IMG/VR virus record: IMGVR_UViG_3300045988_163643
Span: 32,001 to 96,000 of that record
Source of the DNA: a virus
Strand: one strand, 5' to 3'
DNA: 64,000 nucleotides
The notes beneath the pieces are model-generated. The model worked only from the letters and a program-made list of their open reading frames with translations, searched no databases and was not told the origin of the DNA. Position 1 is the stretch's first letter; the number at the start of each line of letters is the position of its first letter. Made by a program: the position numbers and the translations under genes. Below, piece by piece: positions 1-64,000 of this stretch.

Positions 1-1604
1 TCACAAACCATACGTTGTGCTATTGCTGAAACACTTCCTAAATCTCCACTACATCCACTACTTTCATGACCGAAGAATACCTTTTCACTTACTGCTCCTC
101 CAAGAGATACTATCATACTATTTATTAGGTCTTCTTTTGTTCTTATAAATCTATCATCTTCTTCATGATATAAGCAGTAACCTAAAGCATCTGCATGTGG
201 TATGATTGTACATTTACTTAATTTCTTATTATTTAATATTTCTGACATCATTAAATGTCCAACTTCATGATAAGCAGTTATTTTCTTTTCTCTATCTATC
301 ATGACTGTAGATTTTCTTTCTAGTCCAGCTATTTGTCTATCTATTGCTCTTAATAACATATTTTGAGTTATTTCATCGGCATCTTCTCTTATTGCTATCA
401 TTGCACCTTCTGTTAATATAGCTTCCATATCAGCACTAGCCATACCATGTGTTTGACTAGCTATAATTTCTAAATCAACATCTTCTGCTAAAGGTCTACC
501 AGTAGCATATAATTTTAATATTTCTAATCTTGTTTTTTTATCAGGGTTAGGTATGTATATATGTCTACTTAATCTACCTTGTCTTTTTAAAGCTGGGTCT
601 AATATATCACTTCTATTTGTTGCACCTATTACTAATATATCCTCATTATCAGGACTTGCTAATTCAACTAATAATTGATTTAATGTGGCATTATGCTCTT
701 TATTATTTTCTTCTTCTCTTTTTCCACCAACTGCATCAATTTCATCTATAAATATAACGGCAGGTCTATTATTTCTAGCTTTTTTAAATAAATCTCTTAC
801 TCTTGAAGCACCAACACCAACGTATTTTTCATTAAATTCAGAACCAGCCATTGAATAAAATACTGCATCTGTTTCTCCTGCTATGGCTCTAGCTAATAAA
901 GATTTACCATTACCTGGTTCACCTTCTAATAACACTCCTCTCGGAGGAGTAACTTTAAATTTCTTAAATTTCTCTTTATCATTAAAACCAGCTATTAGTT
1001 CCATAAGTTCAATTTTAACTTCTTCTAATCCAGCTACATCTTTTAAAGTAGTATTAGATTTTTCACCACCATCGAAATTTTCAGTTTGTTTTTTTATTTT
1101 AGAATTAAATTTAGATGTGTCAAAAGTAAAAAGTCCCATATCTATTTCTTCTTTTTCATCATCGTCATCTGTTTCTTTAGGATTTCTTATTTCATCAAAT
1201 AAATCTTCTATTTTTTTCATACTGCCTTCTATTTCTTTTCTTTCTTTTTCAATTTTTCTTTCTTCATCTTTTATTGATTGTTCTACTTGAAATATTAATA
1301 TATCAACATAACTATCTGCAATATCTTCTGCTACTGATAACGCTTTTTCATTAGGTTCTGCTATTTGAAATAATAATTCCCTAGCTTCAAATTTTGTTTC
1401 TATTGATTCAACATCTTTTATGCTTAAGCTATCTATGTCTACATCATCTTTTAATGTGTCTTTTAGAGTACATGGTGAGCAAACTAAATAATAACCCCTT
1501 ACACTAGGATAAAATAAAGCACTACCATAAGTAAAAATTATATCCATAAAATAACTTTTTTGTTCTTCTCCATTTTTTCTTATTATAACCTTATTCCTTT
1601 TCAT
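1..1604 (-). CDS. FtsH-like AAA+ ATPase fused to M41 zinc metalloprotease, no TM segment (3' end lies beyond window start)
   Basis: Not in ORF track because it is open at the window edge. My translation from ATG 1604 (GGAGAG SD upstream) gives VTPPRGVLLEGEPGNGKSLLARAIAGE (Walker A, ~885-955), AVIFIDEIDAVGG (Walker B) and ITAYHEVGHLMM (HExxH, ~241-281). The N-terminal ~200 aa are acidic/coiled with no hydrophobic helix. Confidence 0.85.
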   Translation of the reverse strand, partial: MKRNKVIIRKNGEEQKSYFMDIIFTYGSALFYPSVRGYYLVCSPCTLKDTLKDDVDIDSLSIKDVESIETKFEARELLFQIAEPNEKALSVAEDIADSYVDILIFQVEQSIKDEERKIEKERKEIEGSMKKIEDLFDEIRNPKETDDDDEKEEIDMGLFTFDTSKFNSKIKKQTENFDGGEKSNTTLKDVAGLEEVKIELMELIAGFNDKEKFKKFKVTPPRGVLLEGEPGNGKSLLARAIAGETDAVFYSMAGSEFNEKYVGVGASRVRDLFKKARNNRPAVIFIDEIDAVGGKREEENNKEHNATLNQLLVELASPDNEDILVIGATNRSDILDPALKRQGRLSRHIYIPNPDKKTRLEILKLYATGRPLAEDVDLEIIASQTHGMASADMEAILTEGAMIAIREDADEITQNMLLRAIDRQIAGLERKSTVMIDREKKITAYHEVGHLMMSEILNNKKLSKCTIIPHADALGYCLYHEEDDRFIRTKEDLINSMIVSLGGAVSEKVFFGHESSGCSGDLGSVSAIAQRMVC

Positions 1605-1648
1605 AAATATCTCTCCAATCTTTTTATAATTTATTTTATTTTATATAT

Positions 1649-1677
1649 ATTATACTATAAAACTTATTAAAAGTCAA
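1649..1677 (-). promoter_or_regulatory. class I cassette promoter
   Basis: TTGACT-17-TATAAT on the minus strand, upstream of the FtsH-like gene. Confidence 0.6.
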
Positions 1678-1712
1678 ATAATTTTCTGAAAATTTATTTT
1701 ATTTATAATATC

Positions 1713-2267
1713 CTACAATTTATCTAATTCCTCTTGTAATCTTTTTATTTGGTTTTCTATGTCTTTTATCTTTGCTTTTCTTTTTTCTTCTTCTTGGTCT
1801 ACTTTTATTTTATAAAATTTATCTTTATAATCCCATAAATCTTTTTGTTTTCCATTAAACTCTTTACAACCTAAATCATATGCTTTCTCTATACCAATAA
1901 ATGGTGCATCCCAATCGCAATGTTCACCTGTACATCCATATCTATAGTCATAACCTTTATCGTTTTCAGTGCAATAACAATATCCTTCCATAATTTCTTT
2001 GTATCCAAAAACTAATCTATATTGATAAAGAAAGCTATCATTACTATCATATATATTTACAAAAAATATAAATTCCTCAAAAGGATTATCTGAAGTCATT
2101 GAATTAACATTATACCCATAATTTTCCATATCATAAAATAAATTTGCGAAACAATCATCATTCTCATATTGTTCTACAACTGCTAAATAAAATGAGGGTT
2201 CTATATTGTTTCTCATCAAATGTCTGTGAATTTCTTTTTTTAATTTACTCTTAATTTCTTCATTCAT
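1713..2267 (-). CDS. hypothetical protein, Cys/aromatic-rich
   Basis: 184-aa ORF with AAAGGAGAG SD before ATG and its own class I promoter. Contains CYCTENDKGYDYRYGCTGEHCDWD. No family recognised. Confidence 0.6.
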   Translation of the reverse strand: MNEEIKSKLKKEIHRHLMRNNIEPSFYLAVVEQYENDDCFANLFYDMENYGYNVNSMTSDNPFEEFIFFVNIYDSNDSFLYQYRLVFGYKEIMEGYCYCTENDKGYDYRYGCTGEHCDWDAPFIGIEKAYDLGCKEFNGKQKDLWDYKDKFYKIKVDQEEEKRKAKIKDIENQIKRLQEELDKL

Positions 2268-2297
2268 ATTAATCTCTCCTTTATCTTATTTACTTAT

Positions 2298-2326
2298 ATT
2301 ATACTATGCTTTTTATTAAAAGTAAA
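2298..2326 (-). promoter_or_regulatory. class I cassette promoter
   Basis: TTTACT-17-TATAAT plus the conserved ATAAGTAAATAAGATAAAGGAGAG leader. Confidence 0.55.
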
Positions 2327-2385
2327 TAAATAAAATAAACTTTTTACTTATTTTTAACACTTTTAATTAAAAGTAAAATAATAAA

Positions 2386-2404
2386 ATCCCCTACAAGAGG
2401 GGAA
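2386..2404 (-). terminator. intrinsic terminator
   Basis: CCCCT-cttgt-AGGGG followed by a U-run on the minus strand. Confidence 0.6.
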
Positions 2405-2427
2405 TTTACTACCATTTATCTTCTTTT

Positions 2428-2556
2428 TTAATAAATAAATAATAAAAGAAATCCTACCAACAACATTACTACGCCAAGAATCATTTCACCAACCATTAAA
2501 CTTATTATTCCTATAACCATGTTGCATATACCTACAGCAATACGAAACTTATCCAC
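2428..2556 (-). CDS. small hydrophobic peptide (42 aa)
   Basis: Hand-translated: AGGAGG then GTG, giving VDKFRIAVGICNMVIGIISLMVGEMILGVVMLLVGFLLLFIY. Paralog of 2567..2683. Below the track cutoff. Confidence 0.35.
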   Translation of the reverse strand: MDKFRIAVGICNMVIGIISLMVGEMILGVVMLLVGFLLLFIY

Positions 2557-2566
2557 TTTATACCTC

Positions 2567-2683
2567 CTAATTAATAAACAATAAAAGAAATACTGCTAAA
2601 AACATTGTAATAGCTAAACCTATTTTACCACACATTAAATCTATCACTCCTAGAATAACACAAGCCATAATTATTAAAAACAT
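2567..2683 (-). CDS. small hydrophobic peptide (38 aa)
   Basis: Hand-translated: AGGAGGG directly after the stop of 2700..3734, ATG at 2683, giving MFLIIMACVILGVIDLMCGKIGLAITMFLAVFLLLFIN. Shares the FLLLFI end with its neighbour. Confidence 0.4.
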   Translation of the reverse strand: MFLIIMACVILGVIDLMCGKIGLAITMFLAVFLLLFIN

Positions 2684-2699
2684 ATCCAATTTCCCTCCT

Positions 2700-3734
2700 T
2701 TATTGATTCTTATATTCTCTTTCAACTAACCACAATAAGCAAGAGTTTGCTAAGTCTAATATAGTATCGTCAATCTTTTTTACTCTTTGTTCAGGTATAT
2801 TTGGGTCACATAATGTTAATAATTTATTATATTCGTCAGTGATTCTTACTAAGAATGACACACAACCAAATTTTTCATAAGTATCAGCAAAACTATTCCC
2901 ATAATCATTATTTTTAGCTTTATATGTTTCTTCTAAATTGTTTAATAAATATTGGTATATACCTAATCTATCCATTTTAGGCGTTGTAGATTCTTTTATC
3001 TCGACAGGTTCTAACATATCTTTATGCCATGAATAATAATTTGTATCCTCAGGGTTAGCTATAGATTTTAAGCTATAATCTCCATCAAAATCTATATCAA
3101 CTATAACATACATTTTTCCTCTATATTCTAACATAGTCTCTAAAACTTCACAACCCCCATATATTTCCCCTTTTTGTAAGCCCTCTCTTACTTTTACAAT
3201 ATCACCTATTTCATATTCCATATTATTTTTCTCCTTTATTTCATGTTTTAAATCATCTTTCATTGTAACAGGTTCTACCATGTCCTTATGCCATACATAA
3301 GTATTATCTTTATCAGATAAATATAAATCACCAACTGTATCTATATAATATATTGTGTCAGTTGTTCCTCTATATTTTAACATACCCTCTACAACATAAC
3401 AATCACCATATTTTTCTCCCTCTTTTAAATTATCTTTTATTCTAACAATATCTCTTATTTTATAGTCCATATTATTTCCCTCCTTTATTCCATCTATATT
3501 AGTAGATTCTTTTAAATCATCTTTTATTACAACAGGTTCTAACATGTCTTCACTCCACACATAAGGATTATTATTATTCGCTAAATGGTAATTTCCATCT
3601 TCATCTATATTTTCTATAATATCAAGTGTTCCTCTAAACTTTAACATGTCATTTATAGAACTACATCCCCCATACATTTTATCTTCTTGTAAATCATCTC
3701 TTACTTTAACTAAATCACCTATTTTATATTTCAT
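2700..3734 (-). CDS. three tandem SH3-like beta modules fused to a DUF1599/MazG-like helical domain (tentative)
   Basis: 344-aa ORF with three ~83-aa repeats (YKIGDLVKVRDDL..YGG..MLKFRG..W..DMLEPV). C-terminal YKAKNNDYGNSFADTYEKFG..RITDEYNKL resembles the DUF1599/NTP-pyrophosphohydrolase-like fold. Confidence 0.75.
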   Translation of the reverse strand: MKYKIGDLVKVRDDLQEDKMYGGCSSINDMLKFRGTLDIIENIDEDGNYHLANNNNPYVWSEDMLEPVVIKDDLKESTNIDGIKEGNNMDYKIRDIVRIKDNLKEGEKYGDCYVVEGMLKYRGTTDTIYYIDTVGDLYLSDKDNTYVWHKDMVEPVTMKDDLKHEIKEKNNMEYEIGDIVKVREGLQKGEIYGGCEVLETMLEYRGKMYVIVDIDFDGDYSLKSIANPEDTNYYSWHKDMLEPVEIKESTTPKMDRLGIYQYLLNNLEETYKAKNNDYGNSFADTYEKFGCVSFLVRITDEYNKLLTLCDPNIPEQRVKKIDDTILDLANSCLLWLVEREYKNQ

Positions 3735-3764
3735 ACTAATCTCTCCTTTATCTTATTTACTTAT

Positions 3765-3793
3765 ATTATACTACACTTTTTATAAAAAGTAAA
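3765..3793 (-). promoter_or_regulatory. class I cassette promoter
   Basis: TTTACT-17-TATAAT plus the conserved leader. Confidence 0.55.
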
Positions 3794-3818
3794 GAGATAA
3801 AATAAAATTTATCTCTTT
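3791..3818 (-). terminator. intrinsic terminator after the helicase
   Basis: 11-bp stem AAAGAGATAAA/TTTATCTCTTT. Confidence 0.6.
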
Positions 3819-5391
3819 ATTGCATTAACATTCCTGTACTTACTTTTCCAGCATATCCATATTCTGTTAATCTTCCGAAACTATCCATTTGATACAATAA
3901 TACAAAATCTGTTCTTCCACTACGATTCTTATCACAAAATAACATTATATAATTTTTACTTTTATCTAAATAACCTTTCTTGTATTCATTTTGTTTATCT
4001 GTACCACCATTTTGACTATTGATTATTTTAAATTTCTTTTGTTTAAATGTTTTTTCAAATTTATTATATTCATAATAAAATGGGTCAATAAAGGCTTTGT
4101 TTTCAGGGTCTAATTCCCAAGGTCTAACCCTTCTTGCTAATAAAACACTATGAGCAACATCTAATACTTGTTTAGCAAAAGCAAGTTGAGAACCAGTTAG
4201 ATATGAAACTTTATCAGTACTTTTTAATAGTTGCATTGTCATAACTACTCCATATCCATTTTTTCTTCCCCATTTATCAAGTATTTTAGAATTATTAACC
4301 ATTTCTATCATCGCACTATCCATATCATCACTCTTAAAAGTATCAACCATTAAATAGTTATATCCTTCTGTCATTCCTAATTTATTAAAAACTTTAGTTA
4401 TTTTTTCAAAATTAAATTCTTCAACACAAACAAAAGTCATTTTTCCTTCAAATTTTTCTTTTATAAAATCATTAGCTTTTTCAAATATTTTATATTCTTC
4501 ATCTGTCAAATCTGCTTCAATTAACTTTTGTCTTGTAATAGTTTTACAATGGAATACATTGCTACATACATAACTAACCATAAGTCTTTTTAAATATATT
4601 GATTCAAATTCATTTGACACATACATAACTTTATTTCCACTTTCAACTAATGCCATAGCTACATTGCATAACATAGTAGATTTACCAACTCCTGTTGTTG
4701 ATGCTATTACATGAATACCTAATCCTCTTGATAAGCCCACCAATTCTTTATCTAAATATTTAAATGATTGTATATATCTATCTTCATTTTCTTCAGTCTT
4801 CCATGTCATTGCTATATCGAAATGAGAAGTATCACTAATTTCTTTTTCTCTTACTTTTCTTTTTTCTTCTTCAGTAAAATGTAAACTCTGTAATTTAAAT
4901 TCTTGAAATTCAACATCTACTCCAACATCTAATATAATTGACTGCATAAGGCTACTAAATTGAGTGCAATTTAAATATGGTGCTTCCTCTATTGGTATTA
5001 TATTTCTTCCACTTATTTCATATTTTCTTTCCAAATTAATACCTAAATCAATATATCTTTCTATTAATATCATTTTTTTCAAACTATCAATATATGATTC
5101 TATATTCTCTACATTAGCTTTTAAGTTTAATAAGTTTTCTATTCTTTCATATCCACCATAATTATTAAAAACTTCAATTAATCCATTACTTCCAACAAAT
5201 CCACTAACAGATAATTCATCAATTTCTTTTACCTTTTTAGCTAACTCATAAGCTAATGAAAAGAAAAATCTTGTATCATTTAAAGAAAAATATTCTGACC
5301 TTAATTCATATTCACTTGTTAATGTTAAATCTTGGTATATACAAGATAGTATAGCACATTCAGTATCTAATCTTTCTTTTGAAATTTTCAT
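3817..5391 (-). CDS. DnaB-like replicative helicase
   Basis: 524-aa ORF with Walker A ASTTGVGKST, YLMVDTF Walker-B-like motif, MTMQLLKS and a DnaB-type N-terminal helical domain. Confidence 0.7.
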   Translation of the reverse strand: MKISKERLDTECAILSCIYQDLTLTSEYELRSEYFSLNDTRFFFSLAYELAKKVKEIDELSVSGFVGSNGLIEVFNNYGGYERIENLLNLKANVENIESYIDSLKKMILIERYIDLGINLERKYEISGRNIIPIEEAPYLNCTQFSSLMQSIILDVGVDVEFQEFKLQSLHFTEEEKRKVREKEISDTSHFDIAMTWKTEENEDRYIQSFKYLDKELVGLSRGLGIHVIASTTGVGKSTMLCNVAMALVESGNKVMYVSNEFESIYLKRLMVSYVCSNVFHCKTITRQKLIEADLTDEEYKIFEKANDFIKEKFEGKMTFVCVEEFNFEKITKVFNKLGMTEGYNYLMVDTFKSDDMDSAMIEMVNNSKILDKWGRKNGYGVVMTMQLLKSTDKVSYLTGSQLAFAKQVLDVAHSVLLARRVRPWELDPENKAFIDPFYYEYNKFEKTFKQKKFKIINSQNGGTDKQNEYKKGYLDKSKNYIMLFCDKNRSGRTDFVLLYQMDSFGRLTEYGYAGKVSTGMLMQ

Positions 5392-5393
5392 AA

Positions 5394-5954
5394 TTATTTA
5401 TCCCCTTTCTTTTTACTATCTATTATTTTAAATATATTATTTGAATTTTTATCTGCATTCCTTCTTTGTCTTTCTAATCTTTCAAATATATCGCTATCAT
5501 CTTCATATTTTAAATTTATAATTATATCATCATTAGTATTTATTTCAGTTGTGCCAAAATTTGCCGTATCATCTTTAATTTTGTTTCTAATACAAGCAAA
5601 TATATAACTTATTTTTCCATATTCATCTTGTATATTTTTCATTTCTAAATATCTTTTAATTTCTTCTTTATTGTTTTCTATACAGTTGTATATTTGTTCT
5701 CTTGTATATTCTTTTTCCAATTCCTTTAATTCATTAACCTTCACTTTAGATACAGATGTATAACCTAATATATCATCTATACTAATAAGAAGTTTTTTCC
5801 ATAGACTTTTTAAATATTTATCTCTTTCAAATTCTTCTTTAGAACAATAATATGAATTTGTTTTTTTATTTGTTTCTTCATTAATTTTTGTTATAACATA
5901 TGCTTCATTTTTTTCTATTTTATTTTTACAAATCTTACAAGTTACCTTAGCCAT
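5394..5954 (-). CDS. zinc-ribbon protein translationally coupled to the helicase (loader position, function unknown)
   Basis: Track ORF is 5394..5963. I moved the start to ATG 5954 (GAGGGGGTGA SD 5 nt upstream). CKICKNK..YYCS motif. Its stop lies 3 nt before the helicase ATG. Confidence 0.6.
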   Translation of the reverse strand: MAKVTCKICKNKIEKNEAYVITKINEETNKKTNSYYCSKEEFERDKYLKSLWKKLLISIDDILGYTSVSKVKVNELKELEKEYTREQIYNCIENNKEEIKRYLEMKNIQDEYGKISYIFACIRNKIKDDTANFGTTEINTNDDIIINLKYEDDSDIFERLERQRRNADKNSNNIFKIIDSKKKGDK

Positions 5955-6000
5955 TTTAATCACCCCCTCTTTATAAGTCTAAAATTCATTTCTTATTTAT

Positions 6001-6029
6001 ATTATACTATGTTTTTTATAAAAAGTAAA
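6001..6029 (-). promoter_or_regulatory. class I cassette promoter
   Basis: TTTACT-17-TATAAT. Confidence 0.55.
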
Positions 6030-6035
6030 TAAAAA

Positions 6036-6054
6036 CGACTGAAAAAATCAGTCG
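6036..6054 (-). terminator. intrinsic terminator
   Basis: CGACTGA-5 nt-TCAGTCG plus a U-run. Confidence 0.65.
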
Positions 6055-6066
6055 CTTTTATATTAA

Positions 6067-6177
6067 TTATAAATTTTCTTTTTTTACAGTCACAACTTCT
6101 CCATCTTCAGTTTCCACTATATAATAAATTAATTTTTCTTTATTATAATACTCAGCTAATATTTTATAATTATTCAT
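6067..6177 (-). CDS. possible 36-aa protein
   Basis: MNNYKILAEYYNKEKLIYYIVETEDGEVVTVKKENL. Its ATG overlaps the stop of 6170..6709 (ATGAATAA) and it is followed by terminator 6036-6054. Confidence 0.3.
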   Translation of the reverse strand: MNNYKILAEYYNKEKLIYYIVETEDGEVVTVKKENL

Positions 6178-6709
6178 TATTATCCCCCTCTTTATCATCA
6201 TCGTTATAGCTAAACACATCATTGAATCTATCCAAATCTAACAAATTATTTCTTTTTAAGACTTTCAAAACTGAAATCATTCTGCAACTATCATCATTAC
6301 AATTTACATATAAATTATTTATCATACAATCATTACAAGGGTCAAAATCAATTGAATATGTAACTTCATTGAAAAAATTTGCAAGTGCTTTTCGTGAATG
6401 TTCTGTTTCACGTGTACAACGATATTCTTCAACTAATTGCTCTTTAGTTTTTCCACAATCAGCTAATAAATAATTTAACAAATCATCCGTACTATATTCT
6501 ACTAACTCAAGCATTGCAAAAGAATAAGTAAATGGATAATATTTAGAATCAAGTATTCTACAACTTCTATGTTTTTCATCTACTTCTGTAGCAGTAAATA
6601 CCTTATCTTCAAATTGTGTCATACTATCTAAATAAACAATTCCATCATAACTTTCACCTACAACTAAACCATCTTTTAATCTAACTTTATCACCATTTTT
6701 TATTTTCAC
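6170..6709 (-). CDS. hypothetical protein with N-terminal SH3-like module
   Basis: 179-aa ORF with GTG start 8 nt after GGAG. IKNGDKVRLKDGL..YDG..M is paralogous to the repeats of 2700..3734. Confidence 0.65.
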   Translation of the reverse strand: MKIKNGDKVRLKDGLVVGESYDGIVYLDSMTQFEDKVFTATEVDEKHRSCRILDSKYYPFTYSFAMLELVEYSTDDLLNYLLADCGKTKEQLVEEYRCTRETEHSRKALANFFNEVTYSIDFDPCNDCMINNLYVNCNDDSCRMISVLKVLKRNNLLDLDRFNDVFSYNDDDKEGDNNE

Positions 6710-6734
6710 AATATCATCTCCTAATAATTATTTT

Positions 6735-7115
6735 CTATTCATTATAATTACTTACATCTATTATCTCACCACATTTTGGACATCTTAGTTCAACAATAGT
6801 TATCACATTAGTTGGTGTAACTGTGTATACAAAACTTCTATGTCCTGTTTCACATTTTTTATAATGTTCATGTTGAAATTCTTTTGCTCTTTCCCTTTGT
6901 TCATCACTTAATACAACTAGACTATTTCTTTTGTAAAAATCTAACTCTTCTTTTAGTCTTTTTATTTCTTCATTCTCAAATTTTTCATCTTTAATTTTCA
7001 AATATGCTTTTCTACAATCTTCTTTATCTTCTTGGAGTATGTCTATTTGAGTTTCTAATTCTTTTAATGTTTCCTTTATATCTTTACCTCTAAGAACTGT
7101 AGTTTTCCAATCCAT
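6735..7115 (-). CDS. coiled-coil protein with C-terminal zinc ribbon
   Basis: Track ORF is 6735..7136. I moved the start to ATG 7115 (AGGAGGGTG SD 6 nt upstream). CPKCGE near the C-terminus. Confidence 0.6.
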   Translation of the reverse strand: MDWKTTVLRGKDIKETLKELETQIDILQEDKEDCRKAYLKIKDEKFENEEIKRLKEELDFYKRNSLVVLSDEQRERAKEFQHEHYKKCETGHRSFVYTVTPTNVITIVELRCPKCGEIIDVSNYNE

Positions 7116-7141
7116 ATTATTCACCCTCCTACACAATCATA

Positions 7142-7465
7142 TTACATCAATTTAATACCATGAATATCTTGTAAGTCTTTTAACTCATAATACAAATCAA
7201 ATACTTCATCCTTGCTTAATTCATTAGGTACATCAATTTGATATGTTTTATCAAAGTCATCAACCCAAATAGCAAATTCAGTTGGTGGAGTATACATTAA
7301 GGGTTTACCTTCTAGTAATATTAAGAAGAATCCAGTTTTCTCTTGTAATAATAAACTTATATGTTCTAACTCACTAATGGCTTCAGGCTCTAAGATAACT
7401 GTCTCAGAGTCACCATTTATAATACTTTCTAAGTAAGTTCTCAAGTTAAAATCTTTAAATCTCAT
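7142..7465 (-). CDS. hypothetical acidic protein
   Basis: 107-aa ORF with GAAGGAGA SD. Confidence 0.55.
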   Translation of the reverse strand: MRFKDFNLRTYLESIINGDSETVILEPEAISELEHISLLLQEKTGFFLILLEGKPLMYTPPTEFAIWVDDFDKTYQIDVPNELSKDEVFDLYYELKDLQDIHGIKLM

Positions 7466-7643
7466 ATTATTTATCTCCTTCTAAATAATTATCTACAAAC
7501 TCACATAAATTTATTTTATGTCTATTTCATCGTATCCTCTTTCACCTAATGGCTACTCAAGTTGGTATGACACTCCAAGGGCGTGAATTCGGGATTGAAC
7601 TTTCCTACATATTAATTTGTTTTTATTATTTTTTATAGGATTT

Positions 7644-8216
7644 TTATAAATTTTCATAATAATTTAAAATTTCACCTAAGCAGTAATCCAATTCTTCCCA
7701 ATTGTCAACTCTAGTATGAATACTAGATTTTATACTTTTATTATGTGGTGCTGAAAATAATATTGTATATGCAAGAGGATGATATTTTTTATAATTATCT
7801 AAATTTCCTATATAATCATCCACTAAAACATCAGCTGATACAATATGTTTACAATCAGTATTTACAAATTTATCAAAGTATTTATCTATATTATATTTTC
7901 TTAATAATTCAACTTTTTTATCAAAAGTATTATTTTCTTCAGTAGCTGAAACTAATATGAAGTGCACACCTTTATTATGATATTTTTCTAAAACATCTTT
8001 TATAATTTCACTTTTTATTTTCATCTCAAGTATAATGTTAGGGTCTTCTAATAATTGAAATAATCCATGTGTAAACTTTGTATTATCTATTTTCCAATCT
8101 GTTACATCATTTTCAACAGTAAAATTTGTTCCGTATTTTTCATTGTATTTATCTACTAAAGTTGGTATAAAATTTATAAGAACATCATCATTATCTAAAG
8201 CTACAATCAAATCCAT
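7644..8216 (-). CDS. 5'(3')-deoxyribonucleotidase (HAD/NT5C family)
   Basis: 190-aa ORF. N-terminal ALDNDDVLINF (DxD) and VLVDDY..N are typical of NT5C. Confidence 0.65.
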   Translation of the reverse strand: MDLIVALDNDDVLINFIPTLVDKYNEKYGTNFTVENDVTDWKIDNTKFTHGLFQLLEDPNIILEMKIKSEIIKDVLEKYHNKGVHFILVSATEENNTFDKKVELLRKYNIDKYFDKFVNTDCKHIVSADVLVDDYIGNLDNYKKYHPLAYTILFSAPHNKSIKSSIHTRVDNWEELDYCLGEILNYYENL

Positions 8217-8226
8217 ATCATCACCC

Positions 8227-8637
8227 CTAACTAAATTTTTCTATTTCATAATCTAGTAACATAAATTTCTCATTTGTTAATTGTGGTAAACTTTTAATCC
8301 AATTATGTAGTTCATTCCATGTTATCAATAGTAATTGTTCTTTTGTAAATAATTCAACTTCTTCTTTACTATAATATCTTCTTATTGTCATTAAATCATT
8401 ATCATCAATAGTCCAATTATCTGGAATAGTTTTTGCATATAGTTTTAATCTAAATCCTCCTATGGTGTTAAACTTTATATATGTCCCCATGTGATATATG
8501 CCATTATCTGTTTCAAAAAATTCTTTAATATGTCCTTCACAACAGAAGTCTGTAAAATATCCCATTTCATTTAATGTAATTATATCATCTGCTATATTAT
8601 CATCTAGTTCAAATACTTTAGTTTCTTTAATCAACAT
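8227..8637 (-). CDS. hypothetical protein
   Basis: Track ORF 8227..8646 starts at a GTG abutting the SD. ATG 8637 lies 9 nt after AAGGGGAA. Confidence 0.55.
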
Positions 8638-8658
8638 ACACATCACTTCCCCTTATTT

Positions 8659-8964
8659 TTAATCTAAATATTTTGAATCTAAATTTTTTATTCTTCTCAT
8701 TGGTAAGTTTTTATATTTCTTTAATATTTCTTTATTAGACATTAATCTTAAGTGCCCTTCACCTGATTCTTTATCTTTCTCAGATATTAATTTTACTCCT
8801 TTAACTTTATTGCATTTTACACAATATTCACATAAAAAGTAACCATTTACTTCATCAACATATACTAAACATTCTTTGTATTCATGTTTATGACCTGATT
8901 TCTTAACTGTTTTATTTTTCTTCTTTTTATACTTTGGTATTTCATTTTCATTATAGTTTTTCAT
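8659..8964 (-). CDS. hypothetical Cys/His-cluster protein
   Basis: 101-aa ORF with a basic N-terminus and HKHEYKECL..CEYCVKCNK. Confidence 0.55.
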   Translation of the reverse strand: MKNYNENEIPKYKKKKNKTVKKSGHKHEYKECLVYVDEVNGYFLCEYCVKCNKVKGVKLISEKDKESGEGHLRLMSNKEILKKYKNLPMRRIKNLDSKYLD

Positions 8965-8994
8965 TTACATCTCTCCTTTATCTTATTTACTTAT

Positions 8995-9023
8995 ATTATA
9001 CTATTGATATTATTAAAAGTCAA
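8995..9023 (-). promoter_or_regulatory. class I cassette promoter
   Basis: TTGACT-17-TATAAT plus the conserved leader. Confidence 0.65.
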
Positions 9024-9040
9024 TGATTATTTTTAAAAAA

Positions 9041-9060
9041 ACTGAGAAAATTTTCTCAGT
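9041..9060 (-). terminator. cassette terminator
   Basis: Palindrome ACTGAGAAAATTTTCTCAGT plus U7. Confidence 0.7.
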
Positions 9061-9335
9061 TATATTGCTAACCAAAGCAATGCAAACATTATTACTATGA
9101 TTGCTACTATTATAAAAGTAATTGCTTTTACAATAAGATAAATTTGTTGATACAACATATCATCATCTAAATCTATATCTTTTTCTTTACAATAATCTAC
9201 AATTTCATTTGAAATTTTTTTATATAACTCACTTTCTTCACCATCTATAAATAACTTTATACAAGGTAATAAGAAAAAAAATATTAAATAGGCTACAACT
9301 CCAATAAAGCAAAGTATTAATAAAAATTTTAACAT
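9060..9335 (-). CDS. membrane protein (2 TM)
   Basis: 91-aa ORF with two long hydrophobic helices. Confidence 0.6.
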   Translation of the reverse strand: MLKFLLILCFIGVVAYLIFFFLLPCIKLFIDGEESELYKKISNEIVDYCKEKDIDLDDDMLYQQIYLIVKAITFIIVAIIVIMFALLWLAI

Positions 9336-9348
9336 ATATTCATCTCTC

Positions 9349-10404
9349 CTATTTATTATAATTTTTATATTCTTTAATTAGTTTCTTTGTATAATTGAAT
9401 AAACTATTCGAATCTTTTCTTTGTATTTCAACATCATACCACTCCATAGGTGTTCTTGAATAAAAATCTCCAAACCCTCCTGGTGCAACATGACCATTAT
9501 GTACTCCCATACCTATTTCAGTACCATAATATATACATATATCATTATTTTTAAAAGAGAACATTATTTCCAAAGCCTGTTTTATTTTATTAATATCATG
9601 ATTAAAACTTACAGATATTCTCGTTTGGTCGTGATTATCGAGAAAAATAACAGACCTTTCTTCATTATTGTCAATAACTAAATGTTGTTTATTTATAACA
9701 GTATTTTTAACCCACCCCGATTCCTGGAAGTTAAATGTCTTCATACCTGTTTCTCTTGCATACATATCACTTACTTCAAAACTATCCCATGCTTCCCCTA
9801 CAAGATAAGCATTAGGTTTTATTGAATAAACCATATCACAGAACCATTTCCAAAATTCAATTTTATCGCCACTTGCAAAAATAATAGCATCAAGTCTAAA
9901 TCCATCTACTTTATGTTCTAATAACCAAAATCTAATTACACTCTCAATCATTTCTCTAACTTTTTCAGATTGATTATTAAGCTGGGGCATCTGTTCTGAC
10001 CACGGAGCTAAATACCATTTTTTATTACTGTAACAGTATTTCCATTGGTTATCTATTTGATAATCATTCCAAAAGTAGCAGTCATTTTTTCCTTCTATAC
10101 TCTCTTGAAATAATTTATGATGATATCCAGTATGACATAAAACTAAATCTAATAATACTTCTAAACCATTTTCATGTGCCTTTTTAATAAAATTATCAAA
10201 ATCTTCTAAAGTCCCATATTGTTCTCTAATTTTAAAATATGAATCTACAGAATACCCATGTTCATTATCAGATGGATGAATAGGAGTTAACCATAAAGTT
10301 GTAATTCCCAATTCTACAAAATAAGGTATTTTTTCAGTTAAATCTTTAAAATCTCTACAGAATGATGGGAAAAATATTTCGTATATTATTCTTTTTTTAT
10401 TCAT
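9349..10404 (-). CDS. GH13 alpha-amylase-family catalytic domain protein
   Basis: 351-aa ORF carrying all four GH13 regions: DLVLCHTG (I), DGFRLDAI (II), LVGEAW (III), FLDNHDQTR (IV). No signal peptide and no C-terminal beta domain. Confidence 0.8.
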   Translation of the reverse strand: MNKKRIIYEIFFPSFCRDFKDLTEKIPYFVELGITTLWLTPIHPSDNEHGYSVDSYFKIREQYGTLEDFDNFIKKAHENGLEVLLDLVLCHTGYHHKLFQESIEGKNDCYFWNDYQIDNQWKYCYSNKKWYLAPWSEQMPQLNNQSEKVREMIESVIRFWLLEHKVDGFRLDAIIFASGDKIEFWKWFCDMVYSIKPNAYLVGEAWDSFEVSDMYARETGMKTFNFQESGWVKNTVINKQHLVIDNNEERSVIFLDNHDQTRISVSFNHDINKIKQALEIMFSFKNNDICIYYGTEIGMGVHNGHVAPGGFGDFYSRTPMEWYDVEIQRKDSNSLFNYTKKLIKEYKNYNK

Positions 10405-10436
10405 ACAATCATCTCCATTTATCTTTATTTACTTAT

Positions 10437-10465
10437 ATTATACTATTGCTCTTATTAAAAGTCAA
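10437..10465 (-). promoter_or_regulatory. class I cassette promoter
   Basis: TTGACT-17-TATAAT. Confidence 0.65.
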
Positions 10466-10481
10466 TGATTATTTTAAAAAA

Positions 10482-10506
10482 ATAGAAAGAATAATTTTCT
10501 TTCTAT
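10482..10506 (-). terminator. intrinsic terminator
   Basis: ATAGAAAGAA/TTCTTTCTAT stem plus a U-run. Confidence 0.7.
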
Positions 10507-10518
10507 TTTTACTAAATA

Positions 10519-10776
10519 TTATTTAGTCACCTTCTTATACTCTTCTTTTGTTATTCTAACAAAATTACCACATCTAATACATTTTGCAAAATAATGAGTT
10601 GGCACAAATAACATTAATATAGCTAATATAAAACATATTAAAGCACCTATCCACCCTATTATTGGAATACACATCATAAACACACCTGCTAATATGAATA
10701 TCGGAGTATAACTTCCTTTACCCATTTTACAATACTCCATATCACCATTACATTTTTTACATTTACGTCTTGTCAT
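10519..10776 (-). CDS. membrane protein flanked by zinc knuckles
   Basis: 85-aa ORF. CKKCNG and CIRCGNF flank two TM helices. Confidence 0.6.
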   Translation of the reverse strand: MTRRKCKKCNGDMEYCKMGKGSYTPIFILAGVFMMCIPIIGWIGALICFILAILMLFVPTHYFAKCIRCGNFVRITKEEYKKVTK

Positions 10777-10812
10777 TTATATCACTCCCTTTTTATTATC
10801 TTATTTACTTAT

Positions 10813-10841
10813 ATTATACTATTTTTATTATTAAAAGTCAA
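10813..10841 (-). promoter_or_regulatory. class I cassette promoter
   Basis: TTGACT-17-TATAAT. Confidence 0.65.
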
Positions 10842-10857
10842 TAATTACTTAAAAAAA

Positions 10858-10881
10858 ATAGGAAGAAAATTATCTTCCTAT
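10858..10881 (-). terminator. intrinsic terminator
   Basis: ATAGGAAGA/TCTTCCTAT stem plus a U-run. Confidence 0.7.
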
Positions 10882-10895
10882 TTTTATTTATTATC

Positions 10896-11294
10896 TTATT
10901 TATTATTTGTAATTTTAACTGGTTTAATCATTTCAGGCAAGAAGTTGACTTCATATTGATATTGACTTACGTTAGCACCACTTACATCTTCTACTGTATA
11001 AATTGTATATTCATTTAAATAAATATAATGTTTCTTATATTCATTTTTACCAGTTTGACAAGTTACTTCCAATTCATTTTCTGAATTATTATCTATTGAA
11101 AATACTCCAACCAATTCAAACACTGGTTTATCTGTTCTAGCATTAATTACAACAAGCCTTCTTAAAACATTAAAATTATCTGCTTCTTTACTTATGTTAT
11201 AACTAACTCTCTTTGATTCTCTACATCCATTTAATCCTACCATAGTCATACATAACATACCACATAATAATAAACATTTAATTTTTTTATTCAT
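10896..11294 (-). CDS. putative lipoprotein
   Basis: 132-aa ORF with a signal peptide ending in the lipobox-like LNGC. Confidence 0.6.
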   Translation of the reverse strand: MNKKIKCLLLCGMLCMTMVGLNGCRESKRVSYNISKEADNFNVLRRLVVINARTDKPVFELVGVFSIDNNSENELEVTCQTGKNEYKKHYIYLNEYTIYTVEDVSGANVSQYQYEVNFLPEMIKPVKITNNK

Positions 11295-11311
11295 TACATA
11301 CTCTCCTTCTA

Positions 11312-11404
11312 TTATTTAAATATTTCAGCTACACTAACTGCAAACATAAATAGACATCCAACACATAAAACACTTACTACTACTGCACCTAACATTTGTA
11401 ACAT
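11312..11404 (-). CDS. small hydrophobic peptide (30 aa)
   Basis: MLQMLGAVVVSVLCVGCLFMFAVSVAEIFK with GGAG SD 8 nt upstream. Paralog at 18408-18500. Confidence 0.35.
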   Translation of the reverse strand: MLQMLGAVVVSVLCVGCLFMFAVSVAEIFK

Positions 11405-11456
11405 ATTATCATCTCCTTTTTAATCTTCATTTTATCTTATTTACTTATATTAAAAA

Positions 11457-11609
11457 TCAATAATTATTTTTTTTATTATTTTCTTTTATTTTTTCTACAT
11501 CTTTCTTAATTTCTACACAACGACTAATCGAATTACAAAACATCGAAATAAATCCAACACAAATCCAAAGTACAATTGATAATCCTATGCACCATCCGAA
11601 AAATTCCAT
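11457..11609 (-). CDS. small membrane protein (50 aa)
   Basis: MEFFGWCIGLSIVLWICVGFISMFCNSISRCVEIKKDVEKIKENNKKNNY with GGAG SD 8 nt upstream. Confidence 0.4.
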   Translation of the reverse strand: MEFFGWCIGLSIVLWICVGFISMFCNSISRCVEIKKDVEKIKENNKKNNY

Positions 11610-11624
11610 ATTATCATCTCCTTA

Positions 11625-11792
11625 TTAATCTTCATTATCATAAATGAATACTTGAATAAAACAATTGCAATTTTTACATTCAAAAGAATATACCATTCCG
11701 TCATATCCTCTTATACCTTCATCATATAATGTTTTCTCATCTACTAATACCAACTCTCCATCACAATTTATACATCTTTTGTTATTATCCAT
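11625..11792 (-). CDS. mini zinc-ribbon protein (55 aa)
   Basis: MDNNKRCINCDGE...FECKNCNCF with GGAGGA SD. Packed tightly between its neighbours. Confidence 0.5.
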   Translation of the reverse strand: MDNNKRCINCDGELVLVDEKTLYDEGIRGYDGMVYSFECKNCNCFIQVFIYDNED

Positions 11793-11803
11793 GTTATATC
11801 CTC

Positions 11804-12244
11804 CTATTTTGAAACTTTATAACCTTTATCTACAACTCTTTCCAATTTTCTACCACATATCGGACAATAGTTTATTTCTACATCTGTCAATCCATCTAAG
11901 TTACTATCAATCTTAAGTCTATTACCGTTTACTATATCTATTGTTCCATTCTTTGTCAACATAAATTTTTTAGTTTCACAAAGAAAACAAGATTCTATTG
12001 GATTTTCCGTTTTATCAATATCTCCATTAGCAATCTTTCCTTCAAACATTTCTCCTGCCCAAGAAAAATCTACATCTTTTAATTTAAAAAAAATATCAGT
12101 TTTATCAATTTTATCAATTTTATCAATAACTTGTATAGTACCCGAATATTTATTCATAAATTTATTAAAACAACAACCACTATAAAAACTATCTATTTCC
12201 AAATCATCTCTTATTTTAACAACATCACCAACACGATAAATCAT
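11804..12244 (-). CDS. SH3-like module plus C-terminal zinc ribbon
   Basis: 146-aa ORF with YRVGDVVKIRDDL..YSG and CFLC..CPICG. Confidence 0.65.
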   Translation of the reverse strand: MIYRVGDVVKIRDDLEIDSFYSGCCFNKFMNKYSGTIQVIDKIDKIDKTDIFFKLKDVDFSWAGEMFEGKIANGDIDKTENPIESCFLCETKKFMLTKNGTIDIVNGNRLKIDSNLDGLTDVEINYCPICGRKLERVVDKGYKVSK

Positions 12245-12248
12245 TGTA

Positions 12249-12449
12249 TCACTCCTTTATTATAACATAATTCATATGAATTTTTTTGATTTTATTATCT
12301 TTTATATAATAAATATAATCCTTTTCAAATTTCAAACCTTCATATATCTCAGTATTACATTCAGAACAATGAGGTTGTGCATTAAAACTTATAGCAGTTT
12401 CTATACATGACCTACATTCACTCAAGCTAGGTCTTATTTTAAATCTCAT
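12249..12449 (-). CDS. mini zinc-ribbon protein
   Basis: 66-aa ORF with CRSC..CSEC and GGAGGGA SD. Confidence 0.6.
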   Translation of the reverse strand: MRFKIRPSLSECRSCIETAISFNAQPHCSECNTEIYEGLKFEKDYIYYIKDNKIKKIHMNYVIIKE

Positions 12450-12452
12450 ATT

Positions 12453-12680
12453 TTAATCCCTCCATTTAGTCCATTGAAATTCTATTACTGCTTTAGAATT
12501 TTCATCTTTCTTAAATTCATATTCTAAAAATACTCTTTTACATTCTGAACAATAAATTTTATCAAGATACATTCCTTTATCGTCCCATCTATAATCTATA
12601 TCGTGTTCAGCTACAACTACACCACCACATTTATTACAAGGAAAACTAAATTCTTTTTGATATGTTGAATCCTCAAACAT
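12453..12680 (-). CDS. mini zinc-ribbon protein
   Basis: 75-aa ORF with CNKCGG..CSECKR and GGAGGA SD. Confidence 0.6.
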   Translation of the reverse strand: MFEDSTYQKEFSFPCNKCGGVVVAEHDIDYRWDDKGMYLDKIYCSECKRVFLEYEFKKDENSKAVIEFQWTKWRD

Positions 12681-12697
12681 AATATATCATCCTCCAA

Positions 12698-12865
12698 TTA
12701 CTTCTGTTGCTTATTATTTTCATAGTATCTATAATACTTACATGAATATGCTCTATGAACATCGTAATTAATATTATGACCATCAACGTAACACAAATTT
12801 TTTACACTGTAAAAACAATCTTTACAATTTTTAGTATGTGTTAAGGTTATTAATCTTATTAACAA
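12698..12865 (-). pseudogene. possible 5'-truncated mini zinc-ribbon gene abutting the tnpB 3' flank
   Basis: Open frame ending TAA 12698 just before the SD of 12453..12680. Encodes ..NCKDCFYSVKNLCYVDGHNINYDVHRAYSCKYYRYYENNKQQK. No ATG/GTG or SD at its 5' end. Confidence 0.3.
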
Positions 12866-12910
12866 ACATTAATATTTCAATAAAATTAATTTATCAATCA
12901 ATTTATCTAA

Positions 12911-14128
12911 CTACAATAAATCTACCTTGAATGGATGTAACCCTACACCCTCTATTCCATCAGCAAATGCTTTAGGAAATACTTTTTTAATAATCTGATA
13001 AGAACCATTTACATCAGCATTTATTTTTATACCTTTATTACTTACAAATAATCCCCTATGTCTTCTTCTATTCTTATTATAATTCTCCTTAATAGGCAAT
13101 TCATTATCTAAAAATGAAGTCCCACTTGTATAACTTTCTTCAGTAATAATAACTTGTATTCCAAATTCTTCTGCTTTATATTGTACCTTCTGAATAAAAC
13201 TATAATAAGGTATACTAATAAAATTTTGATTAACTTTTTTACTCATTTTACTATTTTGTTTCCAATTCTTATTATTACCTATGATAATAGTATTAATTTC
13301 ATTATTTCTACAATAATCAACTACAAATCTACTAGCTTTATGAATATAATCTTCAACTTTATTATTTCTCTTAAATGTTAATTCTCTCATTCTATTAGTA
13401 TAATCTAACTTATTCATTTTCTTTGCTATTGATTTATAATAAGCTATTTGCTTATTATAATATTGATTTATTGATTTTAGACCCTTACCATTTATTACTA
13501 ATGGGATTAATTCACAATTATTAGTTATAGTTACAAAGTTATCTAAACCTAAATCAATACCTATATATCTATCATTATCAATCAATTCTTTAACATCATC
13601 AATTTTATAAACTACTTCAGCAACAATATATTTGTCTTTAGGTATAAATCTCACTTGTTGTAAATTATTTACTTTAGATTTCAAATAAAAACCTTTGAAT
13701 GATTTAGGAAATTTAATTATACCTTTATTAATTTTACAATTTACATAAGTTAATATTAGAATATTTCTATCATTTTTAGATTTATACTTAGGTAATTTAG
13801 GTCTACCTAAGTATTTATTTGGGTTTTTATTATAATCTTTTATACTAGCGAAAAATGATTTCCAATTTTTATCTAATAATCTTAAACACTGTTGGCTTGT
13901 TGCAGAGGATGGCATATTTCTATAATCAAAATCTTTACCTTCTTGTTTTAATATTTTGTCTAATTCATTATATCTTAACCATTTATTGTTATTTATAAAT
14001 TCTTGTCTAATGATATAATTCGCATAATTATATAGATTTTTAGATTTATAACAAAATTCATCTAGTAGACTATAATATTTATTATTTTGTTTAATAATAT
14101 GTTTTTCAACTCTATTGATTTTTATCAC
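12911..14128 (-). CDS. tnpB: TnpB (IS200/IS605-family OrfB RNA-guided nuclease), zinc-finger-less, no tnpA
   Basis: 405-aa ORF with RuvC-I IGIDLGLDNF, RuvC-II ITEESYTSG and RuvC-III NADVNGSYQI. There is no CxxC..CxxC between II and III. The GTG start abuts the SD, so the exact start is uncertain. Confidence 0.8.
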   Translation of the reverse strand: MIKINRVEKHIIKQNNKYYSLLDEFCYKSKNLYNYANYIIRQEFINNNKWLRYNELDKILKQEGKDFDYRNMPSSATSQQCLRLLDKNWKSFFASIKDYNKNPNKYLGRPKLPKYKSKNDRNILILTYVNCKINKGIIKFPKSFKGFYLKSKVNNLQQVRFIPKDKYIVAEVVYKIDDVKELIDNDRYIGIDLGLDNFVTITNNCELIPLVINGKGLKSINQYYNKQIAYYKSIAKKMNKLDYTNRMRELTFKRNNKVEDYIHKASRFVVDYCRNNEINTIIIGNNKNWKQNSKMSKKVNQNFISIPYYSFIQKVQYKAEEFGIQVIITEESYTSGTSFLDNELPIKENYNKNRRRHRGLFVSNKGIKINADVNGSYQIIKKVFPKAFADGIEGVGLHPFKVDLL

Positions 14129-14140
14129 CTCCTTTATTAT

Positions 14141-14169
14141 ATGATACTAAAATAAGTAATAAAAGTCAA
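14141..14169 (-). promoter_or_regulatory. class I-like promoter in front of tnpB
   Basis: TTGACT-17-TATCAT, then AAAGGAGG. Confidence 0.5.
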
Positions 14170-14314
14170 TAGTATTTAATAAAAATTTTAATATATTTTA
14201 CATATAATTAACATTTATTTGTATTATAATTACTTTATTTTTATTTTTAGGAGTAAACTACCAACAAACTTTAGCTTGTTAGATTCCTAGGTTTAAAGGG
14301 TCATTTCAGCTCTA

Positions 14315-14782
14315 CTAATTAATAATAGTTCCTTCTTTAGCATCAATAGTCATAAAAGGTCTACCTTGATTCATGTCATAACATCTTAGTTTTACTTCAG
14401 TTGTCACATCATATAATTTCTTTATATCACTCACTAACGACTCCATGTCTTTTGTAAATCCAGTATCAACTAAAATTCTTTGTCTTTGAGTTTTGCTTAT
14501 ATCATATAAATCCAACTCTTTATCTACAATTGATATTATCACACAATCTTTTTCATAATGTGAATTTACATCAACAATGTATTTTGTCTTTGGAAACTTA
14601 TCATTTAATATAGATTTCACTATTGAATTTGAAATATCATTAAATGTTTTTGTCTTTTGTTGTTCTACCCTTTGTTCTTCAATTTGTGTCTTTTGTTCTA
14701 AGTTAACTTTGTGTTGACATATCGCATATCCACAACCCATTGATACTATTAAACAAGTAGGTATAACAACTTTTTTATTCAT
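14315..14782 (-). CDS. secreted or lipoprotein-like hypothetical protein
   Basis: 155-aa ORF with N-terminal VVIPTCLIVSMGCGYAIC. The AUG has no adjacent SD. Confidence 0.6.
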   Translation of the reverse strand: MNKKVVIPTCLIVSMGCGYAICQHKVNLEQKTQIEEQRVEQQKTKTFNDISNSIVKSILNDKFPKTKYIVDVNSHYEKDCVIISIVDKELDLYDISKTQRQRILVDTGFTKDMESLVSDIKKLYDVTTEVKLRCYDMNQGRPFMTIDAKEGTIIN

Positions 14783-14791
14783 AAAATTATT

Positions 14792-14869
14792 GCAAGGAAA
14801 TACATTATTTTTAGATGATGAAAGGAATTATAATTTTAAGCAATATTCCCGTTTCCTTGCTTCTCCTTT
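14792..14869 (-). promoter_or_regulatory. 5'-UTR hairpin separating an SD-like GAAAGGAGAA from the AUG of 14315..14782
   Basis: Perfect 9-bp stem GCAAGGAAA (14792-14800) / TTTCCTTGC (14852-14860). The SD-like element lies at 14861-14869 and the AUG at 14782. Confidence 0.5.
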
Positions 14870-14898
14870 CTAAATTATTAATTTGTTTATTTACTTAT

Positions 14899-14927
14899 AT
14901 TATACTATTCCTATTATCAAAAGTCAA
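14899..14927 (-). promoter_or_regulatory. class I cassette promoter
   Basis: TTGACT-17-TATAAT. Confidence 0.65.
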
Positions 14928-14939
14928 CATTTTTTATTT

Positions 14940-16589
14940 TTAAAATTTATTAGCTTTCCATTCTTCCCTCAATTCTTTTAATAAGTCTTTAAATTCGTCT
15001 TCTTCATGATAATTATTAAAATCCATATCAAAATCTATTTCATTTTGTTCGTTTTGAACAACTTTTCTACCTAATATTTCGTTTTCAACTTCTCGCATAA
15101 TTTCTAATTTGTCTTTCTTAAATTTATTTGTTTTAATTTTATCTAAATTTTTATAATCATGATTTTGTATAAGAAAAACTATTTCACTTATATCGTCCAA
15201 TTTATATCCTAATCTTAATAACACTTCCATACTTAAATAAGCAGATATTTTACTATTACCTCTTAAATCATTGAAACATAATGGTTTTCCACAATCATGC
15301 AATGCAATTGCCATTAATGTATTTTTATTTTTAGTTAATTTAGCACCTTCTTTTAATGATTTATACAAATGATTATTTAAATAATAATTTCCATCTTTAT
15401 CTATATGTTCATCACTCATATGAAAACCTATATTATTTTTTAATCCTACTTTTTTTAATAATCTATTAAATTCTATAAAATCAATGTTAGTAAACTTATT
15501 ATCAATATTGTATGTAATTTCATTATTGGAATTATCTACATATCTTATCTCATCAAATCCTTCATTTATATCAGGCAAATTAAAAAATCTTAATTTTTTA
15601 TAAATATACTCATAATCTTTATTATAATTCACTATACAATCATCAAAATTTTTATATATAAACACACCAATTATTTTAGATGCTAAACAACCTAATTTAT
15701 CGATTAATGATTTTCTATTGTGCTTATTCATATTACACATATCAATTATCACGTTTTTACATTGCATTAAAAGTTCACTAGCTTCAGAAATCATAGTTTG
15801 AAATAAATTTTCTTCTTTAACTCCTTGTTTTCTTAATTTATTAGCAGATATAATAAATATAGAGTCAAATTCAACTTCTAATTGTTTACAATATAATGTT
15901 TTACCCGAATTAGGAAGTCCTGTTAATATAAATAATTGTCTTTTATTAGCATAAACATTAGATAACTTTTTTAACGCCTTTTGCTCTAATCTAGTAACGT
16001 GACTTCTATCTACACCTAATAAAGTAGCTACTTCTTGTTGAGTAGGAAAATTTTCTCCATATCTTAAATTTATAACTTTTTGTTCAGCGTTAGTTAATAC
16101 TTCTTTCATACTTTCACGTATTTCTTTATTTAGAAGATTATTTTCAGCAGATTCTTGAACATTTATTTTTTCATCAAAAAGACAATCTTCTATAACAACC
16201 GAGTCATCATCTTTTTTGGTTTCTATTGTGGTATTCATACTACACTCTTTATATTTAGCTCTTTTCACATAATTAGCAGTACGCAAAACCATTCTTAGTT
16301 CATTAGAAACACACGTTGCTAAATATGTACTCCAATTTGTATCTCCCAATATATCATATGTGTCTACAGCTTTTAACAACCCTATCATTCCAGTTTGTAT
16401 AAAATCTTCCCTATCTTGTTCATTCAATACAAATTTATTAACTATCTTAGATACTAATTTTGTATTATGTAAAATTATGTTATCCCTAATTTCTTTTGAC
16501 CCAGTTTCATTATATTCTTTTAACAAATCCATCATTTCATCTTTAGTTAAATTTTTATATTCAAACAAGTCTTTATTCAATTTAATCAT
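14940..16589 (-). CDS. sigma-70-family factor fused to a P-loop (polynucleotide-kinase-like) domain and an HD phosphohydrolase domain
   Basis: Track ORF is 14940..16691. I moved the start to ATG 16589 (AAAGGGGA SD). Sigma regions 2-4: DFIQTGMIGLLKAVDTYD and QQEVATLLGVDRSHVTRLEQKALKKL. Then LFILTGLPNSGKT and VIIDMCN. Then FHMSDEH, ALHDCGKP, QNHD. Confidence 0.8.
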   Translation of the reverse strand: MIKLNKDLFEYKNLTKDEMMDLLKEYNETGSKEIRDNIILHNTKLVSKIVNKFVLNEQDREDFIQTGMIGLLKAVDTYDILGDTNWSTYLATCVSNELRMVLRTANYVKRAKYKECSMNTTIETKKDDDSVVIEDCLFDEKINVQESAENNLLNKEIRESMKEVLTNAEQKVINLRYGENFPTQQEVATLLGVDRSHVTRLEQKALKKLSNVYANKRQLFILTGLPNSGKTLYCKQLEVEFDSIFIISANKLRKQGVKEENLFQTMISEASELLMQCKNVIIDMCNMNKHNRKSLIDKLGCLASKIIGVFIYKNFDDCIVNYNKDYEYIYKKLRFFNLPDINEGFDEIRYVDNSNNEITYNIDNKFTNIDFIEFNRLLKKVGLKNNIGFHMSDEHIDKDGNYYLNNHLYKSLKEGAKLTKNKNTLMAIALHDCGKPLCFNDLRGNSKISAYLSMEVLLRLGYKLDDISEIVFLIQNHDYKNLDKIKTNKFKKDKLEIMREVENEILGRKVVQNEQNEIDFDMDFNNYHEEDEFKDLLKELREEWKANKF

Positions 16590-16680
16590 CCCCTTTACAC
16601 TTATAACATATTTTTTTAATAAATAATTTAAGCATATTATAAATAGAATAGCAATTTTACTATTATTACTTCTATTACAA

Positions 16681-18282
16681 TTAATTTTCATAGAAAACTT
16701 TATATAATTTATATGTTTCTATTAAATCACGTTTACTAATTATTTCCATTGGACTATGCATGCCTAATGTAGACACTCCAGCATCCATTGTCTCCATACC
16801 TCTTATTCCAAAGAACATAGCAACCGTTCCCCCACCGCCTTCACTAACTTTAACTGTATCAACTTGATATTTCACATCATTATCAATACATAAATCTTTT
16901 ATATATTCTCTCATTTCTATACTTGCATCATTTCCTCTTTTTAATCCAGTAAATGGCACTAAGGCAACACCATTGCCACATACTGCTTTTGCACTATCTT
17001 CAAAATGACTACTATAATTACTATCAAATCCACCAGTTACATCTGCACTAATTACCTTTGTATTTCTCATAAATTCTCTAGCTAATAACATATTTCCATT
17101 TGCTAAAGTAAGGAATATATCATCTATAAATTGAGTTTCAGCACCACTCATTTGTCCACTTCCAGTTTCTTCATAAGCAGTAAATAAAGCTATCTTTGTT
17201 ATTTTATTAGGTTTACTAGTTAATATAGCTTCTAATTCAGCATAAGCACAACTCTTATCATCATGTCCATATCCCATTAATAAATCTTTATCTAATCCCA
17301 TTTCTAATGTTTTAAAATAAGGTACAAAACTTAAGTCAGCTAATTCAAAATTCTCTTTTGTTATTCCATATTCTTTTTCTAACATTTCAAATAGTTCTTC
17401 TTTATTTCCATTACTCATTCTTACTAATAATTTATCATAAGATAAGTCTTTCACTTCTTTTCTACCTTTTAGGTGAGGTAATAAACTAGTTATAGAAAAT
17501 AAATGTCCTTTTTCTCCAGTATTTATATATTTTATTTCATCATCTACTTTTATTTTCCCAACCATTACAAATGGTCTATCTAACCATAATTGTGGTATTA
17601 TTCCACCATATGGTTGTGTTTTTATAAAAGTACCATCATCATTAGATACAATTGGATTACCTACTATAACATCTAATCTAGGACTATCAATATGACTTAC
17701 TATTAAATTAGCACCTTTTGATATGTCCTCGCCTATTTCTATTAAAGCTATCAATTTATCTCTAAATTCAAATATAACCTTATCTCCTACATTAAAGTAT
17801 TTTGAATGATTATAAGATTTATATCCTACATCTTCTGCTTTATCCTTTATATATTTTAATACTTGTGTTTCATGCAATCCTTCTTCTAATAAATATTTAT
17901 ATTCATCTATAAAATTATCTTCTTCATTATTATCTTGTGTTTTATACAATATTTTTCCTAATAAATATTTTACTTCTTCATCAATTATTTCTTTTAAGGT
18001 ATCATATTTTATATCAGGTGAACATTTTGAATATACAACATTATCTCTAAATATTATTTTTGTTCTTGATTCTTTAGCTACAATAGTACGAGTGTTTAAG
18101 TCATAAATCTTTTTCCATTGAGTTGGTAATTCTTTTCCATTCACCCAATGATAACCTAATTCTTCTAATGATATTAACACTTGTTCAATAATTTCTTTAT
18201 CATTGTTGACTTCAATTATAATTTGTTTATCATTTTTTTCACTTAATTCTTCTATTAAATTTGTTAGTCTTTTTATACTCAT
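16681..18282 (-). CDS. M18-family aminopeptidase with extra N-terminal domain
   Basis: ATG 18282 is 8 nt after AAAGGAGAG. Motifs VSHIDSPRLDV, GYGHDDKSCAYA, YEETGS, LGMHSPMEI. About 125 aa of unassigned N-terminus. Confidence 0.7.
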   Translation of the reverse strand: MSIKRLTNLIEELSEKNDKQIIIEVNNDKEIIEQVLISLEELGYHWVNGKELPTQWKKIYDLNTRTIVAKESRTKIIFRDNVVYSKCSPDIKYDTLKEIIDEEVKYLLGKILYKTQDNNEEDNFIDEYKYLLEEGLHETQVLKYIKDKAEDVGYKSYNHSKYFNVGDKVIFEFRDKLIALIEIGEDISKGANLIVSHIDSPRLDVIVGNPIVSNDDGTFIKTQPYGGIIPQLWLDRPFVMVGKIKVDDEIKYINTGEKGHLFSITSLLPHLKGRKEVKDLSYDKLLVRMSNGNKEELFEMLEKEYGITKENFELADLSFVPYFKTLEMGLDKDLLMGYGHDDKSCAYAELEAILTSKPNKITKIALFTAYEETGSGQMSGAETQFIDDIFLTLANGNMLLAREFMRNTKVISADVTGGFDSNYSSHFEDSAKAVCGNGVALVPFTGLKRGNDASIEMREYIKDLCIDNDVKYQVDTVKVSEGGGGTVAMFFGIRGMETMDAGVSTLGMHSPMEIISKRDLIETYKLYKVFYEN

Positions 18283-18315
18283 ATTCATCTCTCCTTTATT
18301 AACTTATTTACTTAT

Positions 18316-18344
18316 ATTATACTATTATTCTTATTAAAAGTCAA
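18316..18344 (-). promoter_or_regulatory. class I cassette promoter
   Basis: TTGACT-17-TATAAT. Confidence 0.65.
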
Positions 18345-18363
18345 TAATTATTTAATAAAAAAA

Positions 18364-18395
18364 TAGAAGTAGTAATTTTATAACTACTACTTCTA
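18364..18395 (-). terminator. intrinsic terminator (duplicated module)
   Basis: TAGAAGTAGTA/TACTACTTCTA stem. The same module recurs at 19358-19389. Confidence 0.65.
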
Positions 18396-18407
18396 CTGCG
18401 ATAATTA

Positions 18408-18500
18408 TTATCTAAATAATTCACTTACACTAACTACAAACATAAAAATTGCACCTACTGTCAAAATACTTATTAGTAATACACCAAATACACTAATAAT
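18408..18500 (-). pseudogene. paralog of peptide 11312..11404 with ATG replaced by ATT
   Basis: GGAGATGAT then ATT ATT AGT..., giving ISVFGVLLISILTVGAIFMFVVSVSELFR. No canonical start in frame. Confidence 0.25.
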
Positions 18501-18509
18501 ATCATCTCC

Positions 18510-18605
18510 TTACAAAAATATTCTAATTAATTTAAATAACGACAATACACTTATAACTACTAAAATTATGTATTTTACTATCATCAACCGATACGAGTCT
18601 TCCAA
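18510..18605 (-). CDS. small membrane peptide (31-34 aa)
   Basis: GGAG SD. TTG 18605 or ATG 18614 gives ..EDSYRLMIVKYIILVVISVLSLFKLIRIFL. The stop overlaps the next SD. Confidence 0.3.
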   Translation of the reverse strand: MEDSYRLMIVKYIILVVISVLSLFKLIRIFL

Positions 18606-18619
18606 ATTTATCATCTCCT

Positions 18620-19282
18620 TTAATAATTTATAGCATTTTGTTTATTCATAAAGAAGTGTATCCCACTTGCACATTCATACCATCTGTTTTCATCAAAATT
18701 ATCTACTTTTACTATTTCTCCAACTTTATATATAAAATTAATATCATAATCACTAGGAGTACTTTCTATTTTTTCACCTGTATCTATTTTTTCTATGTCT
18801 AATACTTTAGCTTTATCACATCTACACTTAAGAGTTGTAGCACTACTTCTTTTGCTATCTTCTAATATTAATAATTTAACGATATACTTTCCAGCTTTTT
18901 TATATCCTATGAAACTACCTTCTTCAGGACAAGCTAAATTATATCCTATAGTATACATATTTGTTTTAATATTAGTTAAATTTGCATTATTTAAATTAGA
19001 ACTATATAAATTAGTACCATTTAAATTAGCACCACTTAAATTAGCATTATATAAACTAGCACCACTTAAATTAGCACTATTTAAATTAGCATATTTTAAA
19101 TCAGCGTATCTTAAATCAGCACTATATAAATCAGCACATCTTAAATCAATATTATTTAAATTAGCATATCTTAAATCAACACCTTTTAAATTAGCACCTC
19201 TTAAATCAGCACATTCTCCACCTTCACCATTTAACCATAATTCATGATTCTTTAATATTTTATCTAATTTTTCTCTTTCCAT
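18620..19282 (-). CDS. pentapeptide-repeat protein with globular C-terminal domain
   Basis: 220-aa ORF with ~17 consecutive A(D/N)LxX repeats (ADLRGANLKGVDLRYANLNNIDLRCADLYSADL...). The C-terminal ~110 aa end in CASGIHFF. Confidence 0.85.
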   Translation of the reverse strand: MEREKLDKILKNHELWLNGEGGECADLRGANLKGVDLRYANLNNIDLRCADLYSADLRYADLKYANLNSANLSGASLYNANLSGANLNGTNLYSSNLNNANLTNIKTNMYTIGYNLACPEEGSFIGYKKAGKYIVKLLILEDSKRSSATTLKCRCDKAKVLDIEKIDTGEKIESTPSDYDINFIYKVGEIVKVDNFDENRWYECASGIHFFMNKQNAINY

Positions 19283-19312
19283 TTAACACCTCTCCTTTAT
19301 TAATTTACTTAT

Positions 19313-19341
19313 ATTATACTATTTCTATTATTAAAAGTCAA
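19313..19341 (-). promoter_or_regulatory. class I cassette promoter
   Basis: TTGACT-17-TATAAT. Confidence 0.65.
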
Positions 19342-19357
19342 TAGATAAAATAAAAAA

Positions 19358-19389
19358 TAGAAGTAGTAATTTTATGACTACTACTTCTA
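19358..19389 (-). terminator. intrinsic terminator (duplicated module)
   Basis: Same 11-bp stem as 18364-18395. Confidence 0.65.
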
Positions 19390-19469
19390 CTAGAACTACT
19401 ATTATCTAAATAATTCACTTATATTGATAAATATCTAGTAAAGAAAGTAAATTTATATAGATAATACAA

Positions 19470-20381
19470 TTAATGTTTAACATTTATATAATCTAAAACT
19501 TCATTTAATCCTAAGTGTTCCATACAATATTTATACAATTTAGGATGAGTTTGACTTAATCTCTGAAATCTATTAGGCTCTTTTTCTAAATGGCATCCAA
19601 ATCCACAGAATATACAACCTGTTCTTTTCTCACCAGTAGTTCTCAACATTCCATCTTCACCTTTAATTATGTCTCCATAAACACTCGCTATTTCTAAATT
19701 ATTTTCAACTATATACTGAAGTATATCTTGTTCAGTCCAAAATCCCATTGGCTGACTTCTACCTGTATTAAAAGCATTGCATCCTGTCATAAGATATGCA
19801 GATTCTCTTTGTTGTCCTTCTTCTGCCATAGTTGCTATGAAAGGTACTTTTCCACTTTTCTTTTCATATTTTTTAAATGGTTTTTTCTTTAATTCATTGC
19901 AACATTCATCAGAAATTTTAAATGGAGCATCTAATAAAAATTCCCATTTTCCCTTATTAAACCTAGACCCCTTTTCTAATCCTCGTATTTGTCTTACTCT
20001 TAATGTGTTTTTTCCTTCTTTTATATTTTTTCTAGCCAATCTAACACAGTTTGCAACTGACTTACTTATAATTGGATATCCTTTTTCTTCTACAACTTGT
20101 TTAAATGTTTTTTCAGGTTTAATTATTGTTACATTTTCTTTTGTTTTAACAAATTCTCTTATTTCAGGAAATTCTAATCCAGTATCACTAAATACTGCTT
20201 CAACATCAGGATACATTTCTCTTACTATATGTAAAAGAACTGTACTATCTTTTCCACCACTAAAACTTATATACACCTCTCCATTATAATGTTCATACCA
20301 TTCCCTTATGCGTAATTTTGTTTTTTCGACTTTCATCCATAATGGATACGCTTGTAACATTCTTAATTCATCCTTGGTCAT
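19470..20381 (-). CDS. PAPS-reductase/DndC-like PP-loop protein
   Basis: 303-aa ORF with SFSGGKDST PP-loop and C-terminal CIFCGFGCH cluster. Confidence 0.8.
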   Translation of the reverse strand: MTKDELRMLQAYPLWMKVEKTKLRIREWYEHYNGEVYISFSGGKDSTVLLHIVREMYPDVEAVFSDTGLEFPEIREFVKTKENVTIIKPEKTFKQVVEEKGYPIISKSVANCVRLARKNIKEGKNTLRVRQIRGLEKGSRFNKGKWEFLLDAPFKISDECCNELKKKPFKKYEKKSGKVPFIATMAEEGQQRESAYLMTGCNAFNTGRSQPMGFWTEQDILQYIVENNLEIASVYGDIIKGEDGMLRTTGEKRTGCIFCGFGCHLEKEPNRFQRLSQTHPKLYKYCMEHLGLNEVLDYINVKH

Positions 20382-20454
20382 GACATTATCCCTCCTAAAA
20401 TTTTATTTTCTATTATATATTTTATGTGAAAATTTTAATATATTTTATCTAAAA

Positions 20455-20486
20455 ATCTTAAGAAGAAAAATTGTTCTTCCTAAGAT
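20455..20486 (-). terminator. intrinsic terminator
   Basis: 13-bp stem with one mismatch (ATCTTAAGAAGAA/TTCTTCCTAAGAT) plus a U-run. Confidence 0.6.
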
Positions 20487-20497
20487 TTTTTATTATT

Positions 20498-21556
20498 TTA
20501 TTTATTTTCTTTTATTAAGTCTTTCATTTCTTCTATACATAATTCTAATGCTTCGGCATTATCTTGTATTGCTTCATCTAATGTTCTTTGTATTCCTTCT
20601 GAATCTGTACCTAATGCTTTATTCATAATCAATATAGCTTTATCTCTTAATCCTAATTCAGCACATTCTCCACCTAATTTAATTACATCTTCTTTTATTT
20701 CATCTATATCTCTATATCTTTCTGTAAATTCTCCTATTGTAGCTTGTTTTCTTTCTGTTGTTACGTTATCTTCACCAAAACCTTTTATTGCTTTTTCTAC
20801 CTCTGCCCATACTTTCTTAGCACTATCTTTTTCATTTTCTTCTAATTCTATTTCTAATGGCATTCTTACATATTTATTAGTTTTATTCTTACCAAAACAA
20901 GTTTTACATTCATCGGTTATTAAAAATCTATGAACATTTCCTTCATCATCATATCTTTTATCTATAAACCAAACATAATCCATTTCTTTTTTCAATATAT
21001 CTAAAATTCTTTTATTAGATTGTGGTTCATATCTTAAATAACTATGTCCTTTGTTATCAGTTAATTCTTCTACAGTAGCATGACAAGTCCATACAATATT
21101 CCAACCAGCAGATTTTATAGGGTCAAATATTTCATCAAAGTATCTAGTTACTAAAGAATAACCAGCATTCCATTTTTTTACTTCATCCATAAATTGTTTC
21201 CCTGCTCTTGATAATATATATGATTCTATATATGAACCAACTTTAGTAGCAGTATCGACAATTAATGTTGAAAATCCTAATTCTTCAATACTTCCTGGGT
21301 CAGATAAAACTTTTGACATTTCTTTTAAACTTTTAAATGATGCAATTTCTATTTCATTTGCACAAAGACAAGCTTTTGCACCATATTCAGTAGCTAACAT
21401 TAAATGTTTTCCTTCAAACATACCACTAACTAATGATGTTTTTCCACCATCAGGTAAAGAATAAACCAAATAAGAATAAGAACGTGGGTCTATACTTACC
21501 TTTTTCTCTTTATTTTCTTGAGTTCTTTTTTTAATATCATTTAGATTTAATGCCAT
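20498..21556 (-). CDS. RecA-like AAA_24/Sak4-type ATPase
   Basis: 352-aa ORF with LPDGGKTS (deviant Walker A), TLIVDT and TCHA. Sits in a recombination-module context. Confidence 0.55.
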   Translation of the reverse strand: MALNLNDIKKRTQENKEKKVSIDPRSYSYLVYSLPDGGKTSLVSGMFEGKHLMLATEYGAKACLCANEIEIASFKSLKEMSKVLSDPGSIEELGFSTLIVDTATKVGSYIESYILSRAGKQFMDEVKKWNAGYSLVTRYFDEIFDPIKSAGWNIVWTCHATVEELTDNKGHSYLRYEPQSNKRILDILKKEMDYVWFIDKRYDDEGNVHRFLITDECKTCFGKNKTNKYVRMPLEIELEENEKDSAKKVWAEVEKAIKGFGEDNVTTERKQATIGEFTERYRDIDEIKEDVIKLGGECAELGLRDKAILIMNKALGTDSEGIQRTLDEAIQDNAEALELCIEEMKDLIKENK

Positions 21557-21593
21557 ATATCATCTCTCCTTTTTATTTATCTTATTTACTTAT

Positions 21594-21622
21594 ATTATAC
21601 CACTACTCTTATTAAAAGTCAA
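21594..21622 (-). promoter_or_regulatory. class I cassette promoter
   Basis: TTGACT-17-TATAAT. Confidence 0.65.
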
Positions 21623-21639
21623 TATTTATTTTAAAAATT

Positions 21640-22116
21640 TTATAATTCAAACATGATTTCTAATTCTAACATCTTCTTTATTCGTAAAAGATAACCTAAC
21701 GCATAGTCGCCCATATTAACTTCTCTCAAATTATCTTTTTCATTTTTCACATATTCTCTTAGATTATACATATTAATATAATATAACTTATCTACTTCAG
21801 ATAAGTAATAAAACATTACATCACATTTTGTCTTCTCAAAACAACCTTTTGTACCATAATGCTTATTACTCATGTATTCATATACTATATTCTTAGAGAG
21901 ATGTGCTTGAGTATCAGTTTTCACTTCTATCTTTAACAAATCTCCATTTTTACAAATTAATATAAAATCGACATCGTTATCTCTCCAAAATTTATCATCT
22001 CTGACGTCTATTATATCTTGTGTAAAATTTTCCTTTTGTAAATATTCTATTGTTTTTATCTCTCCTATTTCACCAGTTTTAAGGTCTATTAAAAATTTAT
22101 CGTTATTATTCCCCAT
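21640..22116 (-). CDS. PD-(D/E)xK nuclease-like protein
   Basis: Track ORF is 21640..22158. ATG 22116 follows GGAGAGG. Motif DVDFIL..KIEVKTD. Confidence 0.55.
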   Translation of the reverse strand: MGNNNDKFLIDLKTGEIGEIKTIEYLQKENFTQDIIDVRDDKFWRDNDVDFILICKNGDLLKIEVKTDTQAHLSKNIVYEYMSNKHYGTKGCFEKTKCDVMFYYLSEVDKLYYINMYNLREYVKNEKDNLREVNMGDYALGYLLRIKKMLELEIMFEL

Positions 22117-22142
22117 AATTCCTCTCCAATACTTTATAAAAA

Positions 22143-22171
22143 TAGAGATAGGAATCAATCAGCTATCTCTA
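22143..22171 (-). terminator. intrinsic terminator after the SSB-like gene
   Basis: TAGAGATAG/CTATCTCTA stem plus a U-run. Confidence 0.6.
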
Positions 22172-22200
22172 TTTTTATTTTATATTATACTATTTTTATA

Positions 22201-23208
22201 TTAGAATGGTAAATCTGTTGAAGCTTTTTTACCAAATCCTTTATGTGCAGTAAAATCTTTTGGTTGGTCTTGTTTAAGTTCTTCTAATTTTTTTTCATAT
22301 TCTTCTACACCTTTACTATATAATTCTAAGTTAAATGCATTGTCTCCCTCATATTCTTCTTCTTCAAGTGGGAAACCACCTATTGCTCTTATTTCTCTTA
22401 CAACTTTTGTAGAAGGTGTAAATTCAACTTTTTTACCAAATCCTCTTTTACTAGTTGGTGTTTCTTCTTCAACTGCAACTACTTTTACTGTTGGTACTAT
22501 TGAAGTTGATACAACTACATTTTCTTCAAATTCACTTTCTACGAAATCTTTAGCACCTTCAAATTCTTCATCACTACCAAAATCTTCTTTTTTCATTACT
22601 ATTTCAAATTTATCAACTGCTACACTTTCTTCTCTGTCACCCCATGCATTTCTATATTCAGGAACTGTTAATTCAAATTTTAGATATTCTCCATCGCTAT
22701 CTTCTAATACAACTGGAACTTTACTTACTACACCTATTAATTCACCTTCTAAATAAGGTTCTTTAGCATCTGTTTCTTTTGCTCTATTTACAAAGTTTAC
22801 AGATAATCTAAAGTTTGAATTTAATTGACCATCTCTCATATAATGATTCATTGAAATTTTAATACCTTTATTAGCATATACAAAGTCACATTCTTCTAAA
22901 CTACCTACTGTTGTTGCTACATCTATTTCAGGTTTTGCATCACTATTCATTCTTTTATTTGTTATTGTACTATCCAAAGATTTATATTCATCTTTTATAG
23001 TTTTTAAAGCTTGATAAGATTTATTTGCACTACCTGTTGATGTAAATTCATTTGCAAATATAGTTAAGTCAACTTCTTGATTTTCAGCAACTCTTAATTT
23101 TAATTGTCCCATCATCCAATTTTTCTTAGTTTCTCTGTTTACGCCTAACATTATATTTTTACTTATTAAATAACCACCACATTTTATTCTATTACATTCT
23201 AAAGCCAT
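22201..23208 (-). CDS. atypical ssDNA-binding-like protein with SSB-type C-terminal tip
   Basis: 335-aa ORF with an acidic linker, ending ..GFGKKASTDLPF (SSB D-(I/L)-P-F tip). The N-terminal fold is not canonical by eye. Confidence 0.45.
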   Translation of the reverse strand: MALECNRIKCGGYLISKNIMLGVNRETKKNWMMGQLKLRVAENQEVDLTIFANEFTSTGSANKSYQALKTIKDEYKSLDSTITNKRMNSDAKPEIDVATTVGSLEECDFVYANKGIKISMNHYMRDGQLNSNFRLSVNFVNRAKETDAKEPYLEGELIGVVSKVPVVLEDSDGEYLKFELTVPEYRNAWGDREESVAVDKFEIVMKKEDFGSDEEFEGAKDFVESEFEENVVVSTSIVPTVKVVAVEEETPTSKRGFGKKVEFTPSTKVVREIRAIGGFPLEEEEYEGDNAFNLELYSKGVEEYEKKLEELKQDQPKDFTAHKGFGKKASTDLPF

Positions 23209-23254
23209 TATACATCTCTCCTTTTTATTTTTATTTATTTATTATTTTACTTAT

Positions 23255-23283
23255 ATTATACTATTAATCTTATTAAAAGTCAA
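23255..23283 (-). promoter_or_regulatory. class I cassette promoter
   Basis: TTGACT-17-TATAAT. Confidence 0.65.
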
Positions 23284-23287
23284 TACT

Positions 23288-23533
23288 TTAATAAAAAATC
23301 ATTTTAGAAAAAAAACTATTAATCATTTCTTCATCTATAAATTCTATTAGCTTATTCTTATCATCCTTATAAGTATGTATTTTCATTACTTTTTCATTAT
23401 TTTCGTCATATCCTAATGTTACTACATAGCTATTCTTACCATTATATCCTATTTTTACTACATTCTTACTTCTTATTGGTATAAATTTACCATCATATAT
23501 AGTTATTGCTCTAGGTTCTCTCACATACATCAA
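23288..23533 (-). CDS. hypothetical protein
   Basis: 81-aa ORF. The start is ambiguous (TTG/ATG/GTG within 12 nt of AGGAG). Confidence 0.5.
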   Translation of the reverse strand: MMYVREPRAITIYDGKFIPIRSKNVVKIGYNGKNSYVVTLGYDENNEKVMKIHTYKDDKNKLIEFIDEEMINSFFSKMIFY

Positions 23534-23536
23534 CTC

Positions 23537-23719
23537 CTACTTATTTTTATCTAAATATATTTTAAAATCATCTGATACTACTTGATAATACTTGCCATCC
23601 ATTTTCATAGAACTATTATTTAACATTTTACAAAGTTCATTTGCGTATTCTTCATCTACTCCCATACAAAATAATTCGTCAGGTTTCATTTTATACAAAT
23701 CTCTAACTAAGATTTTCAT
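23537..23719 (-). CDS. hypothetical protein
   Basis: 60-aa ORF with ATGA overlap to the upstream gene. Confidence 0.5.
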   Translation of the reverse strand: MKILVRDLYKMKPDELFCMGVDEEYANELCKMLNNSSMKMDGKYYQVVSDDFKIYLDKNK

Positions 23720-24048
23720 TTTTTATCACCCACCAATTCTTTTAAAATTCTATTTTCTAATTCATTAGTTGTCATATTTAAGACATCTTTTATCAGATGA
23801 CCGAACATTCTAGTTTTTTCTAAATCTATTATTTCTACTGAAGCATTTTTATCTTTTCTAAAAAATGTTACCTTACAGTCTTTTCCAGCTATGACACAAT
23901 AACCAATTAATGTTCTTGCTCTGATTGATGATTCTGAATGAGAATAGGTAAATCCTTTTTGTAGTAAAACATCATCCAAACTTCTTGATAAAACATAATA
24001 GTCATTAGTATTAAACAAGTCTTTGAAATCTTTTTGTTCTTCTATCAT
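23716..24048 (-). CDS. hypothetical protein
   Basis: 110-aa ORF with AGGAGAAAAATA SD. Confidence 0.55.
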   Translation of the reverse strand: MIEEQKDFKDLFNTNDYYVLSRSLDDVLLQKGFTYSHSESSIRARTLIGYCVIAGKDCKVTFFRKDKNASVEIIDLEKTRMFGHLIKDVLNMTTNELENRILKELVGDKK

Positions 24049-24082
24049 TATTTTTCTCCTTTAATTTATCTTATTTACTTAT

Positions 24083-24111
24083 ATTATACTAATAATCTTA
24101 TTAAAAGTCAA
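24083..24111 (-). promoter_or_regulatory. class I cassette promoter
   Basis: TTGACT-17-TATAAT. Confidence 0.65.
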
Positions 24112-24128
24112 TAATTATTTTAAAAAAT

Positions 24129-25490
24129 TTATTCATAACTTACTTCATCTTTTTCAAATCTACATCTTTTAAAGACAGGAAAGCGAAGACTTAATTCTCC
24201 TTTTTCATTATTTGTCTCTTCAAAATACTGGATTTCGATAATTTTATTTAAATATTTATCTTTATTATTCCATATTTCATCTCTCATATCATCTGAAAAT
24301 CCACTACCTACCCCTAAATCATATCCTTTATAATCACAAATAATTTTACCTAAAGTTCCTTTAAGTTTTCCGTCCCCTTCTTCAAATCCAATTACCTTAA
24401 GGTCGCAAGTACTCATTACTTTTAATTTTAATAAAACTTTACTACGTTTAAAATCATAAGGTCTATCTATGTTAATCATCGCACCTTCTGCACCTTTATT
24501 TCTCAAATCATTTAAAATTCTAAGTACTTCCTTATCGTCGACACCTTCATATAATATTGGAGTTATATTTATATATTTAGTGTCTTTTATTGTATTTAAT
24601 AAATTTCTTCTTTCAGAATATTTCATTTTACCTTTTTTATTATCAAATTCTACCAATGGAACGATATCGAATATTTGATATTTAATACCATGTTTTTCTT
24701 TATCTTTAGTAGATACAATTTTCATAGTATCTTTATATACTGTTTCATATGGACTTTCTATTGATAATAATTCACCATCTAAGCATATATTATCTAGTCC
24801 TAATTTAATTATTGAATCCTCAATATCAACTAACCCTTCAAAGATTTTATTTTGTCTACTTTTCATTATTATTTTTCCATCTCTTATTTGAGTAAAACAT
24901 CTGACACCATCATACTTCTCAGTTATAAATTTATTTCCTTTGGGTAATTTATTTAAATCACCCTTACTACCTAACATTATATCAAATGAAGGTATTAAAT
25001 TAGGTATAGCTTTATTAACTCCTTTTACATCTATTCCTATCTTCAATGATTTTGTAAATAAACCTATGCAAAATTCCTTATTGGTATCAATTTGTTTATT
25101 ACAAAATTCTCTTACAATAGCAATATCCACATCTCTACCACTATTATGTACTTTCAAGTATTCCATAACCTCTCTAATTGTATCTAATTTAAGTTCATCA
25201 TTGTCTAATGGTATATTTTTATTTATTTTTTTCTCACTTAATTCAGTTACTATATCACTATCCAAGAAAAGCTTCAAGTATTCTATGAATAATTCATTGT
25301 CTAATGGTACATTTTTATTTATTTTTTTCTTACTTAATCCAGTTACTATATTACTATCTAATAAAAATTTCAAACATTCTATAAATAATTCATTGTCTTT
25401 ATTTTTTTTAACTATTTTAATTTTGTCATTTTTACCACTAGTCTTTGTTATTAAGTCAAATATTTCAACAACTTCATTTAAATTTTCCAT
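24129..25490 (-). CDS. ATP-dependent DNA ligase
   Basis: 453-aa ORF with motif I EKYDGVRC, III LDGEL, IV QIFDI, V EGAMIN..LLKLK and an OB domain. The N-terminus carries a 32-aa tandem duplication. Confidence 0.85.
   Translation of the reverse strand: MENLNEVVEIFDLITKTSGKNDKIKIVKKNKDNELFIECLKFLLDSNIVTGLSKKKINKNVPLDNELFIEYLKLFLDSDIVTELSEKKINKNIPLDNDELKLDTIREVMEYLKVHNSGRDVDIAIVREFCNKQIDTNKEFCIGLFTKSLKIGIDVKGVNKAIPNLIPSFDIMLGSKGDLNKLPKGNKFITEKYDGVRCFTQIRDGKIIMKSRQNKIFEGLVDIEDSIIKLGLDNICLDGELLSIESPYETVYKDTMKIVSTKDKEKHGIKYQIFDIVPLVEFDNKKGKMKYSERRNLLNTIKDTKYINITPILYEGVDDKEVLRILNDLRNKGAEGAMINIDRPYDFKRSKVLLKLKVMSTCDLKVIGFEEGDGKLKGTLGKIICDYKGYDLGVGSGFSDDMRDEIWNNKDKYLNKIIEIQYFEETNNEKGELSLRFPVFKRCRFEKDEVSYE
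25206..25397 (-). repeat. in-frame 96-bp tandem duplication inside the ligase gene
   Basis: DNELFIECLKFLLDSNIVTGLSKKKINKNVPL / DNELFIEYLKLFLDSDIVTELSEKKINKNIPL. The DNA units are ~85-90 percent identical by eye. Confidence 0.8.
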
Positions 25491-25521
25491 ATCTTTTCTC
25501 CTATCCTATTTATTATTATTA

Positions 25522-25550
25522 ATTATACTAAAATTCTTATAAAAAGTCAA
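25522..25550 (-). promoter_or_regulatory. class I-variant promoter
   Basis: TTGACT-17-TATAAT. Confidence 0.6.
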
Positions 25551-25565
25551 TATATTTTAAAAAAT

Positions 25566-26426
25566 TTATATTTTTCTTTTTAGATTATATACAGAATATA
25601 CATTTGCTTTTATATTCATATTATTTAATAAACCTTTGATTTGTTTTTCACTTAATTCAATTCCAGTTTCAAGTTCAAAGTTTTTGATTTTATCTGCAAC
25701 ATAAGAATTATATAAAGAAGTAGTTGATATTCCTTCAACATCTATTCTTCTTAATATTCTATTTATTTTATCTCTACCTGCATTTTCTTTAATCTTATCT
25801 AATCCGTCATTATTAAATTTATTTTTTCTATTTTTCCATAGATATGAATTATTTTCATTATAGTAGTAGTAATCATAATTACTTTTTTCTTTAACATACA
25901 TTTTATATCCACGTTCTTTGGATGCTTTATCAATTATTCCCATAGTATAATCATCTAAAGTTATAGTTTTATCTTCTAATTTTATTTCATTTCTATCAAC
26001 ATTAATATCATTCATTTTTATATTAATGATTTCTTCACCTTTTAATCCATTTCTTAATAATAGTACTATAGCTTTATCTAAATAATTTTCAAATATATTA
26101 ACACCCATTATAACTTCTTCATAAGGGATATATCTTAATGTTCCATTTTCTATATCTAATAAATCATTTTTATTTATATCTCTATATACTTTATTTCCTA
26201 TAAAGATTAAATATTTCTTTAATAAACTCCATTTAACTGCTAATGTATTATATTTTCTACAGTCTAAAGAAGATAACATATTTAAACAATCTTCTTTACT
26301 CCAATCTTCTATTGTTCTGTTTATTGTTGTTTCATGTGCTTCTATATTTTTGAACAATGTAATATATGATTTTCTAGTACTTTCACTCATTTCTTTTTCT
26401 TTTAAAAATCTACTTATATTATTCAT
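25566..26426 (-). CDS. tyrosine-recombinase-fold protein lacking the H-x-x-R and His catalytic residues
   Basis: 286-aa ORF with SAM-like N-domain (KWSLLKKYLIFIGNK) and LLLRNGL (Arg I kept). ISTTSLYNSYV stands where HxLRH is expected. Confidence 0.6.
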   Translation of the reverse strand: MNNISRFLKEKEMSESTRKSYITLFKNIEAHETTINRTIEDWSKEDCLNMLSSLDCRKYNTLAVKWSLLKKYLIFIGNKVYRDINKNDLLDIENGTLRYIPYEEVIMGVNIFENYLDKAIVLLLRNGLKGEEIINIKMNDINVDRNEIKLEDKTITLDDYTMGIIDKASKERGYKMYVKEKSNYDYYYYNENNSYLWKNRKNKFNNDGLDKIKENAGRDKINRILRRIDVEGISTTSLYNSYVADKIKNFELETGIELSEKQIKGLLNNMNIKANVYSVYNLKRKI

Positions 26427-26443
26427 AACATTCTCTCCTTTTA

Positions 26444-27325
26444 TTAATTATTTGCCTTTTGTTTGGTCATATTTCTAATATCATAAACATTTTTAGTGAT
26501 ACCAAATTCATATTTTAAATAATCCCTTAATTCACTTTGAGTTAAATTTCTTTCTATTTTATGTTGATGTTCAATTACTTTATCAACTACATGACTAAGG
26601 GTAAGGTTACTTAATATGATAGTGTTATCATTTAATTCTTCTTTTATTTTTTGAAGTCTACCTCTCATGCCACTTATTTTTAAGTGTGATAATCCATCAT
26701 TAGTCCATTTAGTTCTTCTAGTCTTAAATAAATATTCACTATCCATATTATATACTATTATTTTTTCATAACTTCCTAATGCTACATATTCTTTTTCTTC
26801 TGTTGCTCTTTTAACTAGATACATTGTATAGTCGTCTATTTTCTTATTATATATCATATTTCTTTTAAAATCAATATCTTTTACTTTTAATTTTACTAAA
26901 TCTTCTGCTTCAAATTTCATTCCTATACCATTTCTAGCTAAAAACAATAAAGCTTTATCAGAATAGTTTTCTAATTTGCTAACTAATTTTATTAAATCTT
27001 CTTTATAAATATATCTTTTTTCTTCATATTCTTTATTGATTTCTATGATTTTATTCAAATCTTTTTTTGTAATTAATTTTATATTTTTATTTCCTATGAA
27101 GTCATAATATCTTTTTAATAAACTCCATTTGCTATTGATAGAATTATATGTACCCTTATCTATGCAATGATTAAGTAATAATGTAAATTCTTCTTTAGTT
27201 TCAATATCTTCTATGTTTTTATTCAATACTTTTTCTAATTCTGTCATTTTTGTAAATAAACCTTCATACATGTTATATGTATTTTCATTATTAATTGTTG
27301 CTAAAAATATTTCTCTACACTTCAT
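26444..27325 (-). CDS. paralogous degenerate tyrosine-recombinase-fold protein
   Basis: Track ORF is 26444..27334. ATG 27325 is 9 nt after AAGGAG. KWSLLKRYYDFIGNK, FLARNGI, and LTLSHVV in place of HxxR. Confidence 0.6.
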   Translation of the reverse strand: MKCREIFLATINNENTYNMYEGLFTKMTELEKVLNKNIEDIETKEEFTLLLNHCIDKGTYNSINSKWSLLKRYYDFIGNKNIKLITKKDLNKIIEINKEYEEKRYIYKEDLIKLVSKLENYSDKALLFLARNGIGMKFEAEDLVKLKVKDIDFKRNMIYNKKIDDYTMYLVKRATEEKEYVALGSYEKIIVYNMDSEYLFKTRRTKWTNDGLSHLKISGMRGRLQKIKEELNDNTIILSNLTLSHVVDKVIEHQHKIERNLTQSELRDYLKYEFGITKNVYDIRNMTKQKANN

Positions 27326-27426
27326 ATATACCACTCCTTTTATATTTTATCTATATTATAGACAAATTTTAGAAGGGATATACAAAATGATAAAGATTTT
27401 TTTATTTTTTTATCTTATTTACTTAT

Positions 27427-27455
27427 ATTATACTATTGTTCTTATTAAAAGTCAA
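27427..27455 (-). promoter_or_regulatory. class I cassette promoter
   Basis: TTGACT-17-TATAAT. Drives the two degenerate recombinase genes. Confidence 0.65.
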
Positions 27456-27463
27456 TAAAAAAA

Positions 27464-27481
27464 GAGAGAAAATTTTCTCTC
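27464..27481 (-). terminator. cassette terminator
   Basis: GAGAGAAAATTTTCTCTC palindrome plus a U-run. Confidence 0.7.
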
Positions 27482-27491
27482 ATTTTAAAAT

Positions 27492-28424
27492 TTATAAATC
27501 AAATATATTTATTTTTTCCATAGATTCTTGTATATCCTTACGTTGTTGGATGTAGTATTTCATTGATGTATTGATTGTCGAGTGTCCAAGCGTATCCTTT
27601 ATTTCTTGTAAAGTGATATTTGGATTTTCTCCCATTTTTGTACCTATTGTATGTCTTACATTATGAAAATGAACTCTAGGAACTCCAGCTATGTCACAAC
27701 AGTCATACCAAATTTTTCTTATGCCTTGCGTTTTTAATTGATTAAAATTTCTATCTGTAAGCAAATATTCTCTATTTGGGTTATATGATACTAATTCTTT
27801 TATAAGTTCAACAACTTCATTATTACAATTTGTGCTACGACCAATACGACCCTTGTTACCTTTAGAACGCACCATTATTTTATTATTATCTTCTAATTTT
27901 AAATCTTCTATTTTTATTCTACTCATTTCTCCAATTCTTAATGCAGTTGAAAATACTAATTTTACAATTACTTTATTTCTTAAATTTATATAATTACCAT
28001 GACAATTAAATTCTTCTTTATCTGTTGCTTGTAATATTGCTCTTATAATATCGTCATTAAATGCTTTATCTCCTTTATAATCATTTTCCCCTTTTTCATT
28101 AATCTTAGGAAATCTATATAGGCAATTGTCTTTTAAAAATTCTTCATTGACTAGAAAATTATAAAAACTACTCATTTGTTTTATTTTTTTATTTATTGTT
28201 GCTATTGAAATATCATCTTCATCTTTTTGTTTATTAATCCAATTAAACCAAAACTCCTTATCCATATTAATGAATTCACTAACTTCATTTATTTTTTCAT
28301 CTTTAACAAATTTTTGTAGTGTACTAACATAACTTTTAATTGTAGCTTCGCTTTTGTTTAATAAATTTAAATATTTTACATATTTAAATACACAATTATC
28401 CATACTCATATTTTTATCTAACAC
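27492..28424 (-). CDS. tyrosine recombinase / integrase (XerC/D-like), catalytic residues intact
   Basis: FSTALRIGE (Arg I), HFHNVRHTIGT (HxxR), LGHSTINTSMKYY (His, Tyr). Start is GTG 28424 (9 nt after AAGGAG) or 28433/28409. Confidence 0.85.
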   Translation of the reverse strand: MLDKNMSMDNCVFKYVKYLNLLNKSEATIKSYVSTLQKFVKDEKINEVSEFINMDKEFWFNWINKQKDEDDISIATINKKIKQMSSFYNFLVNEEFLKDNCLYRFPKINEKGENDYKGDKAFNDDIIRAILQATDKEEFNCHGNYINLRNKVIVKLVFSTALRIGEMSRIKIEDLKLEDNNKIMVRSKGNKGRIGRSTNCNNEVVELIKELVSYNPNREYLLTDRNFNQLKTQGIRKIWYDCCDIAGVPRVHFHNVRHTIGTKMGENPNITLQEIKDTLGHSTINTSMKYYIQQRKDIQESMEKINIFDL

Positions 28425-28458
28425 ATCAACCACTCCTTTTATTTATTTATCTATAATA

Positions 28459-28487
28459 ATTATAACAGGTTATTTATATAGTGTCAA
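28459..28487 (-). promoter_or_regulatory. promoter of the intact integrase
   Basis: TTGACA-17-TATAAT. Confidence 0.6.
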
Positions 28488-28490
28488 GTA

Positions 28491-28652
28491 TTATCTAAAA
28501 ACTCTTTTGATTTTTATATTTCTTTCTTTGCAATAAGGACAATATGATATTTCTACTTTATAAATTTTATCTTCTGTGTATAATTTGTAATATGTTTTAT
28601 CTTTTGCAATATAAGTTACTAAACAATCTTTACACCTTCTAATACCAAACAC
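28491..28652 (-). CDS. mini zinc-ribbon protein (53 aa)
   Basis: GGAGTGGTGA SD then GTG, giving FGIRRCKDCLVTY...ISYCPYCKERN. Below the track cutoff. Confidence 0.45.
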   Translation of the reverse strand: MFGIRRCKDCLVTYIAKDKTYYKLYTEDKIYKVEISYCPYCKERNIKIKRVFR

Positions 28653-28736
28653 CTAATCACCACTCCTTATTATTTATTTTTATACTTATAATATACTATT
28701 ACTCTTATATAAAGTCAATAGAAATTCATAAAAAAA

Positions 28737-28756
28737 CTAGAGAAAATTTTCTCTAG
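28737..28756 (-). terminator. cassette terminator
   Basis: CTAGAGAAAATTTTCTCTAG palindrome plus a U-run. Confidence 0.7.
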
Positions 28757-29163
28757 TCATTTTGTTTTAATAAATCTTTATTTTCGTATATATTCCCTAC
28801 CACTTCAACTTCGTAAAAACACATGCAACCGTATAAACTGTCTTCCCATTCTCCTTCCTTAATTAAAAGATATTCCCCCATATCAATATCATATTTTACA
28901 TACAAATTAATTGTCTCACCATCAGATTTAACTTTTAATATATCTCCTTCATATATTTCTTTTCCATTTTTATCTTTTAAATTTGTATATTGTCCAACGG
29001 TTTCAGGGTCTACTTTTGTAAAATCAATATATGATATTTCCGAATCATATTGCACAATATATACTTTTTTTTCATCTCTTTTAACATATCCACCATATAC
29101 AAAAGGCATTCTTACTTCCATAAGACCTTCTATTGGTTTCCCTCTAAATTTTATTTCTCTCAT
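28753..29163 (-). CDS. YopX-family protein
   Basis: MREIKFRGK..VGQYTNLKDKNGKEIYEGDILKV. Start moved to ATG 29163 (GGAGGGTGA SD). Confidence 0.85.
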   Translation of the reverse strand: MREIKFRGKPIEGLMEVRMPFVYGGYVKRDEKKVYIVQYDSEISYIDFTKVDPETVGQYTNLKDKNGKEIYEGDILKVKSDGETINLYVKYDIDMGEYLLIKEGEWEDSLYGCMCFYEVEVVGNIYENKDLLKQND

Positions 29164-29181
29164 ATTTATCACCCTCCAATT

Positions 29182-29718
29182 TTAATACTCTCCTAAATCT
29201 TCTTTTAGATTTTTTATTATTTTCTCAATAGATGCTAATTCTTTTATTTTTTCTTCTCTTTCATTTTTTAATTCATTCATTCTTTTCTTTTTATAACAAA
29301 TTTCTAATCCAATTTTAGGATTGAAAATATCATCTTCATGACATCTAGCAGTGAAGACATTGAAATCTTCAGCTATCGCTATTACTTCAGGATTATTTAC
29401 TATTAACACTTTAATCCCAAAAGATTTTAAAAGACTACAAGAATCATTGGCATCTTGTCTATATATTTCCATTTTATTATTTTTTGTTATAGGCTCTAAC
29501 ATACTCTTGCTAAAGCAATATGGATTATAATAATCATCCGAATCAAGTTTTATTATATATCTAATGCGTTCTTCGTTTCTTGATATCCTTACAATTTCTC
29601 CCACTTTGCCTAAAGTATCCTTCATATCACTTATAAATTTACATCCATCATCGTAAAATGTATCAACTATTAAGTCGTTTTTAACTCTTATTTTATCTCC
29701 AATTTTGAATTTTTCCAT
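29182..29718 (-). CDS. hypothetical protein with N-terminal SH3-like module
   Basis: 178-aa ORF with FKIGDKIRVKNDL..YDDG..M..GEIV. Confidence 0.65.
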   Translation of the reverse strand: MEKFKIGDKIRVKNDLIVDTFYDDGCKFISDMKDTLGKVGEIVRISRNEERIRYIIKLDSDDYYNPYCFSKSMLEPITKNNKMEIYRQDANDSCSLLKSFGIKVLIVNNPEVIAIAEDFNVFTARCHEDDIFNPKIGLEICYKKKRMNELKNEREEKIKELASIEKIIKNLKEDLGEY

Positions 29719-29739
29719 TTTATCATCTCCTTTAAATTT

Positions 29740-30312
29740 TTAATATAATTCCAAATATTTATGTTTTATTTTTTTTATTGCTCTATTGAAAATTTGATTT
29801 ACATTTTGTTTTGATAAATGTAAAATATTACCCATTTCCTCAAAAGTATAACCAGCTAAAAATAATCTTATAATTTGCCCACTTCTTTCACTTATTAAAT
29901 CTGCACATTTTATTATTTCTTTAATTAAATCTTTTTTATACATAGTTTCTACAACTTCATTTTCTAAATCATAATCATATTCTATTAATTCTAATAATGT
30001 TTTACTTTCTTCTTCATGTACAATTTTTCTATCTAAACTATCAACTATTGAATCTCCTTTTCTTTTCATTGTATTTTTATTTTGATAAAATTTTTTACAA
30101 CTCCATTTAATAGAATTTTCTATAAAAACAGATTTTCCCATTACTTCATCTAATTTATCAAGGTCTTTTAATAAGTTCAATGTTATTTCTGATTTTAAGT
30201 CCTCAAGACTAAAATAATTATTTTTTGCATTACCATAATAAAACATTCTCGCATATTTATCTATCAGCATTTCATAATCATTAATTATATTAACCTTTAA
30301 TTCATTATTCAT
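29740..30312 (-). CDS. sigma-70-family (ECF-like) factor
   Basis: Region 4 HTH SGQIIRLFLAGYTFEEMGNILHLSKQNVNQIFNRAIKKIK. ATG 30312 is 9 nt after GGAGA. Confidence 0.65.
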   Translation of the reverse strand: MNNELKVNIINDYEMLIDKYARMFYYGNAKNNYFSLEDLKSEITLNLLKDLDKLDEVMGKSVFIENSIKWSCKKFYQNKNTMKRKGDSIVDSLDRKIVHEEESKTLLELIEYDYDLENEVVETMYKKDLIKEIIKCADLISERSGQIIRLFLAGYTFEEMGNILHLSKQNVNQIFNRAIKKIKHKYLELY

Positions 30313-30337
30313 ATACACACATCTCCATTTATAATTT

Positions 30338-30592
30338 TTATTTTTCTAATATGTACTCTACTACACAGTATTCTCCTCCTAATAAAGTAGCATACTTAAC
30401 TTTATAGCCTTCTGATAATTTATTTTCCAATTCTTCATAACCATATTTATTGGTTCTGACCACAATCTGACTAGCATTTTTATTTTCTTTTATTGTTTCA
30501 TCACTTGTTTTTATAGGTGAAACTTCTTTTGATTTATAACCAAATACATCAAATCCATAATCATGATTATATAAATCTTTTTCAAAATCCAT
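30338..30592 (-). CDS. hypothetical protein
   Basis: 84-aa ORF with AAAGGGG SD. Confidence 0.55.
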   Translation of the reverse strand: MDFEKDLYNHDYGFDVFGYKSKEVSPIKTSDETIKENKNASQIVVRTNKYGYEELENKLSEGYKVKYATLLGGEYCVVEYILEK

Positions 30593-30625
30593 TTTATCAA
30601 CCCCTTTATTATCTTATTTACTTAT

Positions 30626-30654
30626 ATTATACTATTATTCTTATTAAAAGTCAA
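30626..30654 (-). promoter_or_regulatory. class I cassette promoter
   Basis: TTGACT-17-TATAAT. Confidence 0.65.
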
Positions 30655-30670
30655 TACTAATTTAAAAAAA

Positions 30671-30692
30671 TTAAGGAGAAATTTCTCCTTAA
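30671..30692 (-). terminator. cassette terminator
   Basis: TTAAGGAGAAATTTCTCCTTAA plus a U-run. Confidence 0.7.
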
Positions 30693-30922
30693 TCTTCTTC
30701 AACAGTAAGTTTTGCATTAGGCATAAGAATTAAAACTAAAAACCAGAACAATCCATTCAGTCCGTTATTATCATTTAGCATAGGTGCTAGCCAACTCAAC
30801 CAAGGGATACCACTGACATTTGCATTAGTTATATCTAAAATCCAAATTATGTAAATTGCCATTTTAACTAAACTAACTAAAGTATTAAATACAAAACATA
30901 TAAAAATATTTCTATATCTCAT
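30689..30922 (-). CDS. membrane protein
   Basis: Track ORF is 30689..30937. ATG 30922 is 9 nt after GGAG. Two or three hydrophobic helices. Overlaps the end of the upstream gene. Confidence 0.5.
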   Translation of the reverse strand: MRYRNIFICFVFNTLVSLVKMAIYIIWILDITNANVSGIPWLSWLAPMLNDNNGLNGLFWFLVLILMPNAKLTVEED

Positions 30923-31301
30923 TTTCATCTTCTCCAATCTCCTTTAAATATTCTCCAAATTTAATAAAAACTTTTAAATCTCTTAAAGATTCATCAATAT
31001 AATTAGAAGTTTTTATATTTACCTTTTCTAATTTTTCATTTTCACATCGTAATTTATCTATTTCATATTTAATCCTATCACCCTTCTCATCAATTGATTC
31101 ACAATAATATACATCAATTACATATGGAACTTTATAATCAACTCTAACTTTCAATCCTTCTATTTTTCCATTTACAATATGATTTTGTAAACGTCTAAAG
31201 GCTTCTATACCTAGTGTAACCTTATTGCAACGTTTACTATGTGACATATTATATAATTTAATATTCACTACTAATTCATCATAATAACTATATTCCTTCA
31301 T
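30912..31301 (-). CDS. hypothetical protein
   Basis: 129-aa ORF with a coiled-coil C-half. Confidence 0.55.
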   Translation of the reverse strand: MKEYSYYDELVVNIKLYNMSHSKRCNKVTLGIEAFRRLQNHIVNGKIEGLKVRVDYKVPYVIDVYYCESIDEKGDRIKYEIDKLRCENEKLEKVNIKTSNYIDESLRDLKVFIKFGEYLKEIGEDENEI

Positions 31302-31313
31302 ACTATCACCATC

Positions 31314-32099
31314 CTAATCATTAAATTTGAAAGATACTTTCATATCAGCTTTAGTGCAAGTGGCTTGAGCATTATATTTTTTATTTAATAAATTATATTT
31401 TATTGTATATTTGTTACATCCTAAAGTTTTACAAGCTATTAAATAATTGTCAAATACTTTATGATAACCATCGTTATTAAATACAATTACTTCTTTATCT
31501 TCTATTTTATCATTTTCATCTTCATAATCATATTCATTAATACTTAATTCTTCTTTATTTTTTATTAATTCTTTTCTTAATTTTATTATTAGTTGTTGAA
31601 CTCTTTGTTTACTTATTCCCATTTTACTACCTATTTCCTCGTAGTTATAACCATTCATAAGCATTATAGCTATATCATATAATCTTTTATCTTTTAAAGT
31701 TTTAATATAATTTAATATTTCATTTCTATAAATACCAGTAAAATCATCTAATCTTCCAACAGTTCTATCTCTAACTTTTTCAGTATCTTCGTCCATACCT
31801 TCGTTTTCATGTATTTTTTTCTCTCCACCTTTTTGGACATATTTATATAAATCATTATTAATAAAACTTAGCATTTTATTTCTAATTGATTTAACTGCTA
31901 AAGTACTAAGTTTTCCTTTACTTTCATCATAAGATTTAATTACACTATATAAAGTTATCATTCCGACTTGTCTTAAGTCAGCATATACATCATATTCAGT
32001 TATTGTAGTATAGAAAAATCTTTGTATTACCCAATCTACTAAATTTTCATTTTCCATTAACATTTCTTCTATTCTTATTTCATTTTCAAATTTTTCCAT
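31314..32099 (-). CDS. sigma-70-family factor with C-terminal NUMOD1-like HTH extension
   Basis: DLRQVGMITLYSVIKSYD (region 2). DIAIMLMNGYNYEEIGSKMGISKQRVQQLIIKLRKEL (region 4). C-terminal VIVFNNDGYHKVFDNYLIACKTLGCNKYTIKYNL. Confidence 0.7.
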   Translation of the reverse strand: MEKFENEIRIEEMLMENENLVDWVIQRFFYTTITEYDVYADLRQVGMITLYSVIKSYDESKGKLSTLAVKSIRNKMLSFINNDLYKYVQKGGEKKIHENEGMDEDTEKVRDRTVGRLDDFTGIYRNEILNYIKTLKDKRLYDIAIMLMNGYNYEEIGSKMGISKQRVQQLIIKLRKELIKNKEELSINEYDYEDENDKIEDKEVIVFNNDGYHKVFDNYLIACKTLGCNKYTIKYNLLNKKYNAQATCTKADMKVSFKFND

Positions 32100-32131
32100 C
32101 TTTAATTTCCCCCATTCTTTATTATATAATA

Positions 32132-32160
32132 ATTGTATTACATTTTTTATTCATTGTCAA
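32132..32160 (-). promoter_or_regulatory. promoter of sigma gene 31314..32099
   Basis: TTGACA-17-TACAAT. Confidence 0.6.
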
Positions 32161-32188
32161 CAATTATCACCAACTTTATTTTTATTTT

Positions 32189-32938
32189 TTATTTATCTTC
32201 CCACATGAAGTTTATTTTCTTATTCAAAGTTTTACTTTTAGCACTTTTCCTTAATCCTTGACATATTTTCCTAATAGAGTTCTTATCAATACCTAATTCA
32301 TCACTAGCCATTTGGAGATTATCATATTTTTTATAAAATTTTTCATCTATAAAAGCTATAACACCACCTTTACTTTTTCTAATTTCATATCTTATATTGA
32401 AATTTTCTTTTAAGTTTTCTTTTATAAATAATATTTTTTTATTTATAATACGATAATTCTTATTTAATATTCCACTTATCTCCTTTCCATTGTATCCTCT
32501 TAACATATAACAAAATACTATATAATAATCTTCACCTAATTTCTTTACGTATTTTAAATATGCTTCAATATATAAAGTTGTTTCATCGTCATAACTACCT
32601 AAAATATCTTCAAGAGTTAATTTTTTATCTTCTTCATTATGTATAACTTCATTAAGTGATAAAATATTTTTACTATTTATTGTATATTTACTTCTAATGT
32701 AGGTTATAATAGAATTATAGATACATTTACTACAATAGCAGATAAAGGATTTTTCATTATCTATATTATCAATAGGTTTATAAGAAGTATATGCTTTTAC
32801 AATAGCCATTCTACCTTCTTGTAATAAATCATCATAATCATTACTATAAATAAAATTCGAAAAATGCCTTTTAATATTGGATTTAATTAGATATTCATAT
32901 TTAATTATAACTTCATTTAAATCAACTGTACTATCCAT
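32189..32938 (-). CDS. sigma-70-family factor with C-terminal NUMOD1-like HTH extension
   Basis: Start ATG 32938 (AGGGGGA SD). DLLQEGRMAIVKAYTSY (region 2), MLRGYNGKEISGILNKNYRIINKKI (region 4), VIAFIDEKFYKKYDNLQMASDELGIDKNSIRKICQG. Confidence 0.65.
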   Translation of the reverse strand: MDSTVDLNEVIIKYEYLIKSNIKRHFSNFIYSNDYDDLLQEGRMAIVKAYTSYKPIDNIDNEKSFICYCSKCIYNSIITYIRSKYTINSKNILSLNEVIHNEEDKKLTLEDILGSYDDETTLYIEAYLKYVKKLGEDYYIVFCYMLRGYNGKEISGILNKNYRIINKKILFIKENLKENFNIRYEIRKSKGGVIAFIDEKFYKKYDNLQMASDELGIDKNSIRKICQGLRKSAKSKTLNKKINFMWEDK

Positions 32939-32974
32939 TTTCAATCCCCCTATCATTCTTATTTACTTACTTAT

Positions 32975-33003
32975 ATTATACTATTTTTCTTATTAAAAGT
33001 CAA
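32975..33003 (-). promoter_or_regulatory. class I cassette promoter
   Basis: TTGACT-17-TATAAT. Confidence 0.65.
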
Positions 33004-33018
33004 TAATAAAAAATAAAA

Positions 33019-33038
33019 AAGGAGAAAATTTTCTCCTT
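33019..33038 (-). terminator. cassette terminator
   Basis: AAGGAGAAAATTTTCTCCTT plus a U-run. Confidence 0.7.
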
Positions 33039-33044
33039 ATAAAT

Positions 33045-33359
33045 TTATAAATAAGTTATTTCTAATCCTAAATTTTTAGCAACCCCAATAATTTGATAAA
33101 CTTCCTCATCTCTCTCAGGAAGTACATAAACTTCGTCAGCAAAGGTTAATATTTTTAATGAATAATTTATCAATTCATCCTTGTCAATGTCCTTAGAAAG
33201 CCAACCAACGGCTTTCAATGGACTTATATATAATATATGTTTTCTTCCATTTTTCAAATCATCCCTAATCAATTCCCTAATTAAGGATTCTATTGCTTTT
33301 TCTTGTCCCTCAGTATTACTACCCGTAATAAATATAACCTTATAATCATCTAATTTCAT
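33045..33359 (-). CDS. DUF4406 / nucleoside 2-deoxyribosyltransferase-like protein (tentative)
   Basis: 104-aa ORF with KVIFITGS..ILYISP..FADEVYVLPE..AKNLGLEITYL pattern. TAATG overlap with the upstream gene. Confidence 0.4.
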   Translation of the reverse strand: MKLDDYKVIFITGSNTEGQEKAIESLIRELIRDDLKNGRKHILYISPLKAVGWLSKDIDKDELINYSLKILTFADEVYVLPERDEEVYQIIGVAKNLGLEITYL

Positions 33360-34024
33360 TATTTATCCTCCCCTTGTAAATTATTAGTTTTAAATCTTAT
33401 TAATTTCATTGCCATATTGTCAAGATGTTGAAATGATTCTCTTAATGTTTTAGAAAAATATTGTTCTTTTCCTAATTCTTTTTCTCCTAATTTAACTACA
33501 CTACCAACAAAATCAGTCTCTTCAAGTTTTTCATTTTCATCTAAACAATTTACCATTTTATTATATGAAACATCTGTCATAATTAATACTTCTTTATATT
33601 GTATTTCAAATACTAATTTCCATTTTCTTTTATCTTCAGTTCCATTTTTATTAATTTTAAGAGTTAGATAATCATTTACTTTATCTTTTATAGGTAAAAT
33701 TTCTATTAAACTTCTTTCAACAGATTTTTGTATATTATTATATGTTCTATATATATTACTATCATTTTCCATATTTCTCATTAACCATTTTTCATGAGCC
33801 TTAACATGACAAACACCAAACATTATATTAAGTGAATGGAATAACCATTTATTTTCTTTTTTACTTTGGTTTATTATTATTCTTATTTTAGATTTAAAGC
33901 TATTTTCTTTTGCTATTCTTCTTGTACCTTGATTACCATGTTGTTTATATTCTTCATAACTATCTAATTTTCTATAATCTCTTTCTTCTTTTACATTTAC
34001 ATTAGTTTCTAATTCTTTTTTCAT
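33359..34024 (-). CDS. hypothetical protein
   Basis: 221-aa ORF with AAAGGGGAG SD. Confidence 0.6.
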   Translation of the reverse strand: MKKELETNVNVKEERDYRKLDSYEEYKQHGNQGTRRIAKENSFKSKIRIIINQSKKENKWLFHSLNIMFGVCHVKAHEKWLMRNMENDSNIYRTYNNIQKSVERSLIEILPIKDKVNDYLTLKINKNGTEDKRKWKLVFEIQYKEVLIMTDVSYNKMVNCLDENEKLEETDFVGSVVKLGEKELGKEQYFSKTLRESFQHLDNMAMKLIRFKTNNLQGEDK

Positions 34025-34053
34025 AACTATTCTCCCCTTTTTATAATTTATTT

Positions 34054-34425
34054 TTATTTTTTACTTTTACTTTTATCCTTTAATTCTGATTCTTTTTCTT
34101 TTTCAGCTTTTTTTGATTTTTTAAGTTCTTCAAAATAAATTGGTAATATTTGTTTCATTTTTTTTCTAAATTCTTTTGCAAAATATTCTTTAATTTCTTT
34201 AACTTCTTTTTCTATTTCTTTAGGTATTTCATCACTTACATCAACATCTTTTAATATATCAAGATGTAATTTTCCAAAGTCATTATTATATCTTGCACTT
34301 TCTGCCCTAGTTTCGCTAAATCTAACTAGGTATTTATTTGTATATTCTTCGTTAAAACAGTATTTATATGCATCGACTTGTCTGTCAACAAAGTTATCTA
34401 ATTTTTCTTTATCACTTTTTTTCAT
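34054..34425 (-). CDS. hypothetical Lys/Glu-rich protein
   Basis: 123-aa ORF with AAAGGGAGAG SD. Confidence 0.55.
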   Translation of the reverse strand: MKKSDKEKLDNFVDRQVDAYKYCFNEEYTNKYLVRFSETRAESARYNNDFGKLHLDILKDVDVSDEIPKEIEKEVKEIKEYFAKEFRKKMKQILPIYFEELKKSKKAEKEKESELKDKSKSKK

Positions 34426-34491
34426 AACTATCTCTCCCTTTTTATAATTTATTATATTTTAATTTTATTTTTTTATTTCTTATTTACTTAT

Positions 34492-34520
34492 ATTATACTA
34501 TCATTCTTATTAAAAGTCAA
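34492..34520 (-). promoter_or_regulatory. class I cassette promoter
   Basis: TTGACT-17-TATAAT. Confidence 0.65.
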
Positions 34521-34522
34521 TA

Positions 34523-35296
34523 TTAATTGTAAAAAAAATCTAATGCATTTATTACTTTTTCTTCGAGATTTTCAACATTATGAAAAGTTTTATGAATTAC
34601 TTCTAATGCTTCTATTTTATTTTTAGAAACTTCCATTATATCATAAATCTTTTTACATGATTTTCTTTTGAAATTTTTTCTTAATAATTTTATAACCAAT
34701 TCACATTTATTTGTTTTCAATTCCATACTATCAAAATAATAATCTAATATTTCATTAATTGCGTTTTTTATATCTATATTCTTGTAATATTTCATTAATT
34801 TCTCATTTGCATCTTTTCTATTTTCAGAATCTTTAATTATTTTCACTACTTTTATGCAAGTTTTTCTTTTATTAGCAACCTTTTTTAAATAATTTATCAT
34901 ATTTTTACTTCTTCTATATTCTTTAGGGTTAATTTTTCTTTCAATAGTTTCAAACAACCCAACACTTCTACCAGTACAGTTATATATAAGATTTATGGCA
35001 CTTAAGAATCCCTTATCTCCACTTATAATGTTATACTCACAATGTTCATTATTACCGATTAATAAACCAAGATAAGATACCAATTGAAAATCTAAACTAT
35101 TTTTTCCTTTTATTTGAGAAGTCATTTTTAATATTTTAGCTTTCGTAATTGATTTCTCAAATTCTAATTCTTTTTCATTAATTACTGAAAACTCACTGTC
35201 AAATAATATTATTACATCATCTTCTTTTAATAATTCACTTCCTAATAATCCACCTTCACTAACATTTTCATAATCAATTAAAAAACATCTTTTCAT
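34523..35296 (-). CDS. NYN/PIN-like (LabA-type) domain protein
   Basis: Start ATG 35296. CFLIDYENV and ISGDKGF motifs. Confidence 0.5.
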   Translation of the reverse strand: MKRCFLIDYENVSEGGLLGSELLKEDDVIILFDSEFSVINEKELEFEKSITKAKILKMTSQIKGKNSLDFQLVSYLGLLIGNNEHCEYNIISGDKGFLSAINLIYNCTGRSVGLFETIERKINPKEYRRSKNMINYLKKVANKRKTCIKVVKIIKDSENRKDANEKLMKYYKNIDIKNAINEILDYYFDSMELKTNKCELVIKLLRKNFKRKSCKKIYDIMEVSKNKIEALEVIHKTFHNVENLEEKVINALDFFYN

Positions 35297-35330
35297 AATT
35301 TTAATACCTCCCATTTATTTTTATACTATT

Positions 35331-35359
35331 ATTATAGTATAGTTTTTATATTATGTCAA
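35331..35359 (-). promoter_or_regulatory. class II cassette promoter
   Basis: TTGACA-17-TATAAT (TTGACATAATATAAAAACTATACTATAATAATAGTATAAAAATAAAT). Confidence 0.65.
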
Positions 35360-35376
35360 TAAATTTTAAAAAAACT

Positions 35377-35399
35377 GAGAAGAAAAAAATCTTCTTCTC
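35377..35399 (-). terminator. cassette terminator (CTCAGTTTTTTT type)
   Basis: GAGAAGAA/TTCTTCTC stem, then AGUUUUUUU. Confidence 0.7.
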
Positions 35400-35400
35400 T

Positions 35401-35688
35401 TTATAGATTTTCATATAGTTCTATGCAAATTCTACTTATTAGATTATCTATTTCTATTAAGTTGTCACTACATACAACATCCGTGTACTTCATTAGGTTA
35501 GTTAATGCATTTAAGACTCCTTTAATTTCTTCTTTTGATTTAAATATTATTCCATTTTTAACTCTATTATAAAGGAATAATAAATAATATTCGTCGTCAC
35601 TACTAAAACCTTTACCATATTTATTTAATGTTTTTCTTATAACATCTCCTAACATTTCACTTTCTACTAAATCTAAATTATATTTCAT
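35401..35688 (-). CDS. hypothetical protein
   Basis: About 95-aa ORF. Start is ATG 35688 or GTG 35697. Confidence 0.5.
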   Translation of the reverse strand: MKYNLDLVESEMLGDVIRKTLNKYGKGFSSDDEYYLLFLYNRVKNGIIFKSKEEIKGVLNALTNLMKYTDVVCSDNLIEIDNLISRICIELYENL

Positions 35689-35766
35689 AATCCCCACAAC
35701 TCCTTTTTATTTTATTATTTTTTGTTGCTAACTGAGAAGAAAAATTTTCTTCTCTTTTAATTTAAA

Positions 35767-36066
35767 TTATAAGTTGACCATTTGTAAGAATGTATTAATT
35801 AAAAATATTACCATTATTATCACTCCCACAATCCCTAAAAACGCTCTCATTCTACTAAATTTGATTTGTTCTTCCATTGCCCATATTAATCTTTCTTTAT
35901 CCTCTTGTGCAGTGAATCCATCTTCTCTCATTTCTTCTATAAGAATATCTATATCGGCTGAGTATTCATTGTAGCATCTTCTATCTCTAATGTAATTAAC
36001 AATAGGTGAAAACGCTAAGTAAATACCAAATAATTCTAATGCACTACTTAATAATAATAATTTCAT
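35767..36066 (-). CDS. membrane protein (2 TM)
   Basis: 99-aa ORF with GGAGG SD preceded by a conserved 5'-UTR stem-loop. Confidence 0.6.
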   Translation of the reverse strand: MKLLLLSSALELFGIYLAFSPIVNYIRDRRCYNEYSADIDILIEEMREDGFTAQEDKERLIWAMEEQIKFSRMRAFLGIVGVIIMVIFLINTFLQMVNL

Positions 36067-36135
36067 ATAAATACCTCCAAGTTTAAAGTCCTATGGACTA
36101 TTTATTTTTTTTATTTTTATTTCTTTTATACTATT

Positions 36136-36164
36136 ATTATATAATAGTTTTTATGTTATGTCAA
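36136..36164 (-). promoter_or_regulatory. class II cassette promoter
   Basis: TTGACA-17-TATAAT. Confidence 0.65.
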
Positions 36165-36182
36165 GTACTTTTGTAAAAAACT

Positions 36183-36203
36183 GAGAAGAAATTTTTTCTT
36201 CTC
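36183..36203 (-). terminator. cassette terminator
   Basis: GAGAAGAA/TTCTTCTC stem, then AGUUUUUU. Confidence 0.7.
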
Positions 36204-36204
36204 T

Positions 36205-36804
36205 TTAAAATTCTAAGTTTAATAAACTTATTTGTTCTATTGTTTCTTTATCGTCAGTTAGGAAAACTTTTTTTCTTCTGTCATACAAAACGACATGACT
36301 ACCACATTTCTTACAACTCGCACCTCTAAATGCTTCTCTTTTACTTTCTGTTAATCTGCTAACTGTTCCTATGATACCATGTTTTGGACATATTACATAA
36401 TATTTATCATTTTTCTCTTTATATTCTACTTTCATTTTTAGGCTATCTGATATCTCTAAATGCTTACATACTTCTTTCCATCTATTATCATGATTACAAT
36501 TATCGTCATGTAATTCATTAGCTATATAATGTGCCAATTCATGTTTTAATACGTACTCAAGTCTTTCATCAGTTGTATTTCTAAAAAATGTTTTAGATAT
36601 TTCTATATCATAAGGTATTATTTTCTTTTCTCTATCTTTTATAAAATAAAATCTGTAACAAGCTATTTTTTTTCTATATCTTCCATTAAGATTTATGTCT
36701 TTTTCAAATAATGGTATTTCATTTCCTGTTTTCTCATTAAACATTTTTATGTTTCTATCTAAGAATTCCTTTACATCATTAACATTTTTTATTCTTCTTT
36801 CCAT
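36205..36804 (-). CDS. SprT-like zinc metalloprotease with C-terminal zinc ribbon
   Basis: LKHELAHY (HExxH) and CKKCGSH. ATG 36804 is 6 nt after AGGGGGA. Confidence 0.7.
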   Translation of the reverse strand: MERRIKNVNDVKEFLDRNIKMFNEKTGNEIPLFEKDINLNGRYRKKIACYRFYFIKDREKKIIPYDIEISKTFFRNTTDERLEYVLKHELAHYIANELHDDNCNHDNRWKEVCKHLEISDSLKMKVEYKEKNDKYYVICPKHGIIGTVSRLTESKREAFRGASCKKCGSHVVLYDRRKKVFLTDDKETIEQISLLNLEF

Positions 36805-36851
36805 TTTCATTCCCCCTATAAATTTTTTATTTTTATTTCTTTTATACTTAT

Positions 36852-36880
36852 ATTATATATTAGAATTTATCTATTGTCAA
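36852..36880 (-). promoter_or_regulatory. class II cassette promoter
   Basis: TTGACA-17-TATAAT. Confidence 0.6.
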
Positions 36881-36898
36881 GTGTTTTTGAAAAAAACT

Positions 36899-36917
36899 GA
36901 GAAGAAATTTTCTTCTC
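36899..36917 (-). terminator. cassette terminator
   Basis: Same GAGAAGAAA stem. Confidence 0.7.
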
Positions 36918-37511
36918 TTATTTAATTCTAACCTCTATTTCTATTTTTATGAAGAGCTCTATTATTTCCTTTTCATATTTGTTGAAAAGTCTAACTGCTT
37001 TTTTATCTGCAATTCTTTCACACTCAATATTTCTATAATGTTCCATTTGCGTTTTACCATTCAACAATTCATTATAATAATATTCGCTTTGACTTTCAAT
37101 ATATATTTTATTATACCCATGAATATCAATAGATTTATTCATTGTTATAATGTGTCCTATCTCGTGTAATATAGATATCATACAATATACTTGATAGAAA
37201 TTCATTTCATATTTTTTCATTACATATAAATAATTGAATCCATAATGTTTTAAATAATCTACAAAATATTCATGACTTTTAACTACATCCCTTTTTTCAC
37301 TATAAACATTTTCAGGAACAAATAATATATTATATCTATTAAGTTCGTTTTGACCGCTACATGCAAATGATTTTCTTGAAAATTTTTTCATACAATAAGG
37401 TATTCCTTTTTTCAATTCCTTTTTTTCTATGAAAAACTTAAATATTGAATTCATAAAATCCTCTGTAATGTTTATATGTTTTTCTTGTTTTATAATTTTT
37501 TTACCTTCCAT
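36918..37511 (-). CDS. putative HExxH metallopeptidase
   Basis: 197-aa ORF with ISILHEIGHI. Confidence 0.45.
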   Translation of the reverse strand: MEGKKIIKQEKHINITEDFMNSIFKFFIEKKELKKGIPYCMKKFSRKSFACSGQNELNRYNILFVPENVYSEKRDVVKSHEYFVDYLKHYGFNYLYVMKKYEMNFYQVYCMISILHEIGHIITMNKSIDIHGYNKIYIESQSEYYYNELLNGKTQMEHYRNIECERIADKKAVRLFNKYEKEIIELFIKIEIEVRIK

Positions 37512-37543
37512 TTATCTTCCCCCTTATTTATTTTTATACTATT

Positions 37544-37572
37544 ATTATATAATAGTTTTTATGTTATGTCAA
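37544..37572 (-). promoter_or_regulatory. class II cassette promoter
   Basis: TTGACA-17-TATAAT. Confidence 0.65.
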
Positions 37573-37590
37573 TAATTATTGAAAAAAACT

Positions 37591-37609
37591 GAGAAGAAAT
37601 TTTCTTCTC
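37591..37609 (-). terminator. cassette terminator
   Basis: Same GAGAAGAAA stem. Confidence 0.7.
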
Positions 37610-37611
37610 TT

Positions 37612-37737
37612 TTAGAAAAATTTTTCTTTAATATAATCCTTTATTTCAATTAGTATTACTCCTATTAGTCCTACAGTCAATATTAGTGTTACAACTGCCA
37701 TGCATATCAATATAATATTTATACAAATATTCATCAT
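37612..37737 (-). CDS. small membrane peptide (41 aa)
   Basis: GGGAGTGG SD, giving MMNICINIILICMAVVTLILTVGLIGVILIEIKDYIKEKFF. Confidence 0.4.
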   Translation of the reverse strand: MMNICINIILICMAVVTLILTVGLIGVILIEIKDYIKEKFF

Positions 37738-37752
37738 GAGCAACCACTCCCT

Positions 37753-37965
37753 TTATATAAAATTAACTTCAGCATTTAAATCTTTCCACGTATCTAATTG
37801 ATAGGCTACATTATCATATAATTTTCCACTTTCCATTTCGTCCCTTGAATAAACGCAAATTTTATTTTCTAATTTATATGCAACTAAGTCGCATCTTTTT
37901 TCCAAGTATTCAACTAGCATTTTGAAAGTATGTTCATCTTTACATTTTATTTTCATTATATACAT
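37753..37965 (-). CDS. hypothetical protein
   Basis: 70-aa ORF with AAGGGAG SD. Confidence 0.55.
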   Translation of the reverse strand: MYIMKIKCKDEHTFKMLVEYLEKRCDLVAYKLENKICVYSRDEMESGKLYDNVAYQLDTWKDLNAEVNFI

Positions 37966-37999
37966 AACAACAACTCCCTTTTATTTCTTATTTACTTAT

Positions 38000-38028
38000 A
38001 TTATACTATTGCTCTTGGTAAAAGTCAA
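38000..38028 (-). promoter_or_regulatory. class I cassette promoter
   Basis: TTGACT-17-TATAAT. Confidence 0.65.
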
Positions 38029-38031
38029 GTA

Positions 38032-38634
38032 CTATTTTTTTAAAGAAATTTTCTTTATAGTATGATTTTTACCTTTCATGTATTCTACTTGTTCTTTAGT
38101 ATCTATTATATGCAATTCTCCATGACATTTATGACAATGGCAATTATGAATCCAATTCTCAAAAGTACTTTTTCTTAATCTATTTCTACGGTATTCGTAT
38201 CCACACTTTTGACATTTGCCAATGTATCTTTCTTCTACTTTAGATTTTGCAGTGAAATAAGTTTCATCTGAGATTCCTAGCATTCTACAATATTGTTTAA
38301 ACATCTTATCATGTCCATGATTTTCTTGTTTGTAAACATTTACTATAAAGTGTACACACTCATGTCTTATAGTTTGGATAATATCTTCATCATGATAATC
38401 ATTTAAAAGAGATTTTGAAATTTTAATTCCAACAGGTTCTATTGTAGTTTTACCTTTTTCCTTTGTAATTCTGAATTCAAATTTACCTTTTGCTACAGTC
38501 ATTCTAGTTGATATTGTTATTTGACAACTTTCTAATTCTCTTGTTGTTTCATATATATCTTTTCCTAATACCTTTCTAGTATGTTGAGCAAATTCATTTA
38601 CTTCTTTTTGTACTCTTTTTAAATTCCATTCCAT
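38032..38634 (-). CDS. SprT-like zinc metalloprotease with C-terminal zinc ribbon
   Basis: IRHECVHF (HExxH) and CQKCGYEY..CHCHKCHGE. Paralog of 36205..36804. Confidence 0.7.
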   Translation of the reverse strand: MEWNLKRVQKEVNEFAQHTRKVLGKDIYETTRELESCQITISTRMTVAKGKFEFRITKEKGKTTIEPVGIKISKSLLNDYHDEDIIQTIRHECVHFIVNVYKQENHGHDKMFKQYCRMLGISDETYFTAKSKVEERYIGKCQKCGYEYRRNRLRKSTFENWIHNCHCHKCHGELHIIDTKEQVEYMKGKNHTIKKISLKK

Positions 38635-38667
38635 TTTTCATTCCCCTTTTCTTTTATTTATACTATA

Positions 38668-38696
38668 ATTATATCATATACTTTATCCATTGTCAA
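38668..38696 (-). promoter_or_regulatory. class II cassette promoter
   Basis: TTGACA-17-TATAAT. Confidence 0.65.
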
Positions 38697-38713
38697 GTAC
38701 TTTTGAAAAAACT

Positions 38714-38734
38714 GAGAAGAAAAATTTTCTTCTC
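38714..38734 (-). terminator. cassette terminator
   Basis: Same GAGAAGAAA stem. Confidence 0.7.
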
Positions 38735-38792
38735 TTAAAAGTTTTCGCACGATTGTGGGCTACGTCTGTCTAAAAATGGGCGACCCCTATAC

Positions 38793-39374
38793 AATATTCC
38801 AATTTTATTACAATTTTTTAATCATATAATGCATAATTTTTCTTTTTCCTTTTTTCTTTCTTTTTAAATCATATCCATGCTCTTTTAATATTCTTTCTAA
38901 AGTCGGTAAACCTATTAATCTATTTCTATTATCTCTAAGATTATTTTTAATAATTATATCATTAAAAACAATATCTCTAGTAATCCATTTATTAAGTAGA
39001 TTATCTTCAATAGAAAGGTCAATTTTTATATGTTTATGTTTTCTATGAACAACACTAAGATGACAATGTATACATAATGTTTTATAAGTATAAAACAAGT
39101 GTTTTCCTAATACTTTTTCTTCTATGTTTTTCAACTCTAATTCTGTATAATTATCTATTGTTTTATATTCTTCTAGTCCTAACTCAACTAAAGTATCTTT
39201 TACCATATTAGCAAATGGATAAATGTGATGGACTTGTAAGTCTTCAATTCCACCACATTGTTCACATTTATCCTTCTTAACTAACTTTACAAACTTATGC
39301 CAAATTCTTATCCTTATATAATTATTTAATGTTTGTTTTCTTTTTTTCATTATTTAACATTCCTTTTTAATCAT
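38793..39374 (-). mobile_element. free-standing HNH cassette flanked by a 17-bp direct repeat
   Basis: AATATTCCAATTTTATT occurs at 38793-38809 and at 39375-39391, each at the stop of the gene to its right. Confidence 0.45.
38808..39350 (-). CDS. HNH endonuclease
   Basis: CEQCGGIEDLQVHHIYP...CIHCHLSVVH. Confidence 0.75.
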   Translation of the reverse strand: MKKRKQTLNNYIRIRIWHKFVKLVKKDKCEQCGGIEDLQVHHIYPFANMVKDTLVELGLEEYKTIDNYTELELKNIEEKVLGKHLFYTYKTLCIHCHLSVVHRKHKHIKIDLSIEDNLLNKWITRDIVFNDIIIKNNLRDNRNRLIGLPTLERILKEHGYDLKRKKKGKRKIMHYMIKKL

Positions 39375-39386
39375 AATATTCCAATT

Positions 39387-40454
39387 TTATTCTCTATTAT
39401 AAATATACATTTTATAGAAATTATCCCAAATTTGATAATATTCTTCAGAATATTGAAGTTGTCTTAATCTGCTTTCTTTCATAAGAATAGCATATTCAAC
39501 ATTGAATCCATTTCTAGATTTTATTTTTTCATCAATAGTTTTTTTATTTTTATCTTGTCTTCTTTGTGCTAAAGACTTCCTAATTTCATATATATCATTT
39601 TTAATTATATCTACATCAAAACCATTTAAATAGTTTTCCTTAATATATTCTATATTTTTAGTTAGAAAAATTTGAAATGCTTCATAAGTATATTTATAAC
39701 CTAATTCACAAGTTAATTCAAAACTCAATTCTTTATCAAAATCTTTCAATTTTTGAATATTACATTTTATATTTTCTCTTCTATTACCATATACTAAATC
39801 ATTTCTACTTGTAATATTATATTTTTCACATATTCTATTTTCAATATCTATTACTTTTCTTAATTGTATGGAATTTGTATTAAGATACACTTCGTTATTT
39901 TCCAAATCTACTGCAATTTTCACCTTATACCATTTTATTAAATTATCTTTTTTTTCAAGTTTATTTAAAGCAGATAAAAAATTTGAATATAAAGCAGAAT
40001 TTTCAACAGAGAAAAAATCTTTTTTAATTATATCTTCATCACTTAAGATAGGATATTGATAATTAATATTCTTTTTTTCAATTGGATACAACATTTCTAC
40101 CAAAGCCATACTAGTTAACCAATTGTCAAATGTTCTCACACAATATGTCTCATCCCTAAAATTACAATAACCTATAATAGAATTTAATAAAGTTTGTTTC
40201 ATTAAAAAACTCATACTCTTTTCATCCTCCTTAATATCATATACTTTCCTTTTGGCACTATCGAACTCTATCCCATTGCTCCCCATAAGAGTATAATATA
40301 CTCTATTTCCTATTTTATTTTTTTCCACTGCACATACTTTGGAAAGTTTATTGATTAAAGTTTTTTCTTTTTTTCTAAAATTATTATAACTGTAATCACA
40401 AAGTTCACAAAGTTCTTTTGATGTATAAGTTCCGTCTTGTAATATTACTTTCAT
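39387..40454 (-). CDS. hypothetical protein (possible DNA-binding/initiator, speculative)
   Basis: Track ORF is 39387..40484. ATG 40454 is 10 nt after AGAGGAGA. The 5' UTR carries the 17-bp IR 40476-40561. Confidence 0.6.
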   Translation of the reverse strand: MKVILQDGTYTSKELCELCDYSYNNFRKKEKTLINKLSKVCAVEKNKIGNRVYYTLMGSNGIEFDSAKRKVYDIKEDEKSMSFLMKQTLLNSIIGYCNFRDETYCVRTFDNWLTSMALVEMLYPIEKKNINYQYPILSDEDIIKKDFFSVENSALYSNFLSALNKLEKKDNLIKWYKVKIAVDLENNEVYLNTNSIQLRKVIDIENRICEKYNITSRNDLVYGNRRENIKCNIQKLKDFDKELSFELTCELGYKYTYEAFQIFLTKNIEYIKENYLNGFDVDIIKNDIYEIRKSLAQRRQDKNKKTIDEKIKSRNGFNVEYAILMKESRLRQLQYSEEYYQIWDNFYKMYIYNRE

Positions 40455-40475
40455 ATCATCATCATCTCCTCTTTT

Positions 40476-40561
40476 GTCCCCCAAACAGTTCTCTGTGTGT
40501 TATATATTATATTATTATATATTATATATATATATATATATTATAGAACTGTTTGGGGGAC
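40476..40561. repeat. 17-bp perfect GC-rich inverted repeat around a 52-bp TA-rich spacer
   Basis: GTCCCCCAAACAGTTCT (40476-40492) / AGAACTGTTTGGGGGAC (40545-40561). Confidence 0.9.
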
Positions 40562-40584
40562 ATTATTTTTATATGTTTATATAT

Positions 40585-40613
40585 ATTATACTATAAATAT
40601 TATTAAAAGTCAA
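40585..40613 (-). promoter_or_regulatory. class I cassette promoter
   Basis: TTGACT-17-TATAAT. Its transcript runs through the IR 40476-40561. Confidence 0.6.
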
Positions 40614-40630
40614 TAGTAAAAAACAAAAGA

Positions 40631-40652
40631 GAAAGGCTATTTTAAACCTTTC
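40631..40652 (-). terminator. intrinsic terminator
   Basis: GAAAGG/CCTTTC stem plus a U-run. Confidence 0.5.
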
Positions 40653-40662
40653 CCTTTTATAA

Positions 40663-41301
40663 TTAAATATTAAATGCTAAGTCACCTAAGCATAAAAGAA
40701 AATCTTTTTCTAATTGCCAATTATCAAATATCATAACGGTTTTATTTTCATTTTCATTTTCATAGCCATATTCATTTTTTGTATATCCTTCATATCCTTT
40801 TTCACAATATAACCAAGTTACTAATTCACCATTTATTTCATAAGTTGAACTATGTGCCACTACTGTTTTTAAATAAGTTGTTTCATGTAAAAAATCTTCA
40901 TTCTTTAAATCTTCTTCAGTTAATTTATCTTTTGCTATTTTTAAAACAAATATATCATTACAGGTTTCTATATCTTCATCTTTATAACCAAAAGTCACTG
41001 TTGCTTCATAGCTATCATCCAATTCTTCTATGTCTACATTAATCTTGTCTATGTCTTTAGCTGAATTTAAATACAATTTTTTGTTATCATTCAATTCATT
41101 ATATTGTGGCTGATATTCTTCAATATTTTTTTCGATTTCATTTTGTATATTTTCTTTTAATAATTCTTCGGCTTGTTCTATTTTGTTAGAGCATCCTATC
41201 ATAGACATAGCCATTAGACCTCCTAAAATCAATCCTAAGCCCTTTCTAAATACTTTCACGATAAATTCCTCCTTTAACTTTTTAAATTCATTTAAATTCA
41301 T
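40663..41301 (-). CDS. putative lipoprotein
   Basis: 212-aa ORF with GGLMAMSMIGCSNK lipobox-like motif. Confidence 0.6.
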   Translation of the reverse strand: MNLNEFKKLKEEFIVKVFRKGLGLILGGLMAMSMIGCSNKIEQAEELLKENIQNEIEKNIEEYQPQYNELNDNKKLYLNSAKDIDKINVDIEELDDSYEATVTFGYKDEDIETCNDIFVLKIAKDKLTEEDLKNEDFLHETTYLKTVVAHSSTYEINGELVTWLYCEKGYEGYTKNEYGYENENENKTVMIFDNWQLEKDFLLCLGDLAFNI

Positions 41302-41357
41302 TATATCCCATTATAGGAAATAATATACAACTGAGGAGAATATTCCCCTCTTTTATT

Positions 41358-41999
41358 TTATAAATATTTACTGTATTCTTTTTCAAGTTCTTTAAATGCA
41401 TTATATTTTTCTTCTCTTATTTCTTTTCCTTTTATTCTAGTTTTTTCCATTATTTCATTTTCTTCTATTTGATATTCACGTAATTTGTTTTTAAGTTCTC
41501 CTATTACCATTTTAATACCTTCTATTTGATTTGTTAATTCTTCTATTTTATCTTTTTTTCTTGATAATTTTTTGCGTTTTTCAAAAGCTTTTATTGTATC
41601 TAATAAATGAAGATGGCAATCACATAAATTATTATAATTATATTCTTCTTTTAATTTTTCTATTTGTGTTTTTTCATCATCATATAAATCAACCTTAAAT
41701 TTATCATTTTCATTTGTAACAACTTCTGCCTTAGCAAATAATTCTTCACCTTTAATTTTACAAAAGCTTTTTATTCTTTCTAAATTTTTTCCCATTGTTA
41801 TATAGTAATTAATGTTATCAGTTGTACTCATTAGACTACCACATTGTATTACTTCGCCTTTAGAATTTATTGTTACATTAAATTTATTCCATATAGTTTC
41901 ACTATCATCTATTATAAAAGATAAATCAAGTAAATTTTCATTTGAATTATTCCAACTATTTCTCATATCTCTAATTTCAAAACCATTTAATTTATTCAT
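41358..41999 (-). CDS. hypothetical coiled-coil protein
   Basis: 213-aa ORF with GGAGG SD preceded by a conserved 5'-UTR stem-loop. Confidence 0.6.
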   Translation of the reverse strand: MNKLNGFEIRDMRNSWNNSNENLLDLSFIIDDSETIWNKFNVTINSKGEVIQCGSLMSTTDNINYYITMGKNLERIKSFCKIKGEELFAKAEVVTNENDKFKVDLYDDEKTQIEKLKEEYNYNNLCDCHLHLLDTIKAFEKRKKLSRKKDKIEELTNQIEGIKMVIGELKNKLREYQIEENEIMEKTRIKGKEIREEKYNAFKELEKEYSKYL

Positions 42000-42051
42000 A
42001 TAAACCTCCAGTTTAAAGTCCTTAAGACTATTTATTTTTTATATTATTATT

Positions 42052-42080
42052 ATTATATCATGCAGTTTATATTATGTCAA
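42052..42080 (-). promoter_or_regulatory. class II cassette promoter
   Basis: TTGACA-17-TATAAT. Confidence 0.65.
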
Positions 42081-42137
42081 GTGAAAACCTAAAAATAAAT
42101 TTTAAATTTTCATAACTGAGGATATTAAATATCCTCT

Positions 42138-42410
42138 TTATATCATATCTTCTTCATATTCTTTTAAGGTAAAAGGAAAATCATAATTATATGGCTCTTC
42201 TATTATATTCATATATATTTCTTTTTTTAAATTATCTATCACTATTCCATATAAATCTCCGTCTTTATCATAAAGTAAATCAAATTCAGTTTCTCCACAA
42301 GTCCAATTATAAATCTTATTAATATATTCACCATGTAAATATTGATTTAATTCTTTTTCTTTTTTATTTTCATTTATGATAATTCCATTCATTTTCATTA
42401 TTTTTCTCAT
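42138..42410 (-). CDS. hypothetical protein
   Basis: 90-aa ORF with AGGAGGGTGA SD. Confidence 0.55.
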   Translation of the reverse strand: MRKIMKMNGIIINENKKEKELNQYLHGEYINKIYNWTCGETEFDLLYDKDGDLYGIVIDNLKKEIYMNIIEEPYNYDFPFTLKEYEEDMI

Positions 42411-42442
42411 TTATAATCACCCTCCTATATTTTTATACTATT

Positions 42443-42471
42443 ATTATAGTATAGTTTTTATATTATGTCAA
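42443..42471 (-). promoter_or_regulatory. class II cassette promoter
   Basis: TTGACA-17-TATAAT. Confidence 0.65.
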
Positions 42472-42557
42472 TAGATTTTAAAAAAATATTTTGAATTTTT
42501 TATTTTATTTTTATGTTAATAACTGAGGATATATTAAATATCCTCTTTACACTATAT

Positions 42558-42586
42558 ATTATATATTAGATTATATATTATGTCAA
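42558..42586 (-). promoter_or_regulatory. class II promoter placed between a stop codon and its cassette hairpin (no ORF before the next promoter)
   Basis: TTGACA-17-TATAAT directly abutting the stop of 42590..43042. Hairpin 42525-42545 follows about 5 nt after the predicted start. Confidence 0.5.
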
Positions 42587-42589
42587 TAA

Positions 42590-43042
42590 CTATTTTTCAC
42601 TTTTTATATACAAAATTATAAAATTTTCAAAATTAGTTTCAAAACTGAAACAGAACTTATTTTTAAATGTATTAAATAAATTACTATTTATTGTATCCAA
42701 TTTTTCCATTTTCTCATTCAGTTCCTTATATTTCATAGTATTATTATAATTATCATACATTTCTATTTTTAACATTTCTATTTCATTTTTATTATATGTT
42801 ATTGTTTTCATAAAGTCAATTATAAATAAAAAAGAATCTTCACTTATAATACTTAAATCTTCTATATCTATTTTTAATATGTCATTAGTTAATACTAAGT
42901 TGTAACTTTCAAATATTGTTGTTGTTATTAAATTTATTGGAGTTACTTCTGTTGATATTGAATTAATGTAATAGTCGGCTAAGTTTATTTCTCCTAAGCT
43001 ATCATTATAAACTATTAAATTATGTTTAAAATTTAAAAACAT
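42590..43042 (-). CDS. hypothetical protein
   Basis: 150-aa ORF with GAAGGTGA SD. Confidence 0.55.
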   Translation of the reverse strand: MFLNFKHNLIVYNDSLGEINLADYYINSISTEVTPINLITTTIFESYNLVLTNDILKIDIEDLSIISEDSFLFIIDFMKTITYNKNEIEMLKIEMYDNYNNTMKYKELNEKMEKLDTINSNLFNTFKNKFCFSFETNFENFIILYIKSEK

Positions 43043-43153
43043 ATAATCACCTTCTTATTTTATTTGTTATATATATTATATATTATATTATATATATTGT
43101 CAACATAATATTAAAAAATATAGAGAAAAAATTTCTCTATATTTTTCGTGAAC

Positions 43154-43993
43154 TTATGCTAATTGTTGTAAATCAGTTTTATTTATTTCTATTTTTAAAA
43201 TTTTACTTAATGCCATTATGCCTTTAGGAGTGATTTTAAGATTGCTATAATTATGACCTTCTTTCTCTCCGACTAGTATTTTAAACCATGTTTTATCAAC
43301 TTCAGAATAGGGAAGCCAATTTTTGCCTTGCTTGAATATAATTCTATTTTCGTTTAATACTTTGTTAAATTGCTGAGCAGATTTAAATTTAAATAATTTG
43401 GCAACTTGAGTTGATGTATATAATCCATTGCTATTCATAAAATCATCATACCAATTTACTTTTGGTTTTTGTATTTCTATTGTTTCAAGTAGTGGTTTTT
43501 TTTCTAGTTCTGCTAGTTGTTTAGATGCTACTACTCCTTCTTGTCCACCATTATAAATGTCTAATAATAATTTGGCTTTTAATTGTTCATCAGAATTTAT
43601 TACTTCTCTCATTGCAAAATATTCTCTTCTTAATTGTTTTCTTATTTCTTTTGCTTTTTCAGTTTTCATAAAACCAACTAATAACATATATCCTTGTTCA
43701 GATAATAAATAAATATTTTTAGCTCTGTTTAAAGCATTTTGAGTATATAATCCGTTATGGAGAATCTCCATCTCGAAAACTGAATTCCCTTTTAAGTCTA
43801 ATAAATCAACGCCTGTTTCAAACTCGTCTATATGTTCATTTATTTTTCTGTTAATTTCTGATAATTCGGTTTTATGTATTTCAGATATTGTTTTAGCTAA
43901 TACAACCTTTTTGTCTTCACCAAACCCACCTTCTATAATAGGTATTTCTTTACCCATAAAATCTTGTGTGCCATTAATTTTTAATTTATTCAT
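43154..43993 (-). CDS. phage antirepressor (ORF6N-like N-domain plus KilAC C-domain)
   Basis: KKVVLAKTISEIHKTELSEINRKI and NGLYTSTQVAKLFKFKSAQQFNKVLNENRII. Start ATG 43993. Confidence 0.7.
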   Translation of the reverse strand: MNKLKINGTQDFMGKEIPIIEGGFGEDKKVVLAKTISEIHKTELSEINRKINEHIDEFETGVDLLDLKGNSVFEMEILHNGLYTQNALNRAKNIYLLSEQGYMLLVGFMKTEKAKEIRKQLRREYFAMREVINSDEQLKAKLLLDIYNGGQEGVVASKQLAELEKKPLLETIEIQKPKVNWYDDFMNSNGLYTSTQVAKLFKFKSAQQFNKVLNENRIIFKQGKNWLPYSEVDKTWFKILVGEKEGHNYSNLKITPKGIMALSKILKIEINKTDLQQLA

Positions 43994-44027
43994 ATTTACC
44001 AACTCCTTTTATTTCTTATTTACCTAT

Positions 44028-44056
44028 ATTATACTTATACCTTTATTAAAAGTCAA
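44028..44056 (-). promoter_or_regulatory. class I cassette promoter
   Basis: TTGACT-17-TATAAT. Confidence 0.65.
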
Positions 44057-44111
44057 TAAAAACCTAAAAATAAATTTTAGGTTTCCATAACTGAGGATAT
44101 TAAATATCCTC

Positions 44112-44510
44112 TTATTTTACTTTATGTCCATTGATGCTTATTGTATGAGTTTTACCTTTATTATCTATTCCTTTTACTACTACTTTATAAGTTCTATATT
44201 CTTTTAAGTCTTTTTCTATATTTGTTCCATGTAATTTGTTAGCTACTTGTTTTACTATCTTTTTAGTTTTAGAACTACTTAGGTTACTTCTAAATTTAAC
44301 TACATATTGTTTACTATTCATTCTTAAGTTATAACTTGTAATTCCAAAATATTTTAATACTTCTTTATTTTCTCTTTTTTCTATACTGTCAAGTGTTATG
44401 TAAGTTCTTCCTTTAGTTCCTTGAATTACTTTTGCTTGTGTCATACAAGGTACACTTATTAATATACTTGTTACCATAGCAAATACTAAACCTTTAATTA
44501 ATTTTTTCAT
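44112..44510 (-). CDS. secreted hypothetical protein
   Basis: 132-aa ORF with signal peptide MKKLIKGLVFAMVTSILISVPCMTQA. Confidence 0.6.
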   Translation of the reverse strand: MKKLIKGLVFAMVTSILISVPCMTQAKVIQGTKGRTYITLDSIEKRENKEVLKYFGITSYNLRMNSKQYVVKFRSNLSSSKTKKIVKQVANKLHGTNIEKDLKEYRTYKVVVKGIDNKGKTHTISINGHKVK

Positions 44511-44572
44511 AAAAACAACACTCCTTTTTATTTTTAATTATATTTTTCACCCTTTGAGGTGATAACTGAGGA

Positions 44573-44797
44573 TTATGCAATCCTCTTAAAATAGAAGTTG
44601 AAGTTAATTCTATTAATGTCGTCATGTATTATGTCGTCATTGACTTTTACCCATTCAGCTGATACACTATTTAATAAATCTTCTATTCCTTCATTGAAAT
44701 AATTTAAGTAAAAATCATCAAATTTAATCGCATTCATGTCTAGTTCTCTATTGTCGGAAAACATATTATTTTTTGGTTCTATTGTTAATAGTAACAT
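44573..44797 (-). CDS. hypothetical protein
   Basis: 74-aa ORF with AAGGGAG SD. Stop sits inside a cassette hairpin. Confidence 0.5.
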   Translation of the reverse strand: MLLLTIEPKNNMFSDNRELDMNAIKFDDFYLNYFNEGIEDLLNSVSAEWVKVNDDIIHDDINRINFNFYFKRIA

Positions 44798-44832
44798 TAT
44801 ACCAACTCCCTTTTATTTATCTTTATATTATC

Positions 44833-44861
44833 ATTATATACTAGTATTTATATATTGTCAA
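44833..44861 (-). promoter_or_regulatory. class II cassette promoter
   Basis: TTGACA-17-TATAAT. Confidence 0.65.
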
Positions 44862-44923
44862 TAGAAAACCTAAAAATAATTTTTATTTTTAGGTTTCAGT
44901 AACTGAGGATATTAAATATCCTC

Positions 44924-45178
44924 TTAATACCATTTACCATACCTGCTTTCATATTCAACTAGTGTTATTATACTAAAATCAATCTCTGAATCTACTTCTG
45001 ATATTTCAACTATATAAGGTTTTCTATTGATAAAAACTTTTGTATCTGAAACATATTTTATATTGTCTAAAACCTTTTTTAAATTTTGTTTATTAAGTTT
45101 ATCTAGTATATTATCATATATACCTAATGTATACCCTTCACTTTTTATTTTATTTATTATAACCTCTTTATTTTTCAT
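44924..45178 (-). CDS. hypothetical protein
   Basis: 84-aa ORF with AGGAGGA SD. Confidence 0.55.
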   Translation of the reverse strand: MKNKEVIINKIKSEGYTLGIYDNILDKLNKQNLKKVLDNIKYVSDTKVFINRKPYIVEISEVDSEIDFSIITLVEYESRYGKWY

Positions 45179-45213
45179 TTTTTAAAATCCTCCTAATTAA
45201 TTTTTATACTATA

Positions 45214-45242
45214 ATTATATCATAGTACTTATCTATTGTCAA
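45214..45242 (-). promoter_or_regulatory. class II cassette promoter
   Basis: TTGACA-17-TATAAT. Confidence 0.65.
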
Positions 45243-45290
45243 GTAAAAATTTAAATTTTATTTTTAAATTTTCATAACTGAGGATTATAA

Positions 45291-45710
45291 TTAATCCTCT
45301 AAAGATATCAATATTTGTTTGAATATATTATTATCATTTAAATCTTTTATTATATTCTTTAAGTTATCATTTTTATTGCTATCTCTTACTATTAATTCTA
45401 TGTCTTCTTCTATGTAGTCAATAGAATCATAAACATATTCTTCATAGTCATATTGTGTATAACTTATTAATTCTCCATTGTCATTAAAATGGAATAAATC
45501 ATCATTAGAATTAAAGTTACCTTTTTCAACTTGTTCTATTAATTCTAATGGGTCTAGTTCTTCCATTAATTCATTGAATTCTTCTATGTCATGAACCATT
45601 AACCAATCTAAGTAAAAACTATTATAACTTATAACTTCAACAAGTTCTAATAAATCAGTATAATTATTTCTATCCTCTAAAGTTTTTCTTAAAGATTCAA
45701 ATTTATTCAT
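45291..45710 (-). CDS. strongly acidic hypothetical protein (DNA-mimic candidate)
   Basis: 139-aa ORF. About a quarter of residues are D/E by my count. Ends ..SLED with the stop in a cassette hairpin. Confidence 0.55.
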   Translation of the reverse strand: MNKFESLRKTLEDRNNYTDLLELVEVISYNSFYLDWLMVHDIEEFNELMEELDPLELIEQVEKGNFNSNDDLFHFNDNGELISYTQYDYEEYVYDSIDYIEEDIELIVRDSNKNDNLKNIIKDLNDNNIFKQILISLED

Positions 45711-45759
45711 AATAACAACTCCCTTTTATTTATTTTTTTTATTTATCTTTATACTATGT

Positions 45760-45788
45760 ATTATATACTAGTGATTATATTATGTCAA
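45760..45788 (-). promoter_or_regulatory. class II cassette promoter
   Basis: TTGACA-17-TATAAT. Confidence 0.65.
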
Positions 45789-45869
45789 GTGAAAATCTAA
45801 ATTTTATTTTTAAATTTTCATAAAAGTATTTGACTTTCAGTAACTGAGAATATAAAATTATATTCTCTT

Positions 45870-46199
45870 TTATATATTTAAAAATTCATTATCTTCTAAC
45901 ATTGTTACTTTATAATCATAATATTTTTTTATGACATCAATATCTTTTTCATCATATGCTATTATATAAGTATTACCTTCTACTTCTGCAACTTCTCCAA
46001 TGATAAAATTATTAAATCGTTCCAATGTTAAATCTTCCAATACAGAATCATCTTCTTCAAATAATTTTTCTTTTTCTTTTTCATCTTTTGCTAATAAATC
46101 AACTAAACATTCAAAATGTAAACTATTTTCTATGAGTTTTCCATTAGCTATGACAAAAGCATTTTTTCTATATAATTCATAATCATATTCTATTTTCAT
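45870..46199 (-). CDS. hypothetical acidic protein
   Basis: Start ATG 46199, 9 nt after AAAGGGGA. Confidence 0.55.
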   Translation of the reverse strand: MKIEYDYELYRKNAFVIANGKLIENSLHFECLVDLLAKDEKEKEKLFEEDDSVLEDLTLERFNNFIIGEVAEVEGNTYIIAYDEKDIDVIKKYYDYKVTMLEDNEFLNI

Positions 46200-46235
46200 A
46201 TTTATCAATCCCCTTTTATTTATCTTTATACTATG

Positions 46236-46264
46236 ATTATATATAGATAATTATATATTGTCAA
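46236..46264 (-). promoter_or_regulatory. class II cassette promoter
   Basis: TTGACA-17-TATAAT. Confidence 0.65.
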
Positions 46265-46278
46265 TAGAAAATAAAAAA

Positions 46279-46304
46279 ATCCATATATTTTTACATATAT
46301 GGAT
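46279..46304 (-). terminator. intrinsic terminator
   Basis: ATCCATATAT/ATATATGGAT stem plus a U-run. Confidence 0.7.
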
Positions 46305-46314
46305 TTTAAATATT

Positions 46315-47247
46315 TTATTTAAAATAATAATTCATATTATTTACAATTAAATCGGTAACATATAATAAGCCTTTTTTAGTTATGTAGATACCCTTAGAAT
46401 TATTATTTTTTTCATACATAAATAAATTTTTCTTTTTATTTCTATCTGTTAACCTTTCACTTGTTTTAAATTGCTTTTGTTTTATCATAAATTTATTAAA
46501 TAATGTTATCCCTATTTTCTTATGATAAAATTCATATTTATTAAATAAGTCTATATATTCTTTTTTACTCATAGTTGTATTATCATCTAAACTATTTAAA
46601 TAGGTTTTAAACTTATCTAAGTTAGTTATATTAATTATTGTTACATCATTATTTTTAGTGGTTAGATTTTTAGAGTTCTTATTTAAATCATCAATTTTAT
46701 CAGATAAATCTTTTATTATTTTAGATAATTCATTTATTGTTTTATTTTGTTCTTCTATTTTATTGAATAATTCTGTATTGTTTATTATTAGTGTTTCATT
46801 ATCAGAATTTTCATTTAAAATTATGCTAAGTATTTTACCTCTTATTTCTTGAGCAACTTTACTATCTCTTAATAACATAGCTATATTTAAAAAACATCTT
46901 TTATTTACTAATGTATTACTTTTATTGGCAAATCTTCTATCATCTGATATAAAATAACCTCTGTAGTTAGTAAGGAGTATTTTGTTCTCTACTAAAATTT
47001 TTCTTGTTTTATTGCCATTTAATATTAATAAACCATTATTAATTAATTCTTCTTTATGTCTTTGTATTAATCTTTTTATGCAATCATAATCGACTTCAAA
47101 ATATTCAGCCACTCTGTCAAGTGTTTCATATTCCATATTATTAATTGTAGTTATAGTTTTATATTTATTCATTATATTTAAACTTTTATTGTTATTTAAT
47201 ATCTCTCGTCTTAATTCTTCTTTTTCTAAAATATCATTTAATACCAT
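46315..47247 (-). CDS. putative DNA-binding regulatory protein with coiled coil
   Basis: Start ATG 47247. N-terminal ETLDRVAEYFEVDYDCIKRLIQRHKEEL looks HTH-like. Confidence 0.5.
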   Translation of the reverse strand: MVLNDILEKEELRREILNNNKSLNIMNKYKTITTINNMEYETLDRVAEYFEVDYDCIKRLIQRHKEELINNGLLILNGNKTRKILVENKILLTNYRGYFISDDRRFANKSNTLVNKRCFLNIAMLLRDSKVAQEIRGKILSIILNENSDNETLIINNTELFNKIEEQNKTINELSKIIKDLSDKIDDLNKNSKNLTTKNNDVTIINITNLDKFKTYLNSLDDNTTMSKKEYIDLFNKYEFYHKKIGITLFNKFMIKQKQFKTSERLTDRNKKKNLFMYEKNNNSKGIYITKKGLLYVTDLIVNNMNYYFK

Positions 47248-47278
47248 TATTACCAACTCCTTTTATATATTTGCTTAT

Positions 47279-47307
47279 ATTATACTTAATGTTTTATTAA
47301 AAGTCAA
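47279..47307 (-). promoter_or_regulatory. class I cassette promoter
   Basis: TTGACT-17-TATAAT. Confidence 0.65.
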
Positions 47308-47626
47308 TAAATACTCATAAAAATATTTAATTTTCCATAAATATTTAGAGGTTTCCCTTTTTAAAAGGGAAAACAAAATATCTTTAGCTTTAATTAATGT
47401 TTTATTATATATTATTCCCTTCCCTTTTTAAAGGGAGGCAAAATATATTAACATAAAAATACTCATAAAAATATTTAATTTTCCATAAAAATATACTTCT
47501 CTAAGCTATTTAAATGGATTCTAAGGCAGTTGTAACTGTTCAATGGATAAGTTATTCATTGAACTACAAACTCATATTTAAAATTAACTTTTGTCAAATT
47601 TTGTCGATTAATACCAAATAAAAAAA

Positions 47627-47656
47627 CCCAAAGTTAAATTTAATTTTAACTTTGGG
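47627..47656 (-). terminator. intrinsic terminator
   Basis: 12-bp stem CCCAAAGTTAAA/TTTAACTTTGGG plus U7. Confidence 0.7.
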
Positions 47657-47671
47657 TTAACTGAGGATTAA

Positions 47672-48019
47672 TTAAAACCCTCTATTTGGGAAGGATAGAC
47701 TTCTACAGCCTATTATTCTTCCCTTTTCGTCACGTACTGATTGATTAACAAGTGCTAAATCAGTTCTAGTTTTACAAGCATTGGCAACCATAGCTGATAC
47801 AATTAATATAGTGTCGTCTTGTTGTGGAGGTAATCCTACAACATCACCAAAAGTATTATCAGTTATTGGAATTGATATTCCATTTACTAATAATGAACCA
47901 GCATCAGTTGTTGTTTGTGATACTCTTATAAGAGTGTTAGAAGATGGTACAGTAAGTATAATATTATTATCACTATCCATTATATTTATGTCATGTGGTG
48001 TACAGTTTAATATTTTCAT
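47672..48019 (-). CDS. hypothetical protein
   Basis: Track ORF 47672..48046 starts in the conserved leader. The true ATG 48019 follows TAGGAGGGTTTTATAT. Confidence 0.6.
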   Translation of the reverse strand: MKILNCTPHDINIMDSDNNIILTVPSSNTLIRVSQTTTDAGSLLVNGISIPITDNTFGDVVGLPPQQDDTILIVSAMVANACKTRTDLALVNQSVRDEKGRIIGCRSLSFPNRGF

Positions 48020-48062
48020 ATATAAAACCCTCCTAAATATTTTCATTTTTAAATTTAATTAT

Positions 48063-48118
48063 CATGAAAGTTTTTAACTTTCACGATTACTGAAGAAGAA
48101 ACTTATTTCCTTCTTCTT
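48063..48118 (-). other. paired stem-loop boundary cassette (hairpin2-CAGT-hairpin1), no U-tract
   Basis: hp1 48063-48085 (10 bp including a G-U pair valid only on the minus-strand RNA), ACTGA linker, hp2 48092-48118. Confidence 0.6.
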
Positions 48119-48135
48119 AAACTTCTATTTTATCC

Positions 48136-48459
48136 TTATAATTCAAAATATCCTTGTTGTATTCTTTCATTTAGAAGTTTTAAACCATCCGTTAATATTT
48201 TTTTACTTCTTGTGCTTCTTTTTAATACATTTACTTTTTTTATGTTGTCTATATTAGCCACATATATATCTCCATCAGCTTTTTTATATTCAAGTTTCAT
48301 ATAATGTTCATAAGTTCTTCCACAACGTTCTGCATATCTTATAGCATTCATTTTACCTTCAACTATTTGTCCATCTGTAAAAGTTATTTGTATTAAATCA
48401 CCTTTTTTTAATTCCATTTCGTATATATCTTTAACCATTTTATAAAATCTCTCTCTCAT
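48136..48459 (-). CDS. hypothetical protein
   Basis: 107-aa ORF with TAGGAGGG SD. Confidence 0.55.
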   Translation of the reverse strand: MRERFYKMVKDIYEMELKKGDLIQITFTDGQIVEGKMNAIRYAERCGRTYEHYMKLEYKKADGDIYVANIDNIKKVNVLKRSTRSKKILTDGLKLLNERIQQGYFEL

Positions 48460-48502
48460 AATATAAACCCTCCTAAAAATTTAATTTATATTTATTAACT
48501 AT

Positions 48503-48531
48503 ATAATAACATAGTGTTTATATAAAGTCAA
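48503..48531 (-). promoter_or_regulatory. class III cassette promoter
   Basis: TTGACTTTATATAA..-17-TATTAT. Confidence 0.55.
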
Positions 48532-48547
48532 TAAATATTTTAATTAT

Positions 48548-48595
48548 CATGAAAGTTTTTAACTTTCACGATAACTGAGGATTAATATAATCCTC
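48548..48595 (-). other. paired stem-loop boundary cassette
   Basis: hp1 48548-48570 is identical to 48063-48085. hp2 is GAGGATTAATATAATCCTC at 48577-48595. Confidence 0.6.
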
Positions 48596-48834
48596 TATAA
48601 ATAATATTTGTAATTAATTTTACTGTTATTATAACAAGCTTTAGCAGTTTTATAAGCTGATAAACTTCTACTTATATGTATACCAAAAGTTTTATTTGCT
48701 ATTTTAACCGCTTGATTAAGACTTAATATTTTGTTGTTTACTGCAAAGTATAAACAAGGATATAATGTAACTATTGCCCATTTATTACTCTTAGCATTAA
48801 CCTTTTTACCATTAACAATATATATTTTATTCAT
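48595..48834 (-). CDS. hypothetical protein
   Basis: Track ORF 48595..48861 starts in the conserved leader. True ATG is 48834. Confidence 0.55.
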   Translation of the reverse strand: MNKIYIVNGKKVNAKSNKWAIVTLYPCLYFAVNNKILSLNQAVKIANKTFGIHISRSLSAYKTAKACYNNSKINYKYYL

Positions 48835-48919
48835 ATATAAAACCCTCCTAAATATTTTCATTTTTCTAATTAATTTTCACAAAACCTTTTAACTTTCAGC
48901 AATAACTGAGGATTTATAA

Positions 48920-49099
48920 TTAATCCTCTACAAATATTTCTAAGATATCCTCTTTAAAATCCCACGCTTCAAGATGCTTATAGCTTACATTATGCTCTTT
49001 TGCCTCTTCTCCAACGTCTAAATCGGATATTCCTTTTATACTGTATCTATCTACTAAATTTTTAAATGTTTCAGTTACTTTAAATTGATATCTTTTCAT
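48920..49099 (-). CDS. hypothetical protein (59 aa)
   Basis: Hand-translated MKRYQFKVTETFKNLVDRYSIKGISDLDVGEEAKEHNVSYKHLEAWDFKEDILEIFVED with GGAGGA SD. One codon under the track cutoff. Confidence 0.55.
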   Translation of the reverse strand: MKRYQFKVTETFKNLVDRYSIKGISDLDVGEEAKEHNVSYKHLEAWDFKEDILEIFVED

Positions 49100-49148
49100 A
49101 ATATAAAATCCTCCTAAATTTTCATTTTTTTATTTAACTTTCATTTAT

Positions 49149-49177
49149 ATTATATATCAGCTTTTATATAAAGTCAA
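49149..49177 (-). promoter_or_regulatory. class III cassette promoter
   Basis: TTGACT-17-TATAAT. Confidence 0.6.
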
Positions 49178-49242
49178 TAAATGATATAAATGAAATTCCA
49201 AAGTTAGATTTAATTTTAACTTTGGAAATAACTGAAAAAGGA

Positions 49243-49509
49243 TTAATAAGTTAAAAATCCCTTTTCTTTATAACTTGTCATTTTAAAACCTAATTTTTCA
49301 TTTAATGTTTCTATATTGTCTAATATAAAAATTTTATCATTATGATTTAAATAAGATATTTCATACTCTTTTTCATTGTTTATACTCCAAGATAATATTA
49401 TATTATGTTCTTCCAGAGCATTTAATATAATATTAATATCCTTATAATCCTTTTCCTCTGCATAAAATACTTTTAAGTCTATTTTATTTATATTTATTTC
49501 TTTTTTCAT
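49243..49509 (-). CDS. hypothetical protein
   Basis: 88-aa ORF with TAGGAGGG SD. Confidence 0.55.
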   Translation of the reverse strand: MKKEININKIDLKVFYAEEKDYKDINIILNALEEHNIILSWSINNEKEYEISYLNHNDKIFILDNIETLNEKLGFKMTSYKEKGFLTY

Positions 49510-49587
49510 ATATAACCCTCCTAAATAATTTCATTTTTTTAATTAATTTTCACAAAAGTTTTTAATTTTTGCTAACTGAGGATTATA

Positions 49588-49953
49588 TTAATCCTCTTCT
49601 ATTATTTCTTCATATTCTGCAATTGTAACTTCATTGTATATTTCATTTACCATGTACTCAAAAGCTAACCAACTTAGGTTATTAGCATCTACTTCAAAGT
49701 TAGGACTTAAGTTGTCTTTTACATTATTATATATTTCAAATATTTCTTCCATATGTTTAATAAAAAAGCATTTAGTTTCAGATAAGTAAATTAACTCTGA
49801 AACCATACCACTTGAACAACCATATTGAAGAACTTCTTCTAAAAATGCCATTGGATTTTCATAATCATCAATATGATTAAGAATTATATCAATAACATTA
49901 TCCTTTAGTTCGTTTTCTCCATACATATTTTCTAAAAAAGTATTTAATTTCAT
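49588..49953 (-). CDS. acidic protein, paralog family A
   Basis: 121 aa. About 70 percent identical by eye to 53777..54133 (LYGE.ELKD.VIDIILN..YGC.SG...ELIY..ETKCFFIKH.EEIF.IYN). Confidence 0.6.
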   Translation of the reverse strand: MKLNTFLENMYGENELKDNVIDIILNHIDDYENPMAFLEEVLQYGCSSGMVSELIYLSETKCFFIKHMEEIFEIYNNVKDNLSPNFEVDANNLSWLAFEYMVNEIYNEVTIAEYEEIIEED

Positions 49954-49994
49954 ATAAAACCCTCCTAAATATTTTCATTTTTTTATTTAATTTT

Positions 49995-50043
49995 CATAAA
50001 AGTAATTAACTTCTATGAGCAACTGAGGATTATATTAATCCTC
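49995..50043 (-). other. paired stem-loop boundary cassette
   Basis: hp1 49995-50017 (9 bp with a G-U pair on the minus RNA). hp2 50025-50043 is identical to 49578-49596. Confidence 0.6.
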
Positions 50044-50385
50044 TATGCTATACGCCATGCACATATTAAAATCATCTTTACTGAAATCTATTATTATAAA
50101 ACTACCATTTTTATTATTATGTTTATACCATGTTGTGCCTGTTAGTCCATTTAGCCATGATTTTTTACCTTTTTTTTCGCCTTCTAATATTTCAAATACT
50201 ACTTCATTGTTACTGTATCGAATTCCTTTTCTCTTGCATATGTTTTTAGTTAATGAAACATATTTTTCATTTTCCATATTTAATAAACTTTCAGCTTTTT
50301 CTAGGTTAACATATCCATTTAAAACTAATTTTGATATACTCTCTCTTAATTCTATCATACCTTGTTTTTTAGTTATTTTATTCAT
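50035..50385 (-). CDS. hypothetical protein
   Basis: 116-aa ORF with TAGGAGGG SD. Confidence 0.55.
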   Translation of the reverse strand: MNKITKKQGMIELRESISKLVLNGYVNLEKAESLLNMENEKYVSLTKNICKRKGIRYSNNEVVFEILEGEKKGKKSWLNGLTGTTWYKHNNKNGSFIIIDFSKDDFNMCMAYSIED

Positions 50386-50419
50386 ATTATACCCTCCTAA
50401 AATTTTAATTATTAACTAT

Positions 50420-50447
50420 ATTATAGTTTAAGAGCTATATAAAGTCA
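50420..50447 (-). promoter_or_regulatory. class III cassette promoter
   Basis: TTGACT-16-TATAAT. Confidence 0.55.
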
Positions 50448-50466
50448 ATAAATATTTTAATTTTCA

Positions 50467-50514
50467 TGAAAGTTTTTAACTTTCAGGAATAACTGAGGAT
50501 TAATTAAAACCCTC
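50467..50514 (-). other. paired stem-loop boundary cassette
   Basis: hp1 50467-50485. hp2 50495-50514 has the same sequence as 47663-47682. Confidence 0.6.
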
Positions 50515-50532
50515 TATATTAGATAATACTAT

Positions 50533-50730
50533 TTAAAAGTTTACATTTATAACCTTATATTCTAGTATTAAACCTTTTCTACTTGTTATTTCAGCATGTA
50601 CTTTATAACCTTTTCTCTCTATTATAAAGCTTTTAGAAAAATTACTATCTTTAGTTTTTCCACTCATAGAAATTAACTTGAAACCGTCATTTTGTAATTC
50701 TTTAAAAAAATCATTTTCTTTCATTATCAT
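50533..50730 (-). CDS. hypothetical protein
   Basis: 65-aa ORF with TAGGAGGG SD. Confidence 0.5.
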   Translation of the reverse strand: MIMKENDFFKELQNDGFKLISMSGKTKDSNFSKSFIIERKGYKVHAEITSRKGLILEYKVINVNF

Positions 50731-50763
50731 ATTATACCCTCCTAAATTTTATTTATTAACTAT

Positions 50764-50792
50764 ATTATAATATAATGCTTATATAAAGTCAA
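50764..50792 (-). promoter_or_regulatory. class III cassette promoter
   Basis: TTGACT-17-TATAAT. Confidence 0.6.
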
Positions 50793-50846
50793 TAAATATT
50801 TTAATTCTCATGAAAAATTTTAACTCTGAGCAACTGAAGAAGGATT

Positions 50847-51182
50847 TTATTTTCCTTCTTCTACTTCTTTATTAAATAAGCTTTTTATTTTTTTAGAAAA
50901 CTTTTTATCCTTTGTCACGTCATAAAATCTAAATTCATTATAAAAAGTATATTCTTTTATAGCTTCTAAATGCGAATTAATCGCTTGAGTTGTAGAACTT
51001 GTATCATAATTACAATTATCAACTATTATTTTATTTTCAAGAGTATCAATAATCATAATGATATTTCCATGATATGTTAAATAGTAACTATCTTGAAGTT
51101 TTTCCATTTTATGATTACCTACTTTAATCATAATATCACCATTCATAATAGATTTAAATATTTTTTCACTATATTTTCTCAT
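50847..51182 (-). CDS. hypothetical protein
   Basis: 111-aa ORF. Ends EEGK with the stop in a hairpin loop. Confidence 0.55.
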   Translation of the reverse strand: MRKYSEKIFKSIMNGDIMIKVGNHKMEKLQDSYYLTYHGNIIMIIDTLENKIIVDNCNYDTSSTTQAINSHLEAIKEYTFYNEFRFYDVTKDKKFSKKIKSLFNKEVEEGK

Positions 51183-51218
51183 AATAAAAACCCTCCTAAA
51201 TATTCATTTATTAACTTC

Positions 51219-51247
51219 ATTGTAACATAATGTTTATATAAAGTCAA
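51219..51247 (-). promoter_or_regulatory. class III cassette promoter
   Basis: TTGACT-17-TACAAT. Confidence 0.6.
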
Positions 51248-51304
51248 TAAATATTTTAATTTTTACCAAAAGTTTTTTAAACTTTCAGTTACTGAAGAAG
51301 GATT

Positions 51305-51523
51305 TTATTTTCCTTCTTCTAATTTTTCATTTATATTATTCAACCAATCAAATATTTTGTCTTGTTGGTCGTATAAATCATTATTGAAAGGGTACTGCTC
51401 TGTAATTAATTCATTTATATTAATATTGTTTTCCCTTTCAGCTTTTTCTAATTGCATTGTAAAAATATATAAACTTTCCTTCAATTCTGAAATACTATTC
51501 ATTAATTCTTTTTTATTTTTCAT
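51305..51523 (-). CDS. hypothetical protein
   Basis: 72-aa ORF. Ends EEGK with the stop in a hairpin loop. Confidence 0.5.
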   Translation of the reverse strand: MKNKKELMNSISELKESLYIFTMQLEKAERENNININELITEQYPFNNDLYDQQDKIFDWLNNINEKLEEGK

Positions 51524-51556
51524 ATTATACCCTCCTAAAACTCATTTATTAACTTT

Positions 51557-51585
51557 ATTGTAGTATAACTATTATATAAAGTCAA
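51557..51585 (-). promoter_or_regulatory. class III cassette promoter
   Basis: TTGACT-17-TACAAT. Confidence 0.6.
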
Positions 51586-51602
51586 TAAATATTTTAATTT
51601 TC

Positions 51603-51654
51603 ACAAAAGTTTTTTTAACTTTTGTTACTGAAAAAGAGAATTAATTCTCTTTTT
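51603..51654 (-). other. paired stem-loop boundary cassette
   Basis: hp1 ACAAAAGTT/AACTTTTGT at 51603-51625. hp2 at 51631-51654. Confidence 0.6.
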
Positions 51655-51961
51655 CTTTTCTAAAACGGAATTCAATTATATTTTTATCTCTATGATTTTT
51701 TATTAGATTTATTTCAGCTTCAGCTTGTTGGTCGTTGTCATACATGAATAACTTGTCAATGTCTGTTCTGTGGTTTAAACAATAAACTAAAAAACCGACT
51801 CTTGTTGCACCTTCATATTGAAAATAAATTAATTCATTTTCAAGATTAATTCTAACTTTAGTTATCCATATTTTTTCATTTATTTTCTTTTCATATTTTA
51901 TCATGTCGATTATTTTATCCATATTCTTTAATAATTCACTTCTTATTTCTTTTTTATTCAT
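51641..51961 (-). CDS. hypothetical protein
   Basis: Track ORF 51641..51991 starts in the leader. True ATG is 51961 after TAGGAGGGTTTTGT. Confidence 0.55.
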   Translation of the reverse strand: MNKKEIRSELLKNMDKIIDMIKYEKKINEKIWITKVRINLENELIYFQYEGATRVGFLVYCLNHRTDIDKLFMYDNDQQAEAEINLIKNHRDKNIIEFRFRKEKEN

Positions 51962-51988
51962 ACAAAACCCTCCTAAAAATTTCATTTT

Positions 51989-52046
51989 CAAGATTAATTT
52001 TAATTTTAATCTTGTAACTGAAAAGGGGAAACTTAATTCCCCTTTT
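51989..52046 (-). other. paired stem-loop boundary cassette
   Basis: hp1 CAAGATTAA/TTAATCTTG at 51989-52014. hp2 AAAAGGGGAA/TTCCCCTTTT at 52021-52046. Confidence 0.6.
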
Positions 52047-52047
52047 C

Positions 52048-52230
52048 TTAAAGTGTATCTAAAAAATCATTAACCATTGTAACTTCTTCAGGAGATAATA
52101 ATATCTCCATATGGCAATAATTAGAGTTAATATAACTATTTTCAAAAGTTATATTAATTTCATGTAAAAAGTTCATTAATAAATTAGCTTCTTTTTTACT
52201 TAATTCAATATTATAATATTTTTTATTCAT
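52048..52230 (-). CDS. hypothetical protein
   Basis: 60-aa ORF with TAGGAGGG SD. Confidence 0.5.
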   Translation of the reverse strand: MNKKYYNIELSKKEANLLMNFLHEINITFENSYINSNYCHMEILLSPEEVTMVNDFLDTL

Positions 52231-52261
52231 ATATAAAACCCTCCTAAAATTTTAATTATTA

Positions 52262-52290
52262 ACTATAATATAATCATTATATAAAGTCAA
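52262..52290 (-). promoter_or_regulatory. class III cassette promoter
   Basis: TTGACT-17-TATAGT. Confidence 0.55.
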
Positions 52291-52355
52291 TAAATATTTT
52301 AATTCTCATGAAAAATTTTAATTCTGAGCAACTGAAGAAGGAAAAACCCTTCTTC

Positions 52356-52595
52356 TTATAAATTTTCAACTTCTATGCTTATAATTGTATTACAGTTACA
52401 AGTTATTAAGAATCCTACTTTACTTTTTAAAGACTTTACAAATAGTCCTTGAAAATAATCACCTTTACAATATGAATTTTTAGGACTATAGCCTATAGTA
52501 TTCATAAAAGGTATTATTCTTTTTTCACCTTTTGCAATATTTATTTCTTTTATTTCCTCTTCATTAAATTTTTCCATTAATTCATAATTTTTCAT
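52356..52595 (-). CDS. hypothetical protein
   Basis: 79-aa ORF with TAGGAGGG SD. Confidence 0.5.
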   Translation of the reverse strand: MKNYELMEKFNEEEIKEINIAKGEKRIIPFMNTIGYSPKNSYCKGDYFQGLFVKSLKSKVGFLITCNCNTIISIEVENL

Positions 52596-52673
52596 ATATA
52601 AAACCCTCCTAAATTTTTAATTATCATGAAAGTAATTAACTTTCAGCAACTGAAGAAGGAAAAACCTTTCTTC

Positions 52674-52853
52674 TTAGTCAATGAAAAAATCAATTGAATT
52701 TTTAGAAAATAATACATTAAATTTATGAAAAAATTCAATATCTATTTGAGAATTTTTTTCATTGAAAAATGATTGAATATTATAATCTTCAAAATATACT
52801 TTTGTATTTACTACTATTGTTAATAATAATATTATATTTATTATTTTTTTCAT
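52674..52853 (-). CDS. hypothetical protein with N-terminal hydrophobic segment (59 aa)
   Basis: Hand-translated MKKIINIILLLTIVVNTKVYFEDYNIQSFFNEKNSQIDIEFFHKFNVLFSKNSIDFFID with TAGGAGGG SD. Confidence 0.5.
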   Translation of the reverse strand: MKKIINIILLLTIVVNTKVYFEDYNIQSFFNEKNSQIDIEFFHKFNVLFSKNSIDFFID

Positions 52854-52884
52854 ATATAAAACCCTCCTAAAATTTTAATTTATT

Positions 52885-52933
52885 CAGTAATTTAAATTAC
52901 TGTAACTGAAGAAGAAAATTAAATTTCTTCTTC
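52885..52933 (-). other. paired stem-loop boundary cassette
   Basis: hp1 CAGTAATTTAAATTACTG at 52885-52902. hp2 GAAGAAGAAA/TTTCTTCTTC at 52908-52933. Near-identical copy at ~53745-53795. Confidence 0.6.
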
Positions 52934-53713
52934 TTCCATACTTTCTATATTATTTACTTTATTTTCAATAATCAAAAAGAATTCGTTTGCTATTGATTCA
53001 AAAGTTGCCCATACTATTTCAGTATAATTGAATTTATTGATAGATATTTCATCTTTTTCAATTAATGTATTAAAGTAATTTTGTATTTCATCTAAATTAT
53101 TTATGAAGAATTTTTTTATATTAGTATTATATTTTAACTCAAATATTGCTTCAGAGCAACCATTTTTTCTAAATTCATCTATGAATTCTTTAACATGATT
53201 TAAGCATTCAAAAGTCTTAATATATTTTTCTAATATATCTAATACTTCATTTTTTAAATTACTTTTACTTCTTAATTCTTCTTCCATTGTAATTAATAAA
53301 GTGTCCATTTTTTTATTATTGTCTATGTCTTCTTCCATGCTCTCGACAAAATTTATTTCATCTTCTATTTCATAGAAAAATTCTTTTGCTATGAATTCAA
53401 AAGTTACGGAAGCTATTTCAGTATAATTGAATTCATAGATAGATATTTCACCTTTTTCAATTAATGTATTAAAGTAATTTTGTATTTCATCTAAATTATT
53501 TATGAAGAATTCTTTTCTATTATTATAACGCATTAATTCAGGTATTACACCTATTAAGCTGACACCTTCCATAAAGTCCCTAACTTCTTCTAAATCTTTA
53601 CATTCTTTAATATGATTTATTAACATATCTAATACTTCATTTTTCAAATTACTTTCTTCCTTCATGTCTTCTATACCATTTAATAACATTTCTATTTTTT
53701 CACTATTTCTCAT
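52919..53713 (-). CDS. tandem two-domain member of paralog family A
   Basis: 264 aa. Two copies of the family A domain, with near-identical DNA stretches at ~53055-53110 and ~53455-53510. Confidence 0.6.
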   Translation of the reverse strand: MRNSEKIEMLLNGIEDMKEESNLKNEVLDMLINHIKECKDLEEVRDFMEGVSLIGVIPELMRYNNRKEFFINNLDEIQNYFNTLIEKGEISIYEFNYTEIASVTFEFIAKEFFYEIEDEINFVESMEEDIDNNKKMDTLLITMEEELRSKSNLKNEVLDILEKYIKTFECLNHVKEFIDEFRKNGCSEAIFELKYNTNIKKFFINNLDEIQNYFNTLIEKDEISINKFNYTEIVWATFESIANEFFLIIENKVNNIESMEEEEI

Positions 53714-53776
53714 ATAAAACCCTCCTAAAAATTTAATTTATTCAGTAATTTAAATTACTGTTACTGAAGAAGAAAA

Positions 53777-54133
53777 TTAAACTTCTTCTTCTTCCATTGT
53801 TTCAACTTCATTATATATTATACTTGTCATATATTCAAAAGCTAACCAACTTAAATTATTTGCGTTTACTTCAAAATCAGGACTTAAATTATCTTTAAGT
53901 TGATTGTAAATGTCGAATATTTCTTCTATATGTTTAATGAAGAAACATTTTGTTTCATTAAAGTATATTAATTCAGGCACTGTACCACTAATACAACCGT
54001 AATTCATAACATCTTCTAAAAATCCTTTTTCTACTTCATAATTTTCTATATTGTTTAAGATTATATCAATAACACTATCCTTTAATTCGCTTTCTCCATA
54101 TAAATTATTTAATAATTCACTATATTTTTTCAT
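53777..54133 (-). CDS. acidic protein, paralog family A
   Basis: 118 aa. See 49588..49953. Confidence 0.6.
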   Translation of the reverse strand: MKKYSELLNNLYGESELKDSVIDIILNNIENYEVEKGFLEDVMNYGCISGTVPELIYFNETKCFFIKHIEEIFDIYNQLKDNLSPDFEVNANNLSWLAFEYMTSIIYNEVETMEEEEV

Positions 54134-54249
54134 AATAAAAACCCTCCTAAAAATTATAAATTTTATTCAGAGCAACTCAAATATCAATTTTGAATTACTG
54201 TTACTGAAAAAGTATAGGACTTATAAAATCCCTTGTTTTTTCTATATTC

Positions 54250-54582
54250 TTATTCTTCAATTTTAAAATTCTTTATCTCAAGTCCATAATTGACTTGAGA
54301 CTTTCTATTTGTGTATTTTTTAACTTTTGCCCTAAATGTCAACTTTTGTCCTTCTTTAATGTTTTCCTTAAATATTTTCTTTGTAACACTACTTATCATG
54401 TCACAAAGACAATGACAACATATAAAATCATTGTTTTGATATATATTGTTTATCAATGCAACTTTTCTACACCCTCTTTTTTCAATTCGGTTAAAAGTTC
54501 CTTTGAATTCGACAATACTATCATTTAGTTTTTCAAGTTCTTTTCTATATTCATATCTTCCGTTTTTAGAATTAATATACAT
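54250..54582 (-). CDS. first gene of the leftward early region, hypothetical
   Basis: 110-aa ORF with AAGGGGGA SD. Cys-rich centre FICCHCLCD. Confidence 0.55.
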   Translation of the reverse strand: MYINSKNGRYEYRKELEKLNDSIVEFKGTFNRIEKRGCRKVALINNIYQNNDFICCHCLCDMISSVTKKIFKENIKEGQKLTFRAKVKKYTNRKSQVNYGLEIKNFKIEE

Positions 54583-55047
54583 TTAAAATCCCCCTTTTTT
54601 TAACAAACAAGGGATTTTATAATTCCTATACCTTTTCCTATAACTGAAAAGGAAAAAATCCTTTTCCGTTTTTTTTAGGAGGAGGGAACATATTTAATTA
54701 TATAATAGGATTTTTATCATTGACCTCCTATGCCCTTGTAAATAGTCAATGACTGTTAAGTACTAAAACCTAACTTTTGATTATTACCTTATAACCCTCT
54801 GAGCACTTTTCAAAAGTTCCGACTTAAAAAGTATGAGTTCGTAAGTACTTATTAGAATTAATCTAACAGTTTACCTATATAACCTTTGATAATAGGGTTT
54901 TTATCAAAAGCACCTTTTAAGTTTTCCCTTTTGCCAGTTACCTAAAAGTTGTAAGATAATGCTTAATTCTATCAGGTGATATATTAAGCTTCTATTATAT
55001 ACCCTAAGCGTATAGCTTAAGGATTTTTTATTTCTTTTATTACCTTA

Positions 55048-55076
55048 ATTGTATCAGGTCTTTTATTTAATGTCAA
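55048..55076 (-). promoter_or_regulatory. early leftward promoter P1 of a tandem triplet
   Basis: TTGACA-17-TACAAT with an A/T-rich upstream tract. Confidence 0.65.
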
Positions 55077-55150
55077 GTACTTTTTAAAAATCTTTTAAAA
55101 CTTTTTAAGTAGCTCCTAAGTTGTTTTCCTAAGTTGTTATTTATACTTAT

Positions 55151-55179
55151 ATATTATCATGTCTTTTATCTAATGTCAA
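55151..55179 (-). promoter_or_regulatory. early leftward promoter P2
   Basis: TTGACA-17-TAATAT. Part of a ~100-bp tandem unit. Confidence 0.6.
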
Positions 55180-55249
55180 CTATTTTTTTTAAAAAACTTT
55201 TAAAACTTTTTAAGTGCTTTCCTAAGTTGTTATTTATTTTATTAACTTA

Positions 55250-55278
55250 ATTGTATTTAACCTCTTATCTAATGTCAA
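55250..55278 (-). promoter_or_regulatory. early leftward promoter P3
   Basis: TTGACA-17-TACAAT. Part of a ~100-bp tandem unit. Confidence 0.65.
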
Positions 55279-55467
55279 CTATTTTTTTTATGTTTTTTTA
55301 TGTTTTTTGTATACATTAAAATGAATATTGTATTTTTTATATTGTATACATTATTTTGTATATTGTATTTTGAATAATGAATTTTGTATATTGTTTAATG
55401 TATACAGTATACCTATACTCTTTTATATTGATTTTCAAAATTCATATTTCTATTTTATTTTTTTCTA

Positions 55468-55569
55468 ATATTGCCGTGTGACGTGATATAAGGCAATTTA
55501 AGGATTTTCAGAGCAGTTACTGTATAATTTATTCAATTGATTAATATATCCTCTTATATTGCCTTATAT
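55468..55569. promoter_or_regulatory. ATTGCC boxes upstream of rightward gene 1
   Basis: ATATTGCC (55468-55475), inverted GGCAAT (55492-55497), CTCTTATATTGCCTTATAT (55551-55569). Confidence 0.4.
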
Positions 55570-55596
55570 GGATACATGAAAACTTTTAAAAAATTA

Positions 55597-55624
55597 TTGA
55601 CATTAAATAAAGTTATGCTATCAT
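55597..55624 (+). promoter_or_regulatory. rightward promoter of 55668..55865
   Basis: TTGACA-16-TATCAT. Confidence 0.5.
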
Positions 55625-55667
55625 TATATTAAATATTAATAAAATTAAATAAAGGTGGTTGATTGAA

Positions 55668-55865
55668 TTGAAGAAATATAGTATAGAAATAAAAGGCAAT
55701 ATATGGACAAGAGAATTAATTATAAATATATGCAGGGAAAAATCAATTAAATATAATGTAACAGAGTTATTAAGTGGATTAAAATATTGTATGCAATTAA
55801 ATGATTTAGGCTTTTGGGACTATCATTATTTCAATAGACTTAAAAAAATAGAAGAGAAAAAATAG
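55668..55865 (+). CDS. small rightward gene (65 aa), hypothetical
   Basis: Track ORF is 55659..55865. TTG 55668 is 9 nt after AAAGGTGG. Own promoter 55597-55624 and terminator 55863-55890. Confidence 0.45.
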   Translation: MKKYSIEIKGNIWTRELIINICREKSIKYNVTELLSGLKYCMQLNDLGFWDYHYFNRLKKIEEKK

Positions 55866-55890
55866 TAGAGACTGCTCTGCTATTTTTTTT
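55863..55890 (+). terminator. terminator of 55668..55865
   Basis: TAGTAGAG-actg-CTCTGCTA (one G-U pair) plus T8. Confidence 0.6.
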
Positions 55891-55898
55891 ATTGTATA

Positions 55899-55916
55899 TA
55901 TGAATAACTGTTCATA
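55899..55916. promoter_or_regulatory. 18-bp palindromic operator, LexA(Cheo)-box-like core
   Basis: TATGAATAACTGTTCATA with core GAAT-AACT-GTTC. Confidence 0.5.
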
Positions 55917-56141
55917 TGTTTATATGTTTAATTGTATGCAATATACTATATAATGCATCATGTATACAATATAATATATCATGTATTGTTTATTATGTAT
56001 AGTGTATAATGTATGCAATATTATGCATATTGTATCTTGTATGCAATATATAATATACTGTATGTAATATTATGTATATTGTATTATATTAGTTAACTTG
56101 TAAACTATTATCATATTGATAATAAATAATACTTGACAAAT

Positions 56142-56153
56142 AAACAGTTGTTC
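56142..56153. promoter_or_regulatory. Cheo-box-like site (11/12)
   Basis: Reverse complement reads GAAC-AACT-GTTT. Sits just downstream of TTGACA 56133-56138. Confidence 0.35.
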
Positions 56154-56529
56154 TGTAATCGAACGTAGCATATTTTATAATGTTTGTCAACAGTTATTTT
56201 TAGCTAAAAAGTTTAGTATAAGTAAACAATGCAAGTGTGAAACCATTGAAAATACTATATTATCATATTGATAAATTTACAAATACTAAGAAAAAATCAT
56301 GACCCATTTAAATCGATTCTAAGAGGGCGAACAAAATCCCTCTTTATAGTTAATCCTTTATATGAAGTCACTCTATACAGAGCTTTAAAATCGACGGTAA
56401 AAGGTCGGTATATATTTTTAAAAAGGTGACTATACATTTTATTGTATGTAATATATTGTATACAATTTATTATCATAATGATAATATATGAATAGATATT
56501 CAGGTATTCATATATAGAATTGTATAACA

Positions 56530-56547
56530 TATGAATAACTGTTCATA
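56530..56547. promoter_or_regulatory. 18-bp palindromic operator
   Basis: TATGAATAACTGTTCATA. About 21 nt are identical to site 55899 with its flanks. Confidence 0.5.
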
Positions 56548-56571
56548 TGTTTAATTATTCAATCGTATTAG

Positions 56572-56599
56572 TTGATTTGTGAACTACTATCAATATGAT
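56572..56599 (+). promoter_or_regulatory. candidate rightward promoter followed by palindromic operator 56604-56621
   Basis: TTGATT-16-TATGAT. Confidence 0.4.
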
Positions 56600-56603
56600 A
56601 ACA

Positions 56604-56621
56604 TATGAGTGATTGTTCATA
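56604..56621. promoter_or_regulatory. 18-bp palindromic operator (variant)
   Basis: TATGAGTGATTGTTCATA. Confidence 0.45.
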
Positions 56622-56662
56622 TAATATGTATAATGTATACAATATAATGTACTATGTATACG

Positions 56663-56680
56663 TATGAGTAACTGTTCATA
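56663..56680. promoter_or_regulatory. 18-bp palindromic operator (variant)
   Basis: TATGAGTAACTGTTCATA. Confidence 0.45.
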
Positions 56681-56717
56681 TATTCATATATATACTGTAT
56701 AGTGTATAATGTTTATT

Positions 56718-56778
56718 GTATACAATATAATATACTATGTATGATATATTATGTATGTTGTACTATGTATACAATATA
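56718..56778. repeat. 61-bp direct repeat, copy 1
   Basis: GTATACAATATAAT..GTATACAATATA. 59/61 identical to 56837-56897. Confidence 0.85.
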
Positions 56779-56836
56779 ATGTATAGTGTACTATGTACTA
56801 TGTATGGTGCATGATATGTAGTGTACTATGTATGGT

Positions 56837-56897
56837 GTATACAATATAATGTACTATGTATGATATACTATGTATGTTGTACTATGTATACAATATA
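56837..56897. repeat. 61-bp direct repeat, copy 2
   Basis: See 56718-56778. Confidence 0.85.
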
Positions 56898-56898
56898 G

Positions 56899-56926
56899 TT
56901 GATAAGTGAACTATTATCAATATGAT
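56899..56926 (+). promoter_or_regulatory. candidate rightward promoter followed by palindromic operator 56931-56948
   Basis: TTGATA-16-TATGAT. Copy of the 56572 unit. Confidence 0.4.
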
Positions 56927-56930
56927 AACA

Positions 56931-56948
56931 TATGAGTTACTGTTCATA
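56931..56948. promoter_or_regulatory. 18-bp palindromic operator (variant)
   Basis: TATGAGTTACTGTTCATA. Confidence 0.45.
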
Positions 56949-56966
56949 CGTTCATATGATAGTATG

Positions 56967-56984
56967 ATAGAACAACTGTTCCTA
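56967..56984. promoter_or_regulatory. perfect GAAC-N4-GTTC (Cheo/LexA-box core)
   Basis: ATAGAACAACTGTTCCTA with the core at 56970-56981. Confidence 0.5.
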
Positions 56985-57094
56985 TGATGTTCTATGTTAG
57001 TAGAACATATGGTACAATAATCGAACTGCATAGAATTGATTGTAAGGCGTTTGCGTGATGTTCTTCTTATGTTACATCGTTGATAGTGTTCCTT

Positions 57095-57117
57095 CTCTTA
57101 TATTGCCTTGTATTGCC
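57095..57117. promoter_or_regulatory. ATTGCC boxes upstream of rightward gene 2
   Basis: CTCTTATATTGCCTTGTATTGCC, two direct TATTGCC. Confidence 0.4.
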
Positions 57118-57173
57118 TCATAAGGTTACATTGAAAAAATTAGTGTATTAGAGAAAAAATTTTCATAGGATTG

Positions 57174-57202
57174 TTGACACGGAAAAGGGTAACTGCTATA
57201 AT
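57174..57202 (+). promoter_or_regulatory. rightward promoter of 57240..57401
   Basis: Perfect TTGACA-17-TATAAT. Confidence 0.7.
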
Positions 57203-57239
57203 TATGTTAATAAAAGATAAATAAAAGGGAGTTGATAGT

Positions 57240-57401
57240 ATGAAGAAGTTATTATTTGTTTTGGTGATTTTAGGAGTTATGGTGATTTTTAAGGACTGCT
57301 TATTAATAGGTTTAATGGATATTGTTGATTTTGTGGGTAACTTGTTTAACTTGAATACCGTTGTATTAATTGACTTCTTAAATAATTTATATTATTTATA
57401 A
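57240..57401 (+). CDS. small rightward hydrophobic protein (53 aa)
   Basis: Hand-translated MKKLLFVLVILGVMVIFKDCLLIGLMDIVDFVGNLFNLNTVVLIDFLNNLYYL. AAAAGGGAG SD, perfect TTGACA-17-TATAAT promoter, 13-bp-stem terminator. Confidence 0.55.
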   Translation: MKKLLFVLVILGVMVIFKDCLLIGLMDIVDFVGNLFNLNTVVLIDFLNNLYYL

Positions 57402-57405
57402 GAGG

Positions 57406-57443
57406 AATAAGTGGGATATATTTTATCCCACTTATTTTTTTAT
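57406..57443 (+). terminator. terminator of 57240..57401
   Basis: 13-bp stem AATAAGTGGGATA/TATCCCACTTATT plus T7. Confidence 0.8.
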
Positions 57444-57688
57444 GAAATATGCTCAGGTGATTTTATGTATATTGTATGGTGTGTGGTGAATAGTGTATAC
57501 AGTATTTTTTATTATGTATAATGTATTGTTTATTGTATTGTATATTGTATTATGTATTGTATTATGTTTATTGTATAATGTATTGTATAATGTATAATGT
57601 ATATTATGTATATATGGTGATATAAAAGAATTTTATATATTTTTATAAAATATTATATTTTAAAAAGCCAGTGCTCTGTATAAAATTT

Positions 57689-57750
57689 TAGGGAATTTTG
57701 TGGGGAATTTTAGGGAATTTTAGGGAATTTTAAGGATTTTATAGGGGGAC
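57689..57750. repeat. 10-bp iteron array TAGGGAATTT
   Basis: GGGAA starts at 57691, 57703, 57713 and 57723, with degenerate units at 57733 and 57744 (spacing 12, 10, 10, 10, 11). Confidence 0.8.
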
Positions 57751-57780
57751 TCTGAAAATTTTGTGGGATATATAATAGGG

Positions 57781-57803
57781 GGTGGGTCGGGAAAAATCCC
57801 ACC
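57781..57803. repeat. GC-rich hairpin/IR
   Basis: GGTGGG-tcgggaaaaat-CCCACC. Confidence 0.7.
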
Positions 57804-57832
57804 AAGGATTTTATATGTACAGGATTTTAAAA

Positions 57833-57853
57833 AACAGTTCTTAGAGAACTATT
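57833..57853. repeat. palindrome sharing the AACAGTTCT half-site with IR 40476-40561
   Basis: AACAGTTCT-TAG-AGAACTATT. Confidence 0.7.
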
Positions 57854-58409
57854 TACAAATTCGACACGAAGGGGGTAGTTTATGTATAATTCGACAAAAT
57901 TCTACACAAATATGAGTCTAGTCCCTTTATCTACACACTATTAAATTTCATCAAAATATTATTAAATTTCACTAATATTTCATCAATATTAAATTTACAA
58001 GATTAATCATATATAAAAATAATACTCTAAAACGCACTATAAAAATACATCACATTGTATACACAACATTGTATACACGATTGTACATTACCACACCACC
58101 ATCCATACACCACCTATTCCCCTATAACAAGCAATGAAATAAAAAGGAGGGGGGTACTTTATGATAATATCAATTATCAAATCAATAATATCACTTCCCC
58201 TTATATACACTATCCCAATAAAATCCAATAAAAATAACTTAAAAATAACTATAAAAAACGTACTATTTTAAATCAATTTCAGTATATTTTTAATCAAAAA
58301 CATACCATTTTCGACCAATTTTGTTACATTTTTGTACCATTTTAACCTAAAATAATCATAAAATATACGATATACCATATAAAAAGTAATGTATCAAAAT
58401 CATATAAAG

Positions 58410-58454
58410 TTATCCACAATTTCAACAAAGTTATCCACAGAATAATGTGGATTA
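58410..58454. promoter_or_regulatory. DnaA-box cluster
   Basis: Perfect TTATCCACA at 58410-58418 and at 58431-58439. Inverted TGTGGATTA (8/9) at 58446-58454. Confidence 0.6.
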
Positions 58455-58681
58455 AAAATAACGATAAATCACGAAAATATTAATATGTCTATTTTTATAA
58501 TCCCTCAAATCTCATTTTTTAAAGGTAAATAAAAAAAATGTACGGTTAACCGAATAAGAAAAAATCCTACAAAAAATACATGGTTAACCGTACTCAAGAA
58601 ATTAAAACAAATAAAATACATGATTAATGATATATAAAAACGATATAACATTATTGATGCTTAAAAAGAGTAAAAAAATAA

Positions 58682-58699
58682 CCTACTTATAATAGTAGG
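58682..58699 (-). terminator. terminator of the late (tail-fibre) operon
   Basis: CCTACT-tataat-AGTAGG followed by AUUUUUUU on the minus strand, about 50 nt after the stop at 58750. Confidence 0.55.
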
Positions 58700-58749
58700 C
58701 TATCTTAATTTATCTTTTTTCTTACGCAATTGATTCATATTGTGTAAAT

Positions 58750-61700
58750 TTATTCACTTGTTGTAAAATCACCTGTTCCTAAATTATTATAATAAATCTT
58801 ATTTACAGTATCATACATACAAATAACATTAGCTTTAGTCTTTACAGGTATTAAGTCTAATATCTGTTGCCCATTTCTAGTTATTGTACAAGCATATAAT
58901 TTCATTGCACATTTTGTACTATTTTCACAACTTCCATTACTTGAATGTTGTCCGAATAAATATAAAGATAGTGTATTGTTGTCATTAAGTAATTGACAGT
59001 TATAAGTTTGACCATTGAATGATATTACTCTATTATTTAATGAATACTCATCAATATCATTAGAAATAGTTTCATCATAAGTGTTTGTGCTTACCATATC
59101 AATTCTATATTTATTATTAATAACTACTAATTGGCATCCCTGGTTCTCAAGACCATTACCATAAGCATCACCAAAAGGTATTGACGTTTTTATAAAGTTT
59201 AAAGGTTTAAATTTCACATACAAGCTATCTGTGTCAAAATTCAAAGTAACTCCAGTATCTATATATTGATTTCCATCACTTTGAATATAATTTAATTGAG
59301 TAAAATCATCTGATGTAATAGTACTTTTACAAGACACATTTATTACTATATCTCCGGTAACATTATTTATATTAATATTTCCTTGTGAATAAACTGTACT
59401 TGTAATATCAGTTCCACCCATAGTTACTGTTACTGTGTCATAAGTGCATCCACTGACAGGTGTGATTGTTGCACTATAAGACCCCCCTATTTTACAATAA
59501 GTACTATTGTTACTTGTTGTACATTTATTTAAAGTATTAACTACTTTTGCAAAAGTACCGTTTTTACTTGTTTCATATAAATACATTTTATTTAATTCTT
59601 CACTAGTTAAAACCCTATTATATATTTCATGTGAATAATAAATAAAGTTTACCCCTTCTCCTATTTTACCAATTATAAAATCAAGAGTGTTATCTGTAGT
59701 TAATGAATATCTATCATTTGTTCCTTCGTATTTTAATTCGCCATTCACATACACTTTACCACTATTCCCTTGTCTAGTCATTGCAATACTCATAAATCTA
59801 TCATATTTCATATCGCTTAAAGGATTATTACCCTCGTTTTCTCCATTTATGAACACAGGAGAAGTGACGCCGGTTTGCATAGCTTTCAATGACCATCCTG
59901 ATTCCGAAGCAGATTGATTAGCTCTTTTACCACATATAATGTGAGTAGCATTACTAAAACCGTGTACATTTATAATTACTGTAAAATCATTAGTTCCAAA
60001 ATTAAAATTATCACCAAAATTAATAGTTGCACTTGAATTTGTTAAATCTAAACCTCCCTTAGTCAATGTAGTTCCTATATAAGAACCTGTTCCAACAATT
60101 GAAGAATTTACTTTATCAACAATTTTATTTGTACTGAAATCATAATCTTCAACATCACAATGTCCTATTAGCCCTTGCGATACAAAACTATTAGATATTC
60201 CACTAACAGTAATATTACAAGTTGCACTTTGACTTCCACAAGTTGCAGTAATAGTACATTGTCCATTTGATGTAGGTGTCACAACTCCATTTTCAACAGT
60301 ACATATACCAGTAGGATTTGCTGACCAAATAACTTCGTCTGTAGTATCACTAGGAGTTAATGTAGCAGTTATCGTTTGTGGTGTTGTATCAGTAAATGTT
60401 AAAGTATTATTATTTAATACAATATTAGTACAAGGCTTATCTTCTTTAACTCCACTTACAGTAACATTACAAGTAGCAGTTTTAGTTCCACAAGTAGCAG
60501 TAATAGTACAATTTCCATCTTTAATCGGTGTTACAACACCTTTATTGACAGTTACTATACCAGTAGGAGTTACACTCCATGTAACTGTATCTGTTGTATT
60601 AGTAGGAGCTAATGTAGCGGTTAATGTTTGACTGTCTGTTGTTGTAAATGATAATGTTGTATTATTTAAAGTTATATTAGTACAAGCTACAGTTTCTTTA
60701 TATTTATTGTCTAAATAAGATATTCTTTGTTTAATCCACGTATACATACTATCAATATCATCTGTTTTATTAATTCTATTTGACCATTTACTTCTTTCTT
60801 TGGTTATATTTTCAGTCCCCCAAATTGATTGAAATGCTCTAAATTGATTTATAATCCTACTTACATTTATTGTCCCATTATTTCTTAATTCCCAATATCT
60901 TTGGCTTATTTCATTAAAATAATTACTATATAATTTATTCCATACTGGATTAGTCTTAGTATATTGACAATTAAGTAAATCTGTTGTAGGTTTGCTTGGA
61001 TGATAAGATATACCAGCATTTTGGAATAACCCAAATATTATGTCTAAATCATACCAGCACATATACCATTTTGACCCATCCCATGTAGCAATAGTCCAAT
61101 TGTTAATCATACTATCAGTTGCACAAGCTAAATCTGCAAATACCCAATAATTAATCGCATTTTGTAAAATTAGATGTTCCTCAAAATGTGCTTTAAAATC
61201 ACTATCACTTGAATTATTTATAAAATTTAGCAAATCAGTTAATTTACCTTGAATTTCTGATGTTTCAGTTCCATCACTTCTATATTCAAAATTAGATAAT
61301 ACTAGACTTCCTAAACCACTTCTATATACTATATTTGTTAATGGATTTTTTTTACTGTTCATTCCAAATAAATCATCATCCTGTTTTATATTAAGAGTAT
61401 AACACCCATTAAATTCTCCGTTTAAATATAAAATAACAGGCTTAGATTTTACTGTAATCGGAGCGTCTACTGGAAATGTAGTATTATCAAAATCCCACAC
61501 CATTTGTGCTCCTACAGAATTTCTTACCATTGAATAATCAGCATAATTACATTTTAAATGGTATGTGCTTGTAGCATAATCAAATATTTTTATTTTTTTC
61601 TTATTTCCTTCAACGTCTTTAAGTTTTAAACTTAAATTTTTATTAGGATATTGTAAACTTCCGCTACCTTGCCATGTGGTTGTTGATTTTCCTTGAAATA

Positions 61701-61989
61701 CTGTAGAACCATATTCATCAACATACAAAATATCTAATTGTACTGGATTAGTTTTGCTTATACCTGTAGTATCACCATCTAAATAAATTATTCCACATGG
61801 ATATGATTGAATTTTAGGTACTATACCATTCTCAACTTTCTTCGCAATATCTTTATATTGCGTATTAAGTTTGTCAACATCACTTTTAATATTATTTATG
61901 TCAGTTTTAATATTATCTAATCCTTCAATATTATTATTTGAATTCTCATTATTATTAATAAAACCAAATTTATTATCTTTATCAAACAT
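58750..61989 (-). CDS. tail fibre / receptor-binding protein: CotH-like domain, two Big_2 domains, LamG-like lectin domain
   Basis: 1079-aa ORF with CotH motif WTIATWDGSKWYMCWYDLDIIFG. Two Big_2 repeats (..TLTATLAPTNTTDTVTWSV..TITATCGTKTATCNVTVSG). A LamG-type region (FTVIINVHGF..GWSLKA..VYVNGEL). Confidence 0.8.
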   Translation of the reverse strand: MFDKDNKFGFINNNENSNNNIEGLDNIKTDINNIKSDVDKLNTQYKDIAKKVENGIVPKIQSYPCGIIYLDGDTTGISKTNPVQLDILYVDEYGSTVFQGKSTTTWQGSGSLQYPNKNLSLKLKDVEGNKKKIKIFDYATSTYHLKCNYADYSMVRNSVGAQMVWDFDNTTFPVDAPITVKSKPVILYLNGEFNGCYTLNIKQDDDLFGMNSKKNPLTNIVYRSGLGSLVLSNFEYRSDGTETSEIQGKLTDLLNFINNSSDSDFKAHFEEHLILQNAINYWVFADLACATDSMINNWTIATWDGSKWYMCWYDLDIIFGLFQNAGISYHPSKPTTDLLNCQYTKTNPVWNKLYSNYFNEISQRYWELRNNGTINVSRIINQFRAFQSIWGTENITKERSKWSNRINKTDDIDSMYTWIKQRISYLDNKYKETVACTNITLNNTTLSFTTTDSQTLTATLAPTNTTDTVTWSVTPTGIVTVNKGVVTPIKDGNCTITATCGTKTATCNVTVSGVKEDKPCTNIVLNNNTLTFTDTTPQTITATLTPSDTTDEVIWSANPTGICTVENGVVTPTSNGQCTITATCGSQSATCNITVSGISNSFVSQGLIGHCDVEDYDFSTNKIVDKVNSSIVGTGSYIGTTLTKGGLDLTNSSATINFGDNFNFGTNDFTVIINVHGFSNATHIICGKRANQSASESGWSLKAMQTGVTSPVFINGENEGNNPLSDMKYDRFMSIAMTRQGNSGKVYVNGELKYEGTNDRYSLTTDNTLDFIIGKIGEGVNFIYYSHEIYNRVLTSEELNKMYLYETSKNGTFAKVVNTLNKCTTSNNSTYCKIGGSYSATITPVSGCTYDTVTVTMGGTDITSTVYSQGNININNVTGDIVINVSCKSTITSDDFTQLNYIQSDGNQYIDTGVTLNFDTDSLYVKFKPLNFIKTSIPFGDAYGNGLENQGCQLVVINNKYRIDMVSTNTYDETISNDIDEYSLNNRVISFNGQTYNCQLLNDNNTLSLYLFGQHSSNGSCENSTKCAMKLYACTITRNGQQILDLIPVKTKANVICMYDTVNKIYYNNLGTGDFTTSE

Positions 61990-62010
61990 TCTATTTCTCC
62001 TTTCTGTTTA

Positions 62011-63654
62011 TTATTCTTTAGGAACAAAAGTTTTACTAACTCCATTGATAGTAACTACTAGTTCTCCACTTTCATTAAAGGTAAACTGAGGTAAATTAGA
62101 AACTTTATCATCTACGTATTTTTTATGGGCTGGATTATAATCATTGGTTACATCGTATTCATATGTATTATCTGGACTAATTGAACTTAATTTTGTTTGC
62201 ATTAATTTCCATTTACCATTTTCTTTAGTTATACTTAAATATTTGCAATAATTGTTTATACAATTCATATTAATTGCTATAAATGTATCACTTTTTAATT
62301 GAATACATATTGAAGTACTAAGCATACTACTCCAACCAATTGTATTTGACCCATCGTCAACAGTGAACCAAGTTCCATCATCATTAGGTGCTTTTAAACT
62401 AACTTTAAAGAATCCACTAACTATTGATGAATTTACTCTATAATTAGTTCCCTTTTCTAAAGTTGTTATATCCACATATCCTTTAGGTAGATTTGGGTCA
62501 TCATATAATATAGTAGGTGTTTTAAAATAATAATCTCTACTATCATCTACATATTTTTTAGTAGTTAAATCTTTATCTTCAGTAGGAGTACCTTCTTGAG
62601 ATAATTTACCTGCATACCAAGCATTACCTTGCCAGTCTAAAGTATGAGCATTAGCTCTTTTCTTATCACTACTACCATTACCTACTATATGTGCATATTT
62701 ACCTTCAGTATCTTCTATATTATATTTACCTTGTACATGCTGGTTGATAGAAGAAGCTTTAGTATATTTACCTTCTGCATGAGAATTTTCACCTGAAGCT
62801 GTTGTACCATTACCTTCTGCATGTGAATACAAACCTGAAGATATTGCATTAAAACCTTCTGCATGTGAACAATAACTTGAAGCTACTGTATACCAACCTT
62901 CAGCGTGTGAAGAAGTACCTGAAGCTTTTGTTTTATGACCTTCTGCATGTGAATTATCAGCTGATGCAGTTGTATATTTACCTTCTGCATGTGAACCATA
63001 ATCACCTGAAGCTGTTGTATTCAGACCTTCAGCATGTGAACAGTTACCTGAAGCTATTGTAAAACATCCCATAGCAGTAGAATATTCACCTATTTTACTA
63101 TTAGGGTCACGTCGTATACTTAAACTATTATAAATATCAACATCTTTTCCAAGTAATAATGTATTAAATTTATTAATAGATATTTCAAATAATTTAATTC
63201 CTCCAGTAAATACAGGTGGTTTATTATCATTAATTCTATTTAGTACCATTAATGCTACATTCTCATTATACTCTTCTGTTTTATCATAAAAAGTCTGTAC
63301 ATCCCCTCCACCTATATTATTAACAGTATCATTTATGCCAAAAAATTCCATAATTACTCTAGTTTTATTTTGCTTAGTTAATTCTTTAGTATATACTGAA
63401 TCTAATCTGTAACGTTTATTATTAATTTCAATAAAAAACAAAGTATCGTCTTTAATTGTAAAATTAGGAATTTCAATATACATAGATGTATCATCACTAG
63501 CTTGGCACTCAGCCCATGCTTTATTTAATTGGTCTACTGTTATATTTAATAGTGCAGTTTCTGATTTAATATATGGTAAATCGGTATTCTTTATATTATT
63601 TGATTCATTATTGTTGTTAATAATAAATCCAAATTTATTATCTTTATCAAACAT
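62011..63654 (-). CDS. tail fibre with YadA-head-like (Hep_Hag) SHAEG repeats
   Basis: 547-aa ORF with 7-8 repeats of xxSHAEGxxTxASx at 14-15-aa period (~62740-63050). Its N-terminus MFDKDNKFGFI is shared with 58750..61989. Confidence 0.75.
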   Translation of the reverse strand: MFDKDNKFGFIINNNNESNNIKNTDLPYIKSETALLNITVDQLNKAWAECQASDDTSMYIEIPNFTIKDDTLFFIEINNKRYRLDSVYTKELTKQNKTRVIMEFFGINDTVNNIGGGDVQTFYDKTEEYNENVALMVLNRINDNKPPVFTGGIKLFEISINKFNTLLLGKDVDIYNSLSIRRDPNSKIGEYSTAMGCFTIASGNCSHAEGLNTTASGDYGSHAEGKYTTASADNSHAEGHKTKASGTSSHAEGWYTVASSYCSHAEGFNAISSGLYSHAEGNGTTASGENSHAEGKYTKASSINQHVQGKYNIEDTEGKYAHIVGNGSSDKKRANAHTLDWQGNAWYAGKLSQEGTPTEDKDLTTKKYVDDSRDYYFKTPTILYDDPNLPKGYVDITTLEKGTNYRVNSSIVSGFFKVSLKAPNDDGTWFTVDDGSNTIGWSSMLSTSICIQLKSDTFIAINMNCINNYCKYLSITKENGKWKLMQTKLSSISPDNTYEYDVTNDYNPAHKKYVDDKVSNLPQFTFNESGELVVTINGVSKTFVPKE

Positions 63655-63731
63655 TTTATTTTCTCCTTTCTATATAAAAAAAATAAAGGGAAATATATAG
63701 AATTATATCTATTATTTCCCTTTATATAAAA

Positions 63732-63995
63732 TTAATTTAACCCTATATATCTAACTTTTGAACCACTTTCAACAACAACTATTGATTCTATTACTACATT
63801 TCCTAAACTTAAAGTTTCATTAGCACGTATTAATATTTTATCTCCATCGTTAAATACAACGTTTATTTCTCCTTCGCCCATATTTTGGACTTGAACATTA
63901 GTTATTGATTCTATAGTTCCTTCGTTACCATCAGATAATACTTCTTGATATTCTCTTTCAGTTGTAACTACTTTACCTCTAACTTTAACTGCCAT
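63732..63995 (-). CDS. hypothetical late (virion-module) protein
   Basis: 87-aa ORF. The upstream region lies beyond the window. Confidence 0.5.
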   Translation of the reverse strand: MAVKVRGKVVTTEREYQEVLSDGNEGTIESITNVQVQNMGEGEINVVFNDGDKILIRANETLSLGNVVIESIVVVESGSKVRYIGLN

Positions 63996-64000
63996 TATAA

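Follow-up and report, generated by a model that had tools for sequence, protein, structure and literature searches.

A phage gene joining a sporulation-type sigma factor to a Pnk-HD-derived module with a predicted kinase-dead domain

The fused gene and its surroundings

The window discussed here, that is, the whole 64-kb stretch of DNA analysed, belongs to the ~198-kb genome of a human gut phage with a probable host among the Clostridia. On its minus strand lies a single uninterrupted frame of 549 codons in which a sigma factor is followed by a P-loop kinase-like domain and an HD domain. A preliminary description of this DNA had claimed both the frame and its three-part make-up; profile searches and a family HMM bear it out, and the motifs GLPNSGKT, VIIDMCN and LHDCGKP all lie where it had placed them. 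The gene and its immediate surroundings comprise the following features.

14940..16589, minus strand: whole fused ORF, stop codon included (549 aa counted from the ATG at 16589)
16578-16580, minus strand: probable true start codon, TTG (gives 546 aa)
14783..16595, minus strand: present/absent cassette made up of the fusion gene and its 3' spacer (blastn synteny map; ORFs of contigs L025 and L018)
16681..18288, minus strand: M18 aminopeptidase gene, directly upstream (Pfam Peptidase_M18, E=1e-55)
18316..18344, minus strand: sigmaA-type promoter TTGACT-17-TATAAT, most likely driving the M18 peptidase and fusion genes

Translation likely starts at TTG 16580, which sits 9 nt past an AAGGGG ribosome-binding site, in preference to ATG 16589. 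A longer, 583-aa form starting at 16691, with its 34-aa N-terminal extension as a pro-sigma-like sequence, was considered and discounted: in relatives, that stretch contains stop codons and a 28-nt indel.

The junction between the sigma factor and the C-terminal module is real and no artefact. The fusion is present in every member read of a 63-protein cluster (at least 90% identity), the same single ORF is carried by independent contigs (L001, L004-L009 and L012), and the architecture is identical in every contig fetched from Logan, from ENA (including Hadza gut) and, in one case, from the JGI collection. Across the cluster and these contigs, which come from several metagenome projects and assemblers, ORF length stays at 546-549 aa. 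The worry that a sequencing error created the fusion, raised at the outset, is thereby countered. A broader form of the same objection holds that the gene arose as an error of assembly or sequencing, or that it is a pseudogene in decay after a recent deletion ran two adjacent genes together. It can appeal to the confinement of fused relatives to one lineage at 90% identity or more, and to the loss of several catalytic residues described below. Against it stand not only the recurrence of the intact ORF but also the pattern of selection and the replacements themselves, which are isosteric (D to N, E to Q) and not random. Between lineages (dS about 0.23), dN/dS is 0.26 for the sigma factor, 0.01 for the kinase-like domain and 0.25 for the HD domain, so that the minimum falls in the supposedly degenerate part. 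Changes in the kinase-like domain are 15 synonymous against 1 non-synonymous (Fisher p=2e-4 relative to the rest of the protein), and its dN/dS ranges over 0.01-0.04. All three parts of the fusion protein are under purifying selection, and the kinase-like part is the most conserved. We regard the artefact or pseudogene explanation as extremely improbable, and effectively refuted already.

The gene is nevertheless not a fixture of this group of phages. In a relative without the cassette (L025), the same upstream spacer leads into a DNA methyltransferase gene. In sister contigs from IMG/VR, up to 204 kb long, the M18 peptidase (85-91%) and AAA_24 (95%) are retained together with a further two sigma-like genes (83-92%), while peptide-pattern scans and one syntenic region disclosed no fusion homologue in them; the sister genomes include IMGVR_UViG_3300045988_159628 and _156249. 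On these scans and the synteny, the fusion gene is an accessory, swappable cassette and not the core sigma factor of the phage. About 35 sigmaA-consensus promoter matches, many of them nearly identical, occur in the 8-52 kb region, and no consensus promoter was found between the M18 peptidase gene and the fusion gene. The two genes are probably co-transcribed, and the fusion gene would be expressed early, from a host-sigmaA-type promoter in an early host-takeover region. Methyltransferase genes and a pentapeptide-repeat protein gene, both of anti-restriction type, are also found in the surrounding early region.

The sigma factor half

The N-terminal part of the protein carries three assignable features.

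15945..16553, minus strand: sigma factor domain, SigK/SigE-like group 3, aa 13-215 (NCBIfam SigK subfamily, E=1e-40)
16275..16475, minus strand: sigma region 2, core binding and -10 recognition, aa 39-105 (Pfam PF04542, 39.2 bits, cutoff 24)
15963..16100, minus strand: sigma region 4 helix-turn-helix, -35 recognition and beta-flap contact, aa 164-209 (PF04545, 36.7 bits, cutoff 24.1)

Regions 2 and 4 both exceed their curated thresholds, in agreement with the earlier claim of a complete sigma factor, and by these profiles the sigma half is a complete, sporulation-type member of the sigma-70 family. TIGR02937 matches aa 35-211 at 89.5 bits (cutoff 42.9), PHROG 351 (sigma factor) at E=1e-33, and, among PDB entries, sigmaF (1L0O) and sigmaK (8VJL) at E=1e-18 and E=1e-13, respectively. 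The best models are those of the group-3 sporulation factors SigK, SigE, SigF and SigG, with the general sigma70-ECF superfamily model matching as well. The SigK equivalog TIGR02846 reaches 122 bits against a cutoff of 298.65 and the SigE model 94 against 339, both below cutoff. The alignment begins only at profile position 30-31, and the fusion protein therefore has no cleavable pro-sequence of the SigK/SigE type. On the NCBIfam cutoffs and the pro-sequence, the sigma half does not qualify as a SigK or SigE orthologue.

In the models, the last sigma-4 helix (aa 195-213) is followed by the first kinase strand, beta1 (aa 218-223), across a link of four residues. The sigma half itself is of low confidence in the full-length AF2 model because the alignment is shallow. 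No target promoter for the fusion sigma factor could be assigned within the window. A second repeated intergenic element is found at 48-52.6 kb; no tie between it and the fusion sigma factor was established.

Origin of the C-terminal module

The C-terminal 335 aa evidently descend, on profile and structural comparison, from the ~300-aa stand-alone Pnk-HD "polynucleotide kinases" of Firmicutes phages, which form a large family. An HMM built from 60 stand-alone Pnk-HD relatives, with the query left out, matches the C-terminal part at 101.5 bits (E=8.6e-31), contrary to the possibility, entertained earlier, that this part would prove neither kinase- nor HD-like. Searched alone against the PDB by phmmer, the C-terminal part gives noise only, and the family profile is needed: it matches the CthPnk kinase domain (4GP7, E=7e-23), T4 Pnk (E=4e-10) and also HD domains. 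These matches likewise uphold the kinship with RNA end-healing enzymes proposed in the preliminary description. An AF2 model of the C-terminal part (pLDDT 80.5, pTM 0.78) has Pnk, PSTK and PNKP as its fold neighbours, its best viral structural matches are two-domain phage proteins, and in tblastn aa 207-479 of the fusion align to phage genes annotated as polynucleotide kinase.

The stand-alone genes keep characteristic company. In three contexts the Pnk-HD gene adjoins an RNA ligase, of Rnl1 type where it could be typed: it comes directly after an annotated RNA ligase in phages Kirov and Thrax1, and in a Paraclostridium contig the RNA ligase that it follows is of Rnl1 type (PF09511).

Other fusions were sought widely. 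No sigma domain occurs on Pnk-HD relatives among the 150 listed matches of an exhaustive phmmer search or among the best 120 matches of a profile search, about 270 listed relatives in all. Neither the single protein nor an alignment of the lineage variants brought up a fused or split relative in IMG/VR; the GTDB genomes gave no match in the corresponding scan, nor did phage and plasmid collections when the locus was compared with them by megablast. A scan of JGI metagenomes added one more fused copy, 91% identical, and two plain sigma matches, while a word-indexed protein search with the full protein or its C-terminal part recovered only its own cluster and one distant relative. The 50%-identity representative library seems to represent the fusion lineage by a 124-aa fragment (P0017) alone, and fused relatives may therefore be present under other representatives. 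Two "Bacteriophage sp." tblastn matches (H13 and H1) were considered as further fusions and rejected; both proved to be plain sigma genes, RpoD-like and SigE/K-like, which lie on high-GC contigs and carry nothing beyond the sigma domain. The statement that no other sigma factor is known with such a module stands among the listed phmmer and profile matches and, outside the lineage, in the IMG/VR, GTDB and JGI scans.

The kinase-like and HD domains

Four features can be placed on the module.

15534..15938, minus strand: Pnk-type P-loop kinase-like domain, predicted kinase-dead, aa 218-352 (family HMM, CthPnk profile match, AF2/Foldseek)
15897..15920, minus strand: Walker A / P-loop GLPNSGKT, intact, aa 224-231
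15831..15848, minus strand: degenerate phospho-acceptor motif S-A-N-K-L-R, aa 248-253 (S-S-D-x-I-R in the Pnk-HD family)
14985..15422, minus strand: HD-like domain, aa 390-535 (family profile; Pfam HD on the query alone, E=0.011)

The fold of the kinase-like domain is clear. The AF2 pLDDT is about 90 or higher across most of it, and Foldseek relates the model to PNKP, PSTK, CthPnk and Pnkp1 with probability 1.00; Pfam models on the query are marginal in this region (AAA_33 19.2 bits, cutoff 27; KTI12 22.8 bits, cutoff 22). What distinguishes the fused copy is its active site. Asn250 (15840-15842) stands in place of the general-base Asp (CthPnk Asp38, T4 Pnk Asp35), in a column that is D in 100% of 60 aligned relatives and in 257 of 264 in a wider set, with N in none. 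At both columns of the lid R-x-x-R (CthPnk Arg120 and Arg123), which are R in 100% and 92% of the family (lid Arg in 251 of the 264), the fused copy has a six-residue gap. Gln255 and Cys285 replace a Glu and a Thr that the family conserves. In an audit against the 60 and the 264 relatives, the residues kept in the module were G224/G229/K230, R253, D283, N286, R292, H407, H431-D432, H477 and D531. Arg253, equivalent to the acceptor-site Arg41 of CthPnk, lies in an invariant column. In CthPnk, Arg120 and Arg123 hold the gamma-phosphate of the NTP, and the D38N mutant binds GTP-Mg and a 5'-OH oligonucleotide with phosphate transfer arrested (PMC3902929).

The HD domain is less altered. Pfam HD (PF01966) gives 16.5 bits on the query, under the cutoff of 22; by alignment, H407, H431-D432 (15294-15299) and D531 fall on invariant family columns, and the H...HD...D metal-ligand motif is present. 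The last ligand, D531, lies within YHEED after an insertion of ~30 aa. The family's first HD His is ambiguous in the fused copy (Y403), and the H445 position, which is His in 100% of relatives, is Asn (15255-15257). The Pnk-HD family profile also matches the C-terminal region of CCA/A-adding enzymes and the Cas3 HD domain. With its four core metal ligands kept, the domain could still be an active hydrolase. The initial delimitation of the HD domain, ~15132-15434, was right about the LHDCGKP dyad and too short, as the domain continues to about 14985. Its reading of NHD as an HD motif was wrong, only the His (H477) being a conserved residue, and the role that it gave to FHMSDEH depends on the alignment, in a stretch where the model is of low confidence.

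These observations bear directly on the idea, put forward in the preliminary description, that an active 5' kinase and 2',3'-phosphoesterase is tethered to RNA polymerase and repairs RNAs cut by anticodon nucleases. Homology to a family whose members adjoin RNA ligases would favour it, as would the retained P-loop, Arg41 equivalent and core HD ligands, the strong purifying selection on the module and the anti-restriction-type genes nearby. Yet the D38N change alone arrests CthPnk, and in the fused copy it is accompanied by the deletion of both lid arginines, the changes of Glu to Gln and Thr to Cys, and the replacement by Asn of one HD His that is invariant in the subfamily. In addition, the 64-kb window holds no RNA ligase among its scanned ORFs, no second Pnk-HD gene and no tRNA gene, although the remainder of the ~198-kb genome may contain a ligase or an intact Pnk. 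We consider an active end-healing enzyme unlikely, and the idea in that form is unsupported. The companion suggestion of nucleotide signalling gained no specific support.

The fused kinase-like domain instead looks like a kinase-dead pseudoenzyme, likelier to be engaged in binding or sensing than in repair, because its catalytic residues are lost and the domain is yet strongly conserved. It is also possible that a non-canonical catalytic solution or another substrate may be compatible with the residue losses.

A proposed role for the fusion protein

We suggest, with about an even chance of being right, that the gene product is an accessory sigma factor of the phage, to which an exapted, kinase-dead module for binding nucleotides or RNA ends is attached. 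The sigma half would bind host core RNA polymerase and redirect it to a promoter class of its own, be it one in the phage or that of host sporulation. To this sigma factor a Pnk-HD end-healing enzyme, formerly a partner of Rnl1-type RNA ligases, would have been joined through the four-residue link. Its 5'-OH phosphorylation chemistry appears to have been dismantled at the general base, the neighbouring Glu, the gamma-phosphate lid and the Thr anchoring the first phosphodiester, whereas the P-loop, the acceptor-site Arg, the Mg-site Asp and the core H..HD..D ligands appear to have been retained. The residue losses, the retained sites and the very strong purifying selection together make it most likely that the module binds a nucleotide, a nucleic-acid end or both and catalyses nothing, or at most an HD hydrolysis. 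It would lie beside sigma-4, and so close to the RNA exit, the beta-flap and the -35 element, where it may tune, gate or localise sigma activity.

A more specific version of this proposal, which we rate as quite a long shot, is that the kinase-dead module acts as a natural "substrate trap" that senses broken RNA ends or a nucleotide signal and switches the sigma factor on or off. The ends sensed would be the 5'-OH and 2',3'-cyclic phosphate ends that arise after host anticodon nucleases or abortive-infection RNases fire. If true, this would be a one-component, damage-sensing sigma factor, by which the phage reprogrammes transcription or host sporulation against defence.

Alternatively, the sigma part might be a docking device or decoy on core RNA polymerase that blocks host sigma factors and brings about host shut-off, with the module either preventing productive -35 binding or bringing an HD hydrolase to the polymerase. 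Such a role would suit a gene that is early, accessory, situated in a host-takeover region and dispensable in sister phages, where the other sigma-like genes, at least two, could run the phage transcription programme; the near-rigid, four-residue joint that the models place between the module and the sigma-4 recognition helix would suit it too. On the other hand, regions 2 and 4 score as normal DNA-recognising regions under purifying selection, a decoy would have no need of a conserved region 4.2 helix-turn-helix, and the steric conflict lacks direct evidence. We think a decoy improbable and favour the accessory sigma factor with a binding module.

Relation to known systems

To our knowledge, no non-ECF sigma factor carries a large fused sensory or enzymatic domain, and the phage sporulation-type sigma factors known until now are not known to carry any such addition. 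Published examples of phage-encoded sporulation-type sigma factors, on expression, change how the host sporulates (Schwartz et al., 2022, mSphere, PMC9429907; for gut phages, PMC10294663). The present protein resembles them in being phage-borne, group-3 and host-sporulation-like, and it too comes from a human gut phage. It differs from the tested examples, which are sigF/sigG-like, in being nearest to SigK/SigE and in bearing a 335-aa Pnk-HD-derived module; neither of these two papers mentions a fusion or a kinase.

The stand-alone Pnk-HD proteins (Kirov QOV08297.1, vB_BanS-Thrax1 UUV45986.1 and Paraclostridium P0167) share with the module the order kinase-then-HD, the fold and about 25% identity over both domains. 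They are about 300 aa long, adjoin a ligase and have all the catalytic residues, whereas the fused copy has lost several and has no ligase neighbour. In CthPnkp and T4 Pnk the phosphatase partner of the kinase is of calcineurin type and HAD type, respectively; here the second domain is HD. The HD-Pnk of Runella slithyformis (Munir and Shuman, 2017, as cited in PMC6097658) likewise joins an HD domain, there a phosphoesterase, to a P-loop domain, there a 5'-OH kinase, in a single end-healing protein; the gene encoding it overlaps a putative ligase gene at the latter's 3' end. It differs in being an active, bacterial protein with the HD domain N-terminal and with no sigma factor, while the fusion has the kinase followed by the HD domain.

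We would also make the distinction between the fusion and MzaA of the MZA anti-phage system, which has a sigma-70 region 2-like segment inside a larger multidomain protein of phage-host conflict. MzaA has a different architecture, without a Pnk or HD domain, and the fusion protein is not a member: MzaA was the sole PADLOC match, a weak one to region 2 (aa 27-95) at 54 bits where the cutoff is 800.

The best functional analogy for a module that may gate sigma activity is provided by the ECF groups whose sigma factors have C-terminal regulatory extensions (PMC8999054). There, a sensory or regulatory domain stands straight after sigma-4, as do aa 216-549 of the fusion. The ECF examples are group-4, cellular proteins with extensions of unrelated folds, in contrast to the group-3-like phage protein and its enzyme-derived, two-domain module.

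An RNA-repair enzyme that became part of a sigma factor, lost its kinase chemistry and yet stayed under very strong selection would be a clear natural case of a pseudoenzyme exapted for transcription. Should nucleotides or RNA ends be ligands of the module, the fusion would offer a compact, testable case of a non-ECF sigma factor under direct ligand control, and it might connect phage transcription with host defences that target RNA. A concrete biochemical prediction also follows from the natural D-to-N "Michaelis-complex trap".

A single-frame fusion maintained by selection

The fusion gene occupies one minus-strand ORF:

14940-16589, minus strand: sigma factor, Pnk-type P-loop domain and HD domain (549 codons counted from the ATG at 16589)

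An AAGGGG ribosome-binding site abuts this ATG and lies 9 nt ahead of a TTG at 16580, and gene callers give 546-549 aa for the fusion proteins of relatives. The longest version of the ORF starts at 16691 and has 583 codons; its 34-codon upstream extension is open in the window only, being interrupted by stop codons and a 28-nt indel in four other lineages, and was therefore rejected as a pro-sequence. The motifs quoted in the preliminary description all lie where it placed them, and its complete sigma factor is borne out by Sigma70_r2 (aa 39-105, 39.2 bits) and Sigma70_r4 (aa 164-209, 36.7 bits), both exceeding their Pfam cutoffs. Residues 13-215 match the NCBIfam SigK subfamily model (E=1e-40) more strongly than the SigE, SigF, SigG and SigB models, with scores below the equivalog cutoffs. 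PHROG 351 (sigma factor) matches the protein at E=1e-33, and solved sigmaF (1L0O, E=1e-18) and sigmaK (8VJL, E=1e-13) match the sigma part.

The fusion protein falls, at >=90% identity, in a cluster of 63 proteins from Logan, ENA, JGI and NCBI; contigs reach ~198-200 kb, and one member (DAL24019.1) is annotated "Caudoviricetes sp." Eight further contigs, fetched from separate projects with Hadza gut metagenomes among them, all show this one ORF with the same neighbours (8/8), so that the junction is no sequencing error and the frame is genuinely fused, as first described. Comparison of the window with the most divergent lineage (Nei-Gojobori, dS about 0.23) gives dN/dS values of 0.26 (sigma part), 0.25 (HD part) and 0.01 (kinase-like part, where 15 changes are synonymous and one is not); constraint on the kinase-like part exceeds that on the rest of the protein (Fisher p=2e-4). 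Given a recurrent ORF and low dN/dS in all three parts, a chimera or a decaying pseudogene is excluded, and we attach a negligible likelihood to any reading of the fusion as artefact.

Origin of the C-terminal module

Pfam alone places the ~335 aa after the sigma domain only marginally (KTI12 22.8, AAA_33 19.2 and HD 16.5 bits), whereas an HMM built from 60 relatives with the query left out recovers the fusion protein at 101.5 bits (E=8.6e-31), which settles the kinase- and HD-like character proposed for it. Exhaustive phmmer with aa 205-549 matched 369 proteins; among the 150 matches listed, almost all have 140-360 aa and align from near their own N-terminus. A profile search matched more than 516 proteins, of which the best 120 are all 294-344 aa long and carry AAA_33, mostly with KTI12 and/or HD (precomputed Pfam); none of these 120 has a sigma domain, in a representative library that may hide fused relatives. 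By tblastn, aa 207-479 share ~25% identity with genes of ~165-kb Bacillus phages labelled "polynucleotide kinase" or "AAA ATPase".

Matches of the family profile in the PDB
C. thermocellum Pnkp kinase domain (CthPnk): E=7e-23
PSTK: E=9e-19
Pnkp1: E=2e-12
T4 Pnk: E=4e-10
Class II A/CCA-adding enzymes, C-terminal region (HD half): E=6e-14
Cas3 HD (HD half): E=3e-4

The fold neighbours of an AF2 model of aa 205-549 (pLDDT 80.5, pTM 0.78, most of the kinase part being at about 90 or higher) are PNKP, PSTK, CthPnk and fungal RNA kinases; among viral models, gp264 of Bacillus phage G and an "AAA domain protein" from Siphoviridae match it across both domains. The stand-alone gene directly follows an RNA ligase gene in phages Kirov and Thrax1 as well as in a Paraclostridium contig, the ligase of this contig being Rnl1-type (PF09511). 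Pnk-HD and HD-Pnk end-healing enzymes are already known, and the suspected kinship with them holds on the family HMM, the CthPnk match and the ligase neighbours. To judge from these homologies and gene orders, the ancestral function of the module is RNA end-healing for ligation, in agreement with a comparative overview of jumbo-phage RNA repair (PMC7824862).

Predicted loss of kinase chemistry

The fused copy was audited column by column against 60 and against 264 relatives (numbering of the 549-aa protein). It retains the P-loop residues G224, G229 and K230, together with R253, D283, N286, R292, P339, E343 and G344. It has lost S249 (to Ala), D250 (to Asn; the column is D in 257/264 relatives and N in none), E255 (to Gln), R269 (to Glu), T285 (to Cys), K306 (to Ile) and, in a six-residue gap, both lid arginines (R at 100% and 92% in the family). 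The HD half keeps H407, H431-D432, G434, K435, H477 and, after a ~30-aa insertion, D531 (YHEED vs LHEAD in the family); H445 (His at 100% in the family) is Asn, M478 is Asp, and the first His, in a stretch modelled at pLDDT <60, is Tyr or ambiguous.

In the family-to-CthPnk alignment, D250, R253 and T285 correspond to Asp38, Arg41 and Thr80, and the deleted lid to 120-RTDRQVE-126. [quoted passage not shown] Because the lost residues map to these catalytic and lid roles, we predict that the fused domain is dead as a polynucleotide kinase; what it would need for binding a nucleotide, and perhaps a 5' end, is still there. The alternative of a repair enzyme that is active and tethered to the polymerase is in our view improbable; in the 64-kb window there is no tRNA gene, no second Pnk-HD and, among the ORFs scanned, no RNA ligase. 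The isosteric D-to-N and E-to-Q changes and the very low dN/dS lead us to argue for a retained non-catalytic function and not for decay.

A putative gated sigma factor

We suggest that the sigma half would bind host core RNA polymerase and redirect it. The module begins four residues after the sigma-4 recognition helix (in models, the full-length one having a sigma half of low confidence), a link so short that the module would sit beside the -35 element, beta-flap and RNA exit, where it could tune or gate the sigma factor as a binder of nucleotides or nucleic-acid ends. We hold this reading, a redirecting sigma factor gated by its own binding module, with about even confidence. That the protein is a decoy or causes shut-off, its sigma fold serving for nothing but docking on RNA polymerase, seems to us unlikely, to much the same degree as the tethered enzyme.

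Phage-borne sporulation-type sigma factors are already known (PMC9429907, PMC10294663), as are ECF-group sigma factors with C-terminal sensor domains, and the regulatory C-terminal extension of some of the latter is the nearest analogy (PMC8999054). In the databases and literature searched we found no other group-3-like sigma factor with an enzyme-derived, kinase-dead two-domain module, which as far as the data go is confined to one uncultured gut phage lineage.

Genomic context and expression

Nearly all genes in the window are on the minus strand; it is the early region of a phage with low GC content (22-28%). Its DnaB-like helicase is closest (31-36%) to those of large Clostridioides difficile phages, so the host is probably a spore-forming member of the Clostridia. 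About 35 intergenic spacers (~8-52 kb, minus strand) carry consensus sigmaA-type promoters, many near-identical to TTGACTTTTAATAAGAnTAATAGTATAAT, which gives most early genes their own promoter. Examples are:

18316-18344, minus strand: sigmaA-type promoter
19313-19341, minus strand: sigmaA-type promoter
14899-14927, minus strand: sigmaA-type promoter

These promoters (~8900-51600) fall into two or three sequence classes, and a terminator hairpin, AGTAGAAGTAGTAGT...ACTACTACTTCTATT with a T-run, stands in nearly identical form ahead of several of them (18362-18397, 19356-19391). The fusion gene has no sigmaA-type promoter of its own and lies directly downstream of an M18 aminopeptidase gene (16681-18288) most likely driven by TTGACT-17-TATAAT at 18344-18316; it is thus probably transcribed early, by the host sigmaA holoenzyme. 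Ruminococcus albus 7 pRUMAL02 (1481-4606 of the fetched locus) has spoIIGA-sigE directly downstream of an M18-type aminopeptidase gene, and the shared neighbourhood may be a relic of a captured host aminopeptidase-sigma segment or a coincidence.

Three further sigma-like genes are present:

29740-30318, minus strand: 192 aa, region 4
31314-32099, minus strand: 261 aa, ECF-like, regions 2 and 4
32189-32956, minus strand: 255 aa, weak region 2

As the last two, which were those searched for, are 83-92% identical in sister phages without the fusion gene, the virus seems to run its own multi-sigma programme. Ten copies of a second intergenic repeat lie at 48066-52628 (minus strand), about 30-50 nt 5' of small genes. 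The element comprises, in this order, a GC-rich hairpin, CAGTT, the inverted repeat GAAAGTTAAnnACTTTC and ATGAnAATTAA; it may serve as a phage-specific promoter or form an operator class, and could not be linked to any of the sigma factors.

IMG/VR sister phages (147-204 kb contigs) share the M18 peptidase (85-91% identical) and an AAA_24 protein (95%), and eight different peptide patterns found no fusion-protein homologue in this collection. In two relatives homology ends with the M18 gene (window ~16680) and returns at 12844; in a third it reaches 16596, just ahead of the start codon, and a DNA methyltransferase gene takes the place of the fusion gene. On the pattern scans and this synteny, the fusion gene is discrete, swappable cargo in a variable host-takeover region and not the phage's core sigma factor. 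A TnpB/IS605 OrfB-type gene (Cas12f-like TNB domain; 12911-14128, minus strand) follows a 155-aa gene; among relatives with the fusion ORF, one fetched stretch (L006) lacks TnpB and has the 155-aa gene followed directly by an RNase H gene, and three (L007-L009) have TnpB at a different site, so the element appears to be mobile within the group.

Other features of the window

About 4 kb at 54600-58750 hold no ORF of >=90 aa (longest 77 aa), are dense in degenerate 7-, 14- and 28-nt repeats with TGTATAATGTATA-like iterons (e.g. 56624-56890 and 57501-57605) and coincide with the window's only GC-skew reversal; this may be a replication origin or partition region. Next to it (58750-61989, minus strand) is a gene for a 1079-aa protein in which Ig-like (Big_2, Big-like) and LamG domains accompany a CotH kinase-like domain. 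The CotH family, one of spore-coat protein kinases, is to our knowledge unusual in an apparent phage surface or structural protein. Further unusual cargo among 18620-19282, 19470-20381, 25566-28433 and 9349-10404 includes pentapeptide-repeat plus DUF5758 (a possible DNA mimic), PAPS-reductase-like and alpha-amylase-domain proteins, and also three tyrosine recombinases in a row. Two of the recombinases have MrpR-like N-terminal domains, which hints at a plasmid-like prophage lifestyle.

Follow-up and report, generated by a model that had tools for sequence, protein, structure and literature searches.

Location and conservation of the region

Within the 64-kb stretch of viral DNA that was analysed (the window), a 4.2-kb region separates the last late gene of a ~200-kb gut phage from its first early gene, and all genes run in one direction, away from it. 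To judge by its sequence, this region is a strongly conserved control hub that is almost without genes. Relatives comprise 10 loci (9 distinct sequences) in phage genomes of ~150–205 kb from human-gut and other metagenomes, with a single copy of the locus per genome. The region is colinear over its whole length at 77–80% identity in five IMG/VR genomes, and contains blocks at 97–100% identity; additional assemblies from ENA, NCBI and Logan share its architecture. Conservation in several blocks exceeds that of the flanking gene, the order and number of motifs are kept among relatives, and the motifs are confined to this locus. On the right side, the late gene is swapped between relatives and the region itself is kept; similarity stops at ~58650-58720, and the terminator of the tail-fibre (CotH/Ig/LamG) gene (58675-58706, minus strand, terminator scan) marks the right boundary. 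The control region proposed in the first-pass annotation is well supported, its conservation in related phages is borne out by alignment, and every motif class listed there was recovered in place and is non-random. Rather than a single element, the region is a conserved assembly of five parts: promoters with a leader RNA, mini-genes, an operator field, an A-tract/G-tract segment and a 400-bp DnaA block.

No hidden protein gene was found in the region under any stop-codon recoding, in agreement with the earlier expectation that no conserved frame would appear under other genetic codes. The claim that no credible ORF of 60 aa or more is present needs qualification: a 77-codon ORF does exist at 56297-56530 (minus strand), but stops interrupt it in all nine distinct relatives. 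At 58271-58660 (minus strand), 130 codons lack TAA and TAG if TGA is read through. This frame was rejected as a gene owing to four in-frame TGAs, a low-complexity translation and the absence of codon-phase bias (15/19/16); the flanking genes use the standard code. Independent assembly of the region in at least 10 samples likewise argues against an artefact. Hidden or decayed coding sequence, or misassembly, is an extremely improbable explanation and is refuted for practical purposes. Because the conserved cores are neither RNA-structured nor coding, the constraint on them appears to act on the DNA itself.

By sequence, the phage belongs to a clade of ~150-205-kb, low-GC, unidirectionally transcribed gut phages that are distant relatives of phage-plasmids of the C. 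difficile phiCD211 type. It is probably a large, Clostridia-type, temperate phage: hints of a temperate lifestyle come from an Ant-like anti-repressor, three genes resembling tyrosine recombinases and the plasmid-prophage state of its closest described relatives. The tyrosine recombinases lie in tandem, and in two of them the N-terminal core-binding domain is that of MrpR, itself a recombinase. Searches of the 64-kb window turned up neither a repressor nor a ribbon-helix-helix (RHH) or LexA-like protein.

Early promoters and a structured leader RNA

Three tandem sigma-A-type promoters (55048-55278, minus strand; 10-11/12 matches in a promoter scan) face the early genes. As first described, they are leftward and of consensus type (TTGACA-17-TA(C/A)(A/T)AT), at 55278-55250, 55179-55151 and 55076-55048. 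Each is embedded in a repeat of ~100 bp that contains CCTAAGTTGTT repeats and, upstream, A/T-rich tracts, and an 82-nt repeat family (D6) covers them. The promoters are conserved in relatives, some of which carry a fourth copy, and none of the three is overlapped by a LexA box or palindrome.

Downstream, folding and covariation define a ~460-nt structured leader RNA at the 5′ end of the early transcripts (54583-55045, minus strand), directly followed by the first early gene (110 aa, 54250-54582). Its minimum free energy is −126.3, compared with −87.2 ± 5.9 for shuffles (z = −6.7). Across 10 genomes, the fold comprises 131 pairs with 99% of cells paired, and compensatory changes are seen at 14 pairs (0–3 in slid controls, 0/500 shuffles). 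The fold also fits the minus strand (99.0%) better than the plus strand (92.3%). An Rfam search gave no match to this RNA, which is a new structured RNA; in the predicted fold, the final helix occludes the ribosome-binding site of the 110-aa gene.

Every early gene carries a promoter cassette of its own. Virulent phages typically show this arrangement in host-takeover modules of the SPO1/T5 type, and it counts against a lysogeny-type switch; a lytic phage with terminal repeats fits it at least as well. The region could be a genome end with direct terminal repeats (DTR), either short as in T7 and phiCD211 or long as in T5 and SPO1. It would then contain the sites that terminase recognises and cuts, perhaps together with an injection-control signal comparable to T5 iss with its DnaA boxes, and the early promoters would lie just inside the first-entering end. 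The site between the last late and first early gene of a strictly unidirectional genome is consistent with this proposal, as are the adjacent small early genes with their own promoters, typical of host-takeover modules at ends. In phiCD211, a 378-bp DTR lies beside leftward early genes (PMC5557969). The untranslated repeat regions of T5 are conserved and ORF-free, with nested repeats, palindromes and DnaA boxes (bioRxiv 10.1101/866236); they are the closest precedent for the 4.2-kb region, and the earlier statement that the combination resembles no described phage region was too strong. In contrast, the sequence showed no similarity to the termini of T5-like phages or of phiCD211, and contigs from several samples cross the region with no recurrent break coordinate, although circular or DTR-collapsed assemblies would look alike. 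The LexA boxes described below and the recombinases suggest a temperate element, though one compatible with DTR packaging. Overall, a genome end is considered unlikely.

Two small rightward genes

The two tiny rightward genes noted previously (65 and 53 aa) are real as judged from their sequences, each with its own promoter and terminator, but one of them, at 65-68 aa, exceeds the 60-aa limit first given. The 65-aa gene (55668-55865, plus strand) is intact in 10 genomes, with a start codon that differs by genome (TTG, GTG or ATG), an in-frame 3-nt indel and a third-position bias of 15/11/22. Its promoter (TTGACA-16-TATCAT with TG, 55597-55624, plus strand, promoter scan) is preceded by TATTGCC boxes (55465-55575, plus strand) that are conserved in relatives. 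A hairpin between an A-run and a T-run (55855-55890), seen in the sequence and the terminator scan, probably terminates transcription in both directions. The product falls into 15 protein clusters at 75–97% identity, all confined to this clade. An AF2 model (pLDDT 77) predicts a soluble protein with a β-hairpin and three helices, and searches of Pfam, PDB and Foldseek gave no match and no detectable fold relatives.

The 53-aa gene (57240-57401, plus strand) encodes a hydrophobic (membrane) peptide and is also intact in 10 genomes; it has a third-position bias of 16/8/27 and was gene-called in independent assemblies. It has a 12/12 promoter (TTGACA-17-TATAAT, 57174-57202, plus strand, promoter scan) and a terminator (57400-57445, plus strand; inverted repeat I20, local z −3.8 to −4.7). 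Upstream lie TATTGCC direct repeats 10 bp apart (57095-57125, plus strand), seen in relatives as well; a BLAST cross-match indicates that this module and that at 55465-55575 are paralogous.

The operator field

Read from its motifs, a ~2.3-kb stretch is an operator field composed of two candidate LexA boxes, two palindrome families and ~100 in-register GTATNNT heptads. Palindrome A, an 18-bp quasi-palindrome (TATGARTNNYTGTTCATA), occurs in five copies in a single orientation, all on the plus strand: 55899-55916 (TATGAATAACTGTTCATA), 56530-56547, 56604-56621, 56663-56680 and 56931-56948, with none outside the region. Motif counting gave 8 matches versus 0.94 expected (8 reached in 0/100 shuffles), and each relative has 5-6 copies. 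The five copies reported previously are therefore present, but they are asymmetric, the left half being GA(A/G)T, not GAAC. Palindrome B (TTATCA-N3-TGATAA; repeat families I19 and D9) lies at 56108-56122, 56260-56274, 56470-56484, 56587-56601 and 56914-56928; the fourth and fifth copies adjoin palindrome A and overlap promoter-like hexamers.

The two GAAC-N4-GTT(C/T) boxes are found as annotated, at 56970 and, on the reverse strand, at 56142. Box 1 (GAACAACTGTTT, 56142-56153, minus strand) is enclosed by face-to-face promoter elements (56133-56190), with TTGACA at 56133-38 on the plus strand and 56190-85 on the minus strand. In 10 genomes, the −35 hexamers and the half-sites of the box are invariant, while the −10 varies among TAnAAT-like forms and the 4-bp spacer is variable (AACT/ACTT/GTTT). 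Box 2 (GAACAACTGTTC, 56970-56981), invariant in all ten genomes, shares a conserved segment (56950-57000) with an everted GTTC-N10-GAAC repeat; identity is 100% over 50 bp in a six-genome alignment, with a few changes past 56995 in the ten-genome set. Both boxes match the Clostridial LexA consensus, GAACnnnnGTTC/T (PMC4234289), and are candidate sites by sequence. The number of exact boxes in the window (5 versus 1.7 expected, 7/100 shuffles) is not significant by count alone. The proposed SOS-responsive switch is thus supported by these two boxes but not by the three early promoters, which lack one.

The heptamer arrays were confirmed by dominant repeat lags of 7/14/21/28. All on the plus strand, they comprise H1 (55296-55416, ~17 units, phase TATNTTG), H2 (55917-56091, 25 units in register, nnTGTAT), H4 (56622-56900, 6 + 30 units) and H5 (57464-57620, ~22 units with phase slips). 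H4 has the consensus G68 T97 A93 T73 n n T87 with no phase slip over 30 units, and most of the indels that distinguish relatives here span a multiple of 7. The region, 6.5% of the window, holds 15 of its 25 GTATAC sites, as counted before, and TGTAT occurs 66 times on the plus and 21 times on the minus strand. A terminator-like hairpin with a T-run lies inside a conserved core (56390-56420, plus strand). The arrays might be templates for non-coding repeat RNAs, acting as sponges or antisense regulators; one example would be a leftward RNA of ~280 nt that starts at the 56190 promoter, crosses H2 and ends at the bidirectional terminator at 55890. Flanking promoter-like elements, bounding terminators and the strong strand asymmetry agree with this idea. 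However, conservation within the region is lowest in the arrays, which fold no better than shuffles, Rfam gave no match, and the promoter geometry is short or weak (15-bp spacer; TACGTT −10), which makes repeat RNAs very unlikely.

The A-tract/G-tract segment and the DnaA-box block

Beyond the 53-aa gene, repeat analysis identified phased 10-bp A-tract/G-tract repeats followed by a G-rich hairpin (57684-57810, plus strand). The repeats (AATTTTAGGG, five to six copies, 57684-57746) are the iterons of the first-pass annotation; the G5 motifs are likewise present, at ~57746, 57771 and 57874. The hairpin segment has z = −5.9 on the plus strand, and its G-runs are kept in relatives. The reported flip in strand composition near 57.7 kb falls here, with GC skew changing from +0.67 (57250-57749) to −0.25 (57750-58249). 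A promoter-like element (TCGACA-18-TATAAT, 57860-57896, plus strand, promoter scan; statistically weak) includes two TTCGACA motifs, the reverse of the Spo0A 0A-box TGTCGAA, and both copies are kept in relatives despite local rearrangement.

The ten-genome alignment also revealed an almost invariant ~400-bp non-coding block (58250-58650), with 83-86% invariant columns per 100 bp over ~58283-58582; the neighbouring gene differs. Neither coding signal nor RNA structure was detected in it. The block contains three GTACYATTTT-type repeats, two GGTTAACC palindromes (58543-58552 and 58582-58590) and three DnaA boxes. The two perfect boxes, both annotated earlier (58410-58418 and 58431-58439), are the only two in 64 kb, and the third (58446-58454) is inverted with one mismatch. 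The geometry of these boxes is like that of bacterial oriC box clusters, recurring in two unrelated viral contigs and 35 bacterial genomes (18/35 adjoining dnaA). DnaA-trios are absent beside the boxes (the run is 2, compared with 7 for a Clostridium oriC used as control and a mean of 2.8 for background), and the block is therefore not an oriC-type unwinding module. No initiator gene was found near the block. The origin suggested earlier is thus half supported: the boxes are real, invariant and oriC-like in geometry, but DnaA-trios and a nearby initiator gene are missing.

These findings bear on whether the region is the plasmid-mode maintenance locus of a phage-plasmid. The DnaA block, nearby short repeats and phased bent DNA would form a DnaA-assisted origin, and the heptads and/or AATTTTAGGG repeats a centromere coated by a small omega/ParR-like protein, which may double as a transcriptional silencer. 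Besides the invariant boxes, the long in-register heptads and 10-bp phased repeats resemble the omega heptads and type II parC geometry of pSM19035 and R1/pSK41. The single copy per genome and the tandem recombinases with MrpR-type domains agree, and one-way genes leaving the region would be co-directional with unidirectional replication from it. Among described phages, the closest relatives are plasmid prophages that carry parM-like genes; the partition operon of phiCD211 adjoins its early/switch region. Against this reading stand the missing DnaA-trios, the heptad sequence (unrelated to WATCACW), the ends of phiCD211, which have no comparable arrays or DnaA boxes, and the absence of a large-scale GC-skew reversal across the region. 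In addition, the 64-kb window yielded no gene for Rep, ParA, ParM, ParB, TubZ or an RHH protein. Maintenance is consequently regarded as rather unlikely. Two further points favour a genome end: the invariant block is DTR-sized, and strand composition converges at 57.75 kb.

A multi-input early-control switch

The best explanation, offered tentatively, is that the region may be an early-control switch with several inputs (SOS and DnaA) at the late/early gene junction. In a quiescent state, as a carrier or a lysogen, the operator field would be bound by host LexA together with at least one phage-encoded repeat-binding protein, and the promoters embedded in it would stay silent. One candidate for such a phage protein is the 65-aa product, which might bind DNA or serve as a co-factor of LexA; a parallel for the latter is gp7 of GIL01, in which LexA and a tiny phage protein maintain lysogeny (PMC6182141). 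DNA damage would remove LexA, the operator-field promoters would fire and the balance would move toward the early leftward programme, with the leader RNA then setting the translation level of the first early gene. The DnaA boxes may serve as a readout of host replication status, or they may bring in DnaA to aid replication that phage proteins start. We infer the step from operator field to early transcription, since no LexA box or palindrome overlaps the early promoters. To our knowledge, transcriptional switches are all far smaller than a 4-kb field with ~100 heptads, and this counts against the switch. Finally, three motif families go beyond those first listed: the five TTATCA-N3-TGATAA copies, the TATTGCC repeats upstream of both small genes and the two GGTTAACC palindromes.

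A conserved, gene-poor region with a probable role in early control

The 4.2-kb ORF-poor stretch at 54583–58749, bounded by the start of a 110-aa leftward early gene (54250–54582) and the stop of a tail-fibre gene (58750–61989), is best supported as a multi-input early-control region. As read from the sequence and from comparison with relatives, it holds promoters, a leader RNA, two mini-genes, predicted LexA operators and a putative landing pad for DnaA. Because phage genomes are normally >90% coding, and because this stretch is better conserved than the neighbouring genes, a gene-poor region of 4.2 kb must concentrate cis-acting functions. Its main points of interest are a new structured RNA, exceptionally long in-phase heptad arrays and conserved host-factor sites.

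The first-pass annotation, which proposed an origin, an SOS-responsive switch or a genome terminus here, listed several classes of motif, every one of which is present and, wherever a test was possible, non-random. Three consensus promoters fire leftward as claimed. The five 18-bp quasi-palindromes (palindrome A, 55899–56948) share one orientation and are restricted to the region (8 matches versus 0.94 expected), and 15 of the 25 GTATAC sites of the window fall inside it. The 7-bp periodic arrays, the 10-bp AATTTTAGGG repeats and a flip in GC skew at ~57.75 kb were likewise recovered. Motif families beyond that list comprise a second palindrome (palindrome B, TTATCA-N3-TGATAA, 5 copies), TATTGCC direct repeats 5′ of both small genes and two GGTTAACC palindromes. 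The region is real and richer than originally described.

A conserved coding frame under another genetic code had been raised as a competing explanation. Whether the stop set is standard or has TGA, TAG or TAA recoded, no frame is nearly as long as the ORFs in a control stretch of coding DNA, and the two candidates, a long recoded frame and a 77-codon ORF, both fail. The former, a TGA-read-through frame at 58271–58660 (−), requires four TGAs to be read, has a low-complexity translation and displays no codon-phase bias; the latter, located in the conserved core, is disrupted in 9/9 distinct relatives. Scans of the region for tRNA and tmRNA gave no match. A very strong RBS-like AAAGGAGGGGGG is found 6 nt 5′ of the ATG that opens a 36-codon ORF (58146–58271). 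The start region of this ORF is kept; because its downstream indels are not always multiples of 3, it probably does not encode a conserved protein and could instead specify a short peptide or act as a ribosome decoy.

Conservation among related phages

Relatives were taken from five IMG/VR contigs of 147–204 kb, ENA scaffolds of 198–203 kb (human-gut metagenomes), one NCBI MAG contig and Logan contigs. All share a layout of 110-aa gene (−), ~1.1 kb, 65-aa gene (+), ~1.4 kb, 53-aa gene (+), ~1.2 kb and late gene (−). The whole region is colinear at 77–80% identity, and the order and number of motifs are maintained, so the suggestion that relatives might lack the region or show it unconserved is clearly contradicted. 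Conservation is mosaic. The heptad arrays and 57.95–58.2 kb vary most, with indels that are mostly multiples of 7, and the segments at 56.05–56.5 kb, 56950–57000 and 58.25–58.65 kb are conserved as well as or better than the flanking coding gene. The 50-bp block at 56950–57000 is wholly conserved in a six-genome alignment, and 58.25–58.65 kb is near-identical among genomes. The arrays and palindromes are absent from the rest of the window and from ~45 kb of other parts of the related genomes. Near and distant DNA searches of 50,697 phage records returned no match except one 110-bp A/T-rich hit, searches of plasmid collections with the region returned nothing useful, and no copy of the phage clade was found in GTDB representative genomes.

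Similarity to relatives ends at the late-gene terminator, beyond which the neighbouring late gene is swapped: some genomes carry a 1079-aa CotH/Ig/LamG tail fibre and others a GT92 glycosyltransferase with other genes. This exchange looks like a host-range cassette swap anchored on the conserved non-coding block. The breakpoint is located exactly at the terminator, at ~58650–58720 (window 58650–61989 compared with the relatives L011–L015 beyond the region). Individual relatives show further variation. One (L005, ~5700–6550, corresponding to window 57954–58139) has a ~670-bp insertion where the region varies most, and in another (L015, 6230–6463) the first heptad array is expanded and a 77-aa ORF is called inside it. 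In L030 (ENA ERZ28624220, RAMP15-1_SAMN03418264 scaffold_1, 197,740 bp), the 53-aa protein is identical to that of the window, and ORF lengths of 110, 65, 1079 and 547 aa follow in the same order.

Two small genes within the region

The 65-aa ORF (55668–55865) and the 53-aa ORF (57240–57401), the latter a hydrophobic peptide, are uninterrupted in 10/10 genomes, with changes concentrated at third positions. A consensus promoter and a terminator accompany each of them, and both are annotated as genes in independent assemblies. In the 65-aa ORF, the start codon is TTG, GTG or ATG depending on the genome, and a 3-nt indel is in frame. Both ORFs are real genes. No informative match was obtained for the 65-aa protein in Pfam, PHROGs or a PDB profile search, or with its AF2 model in Foldseek against PDB and BFVD. 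This model has a beta-alpha-alpha core without a sequence or fold match, and the idea of a ribbon-helix-helix (RHH) protein is unproven. YppF is the only name to recur, weakly, among the hits, as a CodY–YppF model (PDB 9a6f_B, a match of very low probability) and as a BFVD ‘YppF-like protein’ (a middling probability, TM ~0.5), the match being too weak to use.

Predicted LexA sites and in-register heptads in a putative operator field

GAAC/GTTC half-sites reach 14.5 per kb at 55.9–57.1 kb versus ~3.5 per kb outside the region. Two sites in this operator field, at 56142–56153 (−) (box 1) and 56970–56981 (box 2), fit the Clostridial LexA consensus GAACnnnnGTT(C/T) (PMC4234289). In box 1, the half-sites are fixed in 10/10 genomes and the inner four bases vary (AACT, ACTT, GTTT); the box is flanked by an invariant TTGACA and a −10-like hexamer, and a second element, TTGACA-17-TACGTT, faces it. 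Such a pattern is what a genuine promoter-associated LexA operator would be expected to show, and box 1 is a predicted site of this kind. Box 2 is invariant. The exact LexA-box count by itself is not significant, and the argument for LexA is therefore one of conservation pattern. Palindrome A, whose five copies have a degenerate left half (GAAT/GAGT) and of which only two fit even the relaxed GAACnnnnnTTC form, more likely represents phage-factor sites or low-affinity LexA sites. Together, palindromes B and A form composite units over promoter-like hexamers, with one extra unit in relatives.

A precedent for a LexA-based switch comes from phage GIL01, in which lysogeny is kept by host LexA on imperfect boxes with the help of a tiny phage protein, gp7, and LexA boxes, non-canonical ones included, are located within or 3′ of phage promoters (PMC6182141). 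Like the GIL01 switch, the region has LexA boxes at promoters, here predicted ones, together with a gene for a tiny protein and no evident CI-type repressor. It differs in that the main early promoters are without LexA boxes and in that the phage is ~13 times larger. The 65-aa protein, moreover, has no detectable similarity to anything in the PDB, which probably includes a gp7 structure.

The heptads have the consensus GTAT-n-n-T (G68 T97 A93 T73 n n T87) in register and are arranged in arrays of 17 units (55296–55416), 25 units (55917–56091), 30 consecutive units with no phase slip (56690–56900) and ~22 units (57464–57620), with lags of 7/14/21/28. Because the units are degenerate, strict TGTAT-heptad patterns fail even at the arrays themselves. 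The in-phase run is unusually long, and we infer a protein that reads the ~100 heptads, together with a silencing and induction logic for the region. A plasmid-mode origin or centromere is a live alternative that would be compatible with a switch role. In the pSM19035 omega and ParR-parC systems, contiguous short repeats (7 bp, or 10–11 bp) are set out in register as long arrays, with several clusters close to promoters, and the contiguous, in-register repeats clustered near promoters in this region are similar in kind. In contrast to omega, the unit is GTATNNT rather than WATCACW, and arrays extend to 30 units rather than 7–10. No homologue of omega, ParR, delta or ParM, no ribbon-helix-helix binder and no partner ATPase or actin was found in the window with Pfam and PHROGs. 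Among the 87 ORFs of the 64-kb window, no partition, initiator, repressor or CI-type gene was found.

At 57.68–57.81 kb, 10-bp phased A-tract/G-tract repeats are followed by a G-rich hairpin (+ strand, z = −5.9), and the strand composition flips there. This segment may be bent DNA, a terminator for convergent transcription or a site for a repeat-binding protein. Nearby, two TTCGACA motifs (the reverse of the Spo0A box, at 57860 and 57890) are retained in relatives despite local rearrangement. Reading them as Spo0A 0A-boxes is statistically weak (4 sites versus 1.45 expected; 7/100 shuffles).

A structured leader RNA precedes the early genes

Downstream of the tandem early promoters (three, or four in some relatives), a stretch of ~460 nt contains no ORF. 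The minus-strand RNA of this leader has a predicted folding energy of −126.3 kcal/mol versus −87.2 ± 5.9 for shuffled sequences (z = −6.7), and the consensus fold of the ten genomes contains 131 pairs with 99% of cells paired. Fourteen pairs are maintained via two-sided changes, compared with 0–3 in slid controls and with 0/500 column shuffles reaching 14; the alignment used for these tests also yielded the structure, which favours it in the controls. Six pairs are G–U in at least 9/10 genomes, and the opposite strand, given the same structure, pairs only 92.3% of cells, which identifies the sense transcript as the structured molecule. In the last helix, the Shine-Dalgarno of the 110-aa gene is paired with an upstream CCCTT. 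No Rfam family matched at its gathering score, the best sub-threshold hits (E 0.4–0.6) being to unrelated families. The leader is regarded as a new cis-regulatory RNA that would act in translation control, stability or antitermination, and it offers a covariation-supported structured RNA outside Rfam.

Several features of the adjoining early genes were also observed. An inverted repeat, TAGGAnTTATAAAATCCCTTGTTT, brackets the 110-aa first early gene (54216–54240 (+) and 54600–54632 (−)), and its right copy is part of the leader helix that sequesters the Shine-Dalgarno. The 110-aa protein itself is Cys-rich, with a CCHCLCD motif. Across 44000–54600, each small early gene has its own cassette of a TTGACT-17-TATAAT-type promoter, a hairpin and a strong RBS, AGGAGGGTTTTAT; this cassette is repeated at least 9 times, and the T-runs of the hairpins are on the + strand, antisense to the genes. 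By analogy, the one-promoter-per-early-gene layout resembles the host-takeover modules beside the genome ends of SPO1/T5-type phages. A DUF7222 paralogue family is present among the early genes (49606–49905, 52919–53713 and 53777–54133); the 264-aa member is internally duplicated, as seen in a 219-nt repeat at 52929/53328, and 49606 is joined to 53783 by a repeat of 300 nt.

A nearly invariant block carries a putative oriC-style DnaA landing pad

The segment at 58250–58650 is nearly invariant yet neither coding nor RNA-structured, which indicates that it is constrained as DNA. It contains the two perfect DnaA boxes listed in the first-pass annotation, at 58410 and 58431 (21 bp apart), which have no perfect counterpart elsewhere in the 64 kb, along with an inverted box with one mismatch at 58446; all three are invariant in 10 genomes. 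Their geometry, TTATCCACA-N12-TTATCCACA-N6-TGTGGAT, specifies 25 bases and also occurs in two unrelated viral contigs, within larger DnaA-box clusters, and in 35 of ~186,000 bacterial genomes. For 18 of these 35 matches, the geometry is ~125–430 bp from a C-terminal DnaA signature, which places it in the dnaA–dnaN spacer, the unwinding half of oriC. An example is a 22% GC Clostridium MAG, the oriC of which has (TAG)5-6 DnaA-trios beside the boxes. The recurrence of this geometry in the dnaA–dnaN spacer of distant lineages (bacterial loci L035–L069, e.g. L042 2600–2960), among them many Candidatus Binatia, Oscillospiraceae/Lawsonibacter and Clostridium, means that it may be worth attention as an oriC sub-module.

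The basal unwinding system (BUS) of oriC has one or more high-affinity DnaA boxes, often as a tandem pair, and is located beside dnaA/dnaN. DnaA-trios were scored as at least 3 trios (3′-GAT-5′ type, middle A) with a spacer of ≤16 bp from a box, and the Clostridium oriC locus served as the positive control. In the phage block, runs extend to no more than 2 at any box on either strand, versus 7 at spacer 13 in the control and 2.8 on average in the regional background. Neither dnaA nor dnaN is found beside the block, the flanks of which are the tail-fibre gene and phage early genes, and similarity to the Clostridium oriC is limited to the boxes. The missing trios exclude membership of the family of oriC-type unwinding modules. 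Because the boxes are conserved and the trio run is only 2, the phage appears to have kept an oriC-style DnaA landing pad, not an unwinding module. This arrangement is in keeping with auxiliary DnaA boxes at an origin of a plasmid or phage, with regulation that depends on DnaA, or with a role like that of the T5 iss, and is at odds with a self-sufficient origin of the oriC type.

The plasmid-mode origin can also be considered against P1 oriR, in which 17–22-bp iterons are beside DnaA boxes and an AT-rich stretch, with an adjacent or contained Rep gene. Here, the 10-bp repeats are ~650 bp from the DnaA boxes, three GTACYATTTT-type repeats are 80–150 bp away and the entire region is AT-rich, with no single stretch standing out as an unwinding element; an adjacent Rep initiator is absent among the window ORFs (≥55 aa) scanned with Pfam and/or PHROGs. 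The compact set of predicted LexA and DnaA sites belongs to an uncultured clade of large human-gut phages and could show how phages of this kind sense the state of the host and choose between quiescence and lysis.

Genome ends and comparison with known early regions

The closest described relatives are the ~131-kb C. difficile phages phiCD211/phiCDIF1296T/LIBA2945, which are extrachromosomal plasmid prophages and are distant (helicase identity 31–36%). A genome terminus is a second live alternative, again compatible with a switch role. Phage phiCD211 has 378-bp T7-type terminal repeats (PMC5557969). In its linear record, the ends have leftward small early genes with HTH regulators on one side and a partition operon on the other, and so the nearest relative studied has its terminus, switch and partition functions in one place. 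The phiCD211 ends contain no heptad arrays and no perfect DnaA boxes, and have no similarity to the region or its invariant block. Metagenome contigs run through the region without recurrent breaks, and the same would be expected of circular, concatemeric or DTR-collapsed assemblies.

Of the known systems, the untranslated repeat regions of the T5 left terminal repeat, which include the candidate injection stop signal (iss), are the closest in kind. These are ORF-free, better conserved than neighbouring genes, built of nested direct repeats, inverted repeats, palindromes and fixed-geometry DnaA boxes, and located beside small (pre-)early genes, with their function unsettled (bioRxiv 10.1101/866236). 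The region is comparably ORF-poor and conserved, with nested repeats, palindromes and DnaA boxes, and adjoins early genes. In contrast, it has no sequence similarity to the T5 regions, is a single 4.2-kb unit rather than pieces of 0.2–1.2 kb, has three DnaA boxes rather than eight, and carries LexA boxes, heptad arrays, two mini-genes and a structured leader RNA; the host is also of the Gram-positive anaerobe type. The comparison extends to Gram-positive-type phages the puzzle of why large phages keep non-coding DnaA boxes beside their earliest genes. In early regions of the T7/SPO1 type, tandem strong early promoters are found at the entering genome end. Similarly, three tandem host-RNAP promoters head a unidirectional genome here, and small early genes with individual promoters come next; the 460-nt structured leader, the 3.4-kb upstream operator field and the temperate-type genes are differences.

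A bolder reading, to which we assign a low probability, is that the region is a new, nearly protein-free nucleoprotein hub of a ~200-kb phage-plasmid. The ~100 in-register GTATNNT heptads, under a small clade-specific protein, would serve as both centromere and silencer, host LexA and DnaA (perhaps also Spo0A) would act as sensors, and the hub would be coupled to an undescribed class of 460-nt leader RNA that gates the early programme.

Gene content of the window

The GC content is 22–30% across the window, and essentially all of its sizeable ORFs are on the minus strand. Replication and transcription genes include a DnaB-like helicase, several sigma factors, an ATP-dependent ligase and a Sak4-like ATPase; an Ant-like anti-repressor, TnpB and the 1079-aa CotH/Ig/LamG tail-fibre-like protein are also encoded. 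One of the sigma factors is fused to a KTI12/AAA-like kinase domain. Cargo that is odd for a phage consists of an alpha-amylase-domain protein, this sigma factor–kinase fusion and an M18 aminopeptidase (9349–10404, 14940–16691 and 16681–18288). Three tyrosine-recombinase-like genes lie in tandem at 25566–28433, two with the N-terminal core-binding domain of the recombinase MrpR and one with a Phage_integrase catalytic domain, and they may have a role in multimer resolution or integration. An IS605-type TnpB (OrfB_IS605 and Cas12f1-like TNB) is encoded at 12911–14128 in the window and, in relatives, at 17734–18951 (L012), 19428–20198 (L014) and 18380–19486 (L030); this difference in position among clade members suggests an active transposable element in these phages.
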